From assembly GCA_001661245.1 (NCBI GenBank), contig KV454015.1:248001-312000 (forward strand): 64,000 nt of DNA, given 5' to 3'. The notes under the pieces were generated by a model. It had not been told where the DNA came from. It did no database searches and saw only the letters and a program-made list of their open reading frames with translations. Positions 1 through 64,000 of the stretch are shown in pieces. Position 1 is the stretch's first letter; every line of letters begins with the position of its first letter. This stretch comes from Pachysolen tannophilus NRRL Y-2460. Taxonomy: Eukaryota. The position numbers and the translations under genes were made by a program.

Positions 1-1071
1 CAATTTAGACGTAATAATGGGATGTTAAATGATTTTAATAATTCTAATAATAGAAATGTTTCCTTTAGTGAAGATGATCTTACTAAAATTAAACAAGATG
101 AGATAAAAAGAGAAGAAGCTAAGATAGCTGCAGAAGATGATGATTATGATGATGATGGAGATCAACCAATAGATAGAGCAGAATTGGAAGATTCATATAA
201 TCCAGAAAGTTCGTTCCAGTTACCTCCCCCGAAAATCTTGACTTATGAAGAGAAAAAACAATATTTAAAAGGTATTATTAATCACTATTTAAAATTAGCA
301 AATGAAAGTGAAAATATGGCAAAAGTTGCATCTGAAAAATTTAAAAATGATAATTCAGAGCTTTCAAAAGTTGCTATACAAAATTGGAATAAAGATTCTT
401 GGTTAGTTTTATTAACAAGATTAGCTACTAGGGGTTTATTAGAAGAAGAGAAAAAAGAAATTAATGGTGATAGAGAAGATGAAAATTTGAGCGATTTGAT
501 TAGAAATGCAATTTTCCATTATTTTGCAGATGATATTAGAGGAAGAGTTGATATTGTTATAGAATGGTTGAATGAAGAATGGTTTAGTGAATATATTAAG
601 AATGAAAAAAAACTGATTGATTTAAAAGAAAATACTGATGGTTCTCAACCAGAGACAATTAAACAAGAAAATGAAGATACTTCTTCACTGGAAAGGGCTT
701 TGTTATCTCTTCATGCAAAAGGTTCAATAGTAACAACACCAAATTATATTTTATGGACATCAAAAGTTTTGGATAGTATGCTTTTATTTTTGGAATCTAA
801 TGATAGAAAAATATTTATTAGGTTGTTATCTGATTTACCATATTTGAATAAAGATTTAGTCTGGAAAATTAAATCGTTGTGCTTGGATCCTATTAGATTC
901 AAAATTGGATTTCAATCTATACAATTTTTAATTATGTACAGACCTCCAGTTAAGGAAACTTGTATCGATTTGTTAAAAGAATTATACGAGGAGACTTCTG
1001 AACAAACTGAATTAGAAGACTTGAAAAATGAAATTATCCTGTTGTTAAAGAAATTTTGTCCAGAGGAACTT
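1..1071 (+). CDS. PTA1: Pta1/symplekin-like mRNA 3'-processing factor, C-terminal part. It is 5'-partial, and the true last codons are displaced by an inversion to 2197-2236 on the - strand.
   Basis: The frame is open from base 1. Motifs WLVLLTRLATRG, IVIEWLNEEW, KIFIRLLSDLP and QFLIMYRPP are typical of the Pta1 C-terminal region. Residues after ...FCPEEL in the ORF track are antisense HOS1 sequence. Confidence 0.85.
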
Positions 1072-2024
1072 GGAATTAAAATCTCATTTATAATTTTTAA
1101 TAAATTTTTATTAGATAACCCTGCTCTCATTGGTAAATTCACATCATAATTGAAACCTTTCCCAATACCTCTATCTTTTTCTAAATCACCTGTTCCTGGG
1201 AAAAACCCAACATCAAACCGATGAATAGAAAAAGTTAGCACCTTATTTGACATTTTAAAAGCATTGGATACACCATCTCCATGATGTAAATCAAAATCAA
1301 TATACATTATTTTGTCAAAAACTGATCTTAATCTTAAAATACCAAGAACTATATCATTAATATAGCAAAACCCTGAAGCTTTTGTTTTTTGAGCATGATG
1401 CCTGCCTCCAAACCAGTTTATTGAAATTATCCTCGATTTAATTCTCTCTAACTTGTATTTCCTTATTAACCAGTCACAAGCAGATAAGGTACTACCACCA
1501 ATTATTTCAACGTATTTATTCATATACGGGAAAATCGAGCAGTCATAGATCAACCCTAATTCTTTTAGTTTATCCAAATTTTCCAGTGCTGATTCATTCT
1601 GATCTTCATCAAAACTATAATCTGAATTTTCTTCTTCTTCCTCCTCATTGTCTTCTTCTTCTTTTTCTTCTTCTTCTCCATCCACTGCTGACGTCTTTGA
1701 GTTAGTTAATTTTTTAGAAAACTTTGCAAGTTCCATTAACGATTTAAACTTCTCATGATCCAACTCATCATCAATATACTTTCTTTCCTTCATCAAGAAA
1801 TCCACAAACGATTTATCATGAAATTTAACCAAATCTTGCTTGTTACATTTCCTATAGTTGATCAATTGAACATTGGGTAACTTGTGTAAATTGTAAGCAT
1901 TTATTAGTGATGTTATCAATGACGATCTATTTTCATTCGAAGGAACTAAGTCACAGTAGAAACAATCTAAAGGTGACAACAACAATAATCCCACTTGAAC
2001 ACTGCAATTTGGTTCCACCGTCAT
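1071..2024 (-). CDS. HOS1: Class I histone deacetylase Hos1, N-terminal 318 codons (inside the inverted segment)
   Basis: Motifs INWFGGRHHA..KASGFCYINDIV, YIDFDLHHGDGV, FSIH and GFFPGTG. HDAC-like sequence stops at ...NEILIP (1071). Confidence 0.88.
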
Positions 2025-2196
2025 TAAACATTAAATTTATACTATAAATTATGTGAAATTCATTTTTAGAAATATACCTACAATATTTATATCAGAAGTT
2101 CAATTATCATTATCAAAGTTTTTATAAAGATGGTAAATAAAAAAAAAAAAAAAAAAAGTAAATACAAAATGCTATTAATGTGTGCTATAATACAGT

Positions 2197-2236
2197 TTAT
2201 GAGTTTTCTTTTATGGGTTGAGCGTCGTCGTTGTTA
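2197..2236 (-). CDS. PTA1: Displaced C-terminal tail and stop of PTA1 (..L NNDDAQPIKENS*)
   Basis: The reverse complement of 2236-2197 joins PTA1 codon CT|T in frame and ends in TAA. Confidence 0.7.
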
Positions 2237-2665
2237 ATTATTTACAAGTTTAAACCAGAATGTTTGGTGATACAATGTGGATGTGATGGATTAAATACAG
2301 ATGAGCATCAGCAGTGGAATTTAACTATAAAAGGCATGGCATTTGCAATTAACAAAATCTTGTCCACAACGGAAATGCCTGTATTACTACTAGGTGGTGG
2401 TGGATATAACCACACCGAGGTAGCGAAATGTTGGACTTATTTGACGCTGATTGCCAGTAATTTTCAAACAGAAAAAGATGATGATGATGATGATGATTAT
2501 GATAAATGGGATTTAATACCAGAACATTCTCATTTAGATTGCTATGAAGGAGATGGTTATGAATTTTGGAAGAACGAAAGAGAAAAGCGCATGAAAGATC
2601 AAAATGAAGAAGACGGATGGTTAGACTATCTTAAAAAAGAAATTTTGAAAAGAGATATTAAATAA
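2237..2665 (+). CDS. HOS1: Hos1 histone deacetylase, C-terminal part
   Basis: Reads IIYKFKPECLVIQCGCDGL..D, LLLGGGGYN and AKCWTYLT. It has no ATG of its own at the start and continues exactly from ...EILIP of the N-terminal piece. Confidence 0.88.
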   Translation: MIYKFKPECLVIQCGCDGLNTDEHQQWNLTIKGMAFAINKILSTTEMPVLLLGGGGYNHTEVAKCWTYLTLIASNFQTEKDDDDDDDYDKWDLIPEHSHLDCYEGDGYEFWKNEREKRMKDQNEEDGWLDYLKKEILKRDIK

Positions 2666-2731
2666 AAGAAAAGAATATAGAAAAAAAAAAAAAAAATGAA
2701 AATGCGTAATCGTAATTATTAAAAGTTTTGT

Positions 2732-4138
2732 TTAATCTAGTCGAAATAATGAACCAAAAGTTGTATTCCAAGTTTCATCCCATCTTTCTTGACTTTCAAG
2801 CATTGCACCTTTTTTAATTTTTTCTAATGATTCTGGTCCATTATTTTCATTTAATAATATTTCTAATGCATTAAACATTCCAATGAAATCTTTAACTAGA
2901 ATTCCATTCACTCCATCTTTAACCAATTCTTCAATTGAATCGAAGGTTAAACTAATAACGGGGATACCACATCCAAATAAATCTACAATTTTCATTGGTA
3001 AATCAACACCTGATGAAGATTTATGTAAGGATACACCTAAATCTGCTACGCTCAAAATTGTTGGATAATCTTCAGAAGAGACCCATATAGTTTTCACAAT
3101 AATTTTTGTAAAATCTGCTTTTTTAACTTGGTTTAAAAATTTTTCTTTTAAAGGACCTTTACCTGTTATTATTACTAAGAGATTTGGTAATGATTTATTT
3201 ATTTCTTCATCGTATAACATTAAAGCTTGAATTAATACTGAAAAATCTTCATCTTCTGAAAATGATGTTGAAGAAATAATTATTTTGTCTTTATTAGCTT
3301 CAAATTCGAAAAAATTGTTTGAAACTTCGAAAATTTGTGGGAATTTCAGTATAATTTTCAATTTTTCATCTTGAGATGAAACTGGTTTAAAATGATTAGC
3401 TGCTTTATCATATAAAGTTATTATTTTCAGTTTATTTATTCCAAATTCTTTATTTAAGAAAATACCCATTTTCTTTGATACAACTAAATTTAAATAACTA
3501 TATTTACTTAAAAATGATTCATAAAATTTCATAAATTTAACAATTGGATGCTGAAGATTTTGAAATTTTAAATTTAAAATTGTATAATTTAAATTATGCC
3601 AATCAATTATAATTTTACAATTTTTAAACCAAAATTTCTTTAATATAACAATTATTAATAAAATGGGTAAAGAAGGTGGATTTTGAATTAAAATATAATT
3701 TGAATTTTCCATAACATTAAATAACAATGAAGTTAAAGTAATACTTTGATATAAAACTTTTAATAAACCAAATAATATATAGGGTAAATGAAAATAATTT
3801 TTAATAACTTTTATTTGATAAATATCAATTTCTTCATCATTTAAGATATCTAATGGTAATAAACTTTCAACGTATCCACATAATTTAACTTGATACCCTA
3901 ATTTAGCAAAACTTTCCAGATGATAACACATTCTTGGTGAATGGCCTAAATCTCCCAATACACATATAACTATTTGATTTTTTTTAATCTTTAACCTTGA
4001 ATGAAATCTATTTGTTATTGCAGGTAATACAATATAAAAAATTAATGGAGAAGCAAAGTATACAATAATTAAACCCCAAACCCATCCTGCAAATTCAAAA
4101 GCTCCATGATCAAACCCTTTATACTCTATCCAGGACAT
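2732..4138 (-). CDS. ALG1: Chitobiosyldiphosphodolichol beta-1,4-mannosyltransferase
   Basis: Motifs VLGDLGHSPRM.YH, QNPPSLP, IIDWHN, SSTSFSEDEDF and SSSGVDLPMKIVD; N-terminal TM segment; ATG at 4138. Confidence 0.95.
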   Translation of the reverse strand: MSWIEYKGFDHGAFEFAGWVWGLIIVYFASPLIFYIVLPAITNRFHSRLKIKKNQIVICVLGDLGHSPRMCYHLESFAKLGYQVKLCGYVESLLPLDILNDEEIDIYQIKVIKNYFHLPYILFGLLKVLYQSITLTSLLFNVMENSNYILIQNPPSLPILLIIVILKKFWFKNCKIIIDWHNLNYTILNLKFQNLQHPIVKFMKFYESFLSKYSYLNLVVSKKMGIFLNKEFGINKLKIITLYDKAANHFKPVSSQDEKLKIILKFPQIFEVSNNFFEFEANKDKIIISSTSFSEDEDFSVLIQALMLYDEEINKSLPNLLVIITGKGPLKEKFLNQVKKADFTKIIVKTIWVSSEDYPTILSVADLGVSLHKSSSGVDLPMKIVDLFGCGIPVISLTFDSIEELVKDGVNGILVKDFIGMFNALEILLNENNGPESLEKIKKGAMLESQERWDETWNTTFGSLFRLD

Positions 4139-4244
4139 ACTCAACCTCAAGCCCTAACACACCTTTAATTGATCAATTACTTTTTTAAAATCATTTTTAA
4201 TTAAAGTATATATATATATATATATATATATATTTGAAATGAGA

Positions 4245-4866
4245 ACAACTTGGCCAGCCGTGGCCAAGTTGGTGCCAATGTCGGGCGGGAGAAAACCAAA
4301 GTGAGCCGCCCGCCTGCTATTCACCTCATCGACCGCCCCGTTGTCCACCGCCCGCAGCCACCACCCACCTCCGGACGCCGCTGTTCCCTTTGTCCCCTCG
4401 TCCCTTTGTTCCAACGGTCCCAGTTGCTACCGCTTCCGCCGCCATTGCCGCCCTTGTCTTTTACCCCTTTTTTTCTCCTGGTCGTGTATCCTGGCCCTCA
4501 AAAGACGGACTCTTAACCTTTTGAGCTCCCTCACTTTAAACTACAACAACTACAATTAATACAATTACTTGTAACTAGAACTTCACAAAAAGAAACCTTG
4601 ATTGAAATTGGGTTTCTTTATCTTTTACAGTAAATTCTTTATTCCAAGAGTAAGAATAACATAGTTAATAACTCCTAATAAATACAAGTGAAAGAACACC
4701 ATTTTTTCTCTTCTTCCAGGGTAATTTTCAGCACGTCACCCATATAGTATCCCATATAGAGTTTCTCATATTAACCTGTAGTTAGCAGGTAATCGCTCGT
4801 AGTCGCGCGCTGTGTAAATGGCAGCACGGCGGCGTTTAGTGCCTGGACTTTAGACACGGTTTCAGT
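4245..4866. other. GC-rich, hairpin-dense island; candidate structured ncRNA of unassigned family
   Basis: Abrupt rise in GC within an AT-rich intergenic region. Perfect 11-bp stem at 4246-4271, with further stems at 4497-4525, 4589-4619 and 4773-4790. No credible ORF. Confidence 0.4.
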
Positions 4867-5037
4867 AAAAATAACAAAAGAAAGAAAGAAAGAAAAAAAA
4901 AAAGAAAGAGGAAATAAACAATACAATAAGTTAAATATATATATATTAATATATTAATATATTAATATATTTAAACAGCGGATATTGTTATTAAATCAAT
5001 TAATTGCTGAAAAGTAGTATTAAGAATCTATTGAATT

Positions 5038-5880
5038 ATGGTATGTTATTTTATGAATTTGAAGATTTATTGAATATAATTTAGCGTTTGTTTATGGAAT
5101 GTTGGCTTTTACCTTTATTTTTTTTTTTTTTTTTGCTTTTTAGCCTTTGCCTCTCTCTGCCTTTGCTTTTTTTTGCTTTTTGCTTTCTTTCTTTTTATTT
5201 TTCTTTTTGGCTTTTTTTTGGCTTTGGCGGTTGAAGATTTTTCTCCTTTGGAATGTTATGTGGAAGATCGTGATACCAGGCTGATGTTTTATGTTTTAAA
5301 CGGATTTATAAAAGGTTAAAGTATTGGGTGTCCCTGAGTTATATTCAATTTTTTTTTTTTTTGATTTCAAAAGAAAAAATAAAAAGAAAAATTTATTAAA
5401 TGTTTTTGTTACTAACTAAAAATGGTTAAACAGTCTGAAAAATTATCTGAAGAACAAATCACAGAATTTAAAGAAGCTTTTTCTTTATTCGATAAGGATA
5501 ATGATGGTAAGATCACAACAAAAGAATTGGGTACTGTTATGAGATCTTTGGGACAGAATCCTTCTGAAAGTGAATTGAATGATATGATTAATGAAGTTGA
5601 TGTTAATAATGATGGTAGTATAGATTTCCCTGAATTCTTAACAATGATGGCAAGAAAAATGAAAGATTCGGATTCAGAAGCAGAAATTATTGAAGCATTT
5701 AAAGTCTTTGATACCAATGGTGATGGAAAAATTAGTGCTGCTGAATTAAGACATGTTTTAACTTCAATTGGAGAGAAATTGTCCGATTATGAAGTTGATG
5801 AAATGATTAAAGAAGCAGATACAAATAATGATGGAGAAATAGATATCAAGGAATTTACACAATTGTTGGTAGGTAAATAG
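5038..5880 (+). CDS. CMD1: Calmodulin. Exon 1 = ATG 5038-5040, intron 5041-5433, exon 2 5434-5880.
   Basis: Four EF hands ([18 protein letters not shown]...). GTATGT donor follows the ATG directly, TACTAAC branch at 5410-5416, CAG acceptor at 5431-5433. The spliced start reads MSEKLSEEQ. Confidence 0.97.
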
Positions 5881-6304
5881 AATAGAGTTTTAAACTTGAG
5901 AAGGTCCCACCCATTATGGGATCGTATATGATTATGTATACAATTTTTGTTTTTTTGGTTTTTTTTTTTTTTCTTTTTTCTTGTCTTTTCTTTTCTTTTG
6001 TTTTGTTTTGTTTTGTTTTTTTTCTTTTTGATTTGATTACTTTCTCTTATTCTTTCTTGTTTTATGTTACTTCATATGCTTCGGATTTTGAGTATACACT
6101 TGATTTAAAGTGTTATAGTGATTTCACGCGTATATTTTAATTTTAAGTGGAAGACAAAAAGAAAAAAGAAAAAAGAAAAAAAAAAAAAAAAACTCAATAT
6201 ATATATAAAGTTCACAATAATCATTTTAGTTAAAGAAAAGTACAAATATAATCTTTTCATTTCAATGTAAAAAAAAAAAAAAAAAAATAAGACGGTGGAA
6301 AAGT

Positions 6305-9300
6305 TTATGGCCAACTTGGGTTTAATTCCCCAACCCATTCGGCCTCCATTGGTCTAAACATTTTAATTTCACCTTCAGTTAATTTTTTCAAATCTAAAGC
6401 ATCTCTAACAACTTTTTTCATTCCACCAGTATTTTGATGAATAACCATCAATTCACCATCACCTCTATTTTCTAAAACAATTGAAGTATGATCAGGTGCT
6501 CCAAGCATCATAGTTTTATTTGGATATTTGAAAATACATGATTTGAATTGTAAAATATCACCTCTTCTAATTTCATCGCTTACCAGTGATTTTGTAAAAA
6601 TTGGAGATGATGACTCACCATTACCAGTCTCGATTTCATACAAATATCCATGGTTGAGCCCGTCACTGATAAAAGCATGCTTACCACAAGCTTTTTCTAA
6701 TGCATCATGGGCCAATGTCCAGCACTCGCCATTTCCAACTTTAGTACCTTCCTTCACTTCACACCAACTAGCAACATGATTACCAAATTTTTCATGTGAT
6801 TCCAAAAGTTGCCTTTGAGAAGTTACTTGTGGCGGTGGTACAAATTTCTTATCAACATCGTACGAGTTACGAGGCTCTGATGATATCTTTGACCATTTTA
6901 TCCTCAATTTTAAAATTGACAAATCTCTTAATCTAAAAACAAAAATTCTAAAATTTTCATTCCCTGAATAGCCAAACGATGTTGCAAAATTTAAACCTCT
7001 TAAAGATTGCGGTAAGTCGGACAATGACTGATCGGACCACCAACCGGATGATAATTGCAAATCTAAATCCGGTTCTTGCCACAGTAATCTACTGTTACGA
7101 GATGGCGGAGCAACAGGTGGACCTGAAGATTTTTGACTTAATAATCTCGGTTTAACCGGTGGCAGGACAGGTTTTTTATGTTCTGGAGTCATCGAGGTCT
7201 TCAGTTGCGGCAGAGGAATGGCAACTCGGGGTCTTGGTTTAACAGGTGGAGGTGTATCATCACTATCACTTCTACCAGAGTGAGCAGATATTGGGGGTTC
7301 TCGGTTCACTGGTAAAGGTTGTGGATGCTTCATTTGAACTTCTTCATGCTGATACAAGTTGTCACGACGTTTTGGTATTGGCGGCAGTTCTTCATTATCA
7401 TCATTTGACAGAACCGACGAAGAATCATTATTCTTACCAGACAGCGCTGATGATGGTAATATTTGTACAGGAGTTCTCAATCTAACCTGATGACCGTAAC
7501 TTTCTTCTTCTTTAAGTTGTTGGCGTCTCTGAGGCAAATGAGGAGCTTCTTCTTCGTCATCTTTCTGTATATTTCCGTTATACCTCGAAGGCATTGAAGG
7601 TAATTTAACTCCACCAAAAGGTTTGCCTTGATTATATTCATTGTCTTCTCCGGTATTTTCTTTTGAAGTTTGTCTCATAAAAGAAGGCTTTTTAGCTACC
7701 GTAGGCTTTGGTTTAATTATTGGTGGTTTCTTAGGTTTGGAGATATCTTTTTGATTATTTCTTGGCTCTTGTAAGGCTATTTTTTCTGTTACCTGATTTA
7801 AATTTTTTTTAAAAGAAAGCCTGTCCATATTCTCTTCCTCATCTTTTTTAAAATCATCATTACCAGATTCAAGATTCTCAGTTGTACTATCTGATTTTTC
7901 AAATCGATCCAAATTTCGGTTTGTCTTTCTCAATCCTCCGCGTAAAGATCCAATAAAATTTTCATTTTCATTGTCTTGCTGAGAAGACAATTTGTAGTCT
8001 TGAGATCTTTGGCTAATAGATCTCTCTTTCAAAAAATGATGTTCATTGAGCGGAGCAGGAACAGAAGAGCTCAGTTCAGCGTGATCCGTATGATCTACGA
8101 TTTGCTCTTTAGATTCAATTTCATTATCATTACCAACAGATAAATTTTTCGGTTTCTTTGCTGGTTTTGGAGGTGGACCTTTTTTATTCAAAGATAAGTT
8201 CTCAGTTTTTTTAACTATATTGGAAAATGGTTCATTATCTTCTTTAGAATAACTTGACTGCATGGAAATTTTTGCTGATCTTCTATCATCATTAGCAATA
8301 TTTTTAGTTTCTGGTCTATAAGGCCTTGGAGGTGGGGGTAAAGATGAAATATCATTCGATTTTTCAACTTTATTATTCAGTTGTACGTTTTCCAGTCTAG
8401 CAGCATTGATAGGAGTAGCATTTGATGATGTCCTTGTTGGTAACGGTGGAAGTGGGCTAGCCAGCGCGTTAGAGAGATTTGAAGTTGACAGACCATTTAC
8501 CTGGCCTCTAAAAGGCTTTGGAGGGGGTGTAAAACTATTAATTTGAGATTCAGCACTAATTGGAGTTGAAACTTTTTCCGTAGATACAGAATGAGAAACA
8601 TCATGCTCTGGAGCAGTTTGCGGAGTCAGTACACCAGTAGATGAGCTTGTTGACTTCTTGGAAAGCTGTTCTGATGCACCTCTTCCTCTATGGATTGGTG
8701 GCGGAGCAAAAGACTTTGGATCAGGAAGAGGTTTAAGTGGTTTCTGCTCTTCTTCATCTTCTTCACCAGGCAATTTTGGCATTCTAACACCAAAGTTACC
8801 TACTGGAGATGGTACATCAAGTGCCGGAGGTGACGAAATATGGGGTTGCCCATTTACTTGTTGCGTTGGCTGTTGAACTTGATAATAGGGGTTATTAAAC
8901 GATAATTCATTTTGTTGTTCGGGTTGTCCGGGTTGTGGTTGCTGATACTGATTCGAATTCTCAAAAGAATCTCTTGGAGGTGGAACAGGAAGCAGCGTTC
9001 TAGCATACTGCTGTTGCTGTTGTTGTTGTGGTGGTGGTGGTGGTAGCTGTTGAGTTTGTGGTAATGGCAGAGATTGTGGCTGCTGCATAGGCATAGGCAT
9101 TGGCGTTGGCGGCTGAGGTTGCTGAGGCTGCTGAGGCTGCTGCGGTTGTTGATAAGCAGGAGAAGCAGGTGCTTGATATTGCATCGGCAGCGGCTGTTGT
9201 TGATAACCTTGTGGCAGTAATGGCTGCTGCTCATAACCTTGCTGCTGAGGCTGATAGTACTGCTGCTGCTGCTGAGTCTGTTGCAGTGGAATTGGCTGAA

Positions 9301-9883
9301 TTTGAGCTGGCTGTTGATATCCCTGCTGTGGAACTGACTGCTGTGAAGCAAACTGCTGTGGTGGAGCAGGCTGTTGTTGGTTATAGTACATCTGTTGTGG
9401 TTGTTGTTGTGGTTGAGGTTGTTGATATCCTGGCTGATACGAGGATTGTAGTTGCTGCTGCGAGTACCCAACCATCGGCTGCTGCTGTTGTAGTGGTTGT
9501 TGTACTTGTGCTGGTGGAAGATATCCCCCCGCTGATCCAGCTGTACCATTTCTTGCTGGTGGAGCAGGAAATTGCGATGGATTTACTGTGGAATACGAAT
9601 TTGCAGTTCTAGAAGATGAACCACCAGAACGACGCTCTTCTTCATCGGAATAATCATCATATTCACTATCCGAGCGGCTATCACGCTTGCTACCACTACG
9701 ACGGCTATGCCCATCCCTTCTATGTCTTCCATGTGCACTTTTCGACTTATCTCTATTATCATAAGCTTTCTTACCAGCATGATATCCAGCAACAGTGACT
9801 TTTTTGGTTCCAATAGCGGCACCTTTAAGCGTAGCTTTCCCAGCAGCTTTAAATGTACCTTTATTTTCTTCCCAAAACGGCAT
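6305..9883 (-). CDS. AIM3: Aim3-family actin-patch protein, Pro/Gln-rich, with a C-terminal Bbc1-like domain
   Basis: N-terminus MPFWEENK...GTKKV..AGY and the DPKSFAPPP motif resemble Aim3. The C-terminal domain contains VGNGECWTLA and GAPDHTSIV. Syntenic with CMD1 and IML3. Confidence 0.75.
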   Translation of the reverse strand: MPFWEENKGTFKAAGKATLKGAAIGTKKVTVAGYHAGKKAYDNRDKSKSAHGRHRRDGHSRRSGSKRDSRSDSEYDDYSDEEERRSGGSSSRTANSYSTVNPSQFPAPPARNGTAGSAGGYLPPAQVQQPLQQQQPMVGYSQQQLQSSYQPGYQQPQPQQQPQQMYYNQQQPAPPQQFASQQSVPQQGYQQPAQIQPIPLQQTQQQQQYYQPQQQGYEQQPLLPQGYQQQPLPMQYQAPASPAYQQPQQPQQPQQPQPPTPMPMPMQQPQSLPLPQTQQLPPPPPQQQQQQQYARTLLPVPPPRDSFENSNQYQQPQPGQPEQQNELSFNNPYYQVQQPTQQVNGQPHISSPPALDVPSPVGNFGVRMPKLPGEEDEEEQKPLKPLPDPKSFAPPPIHRGRGASEQLSKKSTSSSTGVLTPQTAPEHDVSHSVSTEKVSTPISAESQINSFTPPPKPFRGQVNGLSTSNLSNALASPLPPLPTRTSSNATPINAARLENVQLNNKVEKSNDISSLPPPPRPYRPETKNIANDDRRSAKISMQSSYSKEDNEPFSNIVKKTENLSLNKKGPPPKPAKKPKNLSVGNDNEIESKEQIVDHTDHAELSSSVPAPLNEHHFLKERSISQRSQDYKLSSQQDNENENFIGSLRGGLRKTNRNLDRFEKSDSTTENLESGNDDFKKDEEENMDRLSFKKNLNQVTEKIALQEPRNNQKDISKPKKPPIIKPKPTVAKKPSFMRQTSKENTGEDNEYNQGKPFGGVKLPSMPSRYNGNIQKDDEEEAPHLPQRRQQLKEEESYGHQVRLRTPVQILPSSALSGKNNDSSSVLSNDDNEELPPIPKRRDNLYQHEEVQMKHPQPLPVNREPPISAHSGRSDSDDTPPPVKPRPRVAIPLPQLKTSMTPEHKKPVLPPVKPRLLSQKSSGPPVAPPSRNSRLLWQEPDLDLQLSSGWWSDQSLSDLPQSLRGLNFATSFGYSGNENFRIFVFRLRDLSILKLRIKWSKISSEPRNSYDVDKKFVPPPQVTSQRQLLESHEKFGNHVASWCEVKEGTKVGNGECWTLAHDALEKACGKHAFISDGLNHGYLYEIETGNGESSSPIFTKSLVSDEIRRGDILQFKSCIFKYPNKTMMLGAPDHTSIVLENRGDGELMVIHQNTGGMKKVVRDALDLKKLTEGEIKMFRPMEAEWVGELNPSWP

Positions 9884-10370
9884 TTACCAATGACTATCTC
9901 TAATAGAAATCTCCTCTATTGATTAATTTTCAATTCGTAATTTAACTAATAATTTAATCAACTATATATATGATACGAGAAGATGGGTTGGCATTTTAAA
10001 ATTCAAATTTAAGAAAATCACTAAATGCGCTCTAAATGCGTTCAAAATGCGCATTAAATTACTAAGAGCGGTACGCTTTCTAAAAGTTTACTAATACACA
10101 GGTGTGGTACGCTTTTAAAATTAGACATGTGCACTTTATATACGCAAATGTTTTAATGCGTACCGCACTTTTTATGCGCTTTTTAATTGCACTCTCCTCG
10201 CTTTTTTCTTTACAGCGTTGCGCATTGTGCGCGCGTAAGTGCGTGTCTTTCTCTCTTATACATATATATAATCACTGTTTACATATATAATTTTTGTAAA
10301 TACAAATACCAATATATATATATATATATATATATATGATTCAGTTGAATTAAAGGTATGAAAAGTTAGA

Positions 10371-11234
10371 ATGCCTGAATTATTGCTAAATAACTCTTTT
10401 AAGGTGTACAAGTTATTGTCTCCATCATTATCAGTGTCTTTGTCGTCGGTTCTTTCCTCGTCATCATGTATTACGGATTTAAAAAGAATTATAACTAATT
10501 CATTATACGCGGATTATCAATCAAAGAATGGGTTTTTTTATTATAGTGATTCATTATTTGATATGTTTAATGGCAATAGTGATGATCGTAGAGGCAAAAG
10601 CTTGGAATTGAAGGAAATGGATGAGATTGTGGAAATTAAGTTGAAAAAAGAGGTGAAAACAGTACAAGAAAAGAATTATGAATTAAATTATTTAATTATT
10701 AAAAGTAAAAATAAAGATCAAATACCTTTAAAATCTCAAATTTTTATATTTTTCACTGAAATGTCTTCATATTCATCTACAATATTATTGGTAAAAGCAT
10801 TACCAAAATTTAATAGTTTAATGTTAAATTTTTTTATCAATGATAAAGGTTTAATTATTAAAAATTTAAAAATTTCTTCAATTTTTTTAAAAAATTGTTT
10901 AAATATTAATTTTGATAAATTAATAAAATATAATAGTGATTTAGAAATTAGTTTTAATAATTTAAATACTATTAATAATTCTTTACTGAATATTTCAATT
11001 AATTTACTTTCAAAAAATTTGAAAACTTTTAACAAACAAGAAGAAATTATTTTTACAGATGATTTATTTAATACTTTAAATAAATTAACATCAATAGATT
11101 TTAAACAATTAGATATTACCAAAATAAGGTGTAATTTATTTTATTTGATGAGTGATGGAAAATTAAAATTTTTCAGTCATGATACAGAAGATGATGATAA
11201 ATTAATTTGGAGAATTTTAACAAATCTTGGATGA
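10371..11234 (+). CDS. IML3: Probable inner-kinetochore CENP-L/Iml3 homologue
   Basis: 287-aa ORF. Its N-terminal Y.LSP-like and C-terminal (IDF..L.ITKI.C.LF...SDGKLKF) patterns resemble CENP-L. It sits next to AIM3 as in S. cerevisiae. Confidence 0.55.
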   Translation: MPELLLNNSFKVYKLLSPSLSVSLSSVLSSSSCITDLKRIITNSLYADYQSKNGFFYYSDSLFDMFNGNSDDRRGKSLELKEMDEIVEIKLKKEVKTVQEKNYELNYLIIKSKNKDQIPLKSQIFIFFTEMSSYSSTILLVKALPKFNSLMLNFFINDKGLIIKNLKISSIFLKNCLNINFDKLIKYNSDLEISFNNLNTINNSLLNISINLLSKNLKTFNKQEEIIFTDDLFNTLNKLTSIDFKQLDITKIRCNLFYLMSDGKLKFFSHDTEDDDKLIWRILTNLG

Positions 11235-11507
11235 AAATAATATATAAATATATATATATATATGTGTGTATAGAGCTAATGTAAAAATATCATGAAATGT
11301 TGGTAAATATTATATTTTGAAAATATTAAAGAACCCCAAAAGAAAAAAAAAAATAAAAAAAATAAAGAAACCTTTCCGTAAACCTCAAATACCAAATATA
11401 TACAGACATGGCAGAAACTATTACTTCTGGTTGATGCAAGTAGAAGAAGATGTATTGGCGACAGTATTTATAATGATCTATGATCTATGATCTGTGATTA
11501 TAGCAGT

Positions 11508-12293
11508 TTAAGCAGAACTACCATCTTTGTTTAATTTATCAAAATCAAAATCAAAGCTTGCACCACATCCACAACTACTTGTTGTGTATGGACTTTCTGT
11601 AACTTTAAACTGTGAACCTATTAATTCATGAACATAATCAACTTTACTATCTCTTAAAATTTCTAAACTCATTTTATCTATTATAACTCTTGCATTGCCA
11701 TCCCTAACAAACATAGAATCCTCGTTATCATCTTTCAGATCCTTACCAGCATTAAATTCTTTTTCATAATCATCTACAAGTTTTAAATTATATTGAAATC
11801 CATGACATCCACCACTTTCAACTTGTATACGAAGAGCTAATTTAGGATTATTGTCCTTTTCGATAATTTCTTTCAATTTCAGTGATGCATCTTCAGTTAT
11901 ATATAAGAAAAGAGGTAACCCATTATTATCACTAATCAACTGATTAACACATCTAGTCGATAATAAAGAAGCTCCCGATGATGATTTATCCTTTTCTAAA
12001 GGAAATGTAGATTTTTTCGGTAATTTTTCAGCCAGTTTCACAGATGTAGATTCCAAATCTTTTTTTTGCTGTTGTTCTTGTTGCAGAAGTTGTGGCTCTG
12101 CCGATTGTGATGATGATGATGGTGTTATCACTGTAGAATTAAATCTAACTATCAACTCAGATGGAATCCGTAAAGAAATAAACGATTGGGAATACAATAA
12201 CGATGACAACGGGAATGGTGATAACGATAGCACCCGCTTCATATTATACCCATGGAAAGGCCTGATCTGTCTATGAATTAATTTCAATATCAT
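11508..12293 (-). CDS. ISA2: Mitochondrial A-type Fe-S assembly protein (start ATG at 12293 or 12242)
   Basis: Motifs LRIQVESGGCHGFQY, ELIGSQF and SSCGCGASF; basic/Ser-rich presequence. Confidence 0.9.
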   Translation of the reverse strand: MILKLIHRQIRPFHGYNMKRVLSLSPFPLSSLLYSQSFISLRIPSELIVRFNSTVITPSSSSQSAEPQLLQQEQQQKKDLESTSVKLAEKLPKKSTFPLEKDKSSSGASLLSTRCVNQLISDNNGLPLFLYITEDASLKLKEIIEKDNNPKLALRIQVESGGCHGFQYNLKLVDDYEKEFNAGKDLKDDNEDSMFVRDGNARVIIDKMSLEILRDSKVDYVHELIGSQFKVTESPYTTSSCGCGASFDFDFDKLNKDGSSA

Positions 12294-12593
12294 TATTCTT
12301 AATTCTTTAATTTCAAATACCTTCGAAACAATATTCAATATTCAATATCGGAATATAACTTGCTTTTTTTTTTTAATTCTATTTATATTTAAAGTAATGG
12401 TTTAATCATTACTAATGTTCTATCTCTGTATGGACAGTTAAAATACAAACCAAAAAAGAAAAAAAAGAAAAAAAAAAATTTGAAAATGAACTGAATTGAT
12501 ATATAATACACGACCGAATAATAGCAGCTTTAATAAGAAGAAGAATAGTTCCATGCTAATTAGATGCTATACAAAGATGTTATAAGAGATAGA

Positions 12594-14102
12594 TCAGTTT
12601 CTGTTGACCAAGTAGGTGAACAAGTAGCTGAAAAGACTTCCAAATGCCAAACCTATGCTGAGGAAAACAGTTGTAAATCCGCCTGCGGCTTTTTGTTCAT
12701 TTTCACCATCGACAAATCTGCTAACGTTCATGAAACTTGAAGAGCATAATTGACCATTTGTTAACCCGAATAAGAATTGTAATAGGATGTAAATGACATC
12801 TGACTGTATAATTGCGTGACTTTTGTTGTTTTTGAAGTTACACATGAAAAAGAAAGGTATGAATATCAATCTCAAGATTGATAATATGATTAATTTTCTT
12901 GGAGATGCTATTATGAAAAAACTCCATGCACAAAGTAATCTTGCTAGTAAATCTCCAACACTCCATATTAAGAATGCTAAAGGAGTGAAAATGTTTTTAT
13001 TGATATTGTTTACTGATTCCACTGATGATGCAAAGACTGGGAAAATTAAAGTTATGGAAAAAGTGAAAAAAATAGTTAGTGCAATTAACTTCAATTTCGA
13101 CCACAAGTATCTAAAAGGTACATGTTGTTGTTGTTGTTCTAAGTTCTCTCCAGGTTCTAATTGTGGTTGTAGTTGTAGTTGTGCTTGGTCTTGGTCTTGT
13201 GCTTGTGCTTGATTGGTTACAGTTTGGTTTAACATCTTTGCGGCTTCATGTTCTTCACTATTATCCCACATTGAAATTGGCTCAAAAGAAGTTTCTTCTT
13301 CTTCTTTGATTTCATCTAAATAATCAACTAACCATATTAAAAATAATGATAATGCACTTACAAAACATGATGTTAAAAAATAAATCATAGCACCATAATT
13401 TTTATCAACATTTTCCTTTTCCTTATCTTTAATTGGAGTCTTATTAGCAGCCAAAACTGAAATAATCATTGTGAACGATGGTAATACTCCTGAAAAAGCT
13501 TGTCCAACCATAACACCATTAGCGAAAATTGGTCCCAATATATTTACTAATGCCATTACTCCATTTTGAGAAATAGCAGTTGCTGAACTATTTAAAAAGA
13601 CAGAAATCATAACAAATATAAAATAAATAATATAATTCACTTGTGTGAATATAACACATGACATCCCCAATATTGCAAATACAATTATAATTAAAATTTG
13701 TCCCATTTTTACTCTATATTTATAATCAACTCCATGTTGTCTTTGAGATAATATATAACTACAACATGTTGAAGTTAATGTAGATATAGTCATCATAGTT
13801 GAAGAATAATTATTCGACAACTTGGAATTAGGTACAAACCTTTGATCAAAATATTCAGAAGCTGCTAAATAACAATTCCATGGCCACAATAAAGCAACTC
13901 CTAATACTAAAAATGTAAAATATCTTAATTCTGTTAATGTAACTTTAACTTTCCTTACTTGAAATATCACCTTCTCACTCCTGCCACTACCATTAATATT
14001 AGTATCACTATTACTTATTGACTGATTTTCTTCAAAATCATTTGTATCCAGATCCAGATCCAGATCTATCATATGAATATCCACTTGATCACTTCTAGAC
14101 AT
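12594..14102 (-). CDS. FUN26: Equilibrative nucleoside transporter
   Basis: Motifs LG.ALLWPWN, GQAFSGVLPS, TL.FP and FGLTNG; about 11 hydrophobic segments. Confidence 0.88.
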   Translation of the reverse strand: MSRSDQVDIHMIDLDLDLDTNDFEENQSISNSDTNINGSGRSEKVIFQVRKVKVTLTELRYFTFLVLGVALLWPWNCYLAASEYFDQRFVPNSKLSNNYSSTMMTISTLTSTCCSYILSQRQHGVDYKYRVKMGQILIIIVFAILGMSCVIFTQVNYIIYFIFVMISVFLNSSATAISQNGVMALVNILGPIFANGVMVGQAFSGVLPSFTMIISVLAANKTPIKDKEKENVDKNYGAMIYFLTSCFVSALSLFLIWLVDYLDEIKEEEETSFEPISMWDNSEEHEAAKMLNQTVTNQAQAQDQDQAQLQLQPQLEPGENLEQQQQHVPFRYLWSKLKLIALTIFFTFSITLIFPVFASSVESVNNINKNIFTPLAFLIWSVGDLLARLLCAWSFFIIASPRKLIILSILRLIFIPFFFMCNFKNNKSHAIIQSDVIYILLQFLFGLTNGQLCSSSFMNVSRFVDGENEQKAAGGFTTVFLSIGLAFGSLFSYLFTYLVNRN

Positions 14103-14429
14103 CTTATACCTCTAACATATATTTATATTTATATATATATAAATTTATTAATTATATTTGAATTTAGCGCTATATAACTTTTTTAAACCTTTGATTGTCG
14201 TGGCCTGGCGCTTATCGCTCTTTACTCAAAAAAGAAAAAAGAAAAAAAAAATTTTTTTTTTTTTCTCATAATAAAAACTAAAAGTCGTGTTATTTTCTAC
14301 AAATATATACGAATATGGTAATAAATACCCGGTCTCCCCAAAAGGTAAGAAAAAAAACAGTTTTTTTTATGTCTGCGAGTGTATGTACCCCTTTTTTTAG
14401 GGGTGTGTTAGAGTTGAGGTTTAAGTAAT

Positions 14430-15508
14430 TTACCAACCTCTAGTTGATAATTTTTCAAAATTTTTCAAGCTATCAACAGTGATACCTTGCATACTTTCAC
14501 CTAGGTCTTTTGAATACTCTAAGATTTTCTTTGGGTCATTGTAGTGGGTTACCGAATTGACTATTGCTCTTGCAATTTTTTCTGGGTTTGCACTTTTAAA
14601 AATACCAGAACCAACAAATACACCATCACAACCCATTTGCATACAAAGAGCTGCATCTGCTGGAGTTGCAATTCCACCTGCAGCAAAGTTTACTACTGGT
14701 AATTTCCCCTTATTATCGATAAGATCTTGTAATAATTTAAAAGGAACTCTTAATTCATTTGCATATTCTTGAATTTCACTTGGTGTTTTCAAAGATAAAG
14801 CTATTTCAATATCTTGTTTAATAATATTGATATGATTAACAGCTTCAGAGATATCACCAGTTCCAGCTTCACCTTTTGTTCTAATCATTGCAGCACCTTC
14901 ATTTATACGTCTTAAAGCTTCTCCTAAATTTCTCAGACCGCAAACAAATGGAATTTTGAAATCATTTTTCGCAATATGATTGATCTTATCTGCAGGAGTT
15001 AAAACTTCAGATTCATCAATATAATCAACTTCTAAAGCTTCTAATATTTCAGCCTCAACAAAATGACCAATTCTACATTTTGCCATAACTGGAATTGAAA
15101 CACTGAAAAAATTATTAATTATATTAGTAATTGAAACTTTTTTTTTCAGTTATCACAATTAAATCGCATACATATCATGCATACAAATTGAATATATTTA
15201 ATTTTATTTACTTACGCATTCATAATATCTTCAATAAATTTTGGATCAGACATTCTAGATACACCACCGTATTTCCTAATATCAGAAGGAACTCTTTCTA
15301 AAGCCATAACAGCACATGCACCTGCTCTTTCAGCGATTAATGCTTGCTCGACATTTACAACACTAAAAACATAATTAGTAAATCTGAAATATATATATAT
15401 ATATATATATATTGGGGTGTTTTAAAATACTTACTCCATTATAACACCACCTTTAAGCATTTGGGCTAAACCAGCTTTTAATTGAAAAGTATTTTGAACT
15501 TCAGACAT
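14430..15508 (-). CDS. SNZ1: Pyridoxal 5'-phosphate synthase subunit Pdx1/Snz. Exons 15508-15435, 15362-15216 and 15102-14430 (297 aa).
   Basis: The spliced product reads [28 protein letters not shown]...[13 protein letters not shown]...[14 protein letters not shown]. Both introns have GTAAGT donors, TACTAAT branch points and YAG acceptors. Confidence 0.95.
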
Positions 15509-15658
15509 TTTTTTTTTTGAAAAATTATAAAAATTACTACTACTACTATAATTCAAAAAATTTAAAAGAATAATTTTCTTCAATAACACACTTTTTCAAA
15601 GCTATTTATATTAAATTTCAAATCAATTTCTTGAATATTGCGGGAATTGAAAAAAATT

Positions 15659-15665
15659 TGAGTCA
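15659..15665. promoter_or_regulatory. Gcn4/AP-1 site TGAGTCA in the SNZ1-SNO1 divergent promoter
   Basis: Perfect consensus match; SNZ1 and SNO1 are known Gcn4 targets in S. cerevisiae. Confidence 0.6.
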
Positions 15666-16046
15666 TCATTGGTATTAGCCGCCAAAAGAATTGAATAAAA
15701 AAAACAAAAAACTCGTTGAATCCATTTATCTTTGCTTATAATTGATTAAAACATACCATAATGCTTCCGGTTTGACAAGTCAAATATCGGATTTAAAAGT
15801 GCAACTTGCCAAACTAAATTCATCTCGCCCAGTCTGTCAAATCCGATATATACTTTTCTATCTTTCATATCCAATTTTTCAAAATTGCGGAATTTGACCA
15901 TATCATATCAAACATTGAATATTTATAGGTCAATATATATATATATATATATTATATATCTGTTTATGTGTTTATGTGTTCATCTGAGTAGTATTTCTTT
16001 TCTGTGATTTTTGTTTTGTACCAGATTTGTTTTTTTTTTTGTAATA

Positions 16047-16808
16047 ATGAAACAAAAAATTAAATTGGGGGTTTTAGCGATACAAGGTGCTTTTAAAGAA
16101 CACATTCACCATTTTGAAAAAATTATTGAGAAAGAACAATATCAAGATTATGAGATTGAAGTAGTTGAAATTAGTCAACTGGACCAATTAATCTCATGTA
16201 ATGCTTTAGTTATTCCTGGAGGTGAAAGTACTTCCATATCGATAACCGCTGAGAGAATAGGTTTATTAGAACCATTACGAGATTTTATTAGAAAAGGTAA
16301 ACCAGTCTGGGGTACTTGTGCTGGATTAATTTTACTTGCTTCAAAGATAACTAATGCTTCTCTGGGACAAAAATTAATTGGTGGATTAGATATTGAAGTT
16401 CAAAGAAATGCTTTTGGAAGACAATTGAATTCTTTTGCAATTCCCAAGGTGGATTTTAGTTCTTTTATTCCAGGTTGTAAAGATTTCCAACACGCTGTTT
16501 TCATTAGAGCACCTGTTGTTACAGCTATAAATATCTTTAATAATACTACAGATTCTTTTATTAAAAATAATGATAATAATGATAAATATTTTAATAATCA
16601 ATCAGTAGTTTATGCACCATCATATGCATACAATTTTGAAGAAAAAAAACCTCAAGTGGAAATATTATCAAGACTTGATGAATCTCATAAAAATTTAATT
16701 GTCGCTGTAAGACAAGGTCAAATCTTAGGAACAGCTTTTCACCCAGAATTATCAAAAGATTCTAGGTTTCATCAATGGTTCTTGGAAGAATTTGTATTGA
16801 AATTGTAG
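16047..16808 (+). CDS. SNO1: PLP synthase glutaminase subunit Pdx2/Sno
   Basis: Motifs GVLAIQGAF.EH, IPGGEST, WGTCAGLI, RNAFGRQ, FIRAP and AFHPEL; divergent from SNZ1. Confidence 0.95.
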   Translation: MKQKIKLGVLAIQGAFKEHIHHFEKIIEKEQYQDYEIEVVEISQLDQLISCNALVIPGGESTSISITAERIGLLEPLRDFIRKGKPVWGTCAGLILLASKITNASLGQKLIGGLDIEVQRNAFGRQLNSFAIPKVDFSSFIPGCKDFQHAVFIRAPVVTAINIFNNTTDSFIKNNDNNDKYFNNQSVVYAPSYAYNFEEKKPQVEILSRLDESHKNLIVAVRQGQILGTAFHPELSKDSRFHQWFLEEFVLKL

Positions 16809-16927
16809 TGTAAACATTTATTTTTTTATATATATATTTATTTATAAATTTTAAATAGATAAAAGATAAGTTAATTTTATTATATTAAAATTTGTAATTT
16901 TTTTTTTTTTTGGAGGAGGTTTAAAAG

Positions 16928-18030
16928 ATGTTGAAGGCTAGTGTATTTAATGGCTTTAATGGATCTAACGAATCCAATGGAATGAATGGATCGAATGGAT
17001 CCAACAAAGGTTTGAATAATTCCATAGTTGTAGTAGACTCCGAATTAAGTTTTTGTAATTCGTATCAGTTGGCAATCAAGAATTATTTAAATAAGAATTT
17101 TCATCATTCATGGAACTTGATCCTTCCTTTAATTAATGAGGTATTACAAGGAAGAAAACTTATAGGCAATAGGGATCTAGCTATTGGATGTTTTAAATTA
17201 TATTTTAGTTTGGTTGATTTATTTTTGAAAAAACCAGAATTGTTTAATCTACCTCGTTCTGAAAGGGTTATAATTGAAAAAGAATTTAAAAATGGGTTAT
17301 TGGTAAATCAATTATTAGTAATTTCAGGAAATGATTATGGGAAAATTGATAGTGAATTATTTTTCATTGCTTCATTGATTGAATTTGGAAATGAATTTGA
17401 AATAACAAAATTGGAATTACAACTTGAAAATTATTTAAGATCAAATGATTACTTAACAAGTGGTGGATTTGAAAATGATAATAAGAATTTAAGAAAAATC
17501 TTGTCTCTTTATTTATTCAAAGTATTACCGAAAAATCATAATTTTGAAAAATCACAAGAATTGATTGAGAAAATATACATTAGAGATGACATTAAAATAT
17601 CACAGAAACTTGCAAAATTGAAACAAGTGAAGACAAATTTACAAAAAATAGAAGAAGCCAACAAGATGGAAAAGGTGAAAAAGGAAGCCGAAAGGCAAAG
17701 ACTTGCCAAGAAAAAAAAAGAAGAGGAAGAAGAAGAAAAAGAAAAAGAAAAGAAAACAAGACAATTAACAACAATCAAAGAAGTACAACATCAACAACCA
17801 CAACGACAACCACAGAAATCGCTGCCCGCACATAGCAAAGAGACTACAACACTTTTTTTGCTCAAAAATCTAAGGAAAATATTACTCACTTTTAAAACCA
17901 AAAAAATTCTTCTTTATCTCTTTATGTTGATAAGCCTATTACTTTCTTTAAGAAAATACAAGAAAACTACAGGGAAAATACTGCAAATGGTAACAAACAC
18001 GCTAAGTATGGCTTTCAAAGTCTCTTATTT

Positions 18031-18034
<4 letters not shown>
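16928..18034 (+). CDS. Tail-anchored peroxin, Pex15/Pex26-like
   Basis: Helical body, charged linker, single C-terminal TM and basic tail ending MAFKVSYL, which resembles fungal Pex26 ends. It neighbours TPD3/NTG, matching the yeast PEX15 neighbourhood. Confidence 0.6.

Positions 18035-18069
<35 letters not shown>
18030..18069. repeat. (ATAG)n microsatellite overlapping the stop codon
   Basis: About 10 tandem ATAG units, seen directly. Confidence 0.9.
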
Positions 18070-18203
18070 CCTATATACATAAACGTGTTGTTCTAATATC
18101 ATCTTGTAGCCATCACGCTTTCGCCATCAAATCATGGGCAATCGAACCATGATCCATCTCCTCCTGGTGATTATCTACACCAATAACCATAATAAGTAAT
18201 ATA

Positions 18204-18248
18204 TTTCCGTTTTAGGAAACTGTTTAAGCAATTCTCCGAATTAGGAAA
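18204..18248. promoter_or_regulatory. Pair of Mcm1/ECB-like sites
   Basis: TTTCCGTTTTAGGAAA (18204-18219) and TCTCCGAATTAGGAAA (18233-18248). Confidence 0.45.
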
Positions 18249-18805
18249 CTCTGTGTTTTTTGTTTTCTAATAGCGGTTTGAAATAGAAGTTATGGAAGAC
18301 AAAAGGTTTAAATATATTAGACATTTATTAAAATATATAACCATTGGTTCATTTGAATTTATAAAGTGAATATATTCAAAATATTGATTGAATTGATCCA
18401 TAATTCTATTGGTTTGTTGATTCTTTATTGATCTATTTGGTTGAAAGTATTTTATTTCGGCGAAAAACTGAATAAAAAAAAAAACTAAATAAATTGATTT
18501 GAAGAATTGGGAAACAAACACATTGAAAAAATTTGAAGGACGATTTGTTGATTATAAAGTTTTTTAATTGATTTTTTTCCTTTTTCCATTTGGTATTATT
18601 CTCTTTTCTTTTAATCAGAGAGAGCGCTATAGATAAATTGAAAATATATCTTAAATTTAAAGGGAATCAAATTTTCAATTTGTTGTAATCTTTTTCAAAG
18701 TATTTTCACAATAGCGATATACAATACAAATAGAAATACGAAAAAAATATTTAAAAAAAAATTAAATTAAATTAAATTAAATTAAAATAAAATAAAATAA
18801 AATAA

Positions 18806-18836
<31 letters not shown>

Positions 18837-18911
18837 GTTAAACCCCCATTTATTCATTTATTCTTCTCATTAGTATATTAGCATATTATAAAAATTTGAA
18901 AAGAGAAAAAA

Positions 18912-20762
18912 ATGACTACACCAGAGACGAATTCAGATGAGCTTTTGCCGATTGCTTTATTGATGGACGAATTGAAACATGATGATGTTGGTAGTAGAGT
19001 TCAAGCAATGAAGAGATTAGATACCATTGCTTTGGCACTTAATCCGGAAAGAACAAGAAGTGAGCTTTTACCATTTTTACAAGATGTTGTTCAAGATGAT
19101 GAGGATGAAGTTATAACAGTTATTGCTGAAGAATTGCTGAAATTTGTTCAATACGTTGGAGGACCAGCTTATGCTACTGAATTAATACCTGTATTGGAAA
19201 ACATAACGTACAATGAAGAACCAATAGTTAGAGATAAGGCAATCCACTCATTAAATGTAATTAGTAAATCGTTTGATGATGATCAGATTAATTCGGATTT
19301 TTTACCTTTAATTGAAAGGTTATCTGAACATAAATGGTTTTCTCATAGAGTAGCTTCAACTGGGTTATTTGAAAGTGTTATATTACGGGTTAATTCAGAT
19401 TTACGTAAAAAATTATTAGGGTTATATTTAAAGTTAGTTGAAGATGATACTCCAATGGTCAGAAGAGCTGCTGCAAAACATTTACCAAAAATTATTGATT
19501 TATTAACTGAAAAATTTAAAGAAAATAATATTGAAGAATTTAATTATGATATTATATCTACAATGTTCCAATCGTTATTAAATGATAACCAGGATTCAGT
19601 CAAGTTTTTATCTGTGGATGTCTTGATATCAATTTTAAAACATTTCAAATTAAATGGTGATGTTTCTCATGAACAAGAATTGTTTAATAGTGTCTTAATA
19701 TTAATTCATGATGAAAGTTGGAGAGTTCGTTATATGGTTGCTGATAGATTCGAGCAATTAGTTTCAAGTTTTAATGACCCTCCATCTGATATTATAAGGT
19801 TAATCCCTGAAATCACTTCTTTAATGAAGGATAATGAAGGTGAAGTTAGAAAAGCAATCTCAAAACAATTACCTGGATTCTGTAAGTTAATCAAAAATTC
19901 AGATGTTTTGTTAAATGATGTTATCCCATGTGTTGAAAGTTTGAGTAATGATGAAAATGAGGTTGTTAGAAGTGCTTTAGCAAGTGAAATTACCGGATTA
20001 GCACCAATTTTAGGTAAAGATTTAACAATTGAATATTTATTACCAACTTTTTTAAACATGTTAAAAGATGAATTTCCAGAAGTTAGATTAAATATTATTT
20101 CAAACTTACAAATAGTTAATCAAGTTATTGGCATACAGTTATTATCTAAATCTTTGCTTCCTGCAATAACAGAATTAGCACAAGACAAACAATGGAGAGT
20201 AAGATTGGCAATCATAGAGCAAATTCCATTATTAGCAGAACAATTGGGAGTTTCATTCTTTGATGAAGAATTGGGTGAATTGTGCATGTCTTGGTTATGG
20301 GATCCAGTCTATTCTATTAGAAATGCTGCTGTAGTTAATTTGGAAAAATTGACTGTGATTTTTGGATCCGGTTGGGCAAAACTGGAATTAATTGATAGAA
20401 TCTTGAGTGACAAGATAGATATTTCAAATTTCATAGTCAGAATCACCTCAGTTTTTGCCTTGACAAATTTAGTACCTGTTGTTGATGAAAATTTGGTGAT
20501 CAACGATATATTACCATTTATCTTGAATTTGAGTGAAGATAAAGTTCCAAACATAAGGTTTAACGTCGCAAAATCATTACAAGAAATTGTAAAAGCGTTA
20601 GCTAAAAATCAAAATAGTGCTAATAAAGATGAACACTTGGATATTATTAAATCAAAAATTATTCCAACTTTAGAGATTTTTAGTAAAGACGAGGATGTTG
20701 ATGTAAGATTTTATGCTGAAAAGAGCATTGAAAGCGTCAAGAAAATTGTAGAAAGCTTTTAA
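18912..20762 (+). CDS. TPD3: PP2A scaffold (A) subunit, HEAT repeats
   Basis: Motifs PIALLMDELKHDD, DDTPMVRRAAA, SWRVRYMVA, WRVRLAIIE and VPNIRFNVAK. Confidence 0.97.
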   Translation: MTTPETNSDELLPIALLMDELKHDDVGSRVQAMKRLDTIALALNPERTRSELLPFLQDVVQDDEDEVITVIAEELLKFVQYVGGPAYATELIPVLENITYNEEPIVRDKAIHSLNVISKSFDDDQINSDFLPLIERLSEHKWFSHRVASTGLFESVILRVNSDLRKKLLGLYLKLVEDDTPMVRRAAAKHLPKIIDLLTEKFKENNIEEFNYDIISTMFQSLLNDNQDSVKFLSVDVLISILKHFKLNGDVSHEQELFNSVLILIHDESWRVRYMVADRFEQLVSSFNDPPSDIIRLIPEITSLMKDNEGEVRKAISKQLPGFCKLIKNSDVLLNDVIPCVESLSNDENEVVRSALASEITGLAPILGKDLTIEYLLPTFLNMLKDEFPEVRLNIISNLQIVNQVIGIQLLSKSLLPAITELAQDKQWRVRLAIIEQIPLLAEQLGVSFFDEELGELCMSWLWDPVYSIRNAAVVNLEKLTVIFGSGWAKLELIDRILSDKIDISNFIVRITSVFALTNLVPVVDENLVINDILPFILNLSEDKVPNIRFNVAKSLQEIVKALAKNQNSANKDEHLDIIKSKIIPTLEIFSKDEDVDVRFYAEKSIESVKKIVESF

Positions 20763-20789
20763 GAAAATGCAAATCATAAATATTTTTTA

Positions 20790-20821
<32 letters not shown>

Positions 20822-21172
20822 TATTTATATTAACTTTTTTTCTTTTCAATTTTTTATTTTCTTTGATTTTAGTTTTTAGTTTAGTGAATGTTTGCTTTTG
20901 TCTTTTGTTATCAAATCATTTTAAACTCTATATCAAGTTATTAGATCAATGGAATTTTTTACTTAACCTTTTTAATTATGGTCCATATTGTTTTTTAACC
21001 TCTAGTTTTTTCATTTTATTTTATCAGACCCCATTTTTCATTAATAATAATGATAAAACGAATTGTTATAGTTATAAAAAAAAAGTAACTTTATATAATT
21101 TGTAAATCTATCGCAAGAAAGACAATCTTCAACCCTACAAAAAAAAAAAAAAAAAAGATATATATATATATA

Positions 21173-22177
21173 TTAATCCAATTGCCTGGTGGCTTTTACA
21201 GCAACAGGTATCATTCCGCCAGCGGCAATTGTGAATCTTGGATGTCCCAATACCAACAATAGTGATCTTGTAGTACCTGCATGACTTGTAACGTTAACGA
21301 AAACGTCTTGTTCAGTTTTTGTTTTAGCTAGATCCAGATCCCATTCTTTTTCAAATAAAAATTGTAAAAATTTGTTTAATCTAACACCTTGCTCCAATAC
21401 ACTTTCTCTCCAATTACTTTTATATAATACATCTTCTTCTTCAAAATTATCTTCAAATATAAAGCCATATTTAGCAAATCTTTCTTCAATCACTCTACGA
21501 GGAGATCTTTTATCGCACAAATGCACTCCAATAGTTTCCCTAATATCTTCTTTAATTAATGGATGTGCCTTTATTGGGGATTCAGTTAATGCAATATCCA
21601 ACCATGTGTTTACCAACGTTGACAGAGATCTAGTAAAAGGAGACGAATAAAATGCAGAAGGAATTGGTGCACCTTTACTAATCTGTTCTTTCCATGCTCT
21701 ATTATTTTCCTTTGCTTGGTTTATTCCCAACTCAGTTAAAAAAGGATCTGGTCCCCAAATAATTTCTCCATCACCTTCAATTTTAGACCAATGATCATCC
21801 CAATCTTTGGAACCATATTTAGTAACACCAAAATTATGATAACCTTGACCATGTCTTGCTAAAAATAATATTTTATAACATTCATTCTCTTTAGCATTCA
21901 GATTCAATTCTGAAATTTTTAATTTTAAATCTGACCATGTTTTTGGAATTTTCCCAAAATCATTTTCAATATAATTAAATTCAAGTTCATCAACTAAAGA
22001 AGGATCCGACTGTTGGAAAAACCCTTGAACAACTTCAAACTTCCACGGCCTTATATACTTCCCATCCAGGTTTTTCTCTGATGAAAGATCCAATAAATGT
22101 TTTTTAAATTGCAGATCATTCAGTTCACCATCGTGGGCATCGATATAATCTACTGTAATCGGTTTAATTAAACTCAT
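21173..22177 (-). CDS. PMU1: Histidine phosphatase/phosphoglycerate-mutase-like protein (Pmu1 family)
   Basis: Motifs LFLARHGQGYHN, LTELG, SSPF.R, RETIGVH.CDKR and SHAG; ATG at 22177. Confidence 0.75.
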   Translation of the reverse strand: MSLIKPITVDYIDAHDGELNDLQFKKHLLDLSSEKNLDGKYIRPWKFEVVQGFFQQSDPSLVDELEFNYIENDFGKIPKTWSDLKLKISELNLNAKENECYKILFLARHGQGYHNFGVTKYGSKDWDDHWSKIEGDGEIIWGPDPFLTELGINQAKENNRAWKEQISKGAPIPSAFYSSPFTRSLSTLVNTWLDIALTESPIKAHPLIKEDIRETIGVHLCDKRSPRRVIEERFAKYGFIFEDNFEEEDVLYKSNWRESVLEQGVRLNKFLQFLFEKEWDLDLAKTKTEQDVFVNVTSHAGTTRSLLLVLGHPRFTIAAGGMIPVAVKATRQLD

Positions 22178-22579
22178 AATCACGCAAAAACGAAATAATT
22201 TTTTAATTTTTTGCTTTTTTTCTTTTGAGGAGGACGAAAATACAACAAGAACAATCAAATGATTTCACTTCAGTTTCCTCTTTTATCTACTTGAAATTGC
22301 ACCAGAGATATATCTAATAATTGTTTAATACTCAATATTAATATATTACCATCACCAGTTGTTCCTGGTTATTTTTATTAATAATTTTTTATATACAAAA
22401 AAGGACAAATAAAATTAATAAAATTTTTTTTTGAGTTTCCTTTTTGAGACAATTACCCTTTTTGGTAATTTCGTTGTTCACCAGCTAATAAAAGATGGAA
22501 AGAAACGACAACGACGACGACAACGGCGACGACAACGGCAACGACAACGGCAACGACCAAAAGATGTTTTCTTAAGATT

Positions 22580-23713
22580 TTACAACTCTTCTATATCACC
22601 AATGTTCATTATTCCAGACAAGTCACCTCTTGTCTTTTTGGGGTTCTTATTTTCAGTAGAAATTTTTTTATTCAAAAGTTTCCTATCAACGTTTGGGCAA
22701 AGGTTACCAAATCTTGGTAAAGTACACAAATCACATCTTCTTCCTCTTGGAAGACAGATACTTTGACCAAATCCAACTAAGATTGGGTTAAACTCTGTCC
22801 ATAAGTCGCGAGGAAGCCATTTTTCTAATTCTAATCTAGTTGTTTCCGGGGTTGGATTTTTCAATTTAGGTACCCATCCCCACATATTTGCCAATCTAAA
22901 TACATGAACATCTACACCTATCCCTGTGGTGATATTCCATGCGGATTGTAATAACAAGTACCCCATCTTTGGCCCCACACCTGGGAAAGCCATTATTTCT
23001 TGTATTGTCTTTGGTATCTCGTCCAGATATTTTTCATGTAAAATTTCTGTTGTTTGTTTAATATATTTTGCCTTTCTTGTATGGAAACCAACTTTAAAAA
23101 TAAGTTTATCTAATTCTATTTCTGATATTTCTCTAATAGCTTCTATACATAAACCTTTTTCAAAACCTTTTGCAAGAAAAGTTTGATGAAGAAGATTCAT
23201 TACTTCATAATTAATTTCATCTTTAGTTTGAGATGATAACATCAAAGAAACTAATAATTGATACCTGAAAACTGGACCTTCTTTTAAAGAAGATATTTTA
23301 GTTGGTATAGAAGCACAACCCATTGTATCAACTGGTGCAATTATCTTTGATCTCATAAATTTCACTTGATCATAAATTTGTTGGAAATTTTTAGGTGGAG
23401 GAAGAGAAGGAACAGATGTAATAGATTCATCATCTATATTCTCTTCAATTTTAATATTTTCATGTTTTATTGTTTTTCTTTTTTTCTTTAATGGTACAAT
23501 ATCATTAGAAAGATTAATTTCAGTTTCTAATGGTTCTTTCTTAATATCAATATCGGACTCATTTTTTATCTTTATATTTGAACATGCATCTGATTCAGAT
23601 AAATTCTTGGTATTATTATTTTTATTAATAAAATATTTACTTTTCCCAGGTTTTTCATCTTCTGTTAGAATTGATCTAGCAACTAATCTTGATGATCTTC
23701 GAAATTCTTTCAT
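22580..23713 (-). CDS. NTG1: Endonuclease III-like DNA glycosylase/AP lyase
   Basis: Motifs LMLSSQTKD, HhH PGVGPKM and GIGVDVHV; C-terminal four-Cys 4Fe-4S-type motif CLPRGRRCDLC...LC. Confidence 0.9.
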   Translation of the reverse strand: MKEFRRSSRLVARSILTEDEKPGKSKYFINKNNNTKNLSESDACSNIKIKNESDIDIKKEPLETEINLSNDIVPLKKKRKTIKHENIKIEENIDDESITSVPSLPPPKNFQQIYDQVKFMRSKIIAPVDTMGCASIPTKISSLKEGPVFRYQLLVSLMLSSQTKDEINYEVMNLLHQTFLAKGFEKGLCIEAIREISEIELDKLIFKVGFHTRKAKYIKQTTEILHEKYLDEIPKTIQEIMAFPGVGPKMGYLLLQSAWNITTGIGVDVHVFRLANMWGWVPKLKNPTPETTRLELEKWLPRDLWTEFNPILVGFGQSICLPRGRRCDLCTLPRFGNLCPNVDRKLLNKKISTENKNPKKTRGDLSGIMNIGDIEEL

Positions 23714-25175
23714 TTACGGTTTCTGCAAGAGACCCGTTAAAGTTAAGATAAAAATGAATTAACAGTATTTAAAAAAAGATAACTAATTACAAAAAATTCA
23801 TTTTTTTTTTTGATTTTTTTACCTCAAAAAGAAAAAGATCTTGAAAAATTTTTTTTTGTCTATTCACTTATCAATTAACAGATATAATTTAAGATAAACG
23901 GTAAGCACATGAGAAATAAGAATACAATATACAAGTACTCACGTACTGACGTACTGATGTATTCTTAAAGATTGATCTTAAAGCAGAAAGCTATAAAAAA
24001 AAAAAAACAGAACCATTAATAGATAAGACCAAATATATTGATTGTATGATATAGTTTAGGAACCAGACATATTCTATTCGATGTGTTTAATGTGCATATT
24101 AAAAGGCTTTATTGTAAAAAAAAATCTTTTGGTTCGATTTTTGTAGGCCGTAGGCCGTACGATAAGAAGGGAAAGCTTAGAATAATTCCACAAGATACTT
24201 AGGCGGCTGGGCGGCTGGGCGGCTGGAAATGTGGGTTGCAAAGCAGTAAAGTACCAATGGAAGAGTGAAGATGAATAACTAAAAGATATTTTTAGAGAAA
24301 TTGGGCTACATGAAACTAGTGAACCAACTAACCAGTGCGGGAACCAACCTGTTCTGTTGGCCAGCCGGATAGAAAGCTATTGAACCAGATATAAATCAGA
24401 TTATTAATATAAAATTCCAGTAAGTAGGTATCGTTTCACCGTTGAAACTTTCAATCTATGCAGCAGCATGATTACGGGTCACGTTATTATGTTTTTATGG
24501 TCAGGGGAAACAGAAATGGTTAAAATTTCCTTTTTCGTGTTGATTCGCAGTGACCTTTTATGCTGGAAGTTTCAGAAATTATGCAAGAGCAAAAAGGGCA
24601 AGAACTTAAAAAAAAGTAACAAAGAGCAGCAGCCCATAGTTAAATTCTTCTTTTTTTTTTTTTTTTTTTTTTTTTTTTGGAAAAAGGCAGGCAGGAAAAG
24701 GTTTATTAAGCTTTAAGTTCCATGCCCTTTCCTTTTTTTTTTTGAGTTCTTGCCTTTCTTTGTGTCCCATCTCCTCTCAGTTGTCTCATGCATGTATGGT
24801 ACTTTTAAAAGGGCTTTTGATTCGGCATTCATTACTAAGGGACAGCAAATAACGTTGCTCCGTGCTACTGAATGGCCTCAACTTAACTATTTTTTTAATT
24901 GTATTTGCTGTCTTGATCGAATAACAGAAACGGCGGTATTCATACTGGCAAAACAAATCAATGCCTTGTAAGTTTTAAATCTTTTTTTCTTTTTAAACTT
25001 TTCTTGTAATGTCTCCTGCCTGCTACCACCGTACAGTCAATAGGAAATCATGAAATCAACAAACTACTCGTGAATTTTCGTGATTTATGTGTTCTTTTTT
25101 TTTCTCCCCTATTCCGCCAGTCACAAGACGATATTTTATGCACAAAATATTTATATTGTTAAACCTCTGACTGAC

Positions 25176-25182
25176 TGAGTCA
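25176..25182. promoter_or_regulatory. Gcn4/AP-1 site TGAGTCA upstream of the peptide transporter
   Basis: Consensus match in the long upstream region. Confidence 0.4.
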
Positions 25183-26014
25183 TTGAATTTAATTCAAAAA
25201 ATGAATGATGTGATGCTTTTTATTGTGGTGGTGGTGGTGGTGGAAGAGTTGAATGAATTATGACAGGTAAGGTTTGGGCATCGCAGAACTCCGTCTAAGC
25301 TTTGAAAAACAATCATATTAATTTTAGGCGTCTATTAGCGAAAGGAAAAAAAAAAGTTTAGAATGAAACAGTAGATCAATGCATCTTAGATAAATTTTTA
25401 TAGATAGATAGATAGATAGATTAATAATAGATTAAGAGATTAAGAAAATTGATAGATAAAATCAAAAAAGATAAAATACCTATGTCACAGTCACACACAG
25501 ACTTAGTAAGGGCAAATTTAAAATAAAGTATAATCATTATGGCCTTAGTGGAAAAAAAAGAAACGTTGATAAGGTTTTGCTCATTGGGGACAAAAGAAGA
25601 AGAAAAAAAGAAAAAAAAAAAAAAAAAAATTTTTTTTTCTTAAAATTTCCTTTTTTGCATACATTTTTTAGGTAGAAGCCACTGCGTGGAAACAGTTAGC
25701 GGACATTATTATGTTAAAGCTGAGTTAACTGGGCATTAAAGAATTGATTGCATCGACAGACATGCATTTTATTTTCCATAGATAAGAATGGCCAAAAATT
25801 TTTTTTTTCTCTCCATTCTACTATCCTCCACATTTCTTTTTCTTTTTGTCTTTCTTTCCTTTTTGCTTGGGTGATTTCTTTTTTTCTTTTTTTTTTTCAA
25901 AGTTATATAAATACTTCCCATGTTATCACATGTATTTGTTAAATTAAAATTTTGTTTTTTTTTCTTTCTCATTCTCTCTTATTTGTTAGTAAGGAAAGGT
26001 AATTAGAATTCAAT

Positions 26015-27943
26015 ATGGAAAAATTGAAGAGTATTTGGCCATTGGATTTAAAGAAAGAACTGGTAGAAGATACCGTCAGAATTGATGATCTTGATGTTGA
26101 AACCAATAGTGAGACGAGGTCAGGAGATGTTGTATATCTTGGTAAGAAAAGAGAAAAATATGTTGATGAATGGAACCCTGATGGTTTAAGAGAACCAACA
26201 GAAGAAGAAAAAACAACTTTAAGAAGAACTATTGGACATGCACCTTATGCTTGTTATTTGATTTGTTTAATTGAATTTGCAGAAAGAGGTTCTTATTATG
26301 GTGTTACTGGATGTCTTACTAATTTCATTCAAAGACCTTTACCTGCAGGAGGTAATGGTGCTGGTGCTCCACTGAGTGGAACTCAGGATAATGCTGGTGC
26401 TTTAGGTCTTGGTTTGGAAACTGCTAGTGCCTTGACTTTATTATTGACATTTCTTGCTTATTGTGTTCCATTATACGGTGGGTTTATTGCTGATACCAAA
26501 ATTGGTAAGATGAAGGCTATTTGGATTGGTGTTGCTGCTGGTGCTCTTGCACATATCATATTGATTATTGCTTCGATTCCAAGTGTTATTGCTCAAGGTC
26601 ATGCTATTGTTCCAACAGCAATTTCAATTATTGTCTTGGCTTTTGGTACTGGATTTATTAAACCAAACTTGTTACCATTGCTTATGGATCAATATCCAGA
26701 ACAAACAGATGTTGTTAAAGTTTTACCAACTGGTGAATCTATTATTATTGATCGTCAAGCAACTTTGGAAAGAATGACTTTGGTTTTCTATTGGGCCATC
26801 AATATTGGTGCTTTCTTACAATTAGCTACATCATACTGTGAAAAGAGAATTGGTTTTTGGTTGGCTTACTTGGTACCAGGTATCTTGTATATGTTGATGC
26901 CATTTGTATTGATTTGGTTAAACAAAAGAATGGTTAGAGAACAACCAAAGGGAAGTGTATTGGAAAACAGTTGGAGAGTTTTCAATGTTACCTTTTTCAG
27001 AGGTAATGCTATTAAAAGATGGAGAAATGGTACTTTATGGGATTATGCTTTACCTTCTAAGATGTTAGAAAGAGGTGAAACTTTTTATAAGAAAAATCTT
27101 CCAATTTTATGGACTGATCAATTTGTTCTTGATGTTAAACAAACTTTAAATTCTTGTAAGATTTTCATTTATTTCATTATTTTCAACATTAATGATGGTG
27201 GTATTGGTTCTATTGAAACTTCTCAAGCAGGTGCAATGACAACAAATGGTGTTCCAAATGATTTATTCAACAATTTCAACCCATTGACTATTATTGTCTT
27301 AATTCCAATCTTGGATTATTGTATATATCCATTATTTAGAAGATATGGTATTGTTTTCAAACCAGTTTACAGAATTACTTTTGGTTTCATATTAGCTGCC
27401 GCTTCTCAAGTTGCAGGTGCCGTTATTCAATACAGAGTTTATCAGACCTCACCATGTGGTTATGATGCAACAGGTGGTTCATCAGGTGATGGTGTTTGTG
27501 ATATCGGTGACGGTGTTTCTCCAATCAGTGCATGGCAAGATGTTTCATTATACATTTTATCTGCTGCAGGTGAATGTTTTGCCAACACTACTGCTTACGA
27601 ATTGGCTTATACTAGATCTCCAAAGAGTATGAAAGGTTTGGTTATGGCTTTGTTTTTGTTTACTTCTGCTATTTCTGCTGCTATCTCAGAAGCTTGTACA
27701 GCAAGTTTAGTTGATCCTTACTTGATTTGGCCATTTGCAGCTTGTGCTATTGCAGGTTTTGTTTCAGCTGGAGCTTTCTTAATTCAATTCTGGAATTTGG
27801 ACAAAGAAATGGAAAAGGAAAAAATTATTAGAGAAGATATGTTAAGAAATGAAGATAATGTTTTACATGCTATTCAAACACTGGCTTCAAATGTTTCTCT
27901 TAATTTAGAAAAATCCGTTTCTCTTAGGTCTGTTAGTAAATAA
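26015..27943 (+). CDS. PTR2: Proton-dependent oligopeptide transporter (POT/PTR family)
   Basis: Motifs EFAERGSYYG (ExxERxxYY), GTGFIKPN, FYWAINIG and ELAYTRSP. Confidence 0.9.
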   Translation: MEKLKSIWPLDLKKELVEDTVRIDDLDVETNSETRSGDVVYLGKKREKYVDEWNPDGLREPTEEEKTTLRRTIGHAPYACYLICLIEFAERGSYYGVTGCLTNFIQRPLPAGGNGAGAPLSGTQDNAGALGLGLETASALTLLLTFLAYCVPLYGGFIADTKIGKMKAIWIGVAAGALAHIILIIASIPSVIAQGHAIVPTAISIIVLAFGTGFIKPNLLPLLMDQYPEQTDVVKVLPTGESIIIDRQATLERMTLVFYWAINIGAFLQLATSYCEKRIGFWLAYLVPGILYMLMPFVLIWLNKRMVREQPKGSVLENSWRVFNVTFFRGNAIKRWRNGTLWDYALPSKMLERGETFYKKNLPILWTDQFVLDVKQTLNSCKIFIYFIIFNINDGGIGSIETSQAGAMTTNGVPNDLFNNFNPLTIIVLIPILDYCIYPLFRRYGIVFKPVYRITFGFILAAASQVAGAVIQYRVYQTSPCGYDATGGSSGDGVCDIGDGVSPISAWQDVSLYILSAAGECFANTTAYELAYTRSPKSMKGLVMALFLFTSAISAAISEACTASLVDPYLIWPFAACAIAGFVSAGAFLIQFWNLDKEMEKEKIIREDMLRNEDNVLHAIQTLASNVSLNLEKSVSLRSVSK

Positions 27944-28332
27944 TTGTGAAAACATAACTAACACTGGAGTTTTTAAGCTTTGAACTTTTATTTATTATTA
28001 TTTTGTTGTTGTTGTTTCCTGTTTTATTATTCTTTTCGTGTATTGTTTTGTGACATTGGATTTATTGGATGTATATTATCACTAGTCTTTTGTTTTTTTT
28101 TTTTTATTTTTATTATTTACTTCATTGTTTTTCCCTCCTTTTTTATAGTTTTTAGTACAATTTTGCACCATTTTATATAATTAGCGTTTAATAGTAGACT
28201 CAAGTAAAAAAATCTGAAAACACCTTAATTGAAACCTTAGATGTGTTGATCTAGACTTGATCAAATACTACTACTAAGTTAAAAATTCAAAAGGATCGGA
28301 CAAAAAGGATTGAAATTCACGCACGCGGTGCG

Positions 28333-28364
<32 letters not shown>

Positions 28365-28591
28365 GGCTTTTTTTTTCTATTGTTTAAACAAAAGAAAAGA
28401 AAAAAAAGGAAAAAAAGGAAAAAAAAAAATTTCATAAATAAATAACGGTTATTTTTCTTTTCTTTTTTTTTATTTCTTTTTTATATGAATGAATGAATTA
28501 CTATAAAAGAAAATTTTAATTCTACCTATTTATATATATATATTTATCTGGTTATAGGTGTGAGTAAAGAGGTTTGAAGATAGAGAATAAT

Positions 28592-29488
28592 ATGGAATTA
28601 ATTGAAAATGGGTCCACTTCTTTAGTGGTGGAAGTTTCAGCAGCTAAGAGTAATTTGAAAAATGAGTCAGATGACCAACAAAATCAGCAAAATATTGAAA
28701 AATTTATATATTCATTAAATTTTGATAACAAGAAGGCCATTTATACTGAGTACTTGAATTTTTTAAATACTGAATCTAATTCGAAAAGGCAATGTGTACA
28801 ATCGAAAAGTGAAATTACAATAATAGGAGATTCTATTACAGTTTTCATTGAAATTTTCAATGATTATATAGATAAGTTTTCATCCACAACAATACCTTGT
28901 TCATGTTTACTTGAGGCTATTTTTATTAATAGAAAGTTACAATCTCTTAGAAGAAAACAGGTTGATCTCTGTGAGATCCAAGACGTTTTCAATTTGGCTA
29001 TTGAAGTTTTAGAAAAATTCACACCGTTATTAAAATATAGAGCTTTAGATACTTTCTTAATACCCGGTATCGTGACTGCATGTGAAAGTATCAATAACAA
29101 AGTTGGCCTACTAGCTGCTAGCAATTCGAACTCGAACTCGAACTCGAACACAAAAGATTCAGAATCGCTACTACGTACATTGGACACATTGAACAGGGAA
29201 ACACTCAACACTTGTTTATCAAACTCTTTGGCATTTCAGTATTTCTGTGGAAAACTCAACTATAAAAATAGTTTATGCAATAATAGCATAGTTAATAATA
29301 GCATAGTCAATAATAGCATCGGTAGTATTGTACCAGCCAACGGTGTAGGGTGTTTGTGTTTTGCCGGTGCAGATGGTGCAGATGGTGCAAGGTGTTTCGA
29401 GAAATTTTTGATAAATTCCGGAGAATTTATAAAATTTTTAAAACATAGAAAATGGGAACGTAAAATTAATGAACGGAGAATTTTTTAA
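28592..29488 (+). CDS. Hypothetical protein (~298 aa), no recognised family
   Basis: Long standalone ORF with ATG at 28592 in an otherwise AT-rich intergenic region. Confidence 0.6.
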   Translation: MELIENGSTSLVVEVSAAKSNLKNESDDQQNQQNIEKFIYSLNFDNKKAIYTEYLNFLNTESNSKRQCVQSKSEITIIGDSITVFIEIFNDYIDKFSSTTIPCSCLLEAIFINRKLQSLRRKQVDLCEIQDVFNLAIEVLEKFTPLLKYRALDTFLIPGIVTACESINNKVGLLAASNSNSNSNSNTKDSESLLRTLDTLNRETLNTCLSNSLAFQYFCGKLNYKNSLCNNSIVNNSIVNNSIGSIVPANGVGCLCFAGADGADGARCFEKFLINSGEFIKFLKHRKWERKINERRIF

Positions 29489-29757
29489 ACTACCTTTTTT
29501 ATTATAAAACCACCAGATGTGATAGATGTGATGTAACTTCAAAATTTTTTTGCGTTTTTTTTTTTGTTTAATTTGTATCTTAGTTTATTCCACCTTTTTC
29601 TTCTCCTACTAGGAGATAAAATTTACACAATATATACAAACTTTAATACCAAATATAGAAAACAAACGCACACGCAGCACACGCAGCACACGCACACGCA
29701 GATCTTATCACTTCTCCGACTTTTTCAATATTTTAAGTCTTATTTGTATTCGCTTGC

Positions 29758-29886
29758 CACGTGCACGCATTAAGGCACATTTCTATTTTCATTTTAAGGT
29801 GATATTAATCTAATCACAAGTGTTATTTCTTAATTCGTATAGATGAGTATGACTCCACGTGTAATAGTCTAAATAGTCTTGAGTCA
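29758..29886. promoter_or_regulatory. Two E-boxes (CACGTG at 29758 and 29856) plus TGACTC/TGAGTCA sites upstream of the bHLH gene
   Basis: Motif matches seen directly. Confidence 0.45.
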
Positions 29887-30180
29887 AAAAAAAAAAAAAA
29901 GAAAAAGAAATCTTGTTCTCGTGGATGGTTTGTAATAAATAATATATAAAAAGTTTTATCTTCTTTTCTTTCATCTTTCATTTAAAATAGTAATACAAGA
30001 ATAAGTAATTTTTTTTTAGTTTTCTTTTTTTTTGTTCTTTTGAAAAGAGCATAAAAACAAAAGCGGCGGCGGCGGTAATAGCAGCAGTAGTAGCGGCAGT
30101 ATCAGCAGTGGAACCGGAAGCCTAGTAGATTGATAGAGAATTTTTATTAAGAGAAGGGAAACATCAGTAGTAGTAACAAT

Positions 30181-32019
30181 ATGCGGACGGTAGTTCCCCC
30201 ACCTCCGATTTTTAAAACCACAATCATTCAAATGAAAGGTAATGGTTCTAATACAAGTAATGATAATGATTCAAATATATTAACGACGTTTGCTAAATCT
30301 GACGTAATGAACAGCAATAATAATAATAATAAAAATAATAATAATAATAATGAGAGCAACAATGGGTTATCTAGTATGCCGATGGTGACTCCTGGAGATT
30401 CATCATCATATTCGAAAACTAATAATACTAATAATACCAAGAGAAATTCTTGTTCATCAGCGGCTTCTTCCTTAGGGGGTTCTACTAGCACTGGTAGAAA
30501 AAGAAGGCGGTCTTCTCAAATAATCAATGCGGATGAAATGGCTAGAAAACGTAAAGAATTGAAGACTGCTCATTCGATAATAGAGAAAAAAAGACGGATC
30601 AAGATGAACAGAGAGTTTGAAGCATTAAAATATATGATTCCAGCATGTCGTTCTTCTGTTTTGCAATCTTTGAGGAGCCCACTGGATATGGGTCTGTCTT
30701 CAACAACTCAACGGAATAATAATGGTCAATCTGATGATAATGGGAATAATATGCACAAGTTGACGATTTTACAATCAACAGTTGAATATATTGCATATTT
30801 ACATCATGTTATTAAAATTCTGAAAAATCAAATTGCATCTAGTGATCCAAACTGGTTAAAAGAAAATGATTTGAAATTCATAGAGTTTGAATTAGATCTA
30901 GGAATGTACAGGAATATTGATACGGAATTTGATTTTAATGCATTATTCAAAGAATTGGTTGCAAATGGAGGAGAACCAGTGAAATTTTTCGGTAAAAATA
31001 ATAGAAATGAAGATGGAAAATTGAGTGATGGATACGCCCAGCACCACCACCAGCACCAAAAACAGCAGGACAACAACACATTTGAGGATAGCGGTAACAT
31101 AGATGACGAATTGAAATTCTTGTCACAACTGGTAAGAAAGGGTAGCAACAATCTTGGCAACATGAACATGAACATGAACAACAGTGTTAATTCTCATTCT
31201 AATTTGAATTCAAATTTGAATGCCAACCCTGAGAGGGCTCCATCTTCTTCTTCATCATCGTCCAATTCCTCATACCTTTCCACGAATACACAGTTGCCTA
31301 GCCCATTGGTGACACCAAGAATAGATGCAGCATATTCCACAGCAGCACCAAAGGAAAACGATATCAACGGCAACTCATCCTCTTTAAGTACGCCAGCAAT
31401 GGTTTCGTTGATGAAATATAGGCTTTCATCGGGCAGCCCACCGTTGGCTCCAAACCATAACCATAATCATAACCATCAAACACCAAAAATCGCACCTGGA
31501 CAGGTTTCCAGAAGCGCAAACTTAACTCACGACCTCCAGGCCCCAAGACTGCCCCAAGATCTGCAAACTTTCCAGCTACCACTACCAATGATCAGTTCTA
31601 GTCTCTTAACTTCAAGGAAAAACTCAAGAAGAGACAGTCTTTCCTCAAGCAGTACTTTGTCACTTTCTCAACAACAACAACAGCAACAGCATCAGCAGCA
31701 GCATCTGCTGCTGCTTCTGCTGTATAAGATGTCGCCCAATAACTCTGCATTCATAAACAGCAGCGCAGTACCGAAAAGTTCGGTCCCAGTCACCGAGAGT
31801 GCTGGTTCTGGTGGTATCGGTGGTCTTAACAGCATCAACGCCATGCATGTAGAAATTGGTGAAAAAGACGAGGAAAACGATTCCGAACGCAATTCTGAAA
31901 ACGACTCCGAACGCTACTCCGAACGCGACACTGAACACGATACTGAAGAAGTATCCAAGGTATTAATGTCCATCAGGGATAAAAACAAAAGAGGAAGCAT
32001 TTCCAGCTTATTGAACTAA
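30181..32019 (+). CDS. bHLH transcription factor with long low-complexity regions
   Basis: Basic region/helix 1 KTAHSIIEKKRRIKMNREFEALKYMIP; helix 2 HKLTILQSTVEYIAYL. Confidence 0.85.
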   Translation: MRTVVPPPPIFKTTIIQMKGNGSNTSNDNDSNILTTFAKSDVMNSNNNNNKNNNNNNESNNGLSSMPMVTPGDSSSYSKTNNTNNTKRNSCSSAASSLGGSTSTGRKRRRSSQIINADEMARKRKELKTAHSIIEKKRRIKMNREFEALKYMIPACRSSVLQSLRSPLDMGLSSTTQRNNNGQSDDNGNNMHKLTILQSTVEYIAYLHHVIKILKNQIASSDPNWLKENDLKFIEFELDLGMYRNIDTEFDFNALFKELVANGGEPVKFFGKNNRNEDGKLSDGYAQHHHQHQKQQDNNTFEDSGNIDDELKFLSQLVRKGSNNLGNMNMNMNNSVNSHSNLNSNLNANPERAPSSSSSSSNSSYLSTNTQLPSPLVTPRIDAAYSTAAPKENDINGNSSSLSTPAMVSLMKYRLSSGSPPLAPNHNHNHNHQTPKIAPGQVSRSANLTHDLQAPRLPQDLQTFQLPLPMISSSLLTSRKNSRRDSLSSSSTLSLSQQQQQQQHQQQHLLLLLLYKMSPNNSAFINSSAVPKSSVPVTESAGSGGIGGLNSINAMHVEIGEKDEENDSERNSENDSERYSERDTEHDTEEVSKVLMSIRDKNKRGSISSLLN

Positions 32020-32631
32020 CTTAACTATATAGAGTATATTTATATCCAGTAGTAAAATATATAATAATTTATTCGCCGTGTACCCAACTATCAATATGTC
32101 CGTTCTAAGATTTGTCCGTAGTTAAGAGTCTGCATATCTTTTGGCAGAGTTTTAAATTGTTCTTCTTTTTTTTTTCCGAGCGCCCTTATATTATTTTTGA
32201 TTGTTTTTCCGCTAGCTCCCTTGGGTCACTAAATGACACTTCAAAAAAAAAAAATTAGCGGGTCACTAAGTGACACTAAAAGGCCATTAGCATTAGCACA
32301 ATTTTTAGCGCTTTTTTTTCGCGAAATTTCTGCAAGTCATTTTGAAGCACACCCAAAACAGTAAATTACTTGTTAGGATAAATCATAATAATGATTTCAA
32401 TAGGTAATAATAATAATAAAGTATGGAAATTATATGAAAATATATTGAAATAAAGAATAGTTTAGTTTTGTGATATAATATTTGTGTTTTCTATTTATTC
32501 TATTTTTTTTTATTGAGGTTAAGAGAAGTAGGTGATAGTGAAAAGGGAGAAGAACTGGAAAATATATATAAAAAAAAGGAAAGAAATAGGAAATAGGTTT
32601 TGATGTGCTTGTTGTAATTTTATAAAAATTT

Positions 32632-35600
32632 ATGCTTTTTTTCAAGACTACTGGCAAATCGATTAACGTGATTGCTAAACGAAATTTATTCAATACTATT
32701 TTCAATAATTATAATCACAAGATCAGCCAGAACCGTGAGATGTCTGCTTTGAAAATAGGGAGTGCGAATGATGGGTTTTTGAAAGAAGTTCAACAGATTA
32801 TAGAGGTGGATTCTTCCTTTACTGACGATAATAGTCAATGGTCAATTGCATCCAATAATAATAATAACAAACAAGGCGTTTATAATAATTTACATGATGA
32901 AGATGCATTTTCCGATGACGATAATGATGAGTTGATTTTTATAACGAGTCCGAAGAAAGTGAAAAATCAAGAGGACCAAAGAACACTTGTTTTACAAAAT
33001 GAAAATAAATTACTTGGCGGCGGTACAATTGATACTTCTTTTTCAAGTGATCTGTTTGATGAAGCAGTTGATATAATTTTGGAATCAAAGATGGATATCA
33101 TAGAGAAGAAAGCAGCTCGTAACTTGTTTGATGAGACTTATGCTAGTAATAAAAAGAGAAAGATGGAAATACCGCCATGGGAACTTCCTTCTTCACCGTG
33201 TAGTGTAGATGAACAATGTATTGAACAATTGGAAAATAACCAATTAAATACTAATGTTGCTGCTAATGATTTTACTCACTCCGGTTTCAAGTCACCTCCA
33301 CGTTTCCAAAGAAGCTCAACAAAGTTAACTTCAACTAGTACAACAACAAATACTGATGAGTCTCCAAGTTGGCACTCTCGTGAGACATGGTACAAGATGA
33401 AAAATTCAAATCCAAATTCAAATTCACAAAACAATAATATCCATAGCTCCCGTGGAGTGGACTCATCCTCTTCTCCAGTTATTCAAAGGAATAGAGGTAA
33501 TAGAAGAAACCCAATTATAGTGCGAGATTCGTCATCTCCAGCTTCTCGTTCTCTTTCGCATTCTAATTCATTAAAAAGAAAAGACTTACAAGATGATAAC
33601 CCCGAAAACTTGAACCCAGTGATTGGATTAGGTTTAAATTTCCCAATTTCAAAATTAAAAAGAGAACCACAAATTTTAACAAAATCGATGTTAGACTTAA
33701 AATCACCTTATTTTGGGAAATTTAAAACATTAAATGTACCCTCAAAAAGATTTGTTTCTACAGAAGTAAGTTCAAGAAACTCAACTATAGAATTATCAAC
33801 ACAAAAACCTCATATGAATGATCTTCTGTCAATAACAGATTATAATTATAATGATAGAGAAAAGACCAAAAATTTACAATTAAACGAGAATCTGGATCTG
33901 CAATCACAACAACAACTGCAAAATCCTCTGCGTGAGCAAAGAGAACAACAAAATCAGCTGGAGAAAACAAAACCTAAAGCAGTTAAACCTATACTATTGA
34001 GCGAAGAACAAGTTAAAGTAATAGAGTTGGCAAAACAAGGTATAAGCTTATTTTATACAGGATCTGCAGGAACTGGTAAATCAGTCTTATTGAGAAGTTT
34101 AATAAAAACATTGAGAGAGCAACACGGCCGTGACTCAGTTGCAGTCACTGCATCAACTGGATTGGCAGCTTGTAACATAGGAGGTAGCACATTACACTCT
34201 TTTGCCGGTATTGGGTTAGGTAATGGGGATGTTGACTCTTTGATGAGGAAAATTAAAAGGAGTAAAAATACTGTAAATAGATGGAGAAATATTAGAGTCC
34301 TTGTTATCGATGAGATATCAATGATTGACTGCGAATTGCTTGATAAATTGAATGAAATAGCTAAGAGATTACGCTCAACACATAAACCATTTGGTGGTGT
34401 CCAATTAATTGTTTGTGGTGATTTTTACCAATTACCACCAGTTTCAAAAGATGCAACGAATCCAGCAAAATTTGCTTTTGAATCTGATTCATGGAAAGAA
34501 TGCGTTCAAACAACTATTATTTTACAAAAAGTTTTCAGACAGCAAGGTGATGCTGAATTCATTGATTTATTAAATGAAATAAGAAGAGGAATAGTGACCA
34601 ATGAATGTACACATAAATTTAGTATGTTAAGAAGACCTTTGAAAACAGAAGATGGAATAGAAGCGGCAGAGTTATACCCTACCAGATCCGAAGTTGATAA
34701 GGCTAATTCAACAAGATTAGAGAAAATTAAGGAACCAGTAGTAAAATATGAGGCCATAGATAGTGGGTCCATAGAAGACTATGAAAGAAGACAAAAAATG
34801 TTAAACAATTTTTTGGCCCCACGTATATTGCATTTAAAAAAAAATGCTCAAGTCATGATGATTAAAAATATTGATGAAACTTTGGTTAATGGGTCATTAG
34901 GAAAAATAATTGATTTTGTAGATCCTGATACTTATCTTTTTTATGAGGAAACTCGAAAAAATCCATTAAAAGTCGAAGATTCTGACATTATCAAAACTAT
35001 AGAAAGAACAAAAGGTAAAAAACCAGATAGGTTAAGAGAATTAGTTGCTGCAACAGAAGTTATAAATGGCAACAGAGGCATTAGGGGAAATAGTGATGAA
35101 GGTTTAGATGAAACAGTATTTGATTTTTTCAAAAATTATGAAAGTTCATCAACATCAGATCCATTATTGTTAGCTGATTTTAAAAGGAAAAAAGAGTTGA
35201 TCAATTCTTTATATTCTGAATCAAAAGGTAGAAGACTCCCATTAGTTCGTTTTTTACTTTCTGACGGAAACACAAGAGATGTTTTGGTAGAACCAGAACT
35301 CTTTGAAATTGAAGATCCAGCTGATGAAAATAGACCGTTGGCTTCCAGAAAGCAACTTCCTTTAATATTAGCTTGGGCCTTATCTATTCATAAGTCACAA
35401 GGTCAAACCTTGAATAAAGTTAAAGTAGATTTGAGAAAAATATTTGAAAAAGGTCAAGCTTATGTTGCCCTCAGTAGAGCAACCTCAAGGGAAGGTTTAC
35501 AAGTGTTGAATTTCACTGCATCTAAAATAATGACACATCATTTAGTTGTTGATTTCTATGATAGTTTAAAAGGTGTTGATGATGCAATTAAAGGCTTGAA

Positions 35601-35763
35601 AAACAATGAAATAAGTGAAGATGATGAAGAAAAAGATAATGACTATGCCAAATTAACAAAGAGAGAAGATAATCGCATACTTTTCGAAAAAGAAAACGAT
35701 TCTATAGAGTTTGAAGATTCAGAAACAAATTATAACGATTCTGATAAAACATATAGCAATTAA
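32632..35763 (+). CDS. PIF1: Pif1-family 5'-3' DNA helicase
   Basis: Motifs YTGSAGTGKS, TASTGLAA, DEISM, GDFYQLPPV, SIHKSQGQTL and GQAYVALSRA. Confidence 0.93.
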   Translation: MLFFKTTGKSINVIAKRNLFNTIFNNYNHKISQNREMSALKIGSANDGFLKEVQQIIEVDSSFTDDNSQWSIASNNNNNKQGVYNNLHDEDAFSDDDNDELIFITSPKKVKNQEDQRTLVLQNENKLLGGGTIDTSFSSDLFDEAVDIILESKMDIIEKKAARNLFDETYASNKKRKMEIPPWELPSSPCSVDEQCIEQLENNQLNTNVAANDFTHSGFKSPPRFQRSSTKLTSTSTTTNTDESPSWHSRETWYKMKNSNPNSNSQNNNIHSSRGVDSSSSPVIQRNRGNRRNPIIVRDSSSPASRSLSHSNSLKRKDLQDDNPENLNPVIGLGLNFPISKLKREPQILTKSMLDLKSPYFGKFKTLNVPSKRFVSTEVSSRNSTIELSTQKPHMNDLLSITDYNYNDREKTKNLQLNENLDLQSQQQLQNPLREQREQQNQLEKTKPKAVKPILLSEEQVKVIELAKQGISLFYTGSAGTGKSVLLRSLIKTLREQHGRDSVAVTASTGLAACNIGGSTLHSFAGIGLGNGDVDSLMRKIKRSKNTVNRWRNIRVLVIDEISMIDCELLDKLNEIAKRLRSTHKPFGGVQLIVCGDFYQLPPVSKDATNPAKFAFESDSWKECVQTTIILQKVFRQQGDAEFIDLLNEIRRGIVTNECTHKFSMLRRPLKTEDGIEAAELYPTRSEVDKANSTRLEKIKEPVVKYEAIDSGSIEDYERRQKMLNNFLAPRILHLKKNAQVMMIKNIDETLVNGSLGKIIDFVDPDTYLFYEETRKNPLKVEDSDIIKTIERTKGKKPDRLRELVAATEVINGNRGIRGNSDEGLDETVFDFFKNYESSSTSDPLLLADFKRKKELINSLYSESKGRRLPLVRFLLSDGNTRDVLVEPELFEIEDPADENRPLASRKQLPLILAWALSIHKSQGQTLNKVKVDLRKIFEKGQAYVALSRATSREGLQVLNFTASKIMTHHLVVDFYDSLKGVDDAIKGLKNNEISEDDEEKDNDYAKLTKREDNRILFEKENDSIEFEDSETNYNDSDKTYSN

Positions 35764-35794
35764 GTATATTTAGATATATAATAAAAAAAATTTT

Positions 35795-38047
35795 CTATTT
35801 TACTAAAAATTCATTCAAGAAATCTTTAGCACTTGATGCCAATGCTCTAGTAACTCTGGATTCAAAATCCAAACTATTAGAATTCTTGTTATTACTGTAC
35901 TCCCTGTCTTCGTCTAATTTGGTAATGCTTTCATTTAATTCTTTTTGTAAAGCTAAATAACGAGTGAGGATATAATTGTTGTAATCAATATTTTCCACTA
36001 CTTCTAATAGTTTAGATAATAACAATAATTTCTTCTGCATTATTGTTGAAATTTCCAACAGCGTCATTTTCCTCTTATCAACGAGCTGGTAATTAGTTAA
36101 TTGGTAAAAGACTAACCAGTTTTCCTGCAAGATATTTAAAATAGCCGGGTGTTTAGAATGTAATTTCCTGCTGTCCAAAACAGAATTAGCTAGTTTTAAT
36201 AAATCTGGGAATGAATCTGACGAAGATGTAGAACACTGAAATTGTATTTGCCTTATTAATAATCGGAGTAATAGCGGATTAGTACATTTGGGAATATCAG
36301 CCAATTGCGATTCTAAATCATCAGCACTGGTGCCAATAACGCTATGTAGCTCTTTTAACAATTCGTCATCGTTGTTCAATCCAATGATTACGCTTTTAAA
36401 TAATTCATATGCATTAGTATCAATCTTTTCGATATCATTCAATTCAAAAATTTTATCAATAACTTCATTGGGTGTTAAATCCAACAATGACAGTGGTTTT
36501 ATTGACAAAAATTTGTAAGAGGAAACTCTTCCTAAAATTTCTAGCAAATTTATCAAAATTATACAATCGTTGTCTTTGTCAAATTTTATCATTGATAAGC
36601 AGTTCAAAATATCACAGCAATTTTGATATTTGTCATTATTTTTCACATTAATAGAATTCATTGATTTGAAGTAAATCCAAAAGTTATCAATTAATAATTT
36701 TTTCTTAATAACAGAGTTGATCTTAAAAGTTTCCAAAAATTTTCCTTTGATCAACAAGGTATATTTGTTTAAAGAAATTAAATTTTTAAATAAAATCAAA
36801 TCAACTTCTGCTTTATCTAATCGATTAAAGACTTTTGTATGTTCCAACAACCAGTATATTGAGTTAATTAAAGTCAACCAATTTGAATCATTTGGAATTT
36901 TCCTATTTTCATCAATTAATTTTAACAAGACTGATAATTGTAATTCATAAGATGAACTTGACATTTTTAAAATATCTTTAAAAGACAAATTGCATTGGTA
37001 TAATTTTTCATAACTTGTAATCAATTTCATTAAAGAAAACAATGATTGTGGAGATTTTAAATGAGGATATTTTAATAAAAGCTCTTCAACATTATTTATA
37101 AGTTCTATATCTTGGCCATCCATTGGATTATTTCCATCAACTTCTTTTAATTCAATTGAATCTTCAACTAAAAAAATGATATTTTTCATATATGTTAATA
37201 TTTTTTCATTTACAATTGGACATAAATAAAAAGCTGCTAAGACAATTGATGAAAACTTTAAATAATTTTCATGATCATTTTCAATAAAACTAATCAAAAA
37301 TGGTTCATTTTGGAAAATTGAAACTAATAAATTTGAATAATTTTGAACTAGTATAGATTCATCAGATACTAAAAGATTGCTATTAACATAATTTAAAAAC
37401 CAGTTGTTAAATATACTAAAGTCCCCTTTATTTGCAATTCTTAAAAAAGGTGATACCGATTGATTTAACGTTCTTCCACTAAGATTTGATAACATCAATG
37501 AAAGTATTTCATAATTACCTAAATCATTTAAAACCAACAAATTTGGTATAGACAAATTATCTTGTAAATTGATCAATGGTATAATTAAACCTTCATACCA
37601 ATCTTGAACTTGTTTATTCTTTAAATTCAATAAAGATGTATATTTTTGGAACAATGTAGAATAATCACCAATTAAACCATTTATACTAGAAAATCTTGAT
37701 CTAATAAAATTAAATTCATCATATGTGACAGAATTATATTTTAAGACAGAACATCTTTGATCTATAAATTTGGACAAGCTATTAAACCTCTTCTCAACAA
37801 TAGCAATTGAAAGCTTATCAATCTCTTTATTAATCTCATGATCAATATGATGGGCAAAATCTTCATTTATATATGCAAATAACTGATCGAAATCATTAAA
37901 TGAATCCGGCAATAATACTAATAACATCTTAACAACATCGTTTATAGACAATATACCACCAGTTGACAAATTTGATAAATCCCCATTTGCAATATCACTT
38001 GACAACGAAAGAAATATCTTCTTGAATGTGATATCTGGTTCCTCCAT
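35795..38047 (-). CDS. SEC39: Probable Dsl1-complex subunit Sec39
   Basis: Helical 750-aa protein with an N-terminal LLVLLP pattern and WYEGLIIP; lies near MRPL4 as in S. cerevisiae. Confidence 0.6.
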   Translation of the reverse strand: MEEPDITFKKIFLSLSSDIANGDLSNLSTGGILSINDVVKMLLVLLPDSFNDFDQLFAYINEDFAHHIDHEINKEIDKLSIAIVEKRFNSLSKFIDQRCSVLKYNSVTYDEFNFIRSRFSSINGLIGDYSTLFQKYTSLLNLKNKQVQDWYEGLIIPLINLQDNLSIPNLLVLNDLGNYEILSLMLSNLSGRTLNQSVSPFLRIANKGDFSIFNNWFLNYVNSNLLVSDESILVQNYSNLLVSIFQNEPFLISFIENDHENYLKFSSIVLAAFYLCPIVNEKILTYMKNIIFLVEDSIELKEVDGNNPMDGQDIELINNVEELLLKYPHLKSPQSLFSLMKLITSYEKLYQCNLSFKDILKMSSSSYELQLSVLLKLIDENRKIPNDSNWLTLINSIYWLLEHTKVFNRLDKAEVDLILFKNLISLNKYTLLIKGKFLETFKINSVIKKKLLIDNFWIYFKSMNSINVKNNDKYQNCCDILNCLSMIKFDKDNDCIILINLLEILGRVSSYKFLSIKPLSLLDLTPNEVIDKIFELNDIEKIDTNAYELFKSVIIGLNNDDELLKELHSVIGTSADDLESQLADIPKCTNPLLLRLLIRQIQFQCSTSSSDSFPDLLKLANSVLDSRKLHSKHPAILNILQENWLVFYQLTNYQLVDKRKMTLLEISTIMQKKLLLLSKLLEVVENIDYNNYILTRYLALQKELNESITKLDEDREYSNNKNSNSLDFESRVTRALASSAKDFLNEFLVK

Positions 38048-38283
38048 CACCACCTTTTCTATTTGATTTTCTTTTCTTCTTCCTTGGTAATATAATTAAT
38101 TAATTTAATGATTTCAACTTAAAAGTATTAAATATATTTTCATTTTGGGGTAATTTATTAGTATTATTATTATTTTTTTTTTTCATTTAGAATATAGTTG
38201 AGATATTTTATATATTTTAAATATATATTTATTAACAAGAGTTTGAATAATAAAATTGTTGAAAAGCCAGAGGAAGAAGAAAG

Positions 38284-38976
38284 ATGGCGTCTTATACTTC
38301 AATCAATGATGTTACGGTGTTCAATTTAGATTCTGAGAATAATATTAAGCTGTTGAAGAAGTATTTGCTTACGAGAACCGAACTTTGGAGTCAATTAAAT
38401 AAGTTGAAGCAGAATGATTTAGAATCACTTGATGAGTTGAATAAGATATTTATATCATTAGAAAGGTCATATTTGATTCTTAATAATTTATTTAAAGATC
38501 ATTTTCAACATAATTATTTAAATTATCTTACAGAGAGTTCAGCAAATAAGTTTATGGATGTAGAATCAAAATTAGTTAGGATAAATGATAAGTTAAGTCT
38601 GTTAAAAATTTTTACTAAAAATTTAAAAGATTTAAATTCGATAATAAGTGGTGAGTTTAAGAGTAGCGGAACATATAGAATTAGTCAAGATGAGATTCGT
38701 GAAATTTTTGGACATGAACTTTTAACTGAAGATGAAATTAATCTGATTTTTAAAAAAGCAAGAATTGTGGATCATAATAATAATAATAATAATAATATTT
38801 ATGAATTTAGAATGATTGATTTTAGTAAGAATTTGGATGATTTAAATAATTTATTAAATGAACAAAAGATCAAGTGTGAAAATTTGAAGTTGAAGATAAT
38901 AACAGATAAAGAGAATTGGATTCAATTGAGTGGTAAATTAAATAAAGCAATTGATTTATTACAACAAGAAAAATGA
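38284..38976 (+). CDS. Hypothetical coiled-coil protein (230 aa)
   Basis: Clean ATG ORF with heptad-like Leu spacing; no recognised motif. Confidence 0.65.
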   Translation: MASYTSINDVTVFNLDSENNIKLLKKYLLTRTELWSQLNKLKQNDLESLDELNKIFISLERSYLILNNLFKDHFQHNYLNYLTESSANKFMDVESKLVRINDKLSLLKIFTKNLKDLNSIISGEFKSSGTYRISQDEIREIFGHELLTEDEINLIFKKARIVDHNNNNNNNIYEFRMIDFSKNLDDLNNLLNEQKIKCENLKLKIITDKENWIQLSGKLNKAIDLLQQEK

Positions 38977-39097
38977 ATTTAAAAAAAAATATTAAAATTT
39001 TTATTTTATATACAAGAAATAGTATCTTTTCTTTTGTTTTTGAATAGATATCTATATATATATATAGATGTGTGTATATTAATTCAGTTTCAAATTA

Positions 39098-40018
39098 TCA
39101 AAGGGATTTTCCATTTTCATTTTCATTTTCATTTTCATTTCCATTTCCATTTCCAACTTCATATTGTAATCTATTTTCAACAAACAGTTGAACAAGTTCA
39201 ATATCAAAATTTTTTGTGAAAACTTTATGATCAGTTAATCTATATTGTTTAATTTTTTCATAAGCTTCATCAAATCCCTTTTGTGTTGGTTCTGCTTCAA
39301 AAATTGAAAAAAATTCAACAATATCTTTTAATTCATCTTGTTTATCTTTATTAAATCTTTTAAATTTTAATTCTCCCATAAATCTAACACCTTTAACATA
39401 ATTAACATCAATAACCATATCAGGTTCAAAACTTGTTGGAATACCAAATATAGCATATTGGAATCTTTCTAATCTATCAAGCCAATCTTGACTTTCTACA
39501 TCTTGTTCAGAATCCAAATATCTTTGTTTAAAATCTTTTAAATATTCTTCAAGTTTTGTCTTATCTCCATTAATAAAATTATTATGTGAATGATATCTTT
39601 CACTAAGAACATGTTTAATCCTCCACATTGTCTCCCTTAAGACATCAGATTGTTGCTCATAAACTTCAGAAGAAGGTGAATCAATACTAGACATTAATCT
39701 TTGTTCTCTTGCTAAAATATTTCTTTCTTTTAAACAAATATACCATAAACAATGTAAATCATCAAATCCTTTTCTTCTAAGTTCTTGTACTGTCCAACTC
39801 CTACCACTAGATGTCACTTCACTAGGTGCCCTAAGAAACGTCTTATTCGAAAAAAATTGCCATAAAGGATGATCATCATTTATCTTTAAATTATTTATTG
39901 TTGGTACTATTGGTCTACGTAATTTAATATTTGGTGAAACCCTTTTCCTAAGCAGTGCCAGAGAAGAAGTATGAAACTTGGCAACCCCAAAATTTTTAAC
40001 ATTTCTAAAATGTAACAT
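39098..40018 (-). CDS. MRPL4: Mitochondrial ribosomal protein uL29m
   Basis: Motifs HPLWQFF, GRSWT..ELRRK.FDDLH.LWY..LKERN and M..IKHVLSER. Confidence 0.93.
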   Translation of the reverse strand: MLHFRNVKNFGVAKFHTSSLALLRKRVSPNIKLRRPIVPTINNLKINDDHPLWQFFSNKTFLRAPSEVTSSGRSWTVQELRRKGFDDLHCLWYICLKERNILAREQRLMSSIDSPSSEVYEQQSDVLRETMWRIKHVLSERYHSHNNFINGDKTKLEEYLKDFKQRYLDSEQDVESQDWLDRLERFQYAIFGIPTSFEPDMVIDVNYVKGVRFMGELKFKRFNKDKQDELKDIVEFFSIFEAEPTQKGFDEAYEKIKQYRLTDHKVFTKNFDIELVQLFVENRLQYEVGNGNGNENENENENGKSL

Positions 40019-40424
40019 CTCCTATCAAAAAATCAAACCTTTCCCAAAAACCTTTGATTCTATAATAATTCCACAATTCTACCAATCTTTAATTCCCATC
40101 AAATATTTAATACCATTCGTTCATTCTAACAATAATATTTTGAAAAATTTTCGAAAAGACGGACATTTTTCTTTTAAACTGAAAAAAAAACAAAAAAGTA
40201 CAACTTTTCCTAAACAGGTATTCCAAAAATGTAACTTCCCTATTGATCTATTACTTTCCTGTTTGGGATTTTGGTTAAATCAAACGACAAAAAAACCATC
40301 AAAAGGGAGAATTTTTTTTTTTGATATTGCGTTTTTAAACGGCGGTTAAAATCAAAAAGAACAAGAACAAGAACAAGAACAAAGAAAAGGAAATGATGTT
40401 ATTTCAAAATTAAAAGAAGTCATA

Positions 40425-41102
40425 ATGATTAAAAGTATATTTTGTGGAGTGCGGTGTATGGCGCTTAATAGTGGGAATATTGGTTTATGTGGAAAAAGTT
40501 TTAATAAAGTTTTGGGAAAGAGTTTCCGTAGCTGGACGATATCTTTTAGTGGTTCATCTTCAACTTCATTATTTGGAACTAAACTTGAACTTGAACCTAA
40601 TTCTAATTCTAATTCTAACACTAAGAGTGGCGATGAAGAAGAAGAAGATAATCAGGTGAAAGTAAAGTTGAAGTTACCGAAAAAGACAAAGATGCCACCT
40701 AGACCTAAAGTGAATGAAGATGAGATAGAAGAAAAATTTATTAAAGGTGGTAGTGGGAAAGGTGGACAGAAAATTAACAAGACAAATAGTAAAGTACAAC
40801 TTACACATATATTAACTGGATTAGTTGTTACATCTCAGGCAACAAGATCAAGAGAACAAAATAGGAAAATTGCAAGAGAAATATTGGCGCTTAAGTTACA
40901 AGATATACAAGATCCAATAAATTCAAGATTAAATATTTTAAAAGAAAAGAAGAAATTACAAAATGAAAAGAAAAAAGCTAAAAGTAAGAAAAAATATCAA
41001 AAATTACAACAAGAAAAATTGGATACCGAGAATAAAGATTCAAATGAAGAACAAGAGTTTATCAAGAAACTTATATTAAAAAAAGATATTGAATTAAATT
41101 GA
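40425..41102 (+). CDS. Mitochondrial GGQ peptidyl-tRNA hydrolase/release-factor homologue (C12orf65/YLR281C-like)
   Basis: EEKFIKGGSGKGGQKINKTNSKVQLTH..TG and TRSREQNR..AR; basic C-terminal tail. Confidence 0.85.
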   Translation: MIKSIFCGVRCMALNSGNIGLCGKSFNKVLGKSFRSWTISFSGSSSTSLFGTKLELEPNSNSNSNTKSGDEEEEDNQVKVKLKLPKKTKMPPRPKVNEDEIEEKFIKGGSGKGGQKINKTNSKVQLTHILTGLVVTSQATRSREQNRKIAREILALKLQDIQDPINSRLNILKEKKKLQNEKKKAKSKKKYQKLQQEKLDTENKDSNEEQEFIKKLILKKDIELN

Positions 41103-41413
41103 ATTCATATTGTTAAAGAACTCAGACACATAAGAAATCAATATCATATCAATGGAATTATTTCCCAATGAGGAATTAATTGGTGCTTCATTATTTTTTT
41201 TTTTTAAAGAAAAAAAATCAACTAACTATTTATCTATAGTAAAATATATACAATATTATTATTATTATTACTATTATTAACATTTTTTATTATAATTGGG
41301 AATTCAAGATTATAATAATAAGAATTTCCAGTTTTCCCTTTTTTTTTGGTTTTTAATTTTTTTTTTTTTTTTTTTTTTTTTTTGTTGGTTTGGTTCTTTT
41401 TTGTTTTCACAAT

Positions 41414-43972
41414 ATGAGCGAAAGAAAACTGGAATTAGAATCTATTCCATATGATAGCCTTAAAACAAGTATTAAGACATCAAAGTCAATGGTGGGGAAA
41501 TCGGACAATAAAAAAAGTAGATCTACAGCTTGTTGTTTGTGTCAGAAAAGAAAGCAAAAATGCGATCATAGGTACCCCAGTTGTACAATATGCATCAAAG
41601 CAGGAGCAGAATGCATTAAACCAGTTAGGTATGGGTTAAAGACACCCGTAAAAGATGAGTATACTTGTTTCTTGGAAAAGAAAATTCAGCATTTAGAGAG
41701 ATTATTAGATATTAATCTTGATTCAAATGATAATACTAAACTAAGGCAAAAAAATCAATCTTTAAAAAATTATAAGAAAGTAACTTCATATATAACAACA
41801 GATTATGAACAACAACCACTGTTAACACCTAAAACAACTATTTTTACATCTAATAACTCATCATCAATAAAAATACCAATCCCTTTGGATTATAATATCA
41901 ACGATGGATATCTTCATACTTCAACATGTAATTTGACTTCTGGTAAGGATCAAGTTAATGCCAATAAAGTAATAAATCATAATCAATCATTTATTGAAAA
42001 ATATAATTTAAAAGATTTTATATCAAATGAACCCGTTTATCAAATTGAAGAAAAATATTCTAGACAATTTTTACAAATCTATTTTTCAAGGTATCATTAT
42101 AAAATTCCTTTATTAGATGAAGATATTATGTATACATTTCATAATTCTTTTTTCAATAATACAATAAATTGTTTTGAGGATAACAATGATTTGTTTAATA
42201 TATTAAGTTCTAAGATGTGGCTTGTTTTTGCCATTGCTGCAAATATGCAAATGACAATTGGTCATTATTCAGGTCCATTGCCTGAACGGTTTTTTGCAAC
42301 AGCATTGAGATATATAATGAAATGTGAAAAAATTGATGATATGAATAAAATTGAAATTTTATCATTATTAGTTGTTTATTTGATGAGAACAGATAAAGAT
42401 TCTGTAGAAGTTTATGAAATCATTGGTGATGCAATGCAAATATGCAAAAAACTTAAATTACACAAGACAATAACTACTATTCATGAAAAAGATAGAAAAT
42501 TAAAAGATAAAAAATTAAGAACTTTTTGGTCTGTATATTTATTAGAAAAACCAATTGCAATCGCTGTTAGTAAACCTTATGTTTTACCAGAATCATTATG
42601 TGATAAAGATTTACTTTTATTTCTGTATGAACCTTCAAAGGCAAATCATCCAATTGATGGTCCAATTTTTATTAACCAAATAATTAAAATTAGAAGAATT
42701 GAAGCTGAGTTTGTTGAGAAATTAGGAATATTAAACATAAATTCAGATGTTACAAAAAATCAACTTCCAATGGTTCAATATTATTTTGATAAGTTGGATA
42801 AATGGAGACAGGATTGTCAAGGTTTTTCGAATGGGATGGAAAATGAAACTTTGAGTCTATATTATTATCGTTCTATAAGATTGTTGATACAACCTTATTT
42901 AGAGCTATTAGATCTGGAAAATAGGTTATTCAAAGAATGTCAGGCAGCTGCGGGTCAGATATGCCAATGTTTCAAAAATTTTCATGAAAAAACTGTTTAC
43001 GGTCACTCCACTATACATATTCACGCAGTATTTGTTGCTGGTGTAACTCTCATATATTGTTTATGGCTAAGAAGAAATCAAGATGACATGCATCGTAAAC
43101 AGTTAGGTGATCATGCAAAACATACTCGTCCAATTGTCTCTGAACTGTTGTTTTCTGGACTAAATGATCTTAGTGCATGCTCTGTCAGTCTTTTTGTTAT
43201 GGCAGAACGTACAAAATTTGCACTTAGCTTCAGAGATACTTTTGACGAATTGATGAGTGTGACAATTGGTAACTTAATTTTAAGGTGTGGGCCTGATTCT
43301 TCTGAGATTGTATACAAAAATGGTCCTGATATGCCACCTGCAATAGTTAGAAAACGTATAAATCACATTTCAATTGATTCTTTATTGAACTTCAAGAAAA
43401 CAGAACTGGAAAAAGTTGAAGATCTGGAAAGGAAAAGAGTTCTGGGACAATTGAGATGTGCTATTCCAAGAAGGTTAAGTCATTTATTTGCTCACTCTCC
43501 ATTGATTCCTCCACAGGAATACACAACACAAACTGATTCCCAACAAACAAATTCACAAAATCGTACTATAGCACCAATTATTCAATCGACTAGTGTTGCC
43601 ATATTCAAAGAAAAACTGATTTATCCTTTTACAAATAAATTTGCATTACCTTTACAGCAACCTCTTACTCTCGTACATTCTTCACCATTTATCCCACTTC
43701 AATTACTGAAGTTCCCCCAGATAATTCCGGCCTCAGTTGAAGATTCAACACAACTACCACTAACAGAAGAAATAGGAGGAGAAGAAAGTACCAGCTTCAA
43801 CTCAGAAAAGGCACCTTTCAATGGAAGAACTACTACAATGATTAACAATATTTCCACTTGGACTGGTGAAAGTGGTCAGCAAATACACCCGGGATTAATG
43901 AACTTCTCCATAAACGAATTTGAAGATTTCTTCAATAACAACATCAGCGATTACTACGAATTTCTTCCTTAA
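41414..43972 (+). CDS. Zn(II)2Cys6 transcription factor with a fungal-specific TF domain (Ppr1/Stb5-like group)
   Basis: CCLCQKRKQKCDHRYPSCTICIKAGAEC; middle homology region RTFWSVYLLE. Confidence 0.9.
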   Translation: MSERKLELESIPYDSLKTSIKTSKSMVGKSDNKKSRSTACCLCQKRKQKCDHRYPSCTICIKAGAECIKPVRYGLKTPVKDEYTCFLEKKIQHLERLLDINLDSNDNTKLRQKNQSLKNYKKVTSYITTDYEQQPLLTPKTTIFTSNNSSSIKIPIPLDYNINDGYLHTSTCNLTSGKDQVNANKVINHNQSFIEKYNLKDFISNEPVYQIEEKYSRQFLQIYFSRYHYKIPLLDEDIMYTFHNSFFNNTINCFEDNNDLFNILSSKMWLVFAIAANMQMTIGHYSGPLPERFFATALRYIMKCEKIDDMNKIEILSLLVVYLMRTDKDSVEVYEIIGDAMQICKKLKLHKTITTIHEKDRKLKDKKLRTFWSVYLLEKPIAIAVSKPYVLPESLCDKDLLLFLYEPSKANHPIDGPIFINQIIKIRRIEAEFVEKLGILNINSDVTKNQLPMVQYYFDKLDKWRQDCQGFSNGMENETLSLYYYRSIRLLIQPYLELLDLENRLFKECQAAAGQICQCFKNFHEKTVYGHSTIHIHAVFVAGVTLIYCLWLRRNQDDMHRKQLGDHAKHTRPIVSELLFSGLNDLSACSVSLFVMAERTKFALSFRDTFDELMSVTIGNLILRCGPDSSEIVYKNGPDMPPAIVRKRINHISIDSLLNFKKTELEKVEDLERKRVLGQLRCAIPRRLSHLFAHSPLIPPQEYTTQTDSQQTNSQNRTIAPIIQSTSVAIFKEKLIYPFTNKFALPLQQPLTLVHSSPFIPLQLLKFPQIIPASVEDSTQLPLTEEIGGEESTSFNSEKAPFNGRTTTMINNISTWTGESGQQIHPGLMNFSINEFEDFFNNNISDYYEFLP

Positions 43973-44064
43973 TTACATAGATGATCTGAATGTGCTATTA
44001 TAGATAAAACTGGTTTATTTCGTCAACCTCGTTTTATATACGCAGCGAGTGCATTATTATTTTA

Positions 44065-44116
44065 TTTCCCTTTTAGGAATATTAATTGAATTTTTCATCT
44101 GAATTTTTTTACGCGT
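44065..44116. promoter_or_regulatory. ECB (Mcm1) site and MCB element in the MCM5 promoter
   Basis: TTTCCCTTTTAGGAAT at 44065-44080 and ACGCGT at 44111-44116. Confidence 0.65.
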
Positions 44117-44140
44117 CAGCAGAATTTGTTAGCTTTTGAC

Positions 44141-44200
44141 CGCGTAGTTCGCGTAGTTCACGTAGTTCCTGTAGTTCATATAATTCATATAATTCATATA
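44141..44200. repeat. Diverging 9-bp tandem repeat
   Basis: CGCGTAGTT x2, CACGTAGTT, CCTGTAGTT, CATATAATT x2, CATATA. Confidence 0.75.
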
Positions 44201-44308
44201 TTGGTCAAGTCAGTTTCATATATATGATATTATCTTCTTTTCAATATATATATATATATATATATCTTGAGTTTCTTTTATTAAAAAATATATTCATAAA
44301 AGAAGAAA

Positions 44309-46489
44309 ATGTCTTTCGATAGACCGGATATTTATGGCACTTCAGTGTTACAAGCTGAAGATGTATCAGAAGATCAATTTTCTGAAGTTATCAAGGCTTT
44401 CAAAAGTTTTATATTGGAGTTTAGAATCAATAATCTGTTTATTTACAGAGACCAGTTGAGGGAAAACTTATTGATCAAGAAGTATGAGCTTACTGTTTTG
44501 AATGAGCACTTGATTGTTTATAATGAAGAGTTAAATAAAAAATTAGTTGATGATCCATTAGAGATTTTACCTTTATTTGAACAAGCCATTACAGAAATTT
44601 CCAAAAAAATATTATATTTATCTAATGAAAAGATTCCTTTGAATTTCCCTAATTGTCAGTTAATTTTAATTTCTAAAGATAATGAGGTCCTGATTAGAGA
44701 ATTATCCTCTGAACATATTTCAAAAATTGTTAGAATTTCTGGTATTATTATTAGTTGTTCTACTTTATATTCAAAAGCCACAAATGTTTCAATAATGTGT
44801 AGGTCTTGTAAACATACTATGAAGTTGAAAGTTAGTAATAATTTTGGTCCAATTCAGTTACCTAAAAATTGTCAATCAGTTAATAATATTAGTAGCAATA
44901 ATGGAGAAAAATCAGAATGTGGTCCTGACCCATATTTGATCTTACATGATAAATCTACTTTTGTTGATGAACAAAGTTTGAAATTACAAGAAAACCCAGA
45001 AGATGTCCCAGTTGGTGAATTACCAAGACATATTACTTTAAGTGTTAATAGAAATTTAACAAATAGATTAGTTCCTGGAAACAAATGTACTTTGACTGGT
45101 ATATACGCTATTTATCAAGCAAAACAAAAAGGTTCAGGTGCTAATACTAGTGGTAATGCAGTTGCCATTAGAAATCCATATTTAAAAGTCTTGGGTATTC
45201 AATCAAATAGTAGTGATGAAAATCATATGATTTTTTCAGAACAAGAAGAAGAAGAATTTATACAAATGTCAAGAGATCCAAAGATTTATGAAAAATTTGC
45301 AAATTCAATTGCACCATCAATTTTTGGAAGTGAAGATATTAAAAAAGCTTTAGTATGTTTATTGATGAGTGGTTCTAAAAAATTTTTACCTGATGGTATG
45401 AGACTTAGAGGAGATATTAATGTTTTATTATTAGGTGATCCAGGTACTGCAAAATCTCAATTATTAAAATTTATTGAAAAAGTTTCACCAATTTCTATTT
45501 ATACTTCTGGTAAAGGTTCTTCTGCTGCAGGTTTAACTGCTTCAGTTCAAAGAGATGCCACAACTAGAGAATTTTATCTTGAAGGAGGTGCAATGGTTTT
45601 AGCTGATGGTGGTATTGTTTGTATTGATGAATTTGATAAGATGAGAGATGAAGATAGAGTTGCTATTCATGAAGCAATGGAACAACAAACTATTTCAATT
45701 GCTAAAGCTGGCATTACAACAATTTTAAATTCCAGAACTTCTGTTTTGGCAGCAGCAAATCCTATATTTGGTCGTTATGATGATATAAAATCTGCTGGAG
45801 AAAATATTGATTTTCAATCAACAATTTTAAGTAGATTTGATTTAATTTTCATTATAAGAGATCATCATGATGAAAAAAATGATCGTACTATTGCCAACCA
45901 CGTTTTACAATTACATGCTACAGGTGGATCAGATAGAACTGAAGTTGGTGATATACCATTATCCAAGATGAAAAGATATGTTAATTATTGTAAATTAAAA
46001 TGTGCTCCTAGATTATCAAAGGAAGCAGCAGAAATGCTTTCTTCTCATTTTGTTGAAATCCGTAAAAGAGTGAATAATTTGGAATCAATTTCTTCTTCAA
46101 GATCTTCAATTCCAATTACTATTAGACAATTGGAATCTTTAGTAAGAATTAGTGAAGCTTTAGCAAAGATCCAATTAAGTCCTATAGCAACAGAAGAACA
46201 TGTAAAAGAAGCTTTACGTTTATTTAATGCTTCTACTTTAGATGCAATTCAAAGTGATAGTTCATCAAATAATGAAGACATTAAAAAGGAAATCGAAACA
46301 ATTGAAATTCAAGTTAAGAGAAGATTACCAATTGGATGGTCCACATCTTATAAAACATTGAAAAGAGAATTTGTAGATGGAAAGGGCTTTAATCAACAAA
46401 GTTTGGACAGAGCATTATATATATTGTCAAGGCACGATACAATCCAAATGAGAAATCAAAATGCAAATATATATAGGTCCGGAGTTTAG
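44309..46489 (+). CDS. MCM5: Replicative helicase subunit Mcm5
   Basis: Motifs [18 protein letters not shown] and [14 protein letters not shown] is characteristic of Mcm5. Confidence 0.97.
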
Positions 46490-46712
46490 TTAGAAGTAAT
46501 AAGTAATTCTTTATAGTTATTGTTGTTTTCTATTGGTTGTTAGTTTGTATTTTCTTGGTTAGTTTTATATTTAATATTATGGTATTATTTACCCCACAAA
46601 GATTACCTTATTAGTAAAGCAACATGGTAAATTAATTAATGTTGAAGAATTTTTCATTAATTCAATTTAACTATTTAATTATATCTTTTATTAATATATA
46701 TCTTATTCAAAG

Positions 46713-47531
46713 ATGTCTTCTCTGATATTATATGAGCCTCATTATGATGAGAAAATAGTTGTTATTAAGTTTAACCAACCTTTGAAGTTGAATTCATTAA
46801 ATCATGAAGAGTATTTTTTATTAGGAGAATTGATGGTAAAGGCCAATGATGATCCAAATTCAATTTTCACTGTTTTACAATCCACTGGGCGTTATTTTTC
46901 AGCTGGTGCTGATATTAAAGATGGAAGTATTTTGACTAATGATTTACTTGATAATAAGGATCAATATTGGCTTTCAAAAGTTGTTTCTAGAAATATTTAT
47001 TTGACTTCATTATTTATTAACCATAAGAAAATTCTTGTGAGTTGTCTTAATGGTCCTGTAATTGGATTAACTGCGGCATTAATATGTTTAAGTGATTTAA
47101 TTTATTGTTTTAATGATAAAGATGTGTTTCTCTTATTGCCATTTAGTAATATAGGTTTAGTTTGTGAAGGAGCGGTTTCACGTTCACTTTTGAAAAGAAT
47201 AGGAATTTCAAAAACAAATGAACTGATTTTATTATCAAAACCTATCTATGCTAAAGAATTATATAGACTTGGGTTTATCAATAAAATCTATAATCTTGAT
47301 AATGTCAAAGTTTTTAACAACCTGGTTATTGAAGATATTAATAACGTATCTAAAAATTTGGATCATCAGTCTATTTTGGATAATAAACTGTTAATTTCTC
47401 AAGATTGGAAAGATGATTTAAGTTATAGTAATCAGGCTGAAGCATTAGCAGGTTTTGCCAAGTGGTGTGCTGATATACCGCAGCAAAGGTTTAAAGAATT
47501 GGCATCAAGGGGAAGAAAACATAAATTATAA
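46713..47531 (+). CDS. ECI1: Peroxisomal delta3,delta2-enoyl-CoA isomerase
   Basis: Crotonase motifs QSTGRYFSAGAD, LNGPVIG and PFSNIGLVCEG; PTS1-like C-terminus HKL. Confidence 0.88.
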   Translation: MSSLILYEPHYDEKIVVIKFNQPLKLNSLNHEEYFLLGELMVKANDDPNSIFTVLQSTGRYFSAGADIKDGSILTNDLLDNKDQYWLSKVVSRNIYLTSLFINHKKILVSCLNGPVIGLTAALICLSDLIYCFNDKDVFLLLPFSNIGLVCEGAVSRSLLKRIGISKTNELILLSKPIYAKELYRLGFINKIYNLDNVKVFNNLVIEDINNVSKNLDHQSILDNKLLISQDWKDDLSYSNQAEALAGFAKWCADIPQQRFKELASRGRKHKL

Positions 47532-47557
47532 AATAAATTTAATTAAAAAATCTTTCT

Positions 47558-48496
47558 TCAGTTTAATTTTATTTCTTCTGTTTCTTCTTCTACTTCTTCA
47601 TTATTTTTAACAATAGTATAACCTGTTATTCCACCAAATACCAGTATTAATATTGTTACCAATGCACTTCTTGTTAATTGCCATCTTAAACTTTCAATAT
47701 GACTTTTCAAATTTCCAACTAATTCACTAATAATTTTATTATTTAAATCATGATTTTTCAAATTTAACATTTTTAAATGTAAATTATTTTCATGTTTAAA
47801 TTGATTTAATTCTAATTTTATTCCATTATCTGTTAATTTATAGGAAGTAAATAATTCATCTTCAATATTAGTAAATATTCTTTTCAAAATTATAGAATTA
47901 TATGCCAAATCATTTAATTTAGAAAATCGTTGTTGTGATAATTCTAATTTCATTTCTTGTTGCAGAGCTTCAAATAAATAAGTTTCATTTGATAATTTTG
48001 TATCATTCAGAAATTGTGATCTTAATTCAGAAATATTATTTGATAAATTTGTTAATAAAATCTTTAAAACTAATTTAGATTGTGGAGCTGTAAATTCAGC
48101 TTCACGTAACTTATTATAGATCAAATTTGTATCAATATACCTTTCAATTTTATTCTCCACCACCACTGAATCTTCATTACCATTATCATTACCATTATCT
48201 TGCTTTTCCTCAGGGGAAACATCTTTTTTCATCAATAATTTCGAATCCTTCTCATCAACTCCATCACCACTATTAGCACCATCAGAAGCCAGCACCAGTT
48301 CTTGTTCCTTATCCTTCAACTCCTCAAATAGCTGACTTGCCGTAGTCTTGTATGTTTTTTTAGAATCACCACCATCATTAGTCAATTCACCTTCATTATT
48401 TATTTCATTTAATACATTGGATATATTAGAAGTAGATTTATTGGCTCTTCCAGAAAACCAACTAAACTGTCTCCGATAAACTAATCCTCTAATCAT
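47558..48496 (-). CDS. PUT7: Mitochondrial CCDC90/MCUR1-like (DUF1640) protein, Put7-like
   Basis: Presequence, DT..IY..L..A.FT..QS, coiled coil, IESLRWQLTR and a C-terminal TM; convergent with ECI1 as in yeast. Confidence 0.7.
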   Translation of the reverse strand: MIRGLVYRRQFSWFSGRANKSTSNISNVLNEINNEGELTNDGGDSKKTYKTTASQLFEELKDKEQELVLASDGANSGDGVDEKDSKLLMKKDVSPEEKQDNGNDNGNEDSVVVENKIERYIDTNLIYNKLREAEFTAPQSKLVLKILLTNLSNNISELRSQFLNDTKLSNETYLFEALQQEMKLELSQQRFSKLNDLAYNSIILKRIFTNIEDELFTSYKLTDNGIKLELNQFKHENNLHLKMLNLKNHDLNNKIISELVGNLKSHIESLRWQLTRSALVTILILVFGGITGYTIVKNNEEVEEETEEIKLN

Positions 48497-48740
48497 CACT
48501 TCTTCCCCTAAGCTATATCTTTTCCTCTTTTCCTCTTTTCCTTCCCACAATTATATATAAATATTTCTTTTTCTATTAATTTATTAAAAATATTTAATTA
48601 AAAACTATATGAAAAAAGAAAAAATGGAAATTTAAAAATTATTTTAAATATTTTTAATTTAAACAAAAAAGAAAAGAAAAGAAAAGAAAAAAGGTTTAAT
48701 ATTATTGATAATAAGTGGTGATTAAGAGGATAGATTAAGG

Positions 48741-49145
48741 ATGGCGTAAGTATCAAAGTGAATTAAATGGAATTAAATGGGTTTTTTTTTTGTTTTAATT
48801 AATCATACTAACAGAATTAAAAGTGAATTACTTCATAAACCAAAATCTGAACTTACAGACTTGGAATTAATCAAGTTGGAAGAATATGAATTTAATAATG
48901 GACCAATGTCGATATTGACCAATGCTATAAAACAACAATCTACAATATTGATATCGCTAAGAAACAATCATAAATTAATTTGTAAAGTGAAATCTTTTGA
49001 TAGACATTGTAATATGATTTTAGAAAATGTTAAAGAGATTTGGGAAGAAATTGGTGAAAATAAAAAGAAAATTTTAAAAGAAAGGTTTATAAGTAAGTTA
49101 TTTCTTAGAGGTGATAATGTGATAGTCATCTTGAAACATGATTAG
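48741..49145 (+). CDS. SMD2: Sm protein D2. Exon 1 ATGGC 48741-48745; intron from 48746 to 48814 or 48823.
   Basis: Motifs KPKSEL, EF..GPMS, RNNHKL...[17 protein letters not shown] and KLFLRGD; GTAAGT donor and TACTAAC at 48806-48812. Confidence 0.93.
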
Positions 49146-49334
49146 TTACATCAATTGAAATGGGGTAGAGGTTCTTTTTTAGTTTTGTATAAAATTAAAT
49201 CTATATAGTTTTTATAAATTAAATGTTTTTAATTAAAAAATTTTTCACTTTTCAAATATTATATTTAAAAGTTATTTAATTTAAAAAAGAAAACAATCTA
49301 TTTTAAAAATATAGTAAAGTTGAATGGTGGTGAG

Positions 49335-49365
<31 letters not shown>

Positions 49366-49378
49366 ATTTGAATTAAAG

Positions 49379-51340
49379 ATGTTATTGAGATTTGTATCTC
49401 GTTGTTTTAAAAATTATAATGGGTTTATTAAATCCAGGTATTTCTCGTTATCAATTAATATGAAAAATGCTAATAATTTAAATATAAATAATGAATTAAC
49501 AAGTTCACAACAATTGATTCAAGAAAGAATAGATCGGATACCAATTAGTAATTATAGAAACTTTGTTATAGTGGCACACGTTGATCATGGGAAATCTACT
49601 TTATCAGATAGGTTATTAGAACTTACTGGTGTTATTAAACATGGTTCTGGGAATAAACAAATATTAGATAAATTAGATGTTGAAAGAGATAGAGGAATTA
49701 CAGTTAAAGCACAAACTTGTTCAATGTTATATAATTATAAAGATCAAGATTATTTATTACATTTGGTGGATTCTCCAGGACATGTTGATTTTAGACTTGA
49801 AGTTTCTAGATCATATGCCTCGTGTGGTGGTGCTTTATTATTAGTTGATGCTGTTGAAGGTATTAAAGCTCAAACTGTTTCTAATTTTTATCTTGCTTAT
49901 AGTATGAATTTGAAATTAATTCCTGTTATAAATAAAGTTGATTTAGATTCAGCAAATGTGATAAAAGTGGAAGAACAAATTGAAAATACATTTGAATTAA
50001 TGAAAGATGAAATTATTCATGTTAGTGCAAAGACTGGTTTAAATGTTGATAAAATAATTCCAAGAATAATACAAGATATTCCTGCACCAACTGGTAATAT
50101 AAATAATCCTTTTAGAGCATTAATTGTTGATTCATGGTATGATCCTTATCTTGGTGTAGTATTATTAATTCATGTTGTTGATGGAATGGTTAAAAAAAAT
50201 TCTAAAATTATTTCTTATAGATCCAAGACAAAATATGAAGTTAGAGAAGTTGGTATAATGTATCCAGATAGAATGCCTACAAGACATCTTCTTGCTGGAC
50301 AAGTAGCTTATATGATACCAGGTATGAGATCACCAGCTGAAGCATTAATTGGTGATACTTTACATAATCAAGGAGAAGAAATTGAACCATTACCTGGTTT
50401 TGAAGAACCTAAACCAATGGTTTTTGTTGGTGCTTTCCCAGCAGAAGGTGTAGAATTTAAATTATTAGAAGAAAGTATGCAACAACTTGTCTTAAATGAT
50501 AGGTCAGTCACTTTACAAAGAGAAACTTCTAATGCTTTAGGTCAAGGTTGGAGATTAGGTTTTTTAGGATCATTACATGCTTCAGTTTTTAAAGAAAGAT
50601 TAGAAAATGAATATGGTGCTAAATTGATTATTACTGCACCAACTGTTCCATATAAAATCATTTATAAAGATGGAAGTTCAAAAATAATTACAAACCCAGA
50701 TGATTTCCCAGAACTTTCAGAAAGAAATAAAATTGATCTGTTTCAAGAACCTTATGTTGAAGCATTAATGACTTTACCACAAGAATATATGGGATCAGTA
50801 ATGAAACTTTGTGAAGCTAATAGAGGTATACAAAAAGATTTAAATTTTATAAATCAACAACAACTTTTATTAAAATATGAAATTCCTTTAAGCCATTTAA
50901 TCGATGATTTTTTCGGGAAATTAAAATCAATAACTCGTGGTTATGCTTCTTTAGATTATGAAGATAGTGGTTATAAAGATTCAGATATTGTCAAATTAGA
51001 ATTGATTGTTAATGGTAAAAGTATAGATGCATTGGCTCAAGTAATGCATAAATCTCAAATTCAAAAAAATGGTAAAGAATATGTTAAAAATTTTAAAAAT
51101 TATTTAAAAATTCAACAATTTGAAATAATAATTCAAGCAAGAGCTGGTGGTAGAATTGTAGCAAGAGAAACAATAAAGGCAAGGAAAAAAGATGTATTGG
51201 CAAAATTACATGCTTCTGATATTACTCGTAGAAAGAAATTATTGGTAAAACAAAAAGAAGGTAAAAAATTATTGAAAAGTATTGGAAATGTTAAAATTAA
51301 TAATGATGCTTATCAAGCATTCTTATCCAGAAAGACGTGA
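49379..51340 (+). CDS. GUF1: Mitochondrial translation factor Guf1 (LepA/EF4)
   Basis: Motifs [35 protein letters not shown] and KQKEGKK. Confidence 0.96.
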
Positions 51341-51517
51341 TCAAATCTAATAGACAGTTTCAATTTTTATTCATTTATTTATTTATTTGTAAATAGTCTC
51401 TAATTCATATAATAGTTGTAATAATATTATATATAAAAATAAAAATAAAAGAATCAATAATAATTATAATAATAATAAAAAAAAATACAGTTGCTCTCAA
51501 ACAAAAAAAAAAAGATA

Positions 51518-53032
51518 TTAAATACGATTATCATTTATAGCTTCTTCAGGGTTTGGGGAAGCATTGCCACTAATGTCAGTGCTGTAACTATCATTTAAAT
51601 TGACTGAATTCATTTGTTCTTCCAATTTAACTTCTTCATTGTCTTGCATTAAACCACTAGCTTCAGAAATAACATTATACCAAGTTAACATTTCTTCTTC
51701 ATTTGATGCAGTTAATACTAAATTTTTCTTATTTATATTAATTAAATTGGACATATCTTTACCAACAAGTTCAAATCTAAAATCTTGTTCATCTTTAGGA
51801 TTTCTTTGCTTTATAAAACAATTTGGTAAATAAAATATTAATGATGGATTAGGAGAATCTTTAAAAGATCTACTTGAAAATTCCAAAAAATATCTTGTCT
51901 TTGTAATTACATAATAATAAGTTGATTGAGTCTTTTTAATGAATTTAGCTTCTTTACGAGATAATAATCCATCTAATATAGGATCTATAGAACTATGATG
52001 TTCATTTTGATAAATTATACTTGATAAAGTTTTTTTCAATGAATTTTCATCATTTCTTGGTGAAGTAATTAAATTTTTACCATTTTTTTCTGAAAAATTA
52101 TTCCATTCATAATCATTTGGAATATTTATTAACAGATTATTCAAATTATTAAATGAAAGCATTTCTTGTTGAAATAAATCTTGATTATAAGTATTTAAAT
52201 TATTAAAGATTTTTTTAATAAATTGGAAAATTTGATCTTCAAATATTTTAAAATTCAATTCATTGTTCTTTATGAATTCAATATACATATTTTCTTTCAG
52301 AATTTGTAAATCTCCATAATAAAGTATTAATCTGTTTATAATATATGGATCATTTTTAATATCAACTTTTGAATTTAAAGTATTATAAGCACTATCATAT
52401 AACATTGTTGCATTACCCAATTTCTTAATTTCTTTAGCAGTAACTGCATTAAATTTCTTAATCTCTTTTAATTCTTTAGCAGATTCATTAATCAAAGTTT
52501 TCTTTCTATTTTGAACATCTTCAATCAATTTTTTAAATTCTGGCAAGACATTAACCCGAATCATATTTTCAACTTCTTGAAACTTATCCAAATTATCCTT
52601 CATGTTCCCCTTAATCAATTCATACCAATCATTAATCCCATAACTACTTGAACCAGTAACCGGAGTCACAGGTGCACTTCCACCATTTTGGCCCTTACCA
52701 TTACCATTACCATTATCACTGGCAATTATACCACCACTCAGACCACCACCCTCACTCAAAGTAGCAGCAGATGATCCATTCACAGGTAAACTCGTATTAC
52801 TAGCATCCTGATCAAACTGAGGAATATTGTGACTCACCAATTGCTTATTCAACTTCTCATAACCTTTGATATTATTACCAATAATACTCAAATAACTTTC
52901 AATAAAATTTTGTAAATTTTGAATAGTAAGAAGCCATTTATCATACCTTTGAGCCAAGATACTCGAGGAATCTACTGGAATCGAATCCACCAATGACCTC
53001 AGCTCATTACCTTGACCCGTTTCTCCTTCCAT
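51518..53032 (-). CDS. BAR-like helical plus PH-domain protein (Slm1/Ask10-like architecture)
   Basis: Helical N-terminal region with KNDPYIIN; PH domain G.LSRK...YYVITKT.YFLEF...ASNEEEMLTWY. Confidence 0.65.
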   Translation of the reverse strand: MEGETGQGNELRSLVDSIPVDSSSILAQRYDKWLLTIQNLQNFIESYLSIIGNNIKGYEKLNKQLVSHNIPQFDQDASNTSLPVNGSSAATLSEGGGLSGGIIASDNGNGNGKGQNGGSAPVTPVTGSSSYGINDWYELIKGNMKDNLDKFQEVENMIRVNVLPEFKKLIEDVQNRKKTLINESAKELKEIKKFNAVTAKEIKKLGNATMLYDSAYNTLNSKVDIKNDPYIINRLILYYGDLQILKENMYIEFIKNNELNFKIFEDQIFQFIKKIFNNLNTYNQDLFQQEMLSFNNLNNLLINIPNDYEWNNFSEKNGKNLITSPRNDENSLKKTLSSIIYQNEHHSSIDPILDGLLSRKEAKFIKKTQSTYYYVITKTRYFLEFSSRSFKDSPNPSLIFYLPNCFIKQRNPKDEQDFRFELVGKDMSNLININKKNLVLTASNEEEMLTWYNVISEASGLMQDNEEVKLEEQMNSVNLNDSYSTDISGNASPNPEEAINDNRI

Positions 53033-53278
53033 ACCTTGCTATAAACAATTATAAATAGTAATTCTCAACTACTAATTTAATTAATTAATATTATGTAAAG
53101 CAACTAATTAATTTAAAGCAGAAAAAAAAAATTTAATTCAAATTTAATTAGAAATTATATCTTCAACAGTTCAAAAACAAGTTTTAAAAAACACAACATA
53201 AAGATTTTAATTAGTTTCTCCGAGCTAGACGGATGATATAGCTTTGGGAATAGAGAGGAACAAGTTGTTGAAAATTTG

Positions 53279-53330
53279 ATGATGCCTTTATTTGGCTCGA
53301 GGTTTCGAAGTAATAGCAGTAGCAGTAGCA

Positions 53331-53362
<32 letters not shown>

Positions 53363-55633
53363 TTAACTCCAACAAGTTCAAGTAAATCTATTGGTTCGAT
53401 TCATAATATTGCTAGTGGAGCTGCTCATCTAGCGAGCTATTCGAATAATAACCATGGACAGAATGTTCCAATTAAGTTATCGATAAATATTGAGAGTCCT
53501 CCGATAATGTTGTATGGTACTCATTCTGAAAGTACTGGTTCAATTTTAAGTGGGTTATTGAAATTGGAGATTTCGGATGATAGTGATAATTTGGTATCTA
53601 CAAAGAGTGACAATTCTATCAGTTCTGTTATAAGTGGGCATTCAATTTCAGCATCTGCTTCGGCTTTAAGTTTACATAGAACTCGAGATGGTGGTGGCAA
53701 TATTGTTTCAGGGAATGGGAATTCATTTATAACTATTCATTCTGTTAAATTATCATTAATACAAACTATTCAATATGGGAAACCTTTTTTACCTCCGTCG
53801 AATACTTTAGCAAGTTGCGATAATTGTAGGAAATGGACCAATGAATTGGCAAGATGGGATGTGTTGACTCAACCTACAGAATTTGCTAAAGATAGTGAAC
53901 ATGGGTACCCTTTCAGCCATTTGATTCCAGGTTCATTGCCTGCAACAACTTCATTATCAAATTTTAATAATATTATCAATTATGAATTGGTTTGTACCGC
54001 TGTATATAATAACACTAATTCTAATAATGGTGGTAGCTCTTTGGTAGTAAATTCGAAAAAAAATAACAAGACAGAAGTTATAAATATTCGTTTACCAATT
54101 GTCATAAAAAGATCTATACTAAGAGGTCCTGATAGAAATTCATTAAGGGTTTTCCCTCCAACAGAAGTAACAGCTTCAGCTGTATTACCTAATGTAGTTT
54201 ACCCAAAGTCTTCATTCCCCATTGAATTAAAAATGAATAATGTTTCTAGTAATGGAAGAAGATGGAGAATGAGAAAACTTAATTGGAGATTAGAAGAGAG
54301 TATAAAAACTAGAGCTCATAGTTGTGATCAACACAAGTTTAAGTTGAAAGTATTAGAAGAGCATACCAGAAAAATGAATCTTCATTCCAAGGCAGCAAAT
54401 ACAACCCCCAAGACAACAACCTCACATTCAAATATTAACTCATCAAGTGTATTATCTGCACAAGTTTCAGCTCCCCCACCACAACCAACTGATTCGTCTT
54501 CATCCTCGCAACAGCATGATCCAAATCCGGCTGAATTGACTGCATCAGAATCCACTTCCGAAAACCAAAATACACTTGAACACCTGCATCCAAATGCTCT
54601 AGACGAATTATTGAATAATGACGAACATGTGCCGCCTTCCAATCAGCAAGGAGGCATTACTGAAGGATCACCACAATTGCCCGGTGATCAACAACAACAA
54701 CAACAACAGGTTAAGCATTCATTATATTTGGAAGAAACTAGGACAATATCACACGGAGATGTTAAATCAGGTTGGAAATCGGATTTTAGTGGGAAAGGAT
54801 CCATTGAACTAGTTGCAGAGATTTCGTTAATGAACTTGGCAACCATTGGTTTATCCGCTTCATTGAATTCTTTGAACCATATCTCATCAGCAAATGCAAA
54901 ACATCCTATTTTTAATATTAAAAACTTACTTTCGAATATTCAATCAAATTGTTCTTGCGATATGTATGATGATACTTTAGGTGTCTACGTCTCTCATATG
55001 TTGATAGTGGAGGTTGTGGTCCTGGAAGAATTATTGCACCCTGGTGTAGTATCTTCTCATCATGCTTCTAATAACTCTTTGAAACCAGTAAAATCAAAGT
55101 TAAGCAAAGAAAGAGATAATAGATTAGCAGAAATTTCTCCAGCTTATGCAAGGACAAGTCCCCAGCCACTGCCATCTGATTCCAATAATCAGCTGGAAGA
55201 TCATGCTTCATCACTGATGGAAGGTGACTCTGGTAGTAGTAGCAATAGCAACGTAGTTGGAATTCCAACAGGATCAGCCAGGGTCTTACGTATGCAATTT
55301 AGAATCGTGTTAACAGAAAGATCTGGATTAGGAATTGCTTGGGATGATGAAGTCCCACCAACTTACCAGGATGTTAGAGCATTATCGCCGCCTTCATATA
55401 ACCAGTCAGTTTCTAATTTACCGCAACTATTAAGTGGAGAAAATGGAGATATGTCGGTTTTAATACAACACCCTTCACCTGCTCATACGAGATCATTTAC
55501 TAATGTTCCTGGGAACACTCCGGGTGTTCTTTACGGTATAGGTGAGACTCCAGGTGTAAATTCGGTACGCAGAGGAGTTACAATTGACAACTTAGATCAC
55601 TTTGATGAAAATTTTGAAGAACTTAATTTATAG
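53279..55633 (+). CDS. LDB19: Arrestin-related trafficking adaptor Ldb19/Art1
   Basis: Motifs ESPP..LYG...STG, YPFSHLIPGS, SLRVFPPT, WRMRKLNWR and GI.WDDEVPPTY; PPxY motifs. Confidence 0.9.
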
Positions 55634-55968
55634 TGATACAACCTGTTCATAACTTGATCCAATTTATTTCTACAAGGAATTAATTCTTACTTTTTTTTTT
55701 TGTTTTAATTCTTTTACCTTTAGCTAATAGTAAAAAGTGATATGGAAATACGAAAACAAAAACTTGACACAAATATACGAAATTAAGATTAGAAATAAAA
55801 AGAAATAGTACGTAAAAGAAAACTGAAAGGAAAGTGGAAAGGAAAATAAATTAAACAAAAACTAAATTCAAACACATAAAAAACATGAAAAATTCCAGAT
55901 GTCAAAGCAACTACTTATATTACAAGAACAAAAAATTAAAACAGAAACAAACCAGTAAAATGAAAAAA

Positions 55969-58443
55969 TTAAGTTCTTCTTGATCCTGTTCTAAAGTCAA
56001 TCTTACCTTCTTTCTTCCCAGTTGTAGTCTTTTTAAAATCAAATCTCGTGACTAATGGAATATGATCAGAAGGAAGATTAGCATCCGGTAAACCAAACCT
56101 TTGTTTCAGGTATTCAGGATCAACCTTATCTAACAAGCATTTAACTTGTAAAGCAGGAGTCGAATACCATATATAATCAAGAACATCAGTGAAGGTTGGT
56201 GTCATATTTGTGAAGGGTAATTCACCAATACTTTTATATGCTGACTTCAAATTAAAAGGATGATGGAAACCCTCTTCAGTAAATTTACCATAATTTCTAC
56301 CAACAAGATCATCATGTTTTAAAACAGAACCTTGTGATAATAATTCATAAACAGCACTATGAAGTTGAGAATTAAAATCACCACAAACAATCATTGGACA
56401 AGTTTTCAATTCTGAATTTTTACAACCCAAGTAATTTTTCAACATTTGCTGTAATTCTTCCAACAATACACAAACCTGCATTGCCTTAACATCATTATAA
56501 ATTGGATTCCAATGTAAATGAGTGTGTGCAACTAGTATTTTCTGTTTTGTTTCTTTATGATTTAAAAATGAAATTAAAGCTATTTCATCCTTGGTTGTGA
56601 ATCTATTAAACAAATCACTTGTTTTCTCAAATTTATCCTGAACCAAGACAACTTGTCCATATTCCAAGATTCTATTGTCAATAATATCAAATTTGCTAGT
56701 TTTATAAAAAGTTGCGCAACCATCCACCTTTTTAGCAGCTTTTTCATTCATTGTCTTTGCTCTAGTTTTAGAACCAAAATTTCCTTTATAACCTTGACTT
56801 TCCATTAATGGTACCCAATATTCTTCATATGTCCTTGTTTCCACTTCTTGTAAACATATGATATCTGCCTTAAACTTTAAAATTTCTTGTGTTAAAAGGT
56901 TTCTTCTATATTCCCAATCTAATGCCCATGATGGAGTATAACGGTACATCTTAGGTGTAGCATAATGTTGACATAATGTATTGTAAGTCATTACTGTAAA
57001 ACCATTCGGATCATTTTCCGAAATTGGTAAAAATTCGAGTTCATGAATTGCTTCATTCTCTGAAACAGGTTCACCATCTTCTGCAATATAAACCCATTCT
57101 CTATCTTTTGGAGGTGCTGGCTTTGGAGCATTATCTCTCAAATGTAAAATTAATCCTTTTGTACCTTTCTTTGCTATAATACTTATCAAATCTTGATTCA
57201 TCGAAGGGTTACCTTCAATACCTAAAAATTCCAATTCAAATAATGTTCCAAATTCAAATGGAATTGTACTTAAATTATTATCAAAAGCATAAATATATTT
57301 TAAGTTGAATAATAAACCTAATTCTGGTGGAAACTCAGTTAATAAATTACTAGAAACATCCAAATATTTCAAATTTTTTAATCTTGAAATTGATTTTGGT
57401 AAACTAGTTAATCTATTACCATTTAAATATAATTTACTCAAAAATTGGTAATTAAAAATTTTTAAAGATAAATTCATTATCTCTTGACCACTTAAATCCA
57501 AACCAGTCCACCATTGTTTATTATTTTCTTTTATTCTTATTCTTTGTTCATGTTCTTCTTCATCTACAGAATCATTTGTTAATTTTTTATTTTGAAGTAA
57601 AGCATTATCATGATTTAAAGAATTTGCTTCTTGTTGATCACTAACACTACTTATCAAACTAGCAGTTAATTCAACTAATGTTGTTGGTCTAGAAGATACA
57701 TCCGAAATACCATTAGAAATTTTATTTGAAGGTTTCTTTGCTGAAATTGCAGCTTGTTTTGCCCAATAATGAGGTGTTTGATTTGCAATTCTAGAAGTTT
57801 GGCACAACTGAACTTGATGTTTCCAATAAACAGAAGTATTAGCACCACTATCTAAATTGATGCTCTGGAATTGCAGTTGAGACAGCAGTTGGGGTTGCAG
57901 CTGCTGCAATTGCGGAGTCTGCTGTTGCTGTAGAGGCTGTTGTTGTACTAGGTGCAGCAGCAGCAGCAGCAGCAGCAGTTGTTGTTGCTGTTGTTGCTGT
58001 TGTTGTTGCTGCTGCTGGGCATGTAGTTGCTGTTGAAAATGTTGCAATTGCTGTTGGGCAGTCTGTTGTTGCTGCTGCTGTTGTGCTTGAGGTTGAGGTT
58101 GAGGTTGATTGTTCAACCTTTGATACTGTCCTTGATATAAAGTCTGAGCCAATATATTTGATGCATTCATCGATTCATTTTGCTGCTGTGGTTGTTGTGC
58201 TTGAGGTTGTGGCTGCATAAAAGCATCTTGAAGACCATTGAACTGAGGTTGCTTCTGTTGAGTTTGTTGGCTCTGTTGTTGTAATTGTTGTAAAAGAAAA
58301 TGATGAGGTTGTAATTGTTGTTGTTGCTGCTGTTGAGCTTGAGTTTGGCCTTGGGCTTGACCTTGACCTTGACCTTGAACCTGGCCCTGACCCTGGCCTT
58401 GGCCCTGCAGTTGCTGTTGTTGAAATTTTGAGTTGATATTCAT
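55969..58443 (-). CDS. CCR4: CCR4-NOT deadenylase Ccr4
   Basis: Poly-Q N-terminus, LRR domain and EEP nuclease domain (YNTLC, CLQEV, CGDFNS, LDYIWYS, PSDH). Confidence 0.97.
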   Translation of the reverse strand: MNINSKFQQQQLQGQGQGQGQVQGQGQGQAQGQTQAQQQQQQQLQPHHFLLQQLQQQSQQTQQKQPQFNGLQDAFMQPQPQAQQPQQQNESMNASNILAQTLYQGQYQRLNNQPQPQPQAQQQQQQQTAQQQLQHFQQQLHAQQQQQQQQQQQQQLLLLLLLLHLVQQQPLQQQQTPQLQQLQPQLLSQLQFQSINLDSGANTSVYWKHQVQLCQTSRIANQTPHYWAKQAAISAKKPSNKISNGISDVSSRPTTLVELTASLISSVSDQQEANSLNHDNALLQNKKLTNDSVDEEEHEQRIRIKENNKQWWTGLDLSGQEIMNLSLKIFNYQFLSKLYLNGNRLTSLPKSISRLKNLKYLDVSSNLLTEFPPELGLLFNLKYIYAFDNNLSTIPFEFGTLFELEFLGIEGNPSMNQDLISIIAKKGTKGLILHLRDNAPKPAPPKDREWVYIAEDGEPVSENEAIHELEFLPISENDPNGFTVMTYNTLCQHYATPKMYRYTPSWALDWEYRRNLLTQEILKFKADIICLQEVETRTYEEYWVPLMESQGYKGNFGSKTRAKTMNEKAAKKVDGCATFYKTSKFDIIDNRILEYGQVVLVQDKFEKTSDLFNRFTTKDEIALISFLNHKETKQKILVAHTHLHWNPIYNDVKAMQVCVLLEELQQMLKNYLGCKNSELKTCPMIVCGDFNSQLHSAVYELLSQGSVLKHDDLVGRNYGKFTEEGFHHPFNLKSAYKSIGELPFTNMTPTFTDVLDYIWYSTPALQVKCLLDKVDPEYLKQRFGLPDANLPSDHIPLVTRFDFKKTTTGKKEGKIDFRTGSRRT

Positions 58444-59278
58444 TTATACTCGATTAAGTGAGTTATCTCTCACTCTTCTCTTATCTTATCTTAATTATTT
58501 CACAAAGAAAAGAAAAAACAAACAAAAAAAAACCAAACAAATAAACAAACAAACCAAAAAAAAAAAAAAAAAAATGCAATAAACTTTGTAACCAGTATCA
58601 CCTTGTATTAGTCAATATACATCTGACACTTCCAGTAGAAACAAATAATACTTAATTGATGATTTTATACGGACGTTTTGTTTTTATTTTTATTTTCTTT
58701 TTTAATCACTGTTTAATTTCCAATTCCTCGTTCTTTCCCCATCAACTTAACTTTCCCAATATCTTGAAACCAATCAAAAAAAATTTCCAGCTTGAATTCA
58801 ATCAATTATTTGATTAAAAATCTTAGCCGCCGTTAACTTTGATTTTCGTATATTACGAACAACTGATGTATTAACCGCCAATACACTTAATTATATAAAA
58901 TTAAATGAATTTTTCTCTTTTTTCTTTATTTTTTTTACTTTTTTTATCCTTTCAGATAACCAATAAAACACTTTTGAATCAAAATCCTAAACACAACAGA
59001 TTAGATTCAATAAAATCTCTATTAGATTATATTATTTTTGTAATTCTATATCTTCATTTAAAAGAACCTCATCATCCTCTTATTTTCAACACTTTTTTCT
59101 TTAGAGGGCAAATACGTGTATAATTTCGAAAGAAGAAAAAAAAAAAAACATCGTTTTTTACCCGGCCGAAAAGTTTCAGTTGGAGAGCAACGACAAGAGG
59201 TGATGATTGGGAGAAGATGAAGATGGAAAGATGGAAAGATGGTATATTTAGCTATATAGGATGTATAGGATCTATTTT

Positions 59279-60253
59279 CTAGGCTTTGCTTTTGTCTACC
59301 TGTAGGCTTTTGGAGACACTTATCAACCTGTTGTGGCCGCGTAGCTTGTATTTGAAGGAACCTCTTATTAAGAGTTTGAAATTTTCACTTATGATAGGAT
59401 CCAAGTTCAATTTGAATTCTGTTAGTTTGATTTGACCTATGGAAACTGTTGGTTTGATTTCGTCTTTATGGAACAAGTTGTGCCATAGGTCTCCGAGTCC
59501 TTCTGTGGATATGTGATGGTCGAGGTTTGGATTGTTAATGGGTGAGCCATAATTTTTATTATTCATCAAACCTGGGAATTGAAGTGGTACAAAGAATTCT
59601 TTCACGTTTCCTAGTAAGATGGTTTTCTCTAGTTTTGGTTTTGCTGATAGCAGTTTATTTAATGATGATTCACTATCGTCTGGATCATCGTAGTGTGAAG
59701 TTTGAATGAAAATATCCAAATCAGATCCATCTATTGAAACGTCTTGAAGGTTATAATTTTTGGCCATACAGTTAACATCAAAGATTAACATATTTTCTGT
59801 TATTATTAATCTCTCAATTTTTCTAATTTCAAAATTTGCAATTGGATTATCCATAAATTTAATAACAAAAATCTTATTCAAAGAAAAAATTAAAAATCCA
59901 AAGATTAATAAATTTATGATAATTTTGAAAAATTTTAACAAAAAATTTTGTGTCTTGTTATAACGAATCTTTGTAGAAACATAATTATGAGGTGAATAAT
60001 TGTTATTCATAGAGCCATAAATCGGATAATAATCTTCGTCATAATAATCATTTATCAATTTTCTTTCTCTTGAAATTTTGTTATTCTTAGCTCTAATGCC
60101 TTGACTATTATTGTTAACATCTCTCACATTATCGTTATTGTTATCGTTATCATTATCATTATCATTAGTGAAATGGAAACGAGAGTTCCATTCTATATTA
60201 TTGTCTTGAACATCAAAGTTGGAATGATAAATATAATCGTCGTAACCATTAAT

Positions 60254-60284
<31 letters not shown>

Positions 60285-61933
60285 TTGCTAATGTTAATGT
60301 TACCATCATCATTGTTGTGGAAATAACGATTTTTACGAACACTTGATTTATTATTCCCATCGTTAAAATCATCATAATTATATCTGCTATCATAATCTCT
60401 GTCTTCATTTAAATCATAATCTTCGTAATCATCTAAAGAATTACCAAATGAAATTTTTTTTTTCACATATCTTTTATCACCATTAAATAAATTATTAGAA
60501 ACATTTCTAACTTGTGAAACAATTAGATTTCTAGATTCGTTCACTTGATCATACTTATTATCTCCACTATTACGATTAATTTTCCTTGCTGATCTAAGCA
60601 CATTTTGTCTTAATGGTGAACTTCTATTTGGTGATCTATCACTTGTAAGGGTACTATTAGCATGACCTGGTGAAATTATCTTAAAAGTGGTATTGTTGGT
60701 ATAATCATCAACACTATTTCTTTCATCATTATCATTGGAAACAGTGGATACAAAACTTTGGAAATCATTATCGTTATCGTCATCTTCCTCATCAGAATTA
60801 TTAGTTATTCCAGAATTTGCACTATGTCGTTTAACAGTTGATACATTTCTTCTTGGTGATAATCCAATTCCTCCTGAGTTTCCAACACCACCGGAATTTG
60901 TACTATGATTCCCCGTATGCAAATTATTCATCATTATAGCATTCTTTGATCCAAAACGCATCAGAGGATGAAGAATTGTGGGATTAGCTGAAACATTAGT
61001 TGGAATTCTCTTTGCTAAATGATTATTACCATTACTTATAATGGCATTATTAGGATTGATATTTGACTGTGTCAGCTGTCCCAAATTTGAATTCGAGTTT
61101 ATAGAATCATTATCCGTTAAAACAGTTCGACTAAAAGCTCTAGGAGCTGCTGAATTGGAACTATTCAATACATTCGAGGGCTTATTTAAAACACTCGATC
61201 TAAATGAATTCTTATGGATCAATATAGGTTTCTCAGCATTTGCTGTTTCTCCAACTAATTGTATCTCATTAGTACTATTATTATTACTATTGGTCGCTGT
61301 CAACGTATTAACTGCAGATGCACTAGGCGTATATAAATTATTTGTAGATGATGGTACCGTGGACGTTACAGGCAATGCAGTGGTCTTTTCATAAACAAAC
61401 GTTTCCTCACTATCTGAACCTTCATTCTTATTACTGGCATTCGTTTTAGAATCAACATCATTATGACCACCAACTTGTTGATTCTGATTCCCAACAATAT
61501 TACTCTCATTATTTAAATGTACTGATTCACTTTCTAAATTTACAAAATTGTTATTATGTCCACTGACTTGCTCTGATTCAGATACAGAAGCATTATCGAA
61601 AAACAATAAAGCCTTCTGAGTCTTATTTGTAGTAGTATTCACAATCTCTTCTTCAACTTTAAAATTAGCAGTTGACTTCTTTGTTTTACTTTTGTTTACT
61701 CCAACTATATTATTATTATTAGGTACCACTTTAGGAGATGTTGGCGTCTGTTGTTTTGGTGAAACCGAATTTTCCTCCACTAATACCGGCTGTTTCCTTT
61801 CCCTTGAAGATGACGAGTTTTCCTCCACGGAAGAATTCATCAGACCTCCTCCTACTCCTCCTCCTGTATCTGGTCCTGGTCCTGGTCCTGGCCCTATTCC
61901 TAATCCTAGTCCCGGTGTCTCTTTTGTCATCAT
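59279..61933 (-). CDS. VAC7: Vacuolar Fab1 activator Vac7-like membrane protein
   Basis: Motifs SDSEETFVYE and SPHNY before a single TM; lumenal domain with TILLGNV.EF..PLQF.G. Confidence 0.8.
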
Positions 61934-62249
61934 CAACTATAGTTACCTAATGCGCGTCTATTCCAGCATTCAAAAACAAAAAACCAAAACCGTGTTTTAA
62001 CTATTATCAGATCTAACCCTATCCACCTATCCACCTATGAATGTCAAGACAATAAGTCAACTTCAACTTATATTATGAAAAGTTCAATATTATCATCAAT
62101 ATTAAATCAATTTTTTTATTATTATTAAAATAAATATATGTAAAAAGTGAAAAAAATAATTAACTAAAGAAAATGAAAAAAAATTGAAAATTGAAAAATT
62201 TAAAAAAAATTTTGTTAGCAAAAAAATCATCAAAAAGTTCAACAACTTT

Positions 62250-63779
62250 CTATTGATAACCGACTCTTTCAAAGGCAAATGCCAAGTAGAAACAGCTAGC
62301 TTCGTATTCATCACCTTCGATTCCATAAGTTCCATCACTTCTTCTTATTCCTTCTAGTAGTCTTCTGTTTAATTTGTAAAAATAATTTGGGATTTCTTCT
62401 TTAAATAAATCTCCAAAATTTTTTTTGTATCTTAAAGATAAATCGTATTCTTCGGCTATACTTCTAAAAGCTTCAAATGGGACAACGTACTCAGGAACAT
62501 TGTCAACAGCATCTTTTAAGAAATATGTGTACATGTTGCCGTATGGTTGGGTGAAATAACCATCTTTTGGGGGTGGATGTTCAAAATCAACACTATATAT
62601 TGAATTCCCCCATTTTGTTTCACCTTGTGGTAAATTCTTAATTTTATCAGCAATGAAATCAGATGATGGTATGGTACCTATGAAATGACCTCCAATCTTC
62701 AAAGATTTGGAGACATTTGAAAGCATTGTTCGAACTATTTCTTCAGAACGAAATCCATAATGCATACAAAATTGCATAGAACATATATCTACTGGCATCA
62801 ATGTAGTTATCTCTGGGAATGGCAGAAGAATCTCTGTGATACTATTTCCAAAGCAATCTGCAGTTATAAAGAAAGATTGAAAATTAGCCTGATTTCTGGT
62901 TGAAATTGTCTTGTACCTACGAATGGCTTCAGTGATGGAATCAGATGAAATATCAAGACCAATATAAGTTGAAACATTTGCTAAAGCCCATTTCTGTAAA
63001 TCTCCACCTTTACCACATCCTAAATCAATGACAGAGTCATTCAGTTTACCAAACTTGTTAATCAATATATATTTAATACAATTGTTGAAATTACGTAATT
63101 TAATGATGGGTGAAGTTCTTCTATTTTCACGTCTCGCCAAATGCGTTCTTTGATTATAATGCTGCTTCACTATATCATCAACCTCTAACTCTCCTGAATT
63201 AATCAGTTGTACTCTCTTAAGATTCGACTCTATCATTTTCTGTTCTTTTAAATCTTCTCTTTGACGAATCAATTCTGCTTCTTTTAATTGATCTTCAAGA
63301 TTTCCTCTTCCTTTCCTTTTCTTCAACTTCCTACCTTCATTGTTCGTAGTGGTAGTTGCCTCTACCCGTTGAGAAAATTTGGCAAATTCATCATCTTTCA
63401 TCCAAGCAGGCTTATTAGGAGCCAGTCCTACCAGTGTTGTAGGCAGTTTTGGTAACTCCTCTTTCTCATCATTTTTTTCGTTATTTATATCCAAATCATC
63501 TCTTCTTCTTCCCATCAAAGCTTCTTCGTTATTCAGTCTCTTCATATGATTTTTCTTCCTCTCTTCATCTCTATTACGAAGCGAATACTCCTCATATAAC
63601 GAATCTTTAGTACCTTTTATAAGCATTCTTCTTCTAGGTTTTGAAAGTTCACTAGCTGTAGTTGTTCCCGCCTTAGTTTCCACTTTTTCCACTTTTTCCA
63701 CTTCTGTCTTCATGGCAATACTGTCTTCTGGCTTACCATTATCAGCCAAAACCTCATTTTCTCCTCCTTCATTCGACAT
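62250..63779 (-). CDS. ABD1: mRNA cap guanine-N7 methyltransferase
   Basis: Motifs HYN, SPIIKLRNFNN.IKYILI, DLGCGKGGDL.KW, QFCMHY.F and VDNVPEYVVPF. Confidence 0.96.
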   Translation of the reverse strand: MSNEGGENEVLADNGKPEDSIAMKTEVEKVEKVETKAGTTTASELSKPRRRMLIKGTKDSLYEEYSLRNRDEERKKNHMKRLNNEEALMGRRRDDLDINNEKNDEKEELPKLPTTLVGLAPNKPAWMKDDEFAKFSQRVEATTTTNNEGRKLKKRKGRGNLEDQLKEAELIRQREDLKEQKMIESNLKRVQLINSGELEVDDIVKQHYNQRTHLARRENRRTSPIIKLRNFNNCIKYILINKFGKLNDSVIDLGCGKGGDLQKWALANVSTYIGLDISSDSITEAIRRYKTISTRNQANFQSFFITADCFGNSITEILLPFPEITTLMPVDICSMQFCMHYGFRSEEIVRTMLSNVSKSLKIGGHFIGTIPSSDFIADKIKNLPQGETKWGNSIYSVDFEHPPPKDGYFTQPYGNMYTYFLKDAVDNVPEYVVPFEAFRSIAEEYDLSLRYKKNFGDLFKEEIPNYFYKLNRRLLEGIRRSDGTYGIEGDEYEASCFYLAFAFERVGYQ

Positions 63780-64000
63780 TACAAAGTCACTTTATTATAT
63801 ATTAAAATTATTGAAAAATAATACTCACACCAGTTTTATTATTATGGCTTCTAAAATTTGATGGACATTCAAAATGGAGAGAGGTAGTGTAAATTGAAGC
63901 CAAACAAAAAAATGGAGAGAAGCAAATGGCAGCGACAACGACGGTGATAACGACGGTGATAACGTCTGTTTTAACGGCTGTGTCAACCATTTTGTTGACA

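What the first reader, a model, noticed from the sequence alone, without database searches (positions are those of the whole stretch)
1070..2237. Precise ~1.17 kb inversion that breaks both PTA1 and HOS1
Seen in the sequence: the HOS1 N-terminal part runs on the - strand (2024 to 1071, ending ...NEILIP), while its C-terminal part runs on the + strand from 2237 (IIYKFKPECLVIQCGCDG). Reverse-complementing 1071-2236 gives a continuous ~460-aa Hos1 (...EILIP-IIYKFKPE...). The same flip gives PTA1 a natural end (...KKFCPEEL-NNDDAQPIKENS*), in frame and with no apparent bases gained or lost. The breakpoints share only a 2-bp TT/AA inverted microhomology (1070-1071 / 2236-2237), with no long inverted repeats and no recombinase nearby. 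Inference: as written, Hos1 is separated from its second Zn-ligand Asp and GGGGY motif and should be inactive, while Pta1 gains a foreign 26-aa tail. The cause could be a very recent strain-specific inversion, an assembly or sequence artefact, or, least likely, a switchable segment.
Basis: seen in the sequence. Interest (0 to 1): 0.9.

Follow-up and report, generated by a model that had tools for sequence, protein, structure and literature searches.

The report
Assembly-error inversion splitting yeast HOS1
A 1.16-kb stretch of this yeast reference sequence is written backwards, which falsely breaks a histone deacetylase gene and mis-ends its neighbour; sequencing data show the normal order, so this is an assembly error and not biology.

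Summary
In the window, HOS1 is split into an N-terminal part on the - strand (2024..1071) and a C-terminal part on the + strand (to 2665). PTA1 runs into a foreign 25-codon tail. Pfam places the two HOS1 pieces at contiguous profile positions, 2-222 and 224-295 of 298.

The organism is Pachysolen tannophilus NRRL Y-2460, named by the closest protein hit. The public annotation carries the same defect. The annotated Pta1 (P0121, 829 aa) ends in the foreign tail, and the annotated Hos1 (P0001) is a truncated 246-aa model.

The reads do not support it. Contigs from all 4 of 4 read sets laid (2 samples, 2 studies, 2010-2023) join 1070 to 2233 and 1071 to 2234 on opposite strands, at word depth 66-187. 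That is the un-inverted order, and no contig bridges either junction as the window writes it.

The true misoriented segment is 1071-2233 (1163 bp), 3 bp shorter than proposed. There are no flanking inverted repeats and no recombinase.

Verdict: a local orientation error in a public assembly, with intact HOS1 (461 aa) and PTA1 in the organism. It has low biological interest and is useful as an erratum.

The parts
1..1070 (+). PTA1 (symplekin/Pta1) C-terminal part, correctly oriented, up to the left breakpoint. The breakpoint falls after the second base of the Leu codon 1069-1071.
   Evidence: Open frame from the window start. It is 100% identical to the C-terminal half of the 829-aa protein P0121 and 40-52% identical to Pta1/symplekin proteins of other yeasts. 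Read contigs cover 1-1070 with 0 differences.
1071..2233 (.). The misoriented 1163-bp segment, written as the reverse complement of the order found in the reads.
   Evidence: tables 5 and 8. In X1, X3, X4 and X5 one contig of 2536 nt runs 1..1070 and then straight into 2233..2170 on the other strand. One contig of 1364 nt runs 2463..2234 on one strand and then straight into 1071..2127 on the other. There are no letters between the pieces and 0 other letters.
1072..1149 (+). Spurious 25-codon tail plus stop that the deposited order adds to PTA1. It is the antisense of HOS1 coding sequence.
   Evidence: The annotated protein P0121 ends with exactly this tail.
1071..2024 (-). HOS1 N-terminal 318 codons. 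They hold the first part of the class I HDAC domain, including the D-x-H zinc-ligand pair in the DFDLHHGDG stretch.
   Evidence: PF00850 profile 2-222/298, E 4.9e-50. 99% identical to P0001 and 34-54% identical to the other 119 proteins listed, many of them fungal Hos1/HDAC8-like.
2025..2196 (-). True PTA1-HOS1 intergenic spacer (172 bp), holding an A/T homopolymer run at about 2137-2158. It carries the HOS1 promoter and the PTA1 3' region.
   Evidence: Scripted flip: 172 bases lie between the PTA1 stop and the HOS1 ATG. Sequence.
2197..2233 (-). True end of PTA1: the last base of the split Leu codon, 11 codons and a TAA stop.
   Evidence: A read contig joins 1070 directly to 2233.
2234..2665 (+). 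HOS1 C-terminal 143 codons plus stop, correctly oriented. They hold the second zinc-ligand Asp (CGCDG) and the GGGGY motif.
   Evidence: PF00850 profile 224-295/298, E 1.5e-16. Aligns to human HDAC2 residues 244-320, E 1.8e-16. Read contigs cover 2234-2463 and 2510-2652.

Best explanation
The inversion is an orientation error in the deposited genome assembly. It is not a feature of the yeast. In the organism the order is PTA1 (ending 11 codons after the breakpoint), a 172-bp spacer, and then an intact 461-codon HOS1, all on one strand. In the assembly the 1163 bases at window 1071-2233 were written as their reverse complement, with nothing lost or gained. Automatic annotation of that sequence then produced a Pta1 with a meaningless 25-residue tail and a truncated 246-residue Hos1 model.

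Shown: the deposited order and its gene models, and the un-inverted order in the reads. Inferred: the fault arose during assembly or finishing. How it arose is unknown, because the breakpoints are blunt and do not lie in repeats.
For: 1.. In 4 of 4 runs laid (X1, X3 and X4 from one sample and study, 2010-11; X5 from another sample and study, 2023), contigs at mean word depth 66-187 cross both breakpoints in the un-inverted order only (joints 1070>2233 and 1071>2234, 'opposite strands'). They have 64 and 230 letters on the shorter side, 0 letters between and 0 differences. No contig bridges 1070|1071 or 2233|2234 as the window writes them.
2.. All 5 holders have the same share of sampled words, 0.94. 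This is compatible with the junction words being absent, but it is not diagnostic on its own.
3.. P0121 is an 829-aa protein on the same 1,269,836-bp contig as P0001. It reaches 447 residues upstream of the window, reads CTG as Ala, and ends with the foreign tail. The inversion is therefore in the public record and was not introduced when the window was cut.
4.. The public Hos1 model P0001 is only 246 aa and ends in 7 out-of-frame residues.
5.. The flip restores both genes exactly, with no decay in either piece, as expected if the genes are intact in vivo.
6.. There are no inverted repeats at the breakpoints and no recombinase in the window.
7. (passages of PMC13232491 seen). The public assembly of this strain is listed there as scaffold level, with contig N50 in the 10^4 bp bin against scaffold N50 in the 10^6 bp bin. 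It was therefore joined from many small contigs.
Against: - The runs are held only as contigs, which drop rare variants. A minor inverted sub-population cannot be excluded (header).
- I cannot show that X1, X3 and X4 are the reads the assembly was built from. Their kind is on record only as '?'. I infer DNA from 13-16 Mb of contigs, even depth and contigs that run through the intergenic spacer.
- I know of no assembler failure that gives a blunt, perfectly balanced flip with both ends in unique sequence. The read contigs do not end at the breakpoints.
- The culture used for the deposited assembly could have differed from those behind the runs.
Confidence: 0.88

Rival explanations
1. A real, very recent inversion confined to the particular culture or clone that was sequenced for the deposited assembly. 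It would knock out HOS1 (non-essential in S. cerevisiae, from general knowledge) and leave the conserved part of Pta1 intact.
For: It stands in a public assembly and its annotation. The left breakpoint lies just past the last conserved Pta1 residues: 4 of 4 orthologues inspected end 0-3 residues after the equivalent position, so the essential gene would survive. Neither ORF piece shows decay, which fits a recent event. Blunt balanced inversions can arise by end joining (general knowledge).
Against: All 4 runs laid, from 2 samples and 2 studies spanning 2010-2023, are identical to the window at every covered base and show only the un-inverted order. Three of them date from the period of the assembly. 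A blunt inversion with no base lost at either end is rare in nature.
Confidence: 0.08
2. A switchable (invertible) segment present in both orientations in a population, toggling HOS1 on and off.
For: This species does have one proven invertible region: the 8-kb MAT region flanked by 2-kb inverted repeats (PMC6692504, passages seen).
Against: There are no inverted repeats at the breakpoints. No recombinase or transposase family was found in 34 ORFs or pieces scanned. The contigs pass through both breakpoints unbranched in 4 of 4 runs. The breakpoints lie inside coding sequence.
Confidence: 0.02
3. The window was altered after download (a planted or accidental change) and the public record is normal.
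For: The change is perfectly balanced and blunt, as a scripted flip would be.
Against: P0121 comes from a pre-computed protein collection, extends 447 residues beyond the window, and carries the foreign tail. P0001, named by NCBI and UniRef, is a truncated Hos1 model.
Confidence: 0.02

Closest known systems
Local misorientation (inversion misassembly) in draft genome assemblies
   Same: A short stretch is written in reverse complement with no bases gained or lost. The junctions have no read support, independent read sets show the other order, and the gene models are broken at the junctions.
   Different: Such errors usually end in repeats, at contig ends or at gaps. Here both ends lie in unique coding sequence, there is no N in the window, and the read contigs run through them.
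Flip/flop mating-type switching in Pachysolen tannophilus (8-kb invertible MAT region with 2-kb inverted repeats; PMC6692504 and PMC5499181, passages seen)
   Same: It is a DNA inversion in the same species.
   Different: The MAT inversion is flanked by long inverted repeats, occurs in both orientations and exchanges expressed and silenced genes. The present segment has no repeats, appears in one orientation only in the reads, and would merely break two genes.
Hos1 / HDAC8-like class I histone deacetylases (Pfam PF00850)
   Same: The two pieces together give a full-length domain with the D-x-H, CG.D and GGGGY motifs. The N piece is 34-54% identical to the other 119 proteins listed, many of them fungal Hos1/HDAC8-like.
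   Different: There is nothing unusual once the segment is un-inverted, apart from an acidic insert (about residues 115-145) and one extra residue at the junction relative to 9 of 9 aligned orthologues.

Membership tests
Assembly misorientation artefact | The junctions of the deposited order are absent from the sequencing data | tested here: met
   no contig in 4 of 4 runs bridges 1070|1071 or 2233|2234 as written. The caveat is that these are contigs and not raw reads.
Assembly misorientation artefact | The alternative order is present in the sequencing data, including data independent of the assembly | tested here: met
   joints 1070>2233 and 1071>2234 appear in X1, X3 and X4 (sample S1, study P1) and in X5 (sample S2, study P2), at depth 66-187.
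Assembly misorientation artefact | The error is in the deposited record and not only in this window | tested here: met
   P0121 (829 aa) ends with the foreign tail. P0001 is a truncated Hos1 model.
Assembly misorientation artefact | An identifiable technical cause (repeat, gap or contig end at the breakpoints) | tested here: not met
   There is no N in the window and no repeat at the breakpoints. The methods paper for the assembly is not held.
Site-specific invertible DNA switch | Inverted repeats flanking the segment | tested here: not met
   of 106 pairs, the 25 longest are 16-27 nt and 71-88% complementary, and none has an arm at each breakpoint.
Site-specific invertible DNA switch | Both orientations present in a population | tested here: not met
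   there is one orientation only, in unbranched contigs. Rare variants would not be seen.
Site-specific invertible DNA switch | A recombinase encoded nearby | tested here: not met
   34 ORFs or pieces were scanned and none hit a recombinase, integrase or transposase family.
Class I HDAC, Hos1 type (PF00850) | A complete, colinear deacetylase domain | tested here: met
   profile 2-222 plus 224-295 of 298; the un-inverted 461-aa protein aligns colinearly with 9 of 9 orthologues.
Class I HDAC, Hos1 type (PF00850) | Zinc ligands (Asp, His, Asp) and the catalytic Tyr of GGGGY | tested here: met
   The motifs are seen in the translations. The C piece aligns to HDAC2 residues 244-320 across CG.D and GGGGY. 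The roles of these residues are recalled from the HDAC literature and were not tested.
Pta1 / symplekin | Similarity to Pta1 over the C-terminal region, with an end near the conserved last motif | tested here: met
   40-52% identity to 119 listed relatives; 4 of 4 orthologues inspected end 0-3 residues after the position of the breakpoint.

The most novel reading that the evidence does not exclude
The deposited assembly captured a genuine blunt, balanced 1163-bp inversion that arose in the sequenced culture of the type strain. This would be a natural HOS1 knockout that spares the conserved part of the essential PTA1, absent from the other stocks sampled by the runs.
Probability: 0.08. Interest if true: 0.3.

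Novelty: not a real feature. Interest (0 to 1): 0.08.

Why it matters
The biological interest is small, because the yeast almost certainly has ordinary, intact HOS1 and PTA1 genes.

The practical interest is in correcting a reference. The deposited sequence and two public protein entries are wrong: a Pta1 with a 25-residue nonsense tail, and a 246-residue Hos1 fragment named in NCBI and UniRef. Comparative studies of this CUG-Ala yeast could read them as loss or truncation of a histone deacetylase.

It also shows that a clean gene-breaking inversion in a draft assembly should be checked against reads before it is interpreted.

Tried and rejected
- Own-genome search: no whole genome is held for this window, so I could not look for a second HOS1 copy or for other inversions.
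- The look-up of sequencing runs: no RNA holder is listed, so nothing can be said about expression or about transcripts spanning the junction.
- Read laying: there is no cover for 2661-4060. The tool warns that a filter leaves records out, so I draw no conclusion from this.
- Earlier findings of this scan: none exist for this genome.
- The paper describing the assembly (Riley et al. 2016) is not held under its DOI or its PMC id. The id was confirmed from a reference list. The assembler and finishing steps therefore remain unknown to me.
- Literature: 0 papers hold both 'Pachysolen' and 'HOS1'. Five hold 'Pachysolen tannophilus' and 'misassembly' (4 listed). In the one I opened (PMC6692504, passages) the word refers to other species. 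I found no published note of this error in those searches.
- A truncated-looking SNZ gene at 14430-15086 raised the question of a second broken gene. It is simply split by two introns.
- I did not search for a public gene model of the HOS1 C-terminal piece. I did not compare with the independent draft assembly of the same strain (named in PMC4937558), because no tool here holds it.

Full report
**What is in the window**

The first 2.7 kb hold three coding pieces.
- Frame 1 of the + strand is open from base 1 and stops at 1147-1149.
- A - strand ORF runs from an ATG at 2024 down to 912.
- A + strand frame runs from about 2234 to a stop at 2663-2665.

Pfam finds the histone deacetylase domain PF00850 in the - strand piece 2024..1071, at profile positions 2-222 of 298 (E 4.9e-50). 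It finds the same domain in the + strand piece 2237..2665, at profile positions 224-295 of 298 (E 1.5e-16). One domain is therefore cut at a single point and its halves lie on opposite strands.

Reverse-complementing the stretch in a script gives one ORF of 460-461 codons. It also gives the first gene a stop 11-12 codons after the breakpoint. The restored protein aligns colinearly with 9 of 9 orthologues that I picked from the 120 listed. The C-terminal piece aligns to human HDAC2 residues 244-320, across the CG.D and GGGGY stretches.

**Which organism and which genes**

The N-terminal piece is 99% identical to a protein that NCBI names as hypothetical protein PACTADRAFT_34394 of Pachysolen tannophilus NRRL Y-2460 (P0001). 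The only differences are CTG codons read as Ala, which is genetic code 26. The other 119 listed proteins are 34-54% identical, and many are fungal Hos1/HDAC8-like deacetylases.

The first gene is PTA1 (symplekin). It is 100% identical to the C-terminal half of P0121 and 40-52% identical to Pta1 or symplekin of other yeasts. The next gene, at 2732-4138 on the - strand, is a group 1 glycosyltransferase.

**Is the inversion in the public record?**

Yes. It starts 447 residues upstream of the window and reads CTG as Ala. It ends with exactly the 25 foreign residues that the window's arrangement adds to PTA1. P0001, the public Hos1 model, is a 246-residue fragment that leaves the true frame and ends in 7 out-of-frame residues. 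The window was therefore not altered, and the deposited assembly and its annotation carry the inversion.

**Is it in the DNA of the yeast?**

No, as far as the available data show. Five runs hold the stretch, each with 0.94 of the sampled words. I laid four of them on window 1-4200: X1, X3 and X4 (one sample, one study, 2010-11) and X5 (another sample and study, 2023).

The picture is the same in every run.
- A 2536-nt contig runs along 1..1070 and then, without any letter between, along 2233..2170 on the other strand.
- A 1364-nt contig runs along 2463..2234 on one strand and then, without any letter between, along 1071..2127 on the other.
- The tool lists both joints as 'opposite strands' in 4 of 4 runs, with 64 and 230 letters on the shorter side, 'both' = 0 and mean word depth 66-187.
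- There are no other letters, gaps or insertions anywhere in the covered parts.
- No contig crosses 1070|1071 or 2233|2234 in the way the window is written.

This is the un-inverted order: PTA1, a spacer, then a whole HOS1 on one strand.

**Correction of the breakpoint**

The misoriented segment is 1071-2233 (1163 bp).

- With this flip PTA1 ends 11 codons after the split Leu codon, so the window's part is 368 codons and not 382.
- HOS1 is 461 codons, because the TTA at 2234-2236 is kept as a Leu.
The reads decide, and a one-residue difference in a loop is unremarkable.
- 172 bases, including an A/T homopolymer run, separate the PTA1 stop from the HOS1 ATG.

**Mechanism**

The segment has no flanking inverted repeats. 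Of 106 pairs found in 600-2800, the 25 longest are 16-27 nt, 71-88% complementary and low-complexity, and none sits at both breakpoints. None of the 34 ORFs or pieces scanned in the 64-kb window matches a recombinase, integrase or transposase family. Three nested ORFs were not scanned. The joints are blunt.

The one proven invertible region of this species is the 8-kb MAT region with 2-kb inverted repeats (PMC6692504, passages; PMC5499181, passages). It is built quite differently.

I conclude that the flip arose in assembly or finishing. I cannot say how. The breakpoints lie in unique sequence and the window has no N. The methods paper is not held. A paper on assembly metrics lists this strain's public assembly at scaffold level, with contig N50 in the 10^4 bp bin and scaffold N50 in the 10^6 bp bin (PMC13232491, passages). 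It was therefore stitched from many small contigs, which makes a misplaced small piece plausible but does not prove it.

**What remains open**

- The runs are available only as contigs, which hide rare variants. A minor inverted sub-population or a culture-specific event cannot be excluded.
- The runs' kind is on record only as '?' or 'DNA?'. I infer genomic DNA from their total size (13-17 million letters), even depth and contigs that cross the intergenic spacer.
- I give the artefact 0.88, a real culture-specific inversion 0.08, a switch 0.02 and an altered window 0.02.

**Literature**

No held paper contains both 'Pachysolen' and 'HOS1'. The papers holding 'Pachysolen tannophilus' and 'misassembly' (5 found, 4 listed) do not, in the one I opened, refer to this place. 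I therefore found no published note of the error in those searches.

**Verdict**

This is a well-observed but non-biological feature. It is an orientation error of 1163 bp in a public reference assembly, and it has produced two faulty public protein models. Interest is low, and its value is as an erratum.

Noticed in passing
window 14430-15500 (- strand): The SNZ/PDX1-type gene looks N-terminally truncated as an ORF (Pfam SOR_SNZ profile 74-207 of 207). Its first two exons lie upstream in other frames, with GTAAGT at 15434 and 15215, so it is a gene with two introns and is not broken. It is paired divergently with an SNO-type glutaminase gene at 16047-16808.
   Followed up: partly
window 1619-1686 (- strand), HOS1 residues about 115-145: This Hos1 carries a long acidic Glu/Asp-rich insert inside the deacetylase domain and a second Asp run near the C-terminus (2464-2509). 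The read-laying tool masks both as repeats.
   Followed up: no
P0001 (public Hos1 model; window 2024..about 1240, - strand): The public 246-aa model leaves the true frame after ...SVFDKI and ends in 7 residues read out of frame from the GDGVSNAF region. This is a bogus intron that the inversion alone does not explain.
   Followed up: partly
window 6305-9883 (- strand): This is a 1192-aa Pro/Gln-rich protein with AIM3 N-terminal and AIM3/BBC1 C-terminal domains. It holds 19 CTG codons, which makes it a good test case for the CTG=Ala reading.
   Followed up: no
window 2661-4060: No contig of any of the 4 runs was laid here, although the flanks are covered. The tool warns that a filter drops records, so I read nothing into it.
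   Followed up: no

Follow-up and report, generated by a model that had tools for sequence, protein, structure and literature searches.

We find that the codon CUG is read as alanine throughout the 64,000-nucleotide stretch of DNA analyzed here (the window), which very probably comes from the nucleus of a budding yeast in the CUG-Ala clade (order Alaninales) that uses NCBI genetic code table 26. The initial annotation had preferred alanine to serine or leucine at CUG and had pointed to the known clade of Pachysolen, Nakazawaea, and Peterozyma. Profile likelihoods, resampling of codon columns, the PdxS column at the flagged codon, and the deposited proteins of the same DNA all bear out the reading, and the clade agrees with what passages of two published studies describe (PMC4937558 and PMC5951914).

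The window has a G+C content of 30.2% and carries genes typical of budding yeasts (Hos1, Alg1, Bbc1/Aim3, Isa, Fun26, Snz, Sno, Tpd3, Ntg1, and Ptr2, together with Pif1, Mcm5, Eci1, a Put7-like gene, Guf1, Ldb19, Ccr4, Vac7, Abd1, and others). The closest named homologues of its proteins come from Pichiales and Serinales yeasts at 45 to 53% identity, with other matches reaching 57 to 60%. Taken with the low G+C content and the table 26 annotation found in NCBI, UniRef, and MetaClust, these relatives make Pachysolen tannophilus the likely species. CTG is a rare codon here. Among 33 ATG-started open reading frames (ORFs) of at least 150 amino acids, a set in which at least one overlapping member (8854-9549) is probably spurious, it makes up 139 of 16,463 codons, and 139 of 1,766 codons of the leucine box, compared with 896 for TTA and 433 for TTG. 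The column checks described below extend to 11 proteins; of the ~134 CTG codons that lie in credible ORFs, they take in about 32. The features that they concern are collected in Table 1.

The flagged codon, which appears as CAG on the forward strand at 14934-14936 and hence as CTG on the reverse strand, lies in the SNZ1/PdxS gene. With the standard code, ORF 14430-15086(-) is translated as ...PFVCG[L][10 protein letters not shown]..., i.e. FVCG[CTG][10 protein letters not shown], and it matches Pfam SOR_SNZ at 5.9e-61. We aligned 80 prokaryotic PdxS loci one by one to the query, in which CTG had been masked as X. The flanks of the codon proved invariant (P-F-V-C-G before, L-G-E-A-L-R-R after), and the column itself contained Ala in 49, Cys in 28, Ser in 2, Gly in 1, and Leu in 0 loci, in line with the family consensus of CGA or CGC that the initial annotation had given. 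Five entries of solved homologues, representing four distinct proteins, give a similar picture: Arabidopsis PDX1.3 has Cys, and the other three (yeast SNZ1, Thermus PdxS, and 9dvf) have Ala. None of the eight conserved Leu columns of PdxS is encoded by CTG.

We also observe that the gene, at 14430-15510 on the reverse strand, apparently consists of three exons. The 71 N-terminal residues that are absent from the main SNZ1 ORF are encoded in short ORF pieces whose approximate bounds are 15431-15510 and 15212-15360.

Table 1. Positions in the window of the features discussed, with the residues that homologues carry at each CTG codon
Feature	Positions	Strand	Observation
Scope of the code	1..64000		CTG = Ala throughout, NCBI table 26
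Hos1 CTG, C-terminal part of deacetylase domain	2447..2449	+	Ala in human HDAC2, the sole distinct homologue shown
Alg1 codon 74 CTG	3917..3919	-	Near-invariant Ala: Ala 114, Ser 3, Val 2 of 119; Ala in deposited P0002
SNZ1/PdxS last exon	14430..15086	-	Pfam SOR_SNZ; alignment begins at residue 72 of S. cerevisiae SNZ1
Flagged CTG	14934..14936	-	Codon 51 of ORF 14430-15086(-), last exon of SNZ1/PdxS gene
Tpd3 (PP2A scaffold) codon 76 CTG	19137..19139	+	Gly 96, Ala 16, Ser 8, Pro 6, Leu 2 of 139; Gly in human PP2A-A
Tpd3 codon 491 CTG	20382..20384	+	Variable polar: Glu 33, Thr 19, Ser 18, Gln 17, Lys 16, Ala 9 of 139
YLR278C-like codon 501 CTG	42914..42916	+	Pro 85, Ala 1 of 86; counter-example to simple Ala conservation
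Put7-like codon 285 CTG	47642..47644	-	Met 20/20 (multiple alignment), 14/14 (pairwise); hydrophobic segment; counter-example
Put7/CCDC90-like codon 178 CTG	47963..47965	-	Invariant Ala: 19/19 (multiple alignment), 16/16 (without near-duplicates); Ala in deposited P0122

For other proteins, columns were counted from query-anchored pairwise alignments with CTG masked, using 119 homologues of Alg1, 20 of the Put7/CCDC90-like protein (16 without near-duplicates), 100 of the YLR278C-like zinc-cluster factor (86 without near-duplicates), and 150 representatives of Tpd3 at 50% identity. Pairwise alignments were preferred to a MAFFT multiple alignment, in which Tpd3 codon 76 was misplaced and only 12 of the 150 homologues remained in the column. 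CTG codons occupy a near-invariant alanine column in Alg1 and an invariant one in the Put7-like protein, the latter as the initial annotation had proposed. At these two columns and the PdxS column, leucine is found in 0/119, 0/16, and 0/80 homologues and serine in 3/119, 0/16, and 2/80, respectively, which weighs against either residue as the meaning of CUG.

Seven of the eight CTG examples given in the initial annotation could be compared with homologues. The glycine that it had expected opposite the first Tpd3 codon (19137) dominates that column, and for Hos1 (2447), where it had expected alanine or a small residue, human HDAC2 has Ala. The second Tpd3 codon (20382) was said to stand at an alanine or small-residue position. 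This holds for human PP2A-A, which has Ala at codon 491, but not for the column, which is variable and polar. The same claim for Eci1 (47223) draws only slight backing from a Cys at codon 171 in S. cerevisiae Eci1, the sole distinct homologue shown, and for Guf1 (50738) the column, codon 454, is uninformative for the code, with Tyr, Glu, and Glu in three bacterial LepA proteins. For the C-terminal part of Ldb19 (CTG at 55022), a search among solved structures found no homologue.

Most remaining CTG columns are variable and polar in the pairwise alignments. Against solved structures, Guf1 454, Eci1 204 and 226, Abd1 319, and Sno 45 and 106 fall at variable or gapped positions, and Abd1 codon 246 faces Pro, Pro, Pro, and Ala. 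One candidate was dropped: YLR278C-like codon 765 appeared to be a conserved alanine column in the multiple alignment (58/76), whereas the pairwise alignments gave a scattered column (26/86).

The initial annotation had proposed a Codetta-type tabulation of CTG columns, and across four families such a tabulation returns alanine as the best residue. Profiles were built from homologues of Alg1, the Put7-like protein, the YLR278C-like factor, and Tpd3 with the query left out; the query was then aligned with CTG masked as X, and log emission probabilities were summed per codon in the manner of Codetta. Default hmmbuild weighting (19 CTG columns) favors Ala over Ser by 2.9 and over Leu by 16.0 ln units. 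These profiles are flat and were judged noisy because 11 of the 59 other codons were decoded as non-standard. More weight was therefore given to the profiles built with --eclust (18 columns; Ala over Ser by 7.1 and over Leu by 27.4) and with --enone (15 columns; 10.9 and 31.2), for which only 2/59 (ACG, n=2, and GCC, n=4) and 1/59 (ACG, n=3) other codons, respectively, came out as non-standard. We regard the CTG columns as supporting alanine over serine, and far more so over leucine, to the extent that sequence comparison can tell.

To calibrate these values, 18 columns at a time were drawn at random from each codon class, 10,000 times over. Between the 1st and the 99th percentile, ln(Ala/Ser) ran from -41 to -7 for columns of serine codons, and ln(Ala/Leu) ran from -94 to -45 for columns of leucine codons; in neither case did any of the 10,000 sets reach the value of the CTG columns (+7.1 and +27.4). 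With respect to columns of GCN codons, the CTG value lies within the range but low, at the 2.6th percentile for ln(Ala/Ser) and the 0.06th percentile for ln(Ala/Leu). CTG columns are thus Ala-like, yet less conserved than ordinary alanine positions.

The reverse test starts from conserved columns. Leu makes up at least 80% of the residues in 102 columns of the four families, and these are encoded by TTA, TTG, CTT, CTC, or CTA in 93 cases and by non-Leu codons in 9, never by CTG. Given that CTG accounts for 20 of the 277 Leu-box codons in the four genes, its absence from the 93 has a binomial probability of 9e-4. CTG encodes two of the 33 columns conserved for Ala and none of the 35 conserved for Ser.

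Taken against these results, a standard code in which CUG still means Leu, and in which CTG is merely a rare codon kept away from important positions in an AT-rich genome, has a negligible probability. It would account for the scarcity of CTG at 30% G+C and for Alg1 codon 264, the sole column with a Leu plurality (42/117 in the multiple and 19/101 in the pairwise alignment), and the invariant Met column at Put7-like codon 285 is at least hydrophobic. It places Leu, however, 16 to 31 ln units below Ala, and the resampled Leu codons, the three near-invariant alanine columns, and the conserved Leu columns all speak against it, so that, on the evidence of alignments, the standard-code reading is already refuted. 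Serine at CUG, the reading used by the Candida/Debaryomyces (table 12) and Saccharomycopsis/Ascoidea clades, is a very improbable alternative. Serine is the second-best residue in each profile run, many of the closest named homologues belong to CUG-Ser1 species, and serine is the majority residue in two CTG columns, Put7-like codon 163 (Ser 12, Ala 3 of 16) and YLR278C-like codon 578 (Ser 49, Ala 14 of 86). Its deficit of 7.1 to 10.9 ln units in the sharper profiles, its scarcity at the near-invariant alanine columns, the failure of every Ser-codon resample to match CTG, and the absence of CTG from conserved Ser columns argue for alanine instead.

The proteins deposited for the same DNA give a direct view of the code in use. 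The top match in the Alg1, Put7-like, and YLR278C-like searches is the window's own deposited protein, and each differs from the standard-code translation solely at CTG codons, where it has Ala in all cases (3/3, 5/5, and 10/10). Exact look-ups of table 26 translations matched Tpd3, Mcm5, Abd1, and a BAR-PH protein in one set (4/8) and Sno and Ptr2 in another (2/10), with the matched sequences recorded in nr as well as in NCBI and UniRef. Exact look-up of Tpd3 translated with table 1 or with table 12, in contrast, gave no match in the public collection, a further point against leucine and serine. Overall, Ala stands at 38 of 38 CTG codons in nine deposited proteins spread from 2732 to 63779, and the public annotation of this DNA already applies alanine at CTG. 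The remaining 12 of the 18 look-ups of table 26 translations had no exact match, which is uninformative for the code and probably reflects ORFs that differ from the deposited gene models. Snz contains introns, HOS1 is disrupted in the window, and the starts of other ORFs may differ from those models.

Not every column fits a picture of alanine alone. CTG also appears at columns that are invariant for Met or for Pro, or dominated by Gln/Arg/Lys (the last at YLR278C-like codon 677), in addition to the single Leu plurality. Such columns, together with the lower Ala signal of CTG relative to GCN columns, raise the question of whether CUG is read uniformly. That partial or context-dependent decoding as another residue is hidden here seems to us highly unlikely. 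Alternatively, the weak columns may represent young CTG codons at tolerant sites. At 47642-47644, 42914-42916, and 43442-43444, the column is dominated by Met, Pro, or Gln, and the codons ATG, CCG, and CAG for these residues each differ from CTG by one nucleotide. This fits a recent origin of CTG at sites that tolerate Ala and suggests that alanine at such columns may have arisen by single-step mutation after the reassignment.

A related possibility is an ambiguous CUG that is read mostly as Ala but in a substantial fraction of cases as Leu or some other residue, comparable to the Ser/Leu mixture of Ascoidea asiatica. The less Ala-like character of CTG columns relative to GCN columns would be in keeping with it, and dual decoding is known in a related clade, as described in passages of PMC6041473. 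Young CTG codons at variable positions, though, are expected to weaken the Ala signal in the same way, and mass spectrometry of P. tannophilus, in the passages of PMC4937558 that deal with it, found Ala at 97.2% of 907 fully supported CUG positions, with the remainder no more common than for AUG. Alignments are blind, in either direction, to a small fraction of some other residue at CUG. We consider substantial ambiguity extremely unlikely and retain alanine as the reading of CUG.

Proposals for how alanine comes to be inserted are taken from the literature. Passages of Muhlhausen et al. 2016 (PMC4937558) describe the tRNA(CAG) of P. tannophilus as an alanine-type tRNA that has A73 and a G3:U70 pair but no extended variable loop, and they explain the change by such a tRNA with a mutated anticodon that is charged by the anticodon-blind alanyl-tRNA synthetase. 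The decoder in the organism of the window would likewise be an alanine-type tRNA with the anticodon CAG, G3:U70 and A73, and without a long variable arm. Because alanyl-tRNA synthetase ignores the anticodon, a tRNA(CAG) of this type would be expected to receive Ala. No tRNA genes were found in the 64,000-nt window.

The change of CUG to alanine was already known, having been published in 2016 and given its own NCBI table, and our results add nothing new about the code itself. Their value is practical: all CTG codons of the window (139 in the counted ORFs) need to be translated as Ala, as otherwise the proteins will carry wrong residues. This affects positions within catalytic domains, such as SNZ1 codon 51, as well as runs that would otherwise be rendered as poly-Leu instead of poly-Ala.

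Two such runs stand out. In Ccr4, eight consecutive CTG codons (57955..57978, reverse strand) directly follow a poly-Gln (CAA/CAG) run, and in an HLH protein five CTG codons lie within a run of six Leu-box codons (31705-31722), again directly after poly-Gln (CAA/CAG). With table 26 both regions encode a poly-Gln tract that runs into poly-Ala. The CAG and CTG repeats, being complementary, could pair in DNA or RNA.

The YLR278C-like factor (41414-43972, forward strand) contains only the fungal transcription factor domain, both in our ORF and in deposited P0143. Most of its homologues additionally have the Zn2Cys6 domain PF00172, and the gene model may miss an upstream exon or use a different start.

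We further observe that the deacetylase domain of HOS1 (912-2665) is split across opposite strands in the window. The N-terminal part is encoded on the reverse strand (ORF 912-2024, Pfam profile positions 2-223) and the C-terminal part on the forward strand from 2234, where it aligns with HDAC2 residues 243-319. Contigs derived from the reads of three public runs (two studies, with two of the runs sharing sample and study) agree in all three cases: 1070 is linked to 2233 and 1071 to 2234, each time across opposite strands and without any letters shared at the joint. None of the contig pieces from these runs crosses either point in the orientation of the window. When the 1,163 bases of 1071-2233 are reverse-complemented, a single continuous ORF of 461 codons is restored, in frame, with the junction after codon 318. 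No significant inverted repeat was found flanking the inversion. From the contig joins and the restored ORF, the deposited assembly is most likely locally mis-oriented over 1071-2233, HOS1 being intact in the reads.

With regard to known CUG codes, the window resembles CUG-Ser1 yeasts (table 12; Candida, Debaryomyces, Scheffersomyces) in that the same codon is reassigned in a neighboring budding-yeast lineage and that CTG is rare and located chiefly at non-conserved positions. It differs in that CUG is there read as Ser via a Ser-type tRNA(CAG), whereas serine is disfavored here and the deposited Tpd3 is not a table 12 translation. CUG-Ser2 yeasts and Ascoidea asiatica represent a further CUG reassignment in budding yeasts, the third and an independent one, as outlined in passages of PMC5951914 and PMC6041473. 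In those yeasts the same passages describe Ser, or a Ser/Leu mix from two competing tRNAs, unlike the window, which gives no sign of either. The table 26 system itself, labeled "Pachysolen tannophilus nuclei: CTG=A", belongs to a clade of Pachysolen, Nakazawaea, and Peterozyma in passages of Krassowski et al. 2018 (PMC5951914), and in NCBI taxonomy Pachysolen falls within the order Alaninales. The sequence of the window showed no difference from this system. Pachysolen CUG codons lie mostly at conserved alanine positions, according to passages of PMC4937558. Like this system, the window has CTG at alanine or small-residue columns and lacks it at conserved Leu and Ser columns; it is AT-rich, CTG is rare, and table 26 reproduces the matched deposited proteins exactly.
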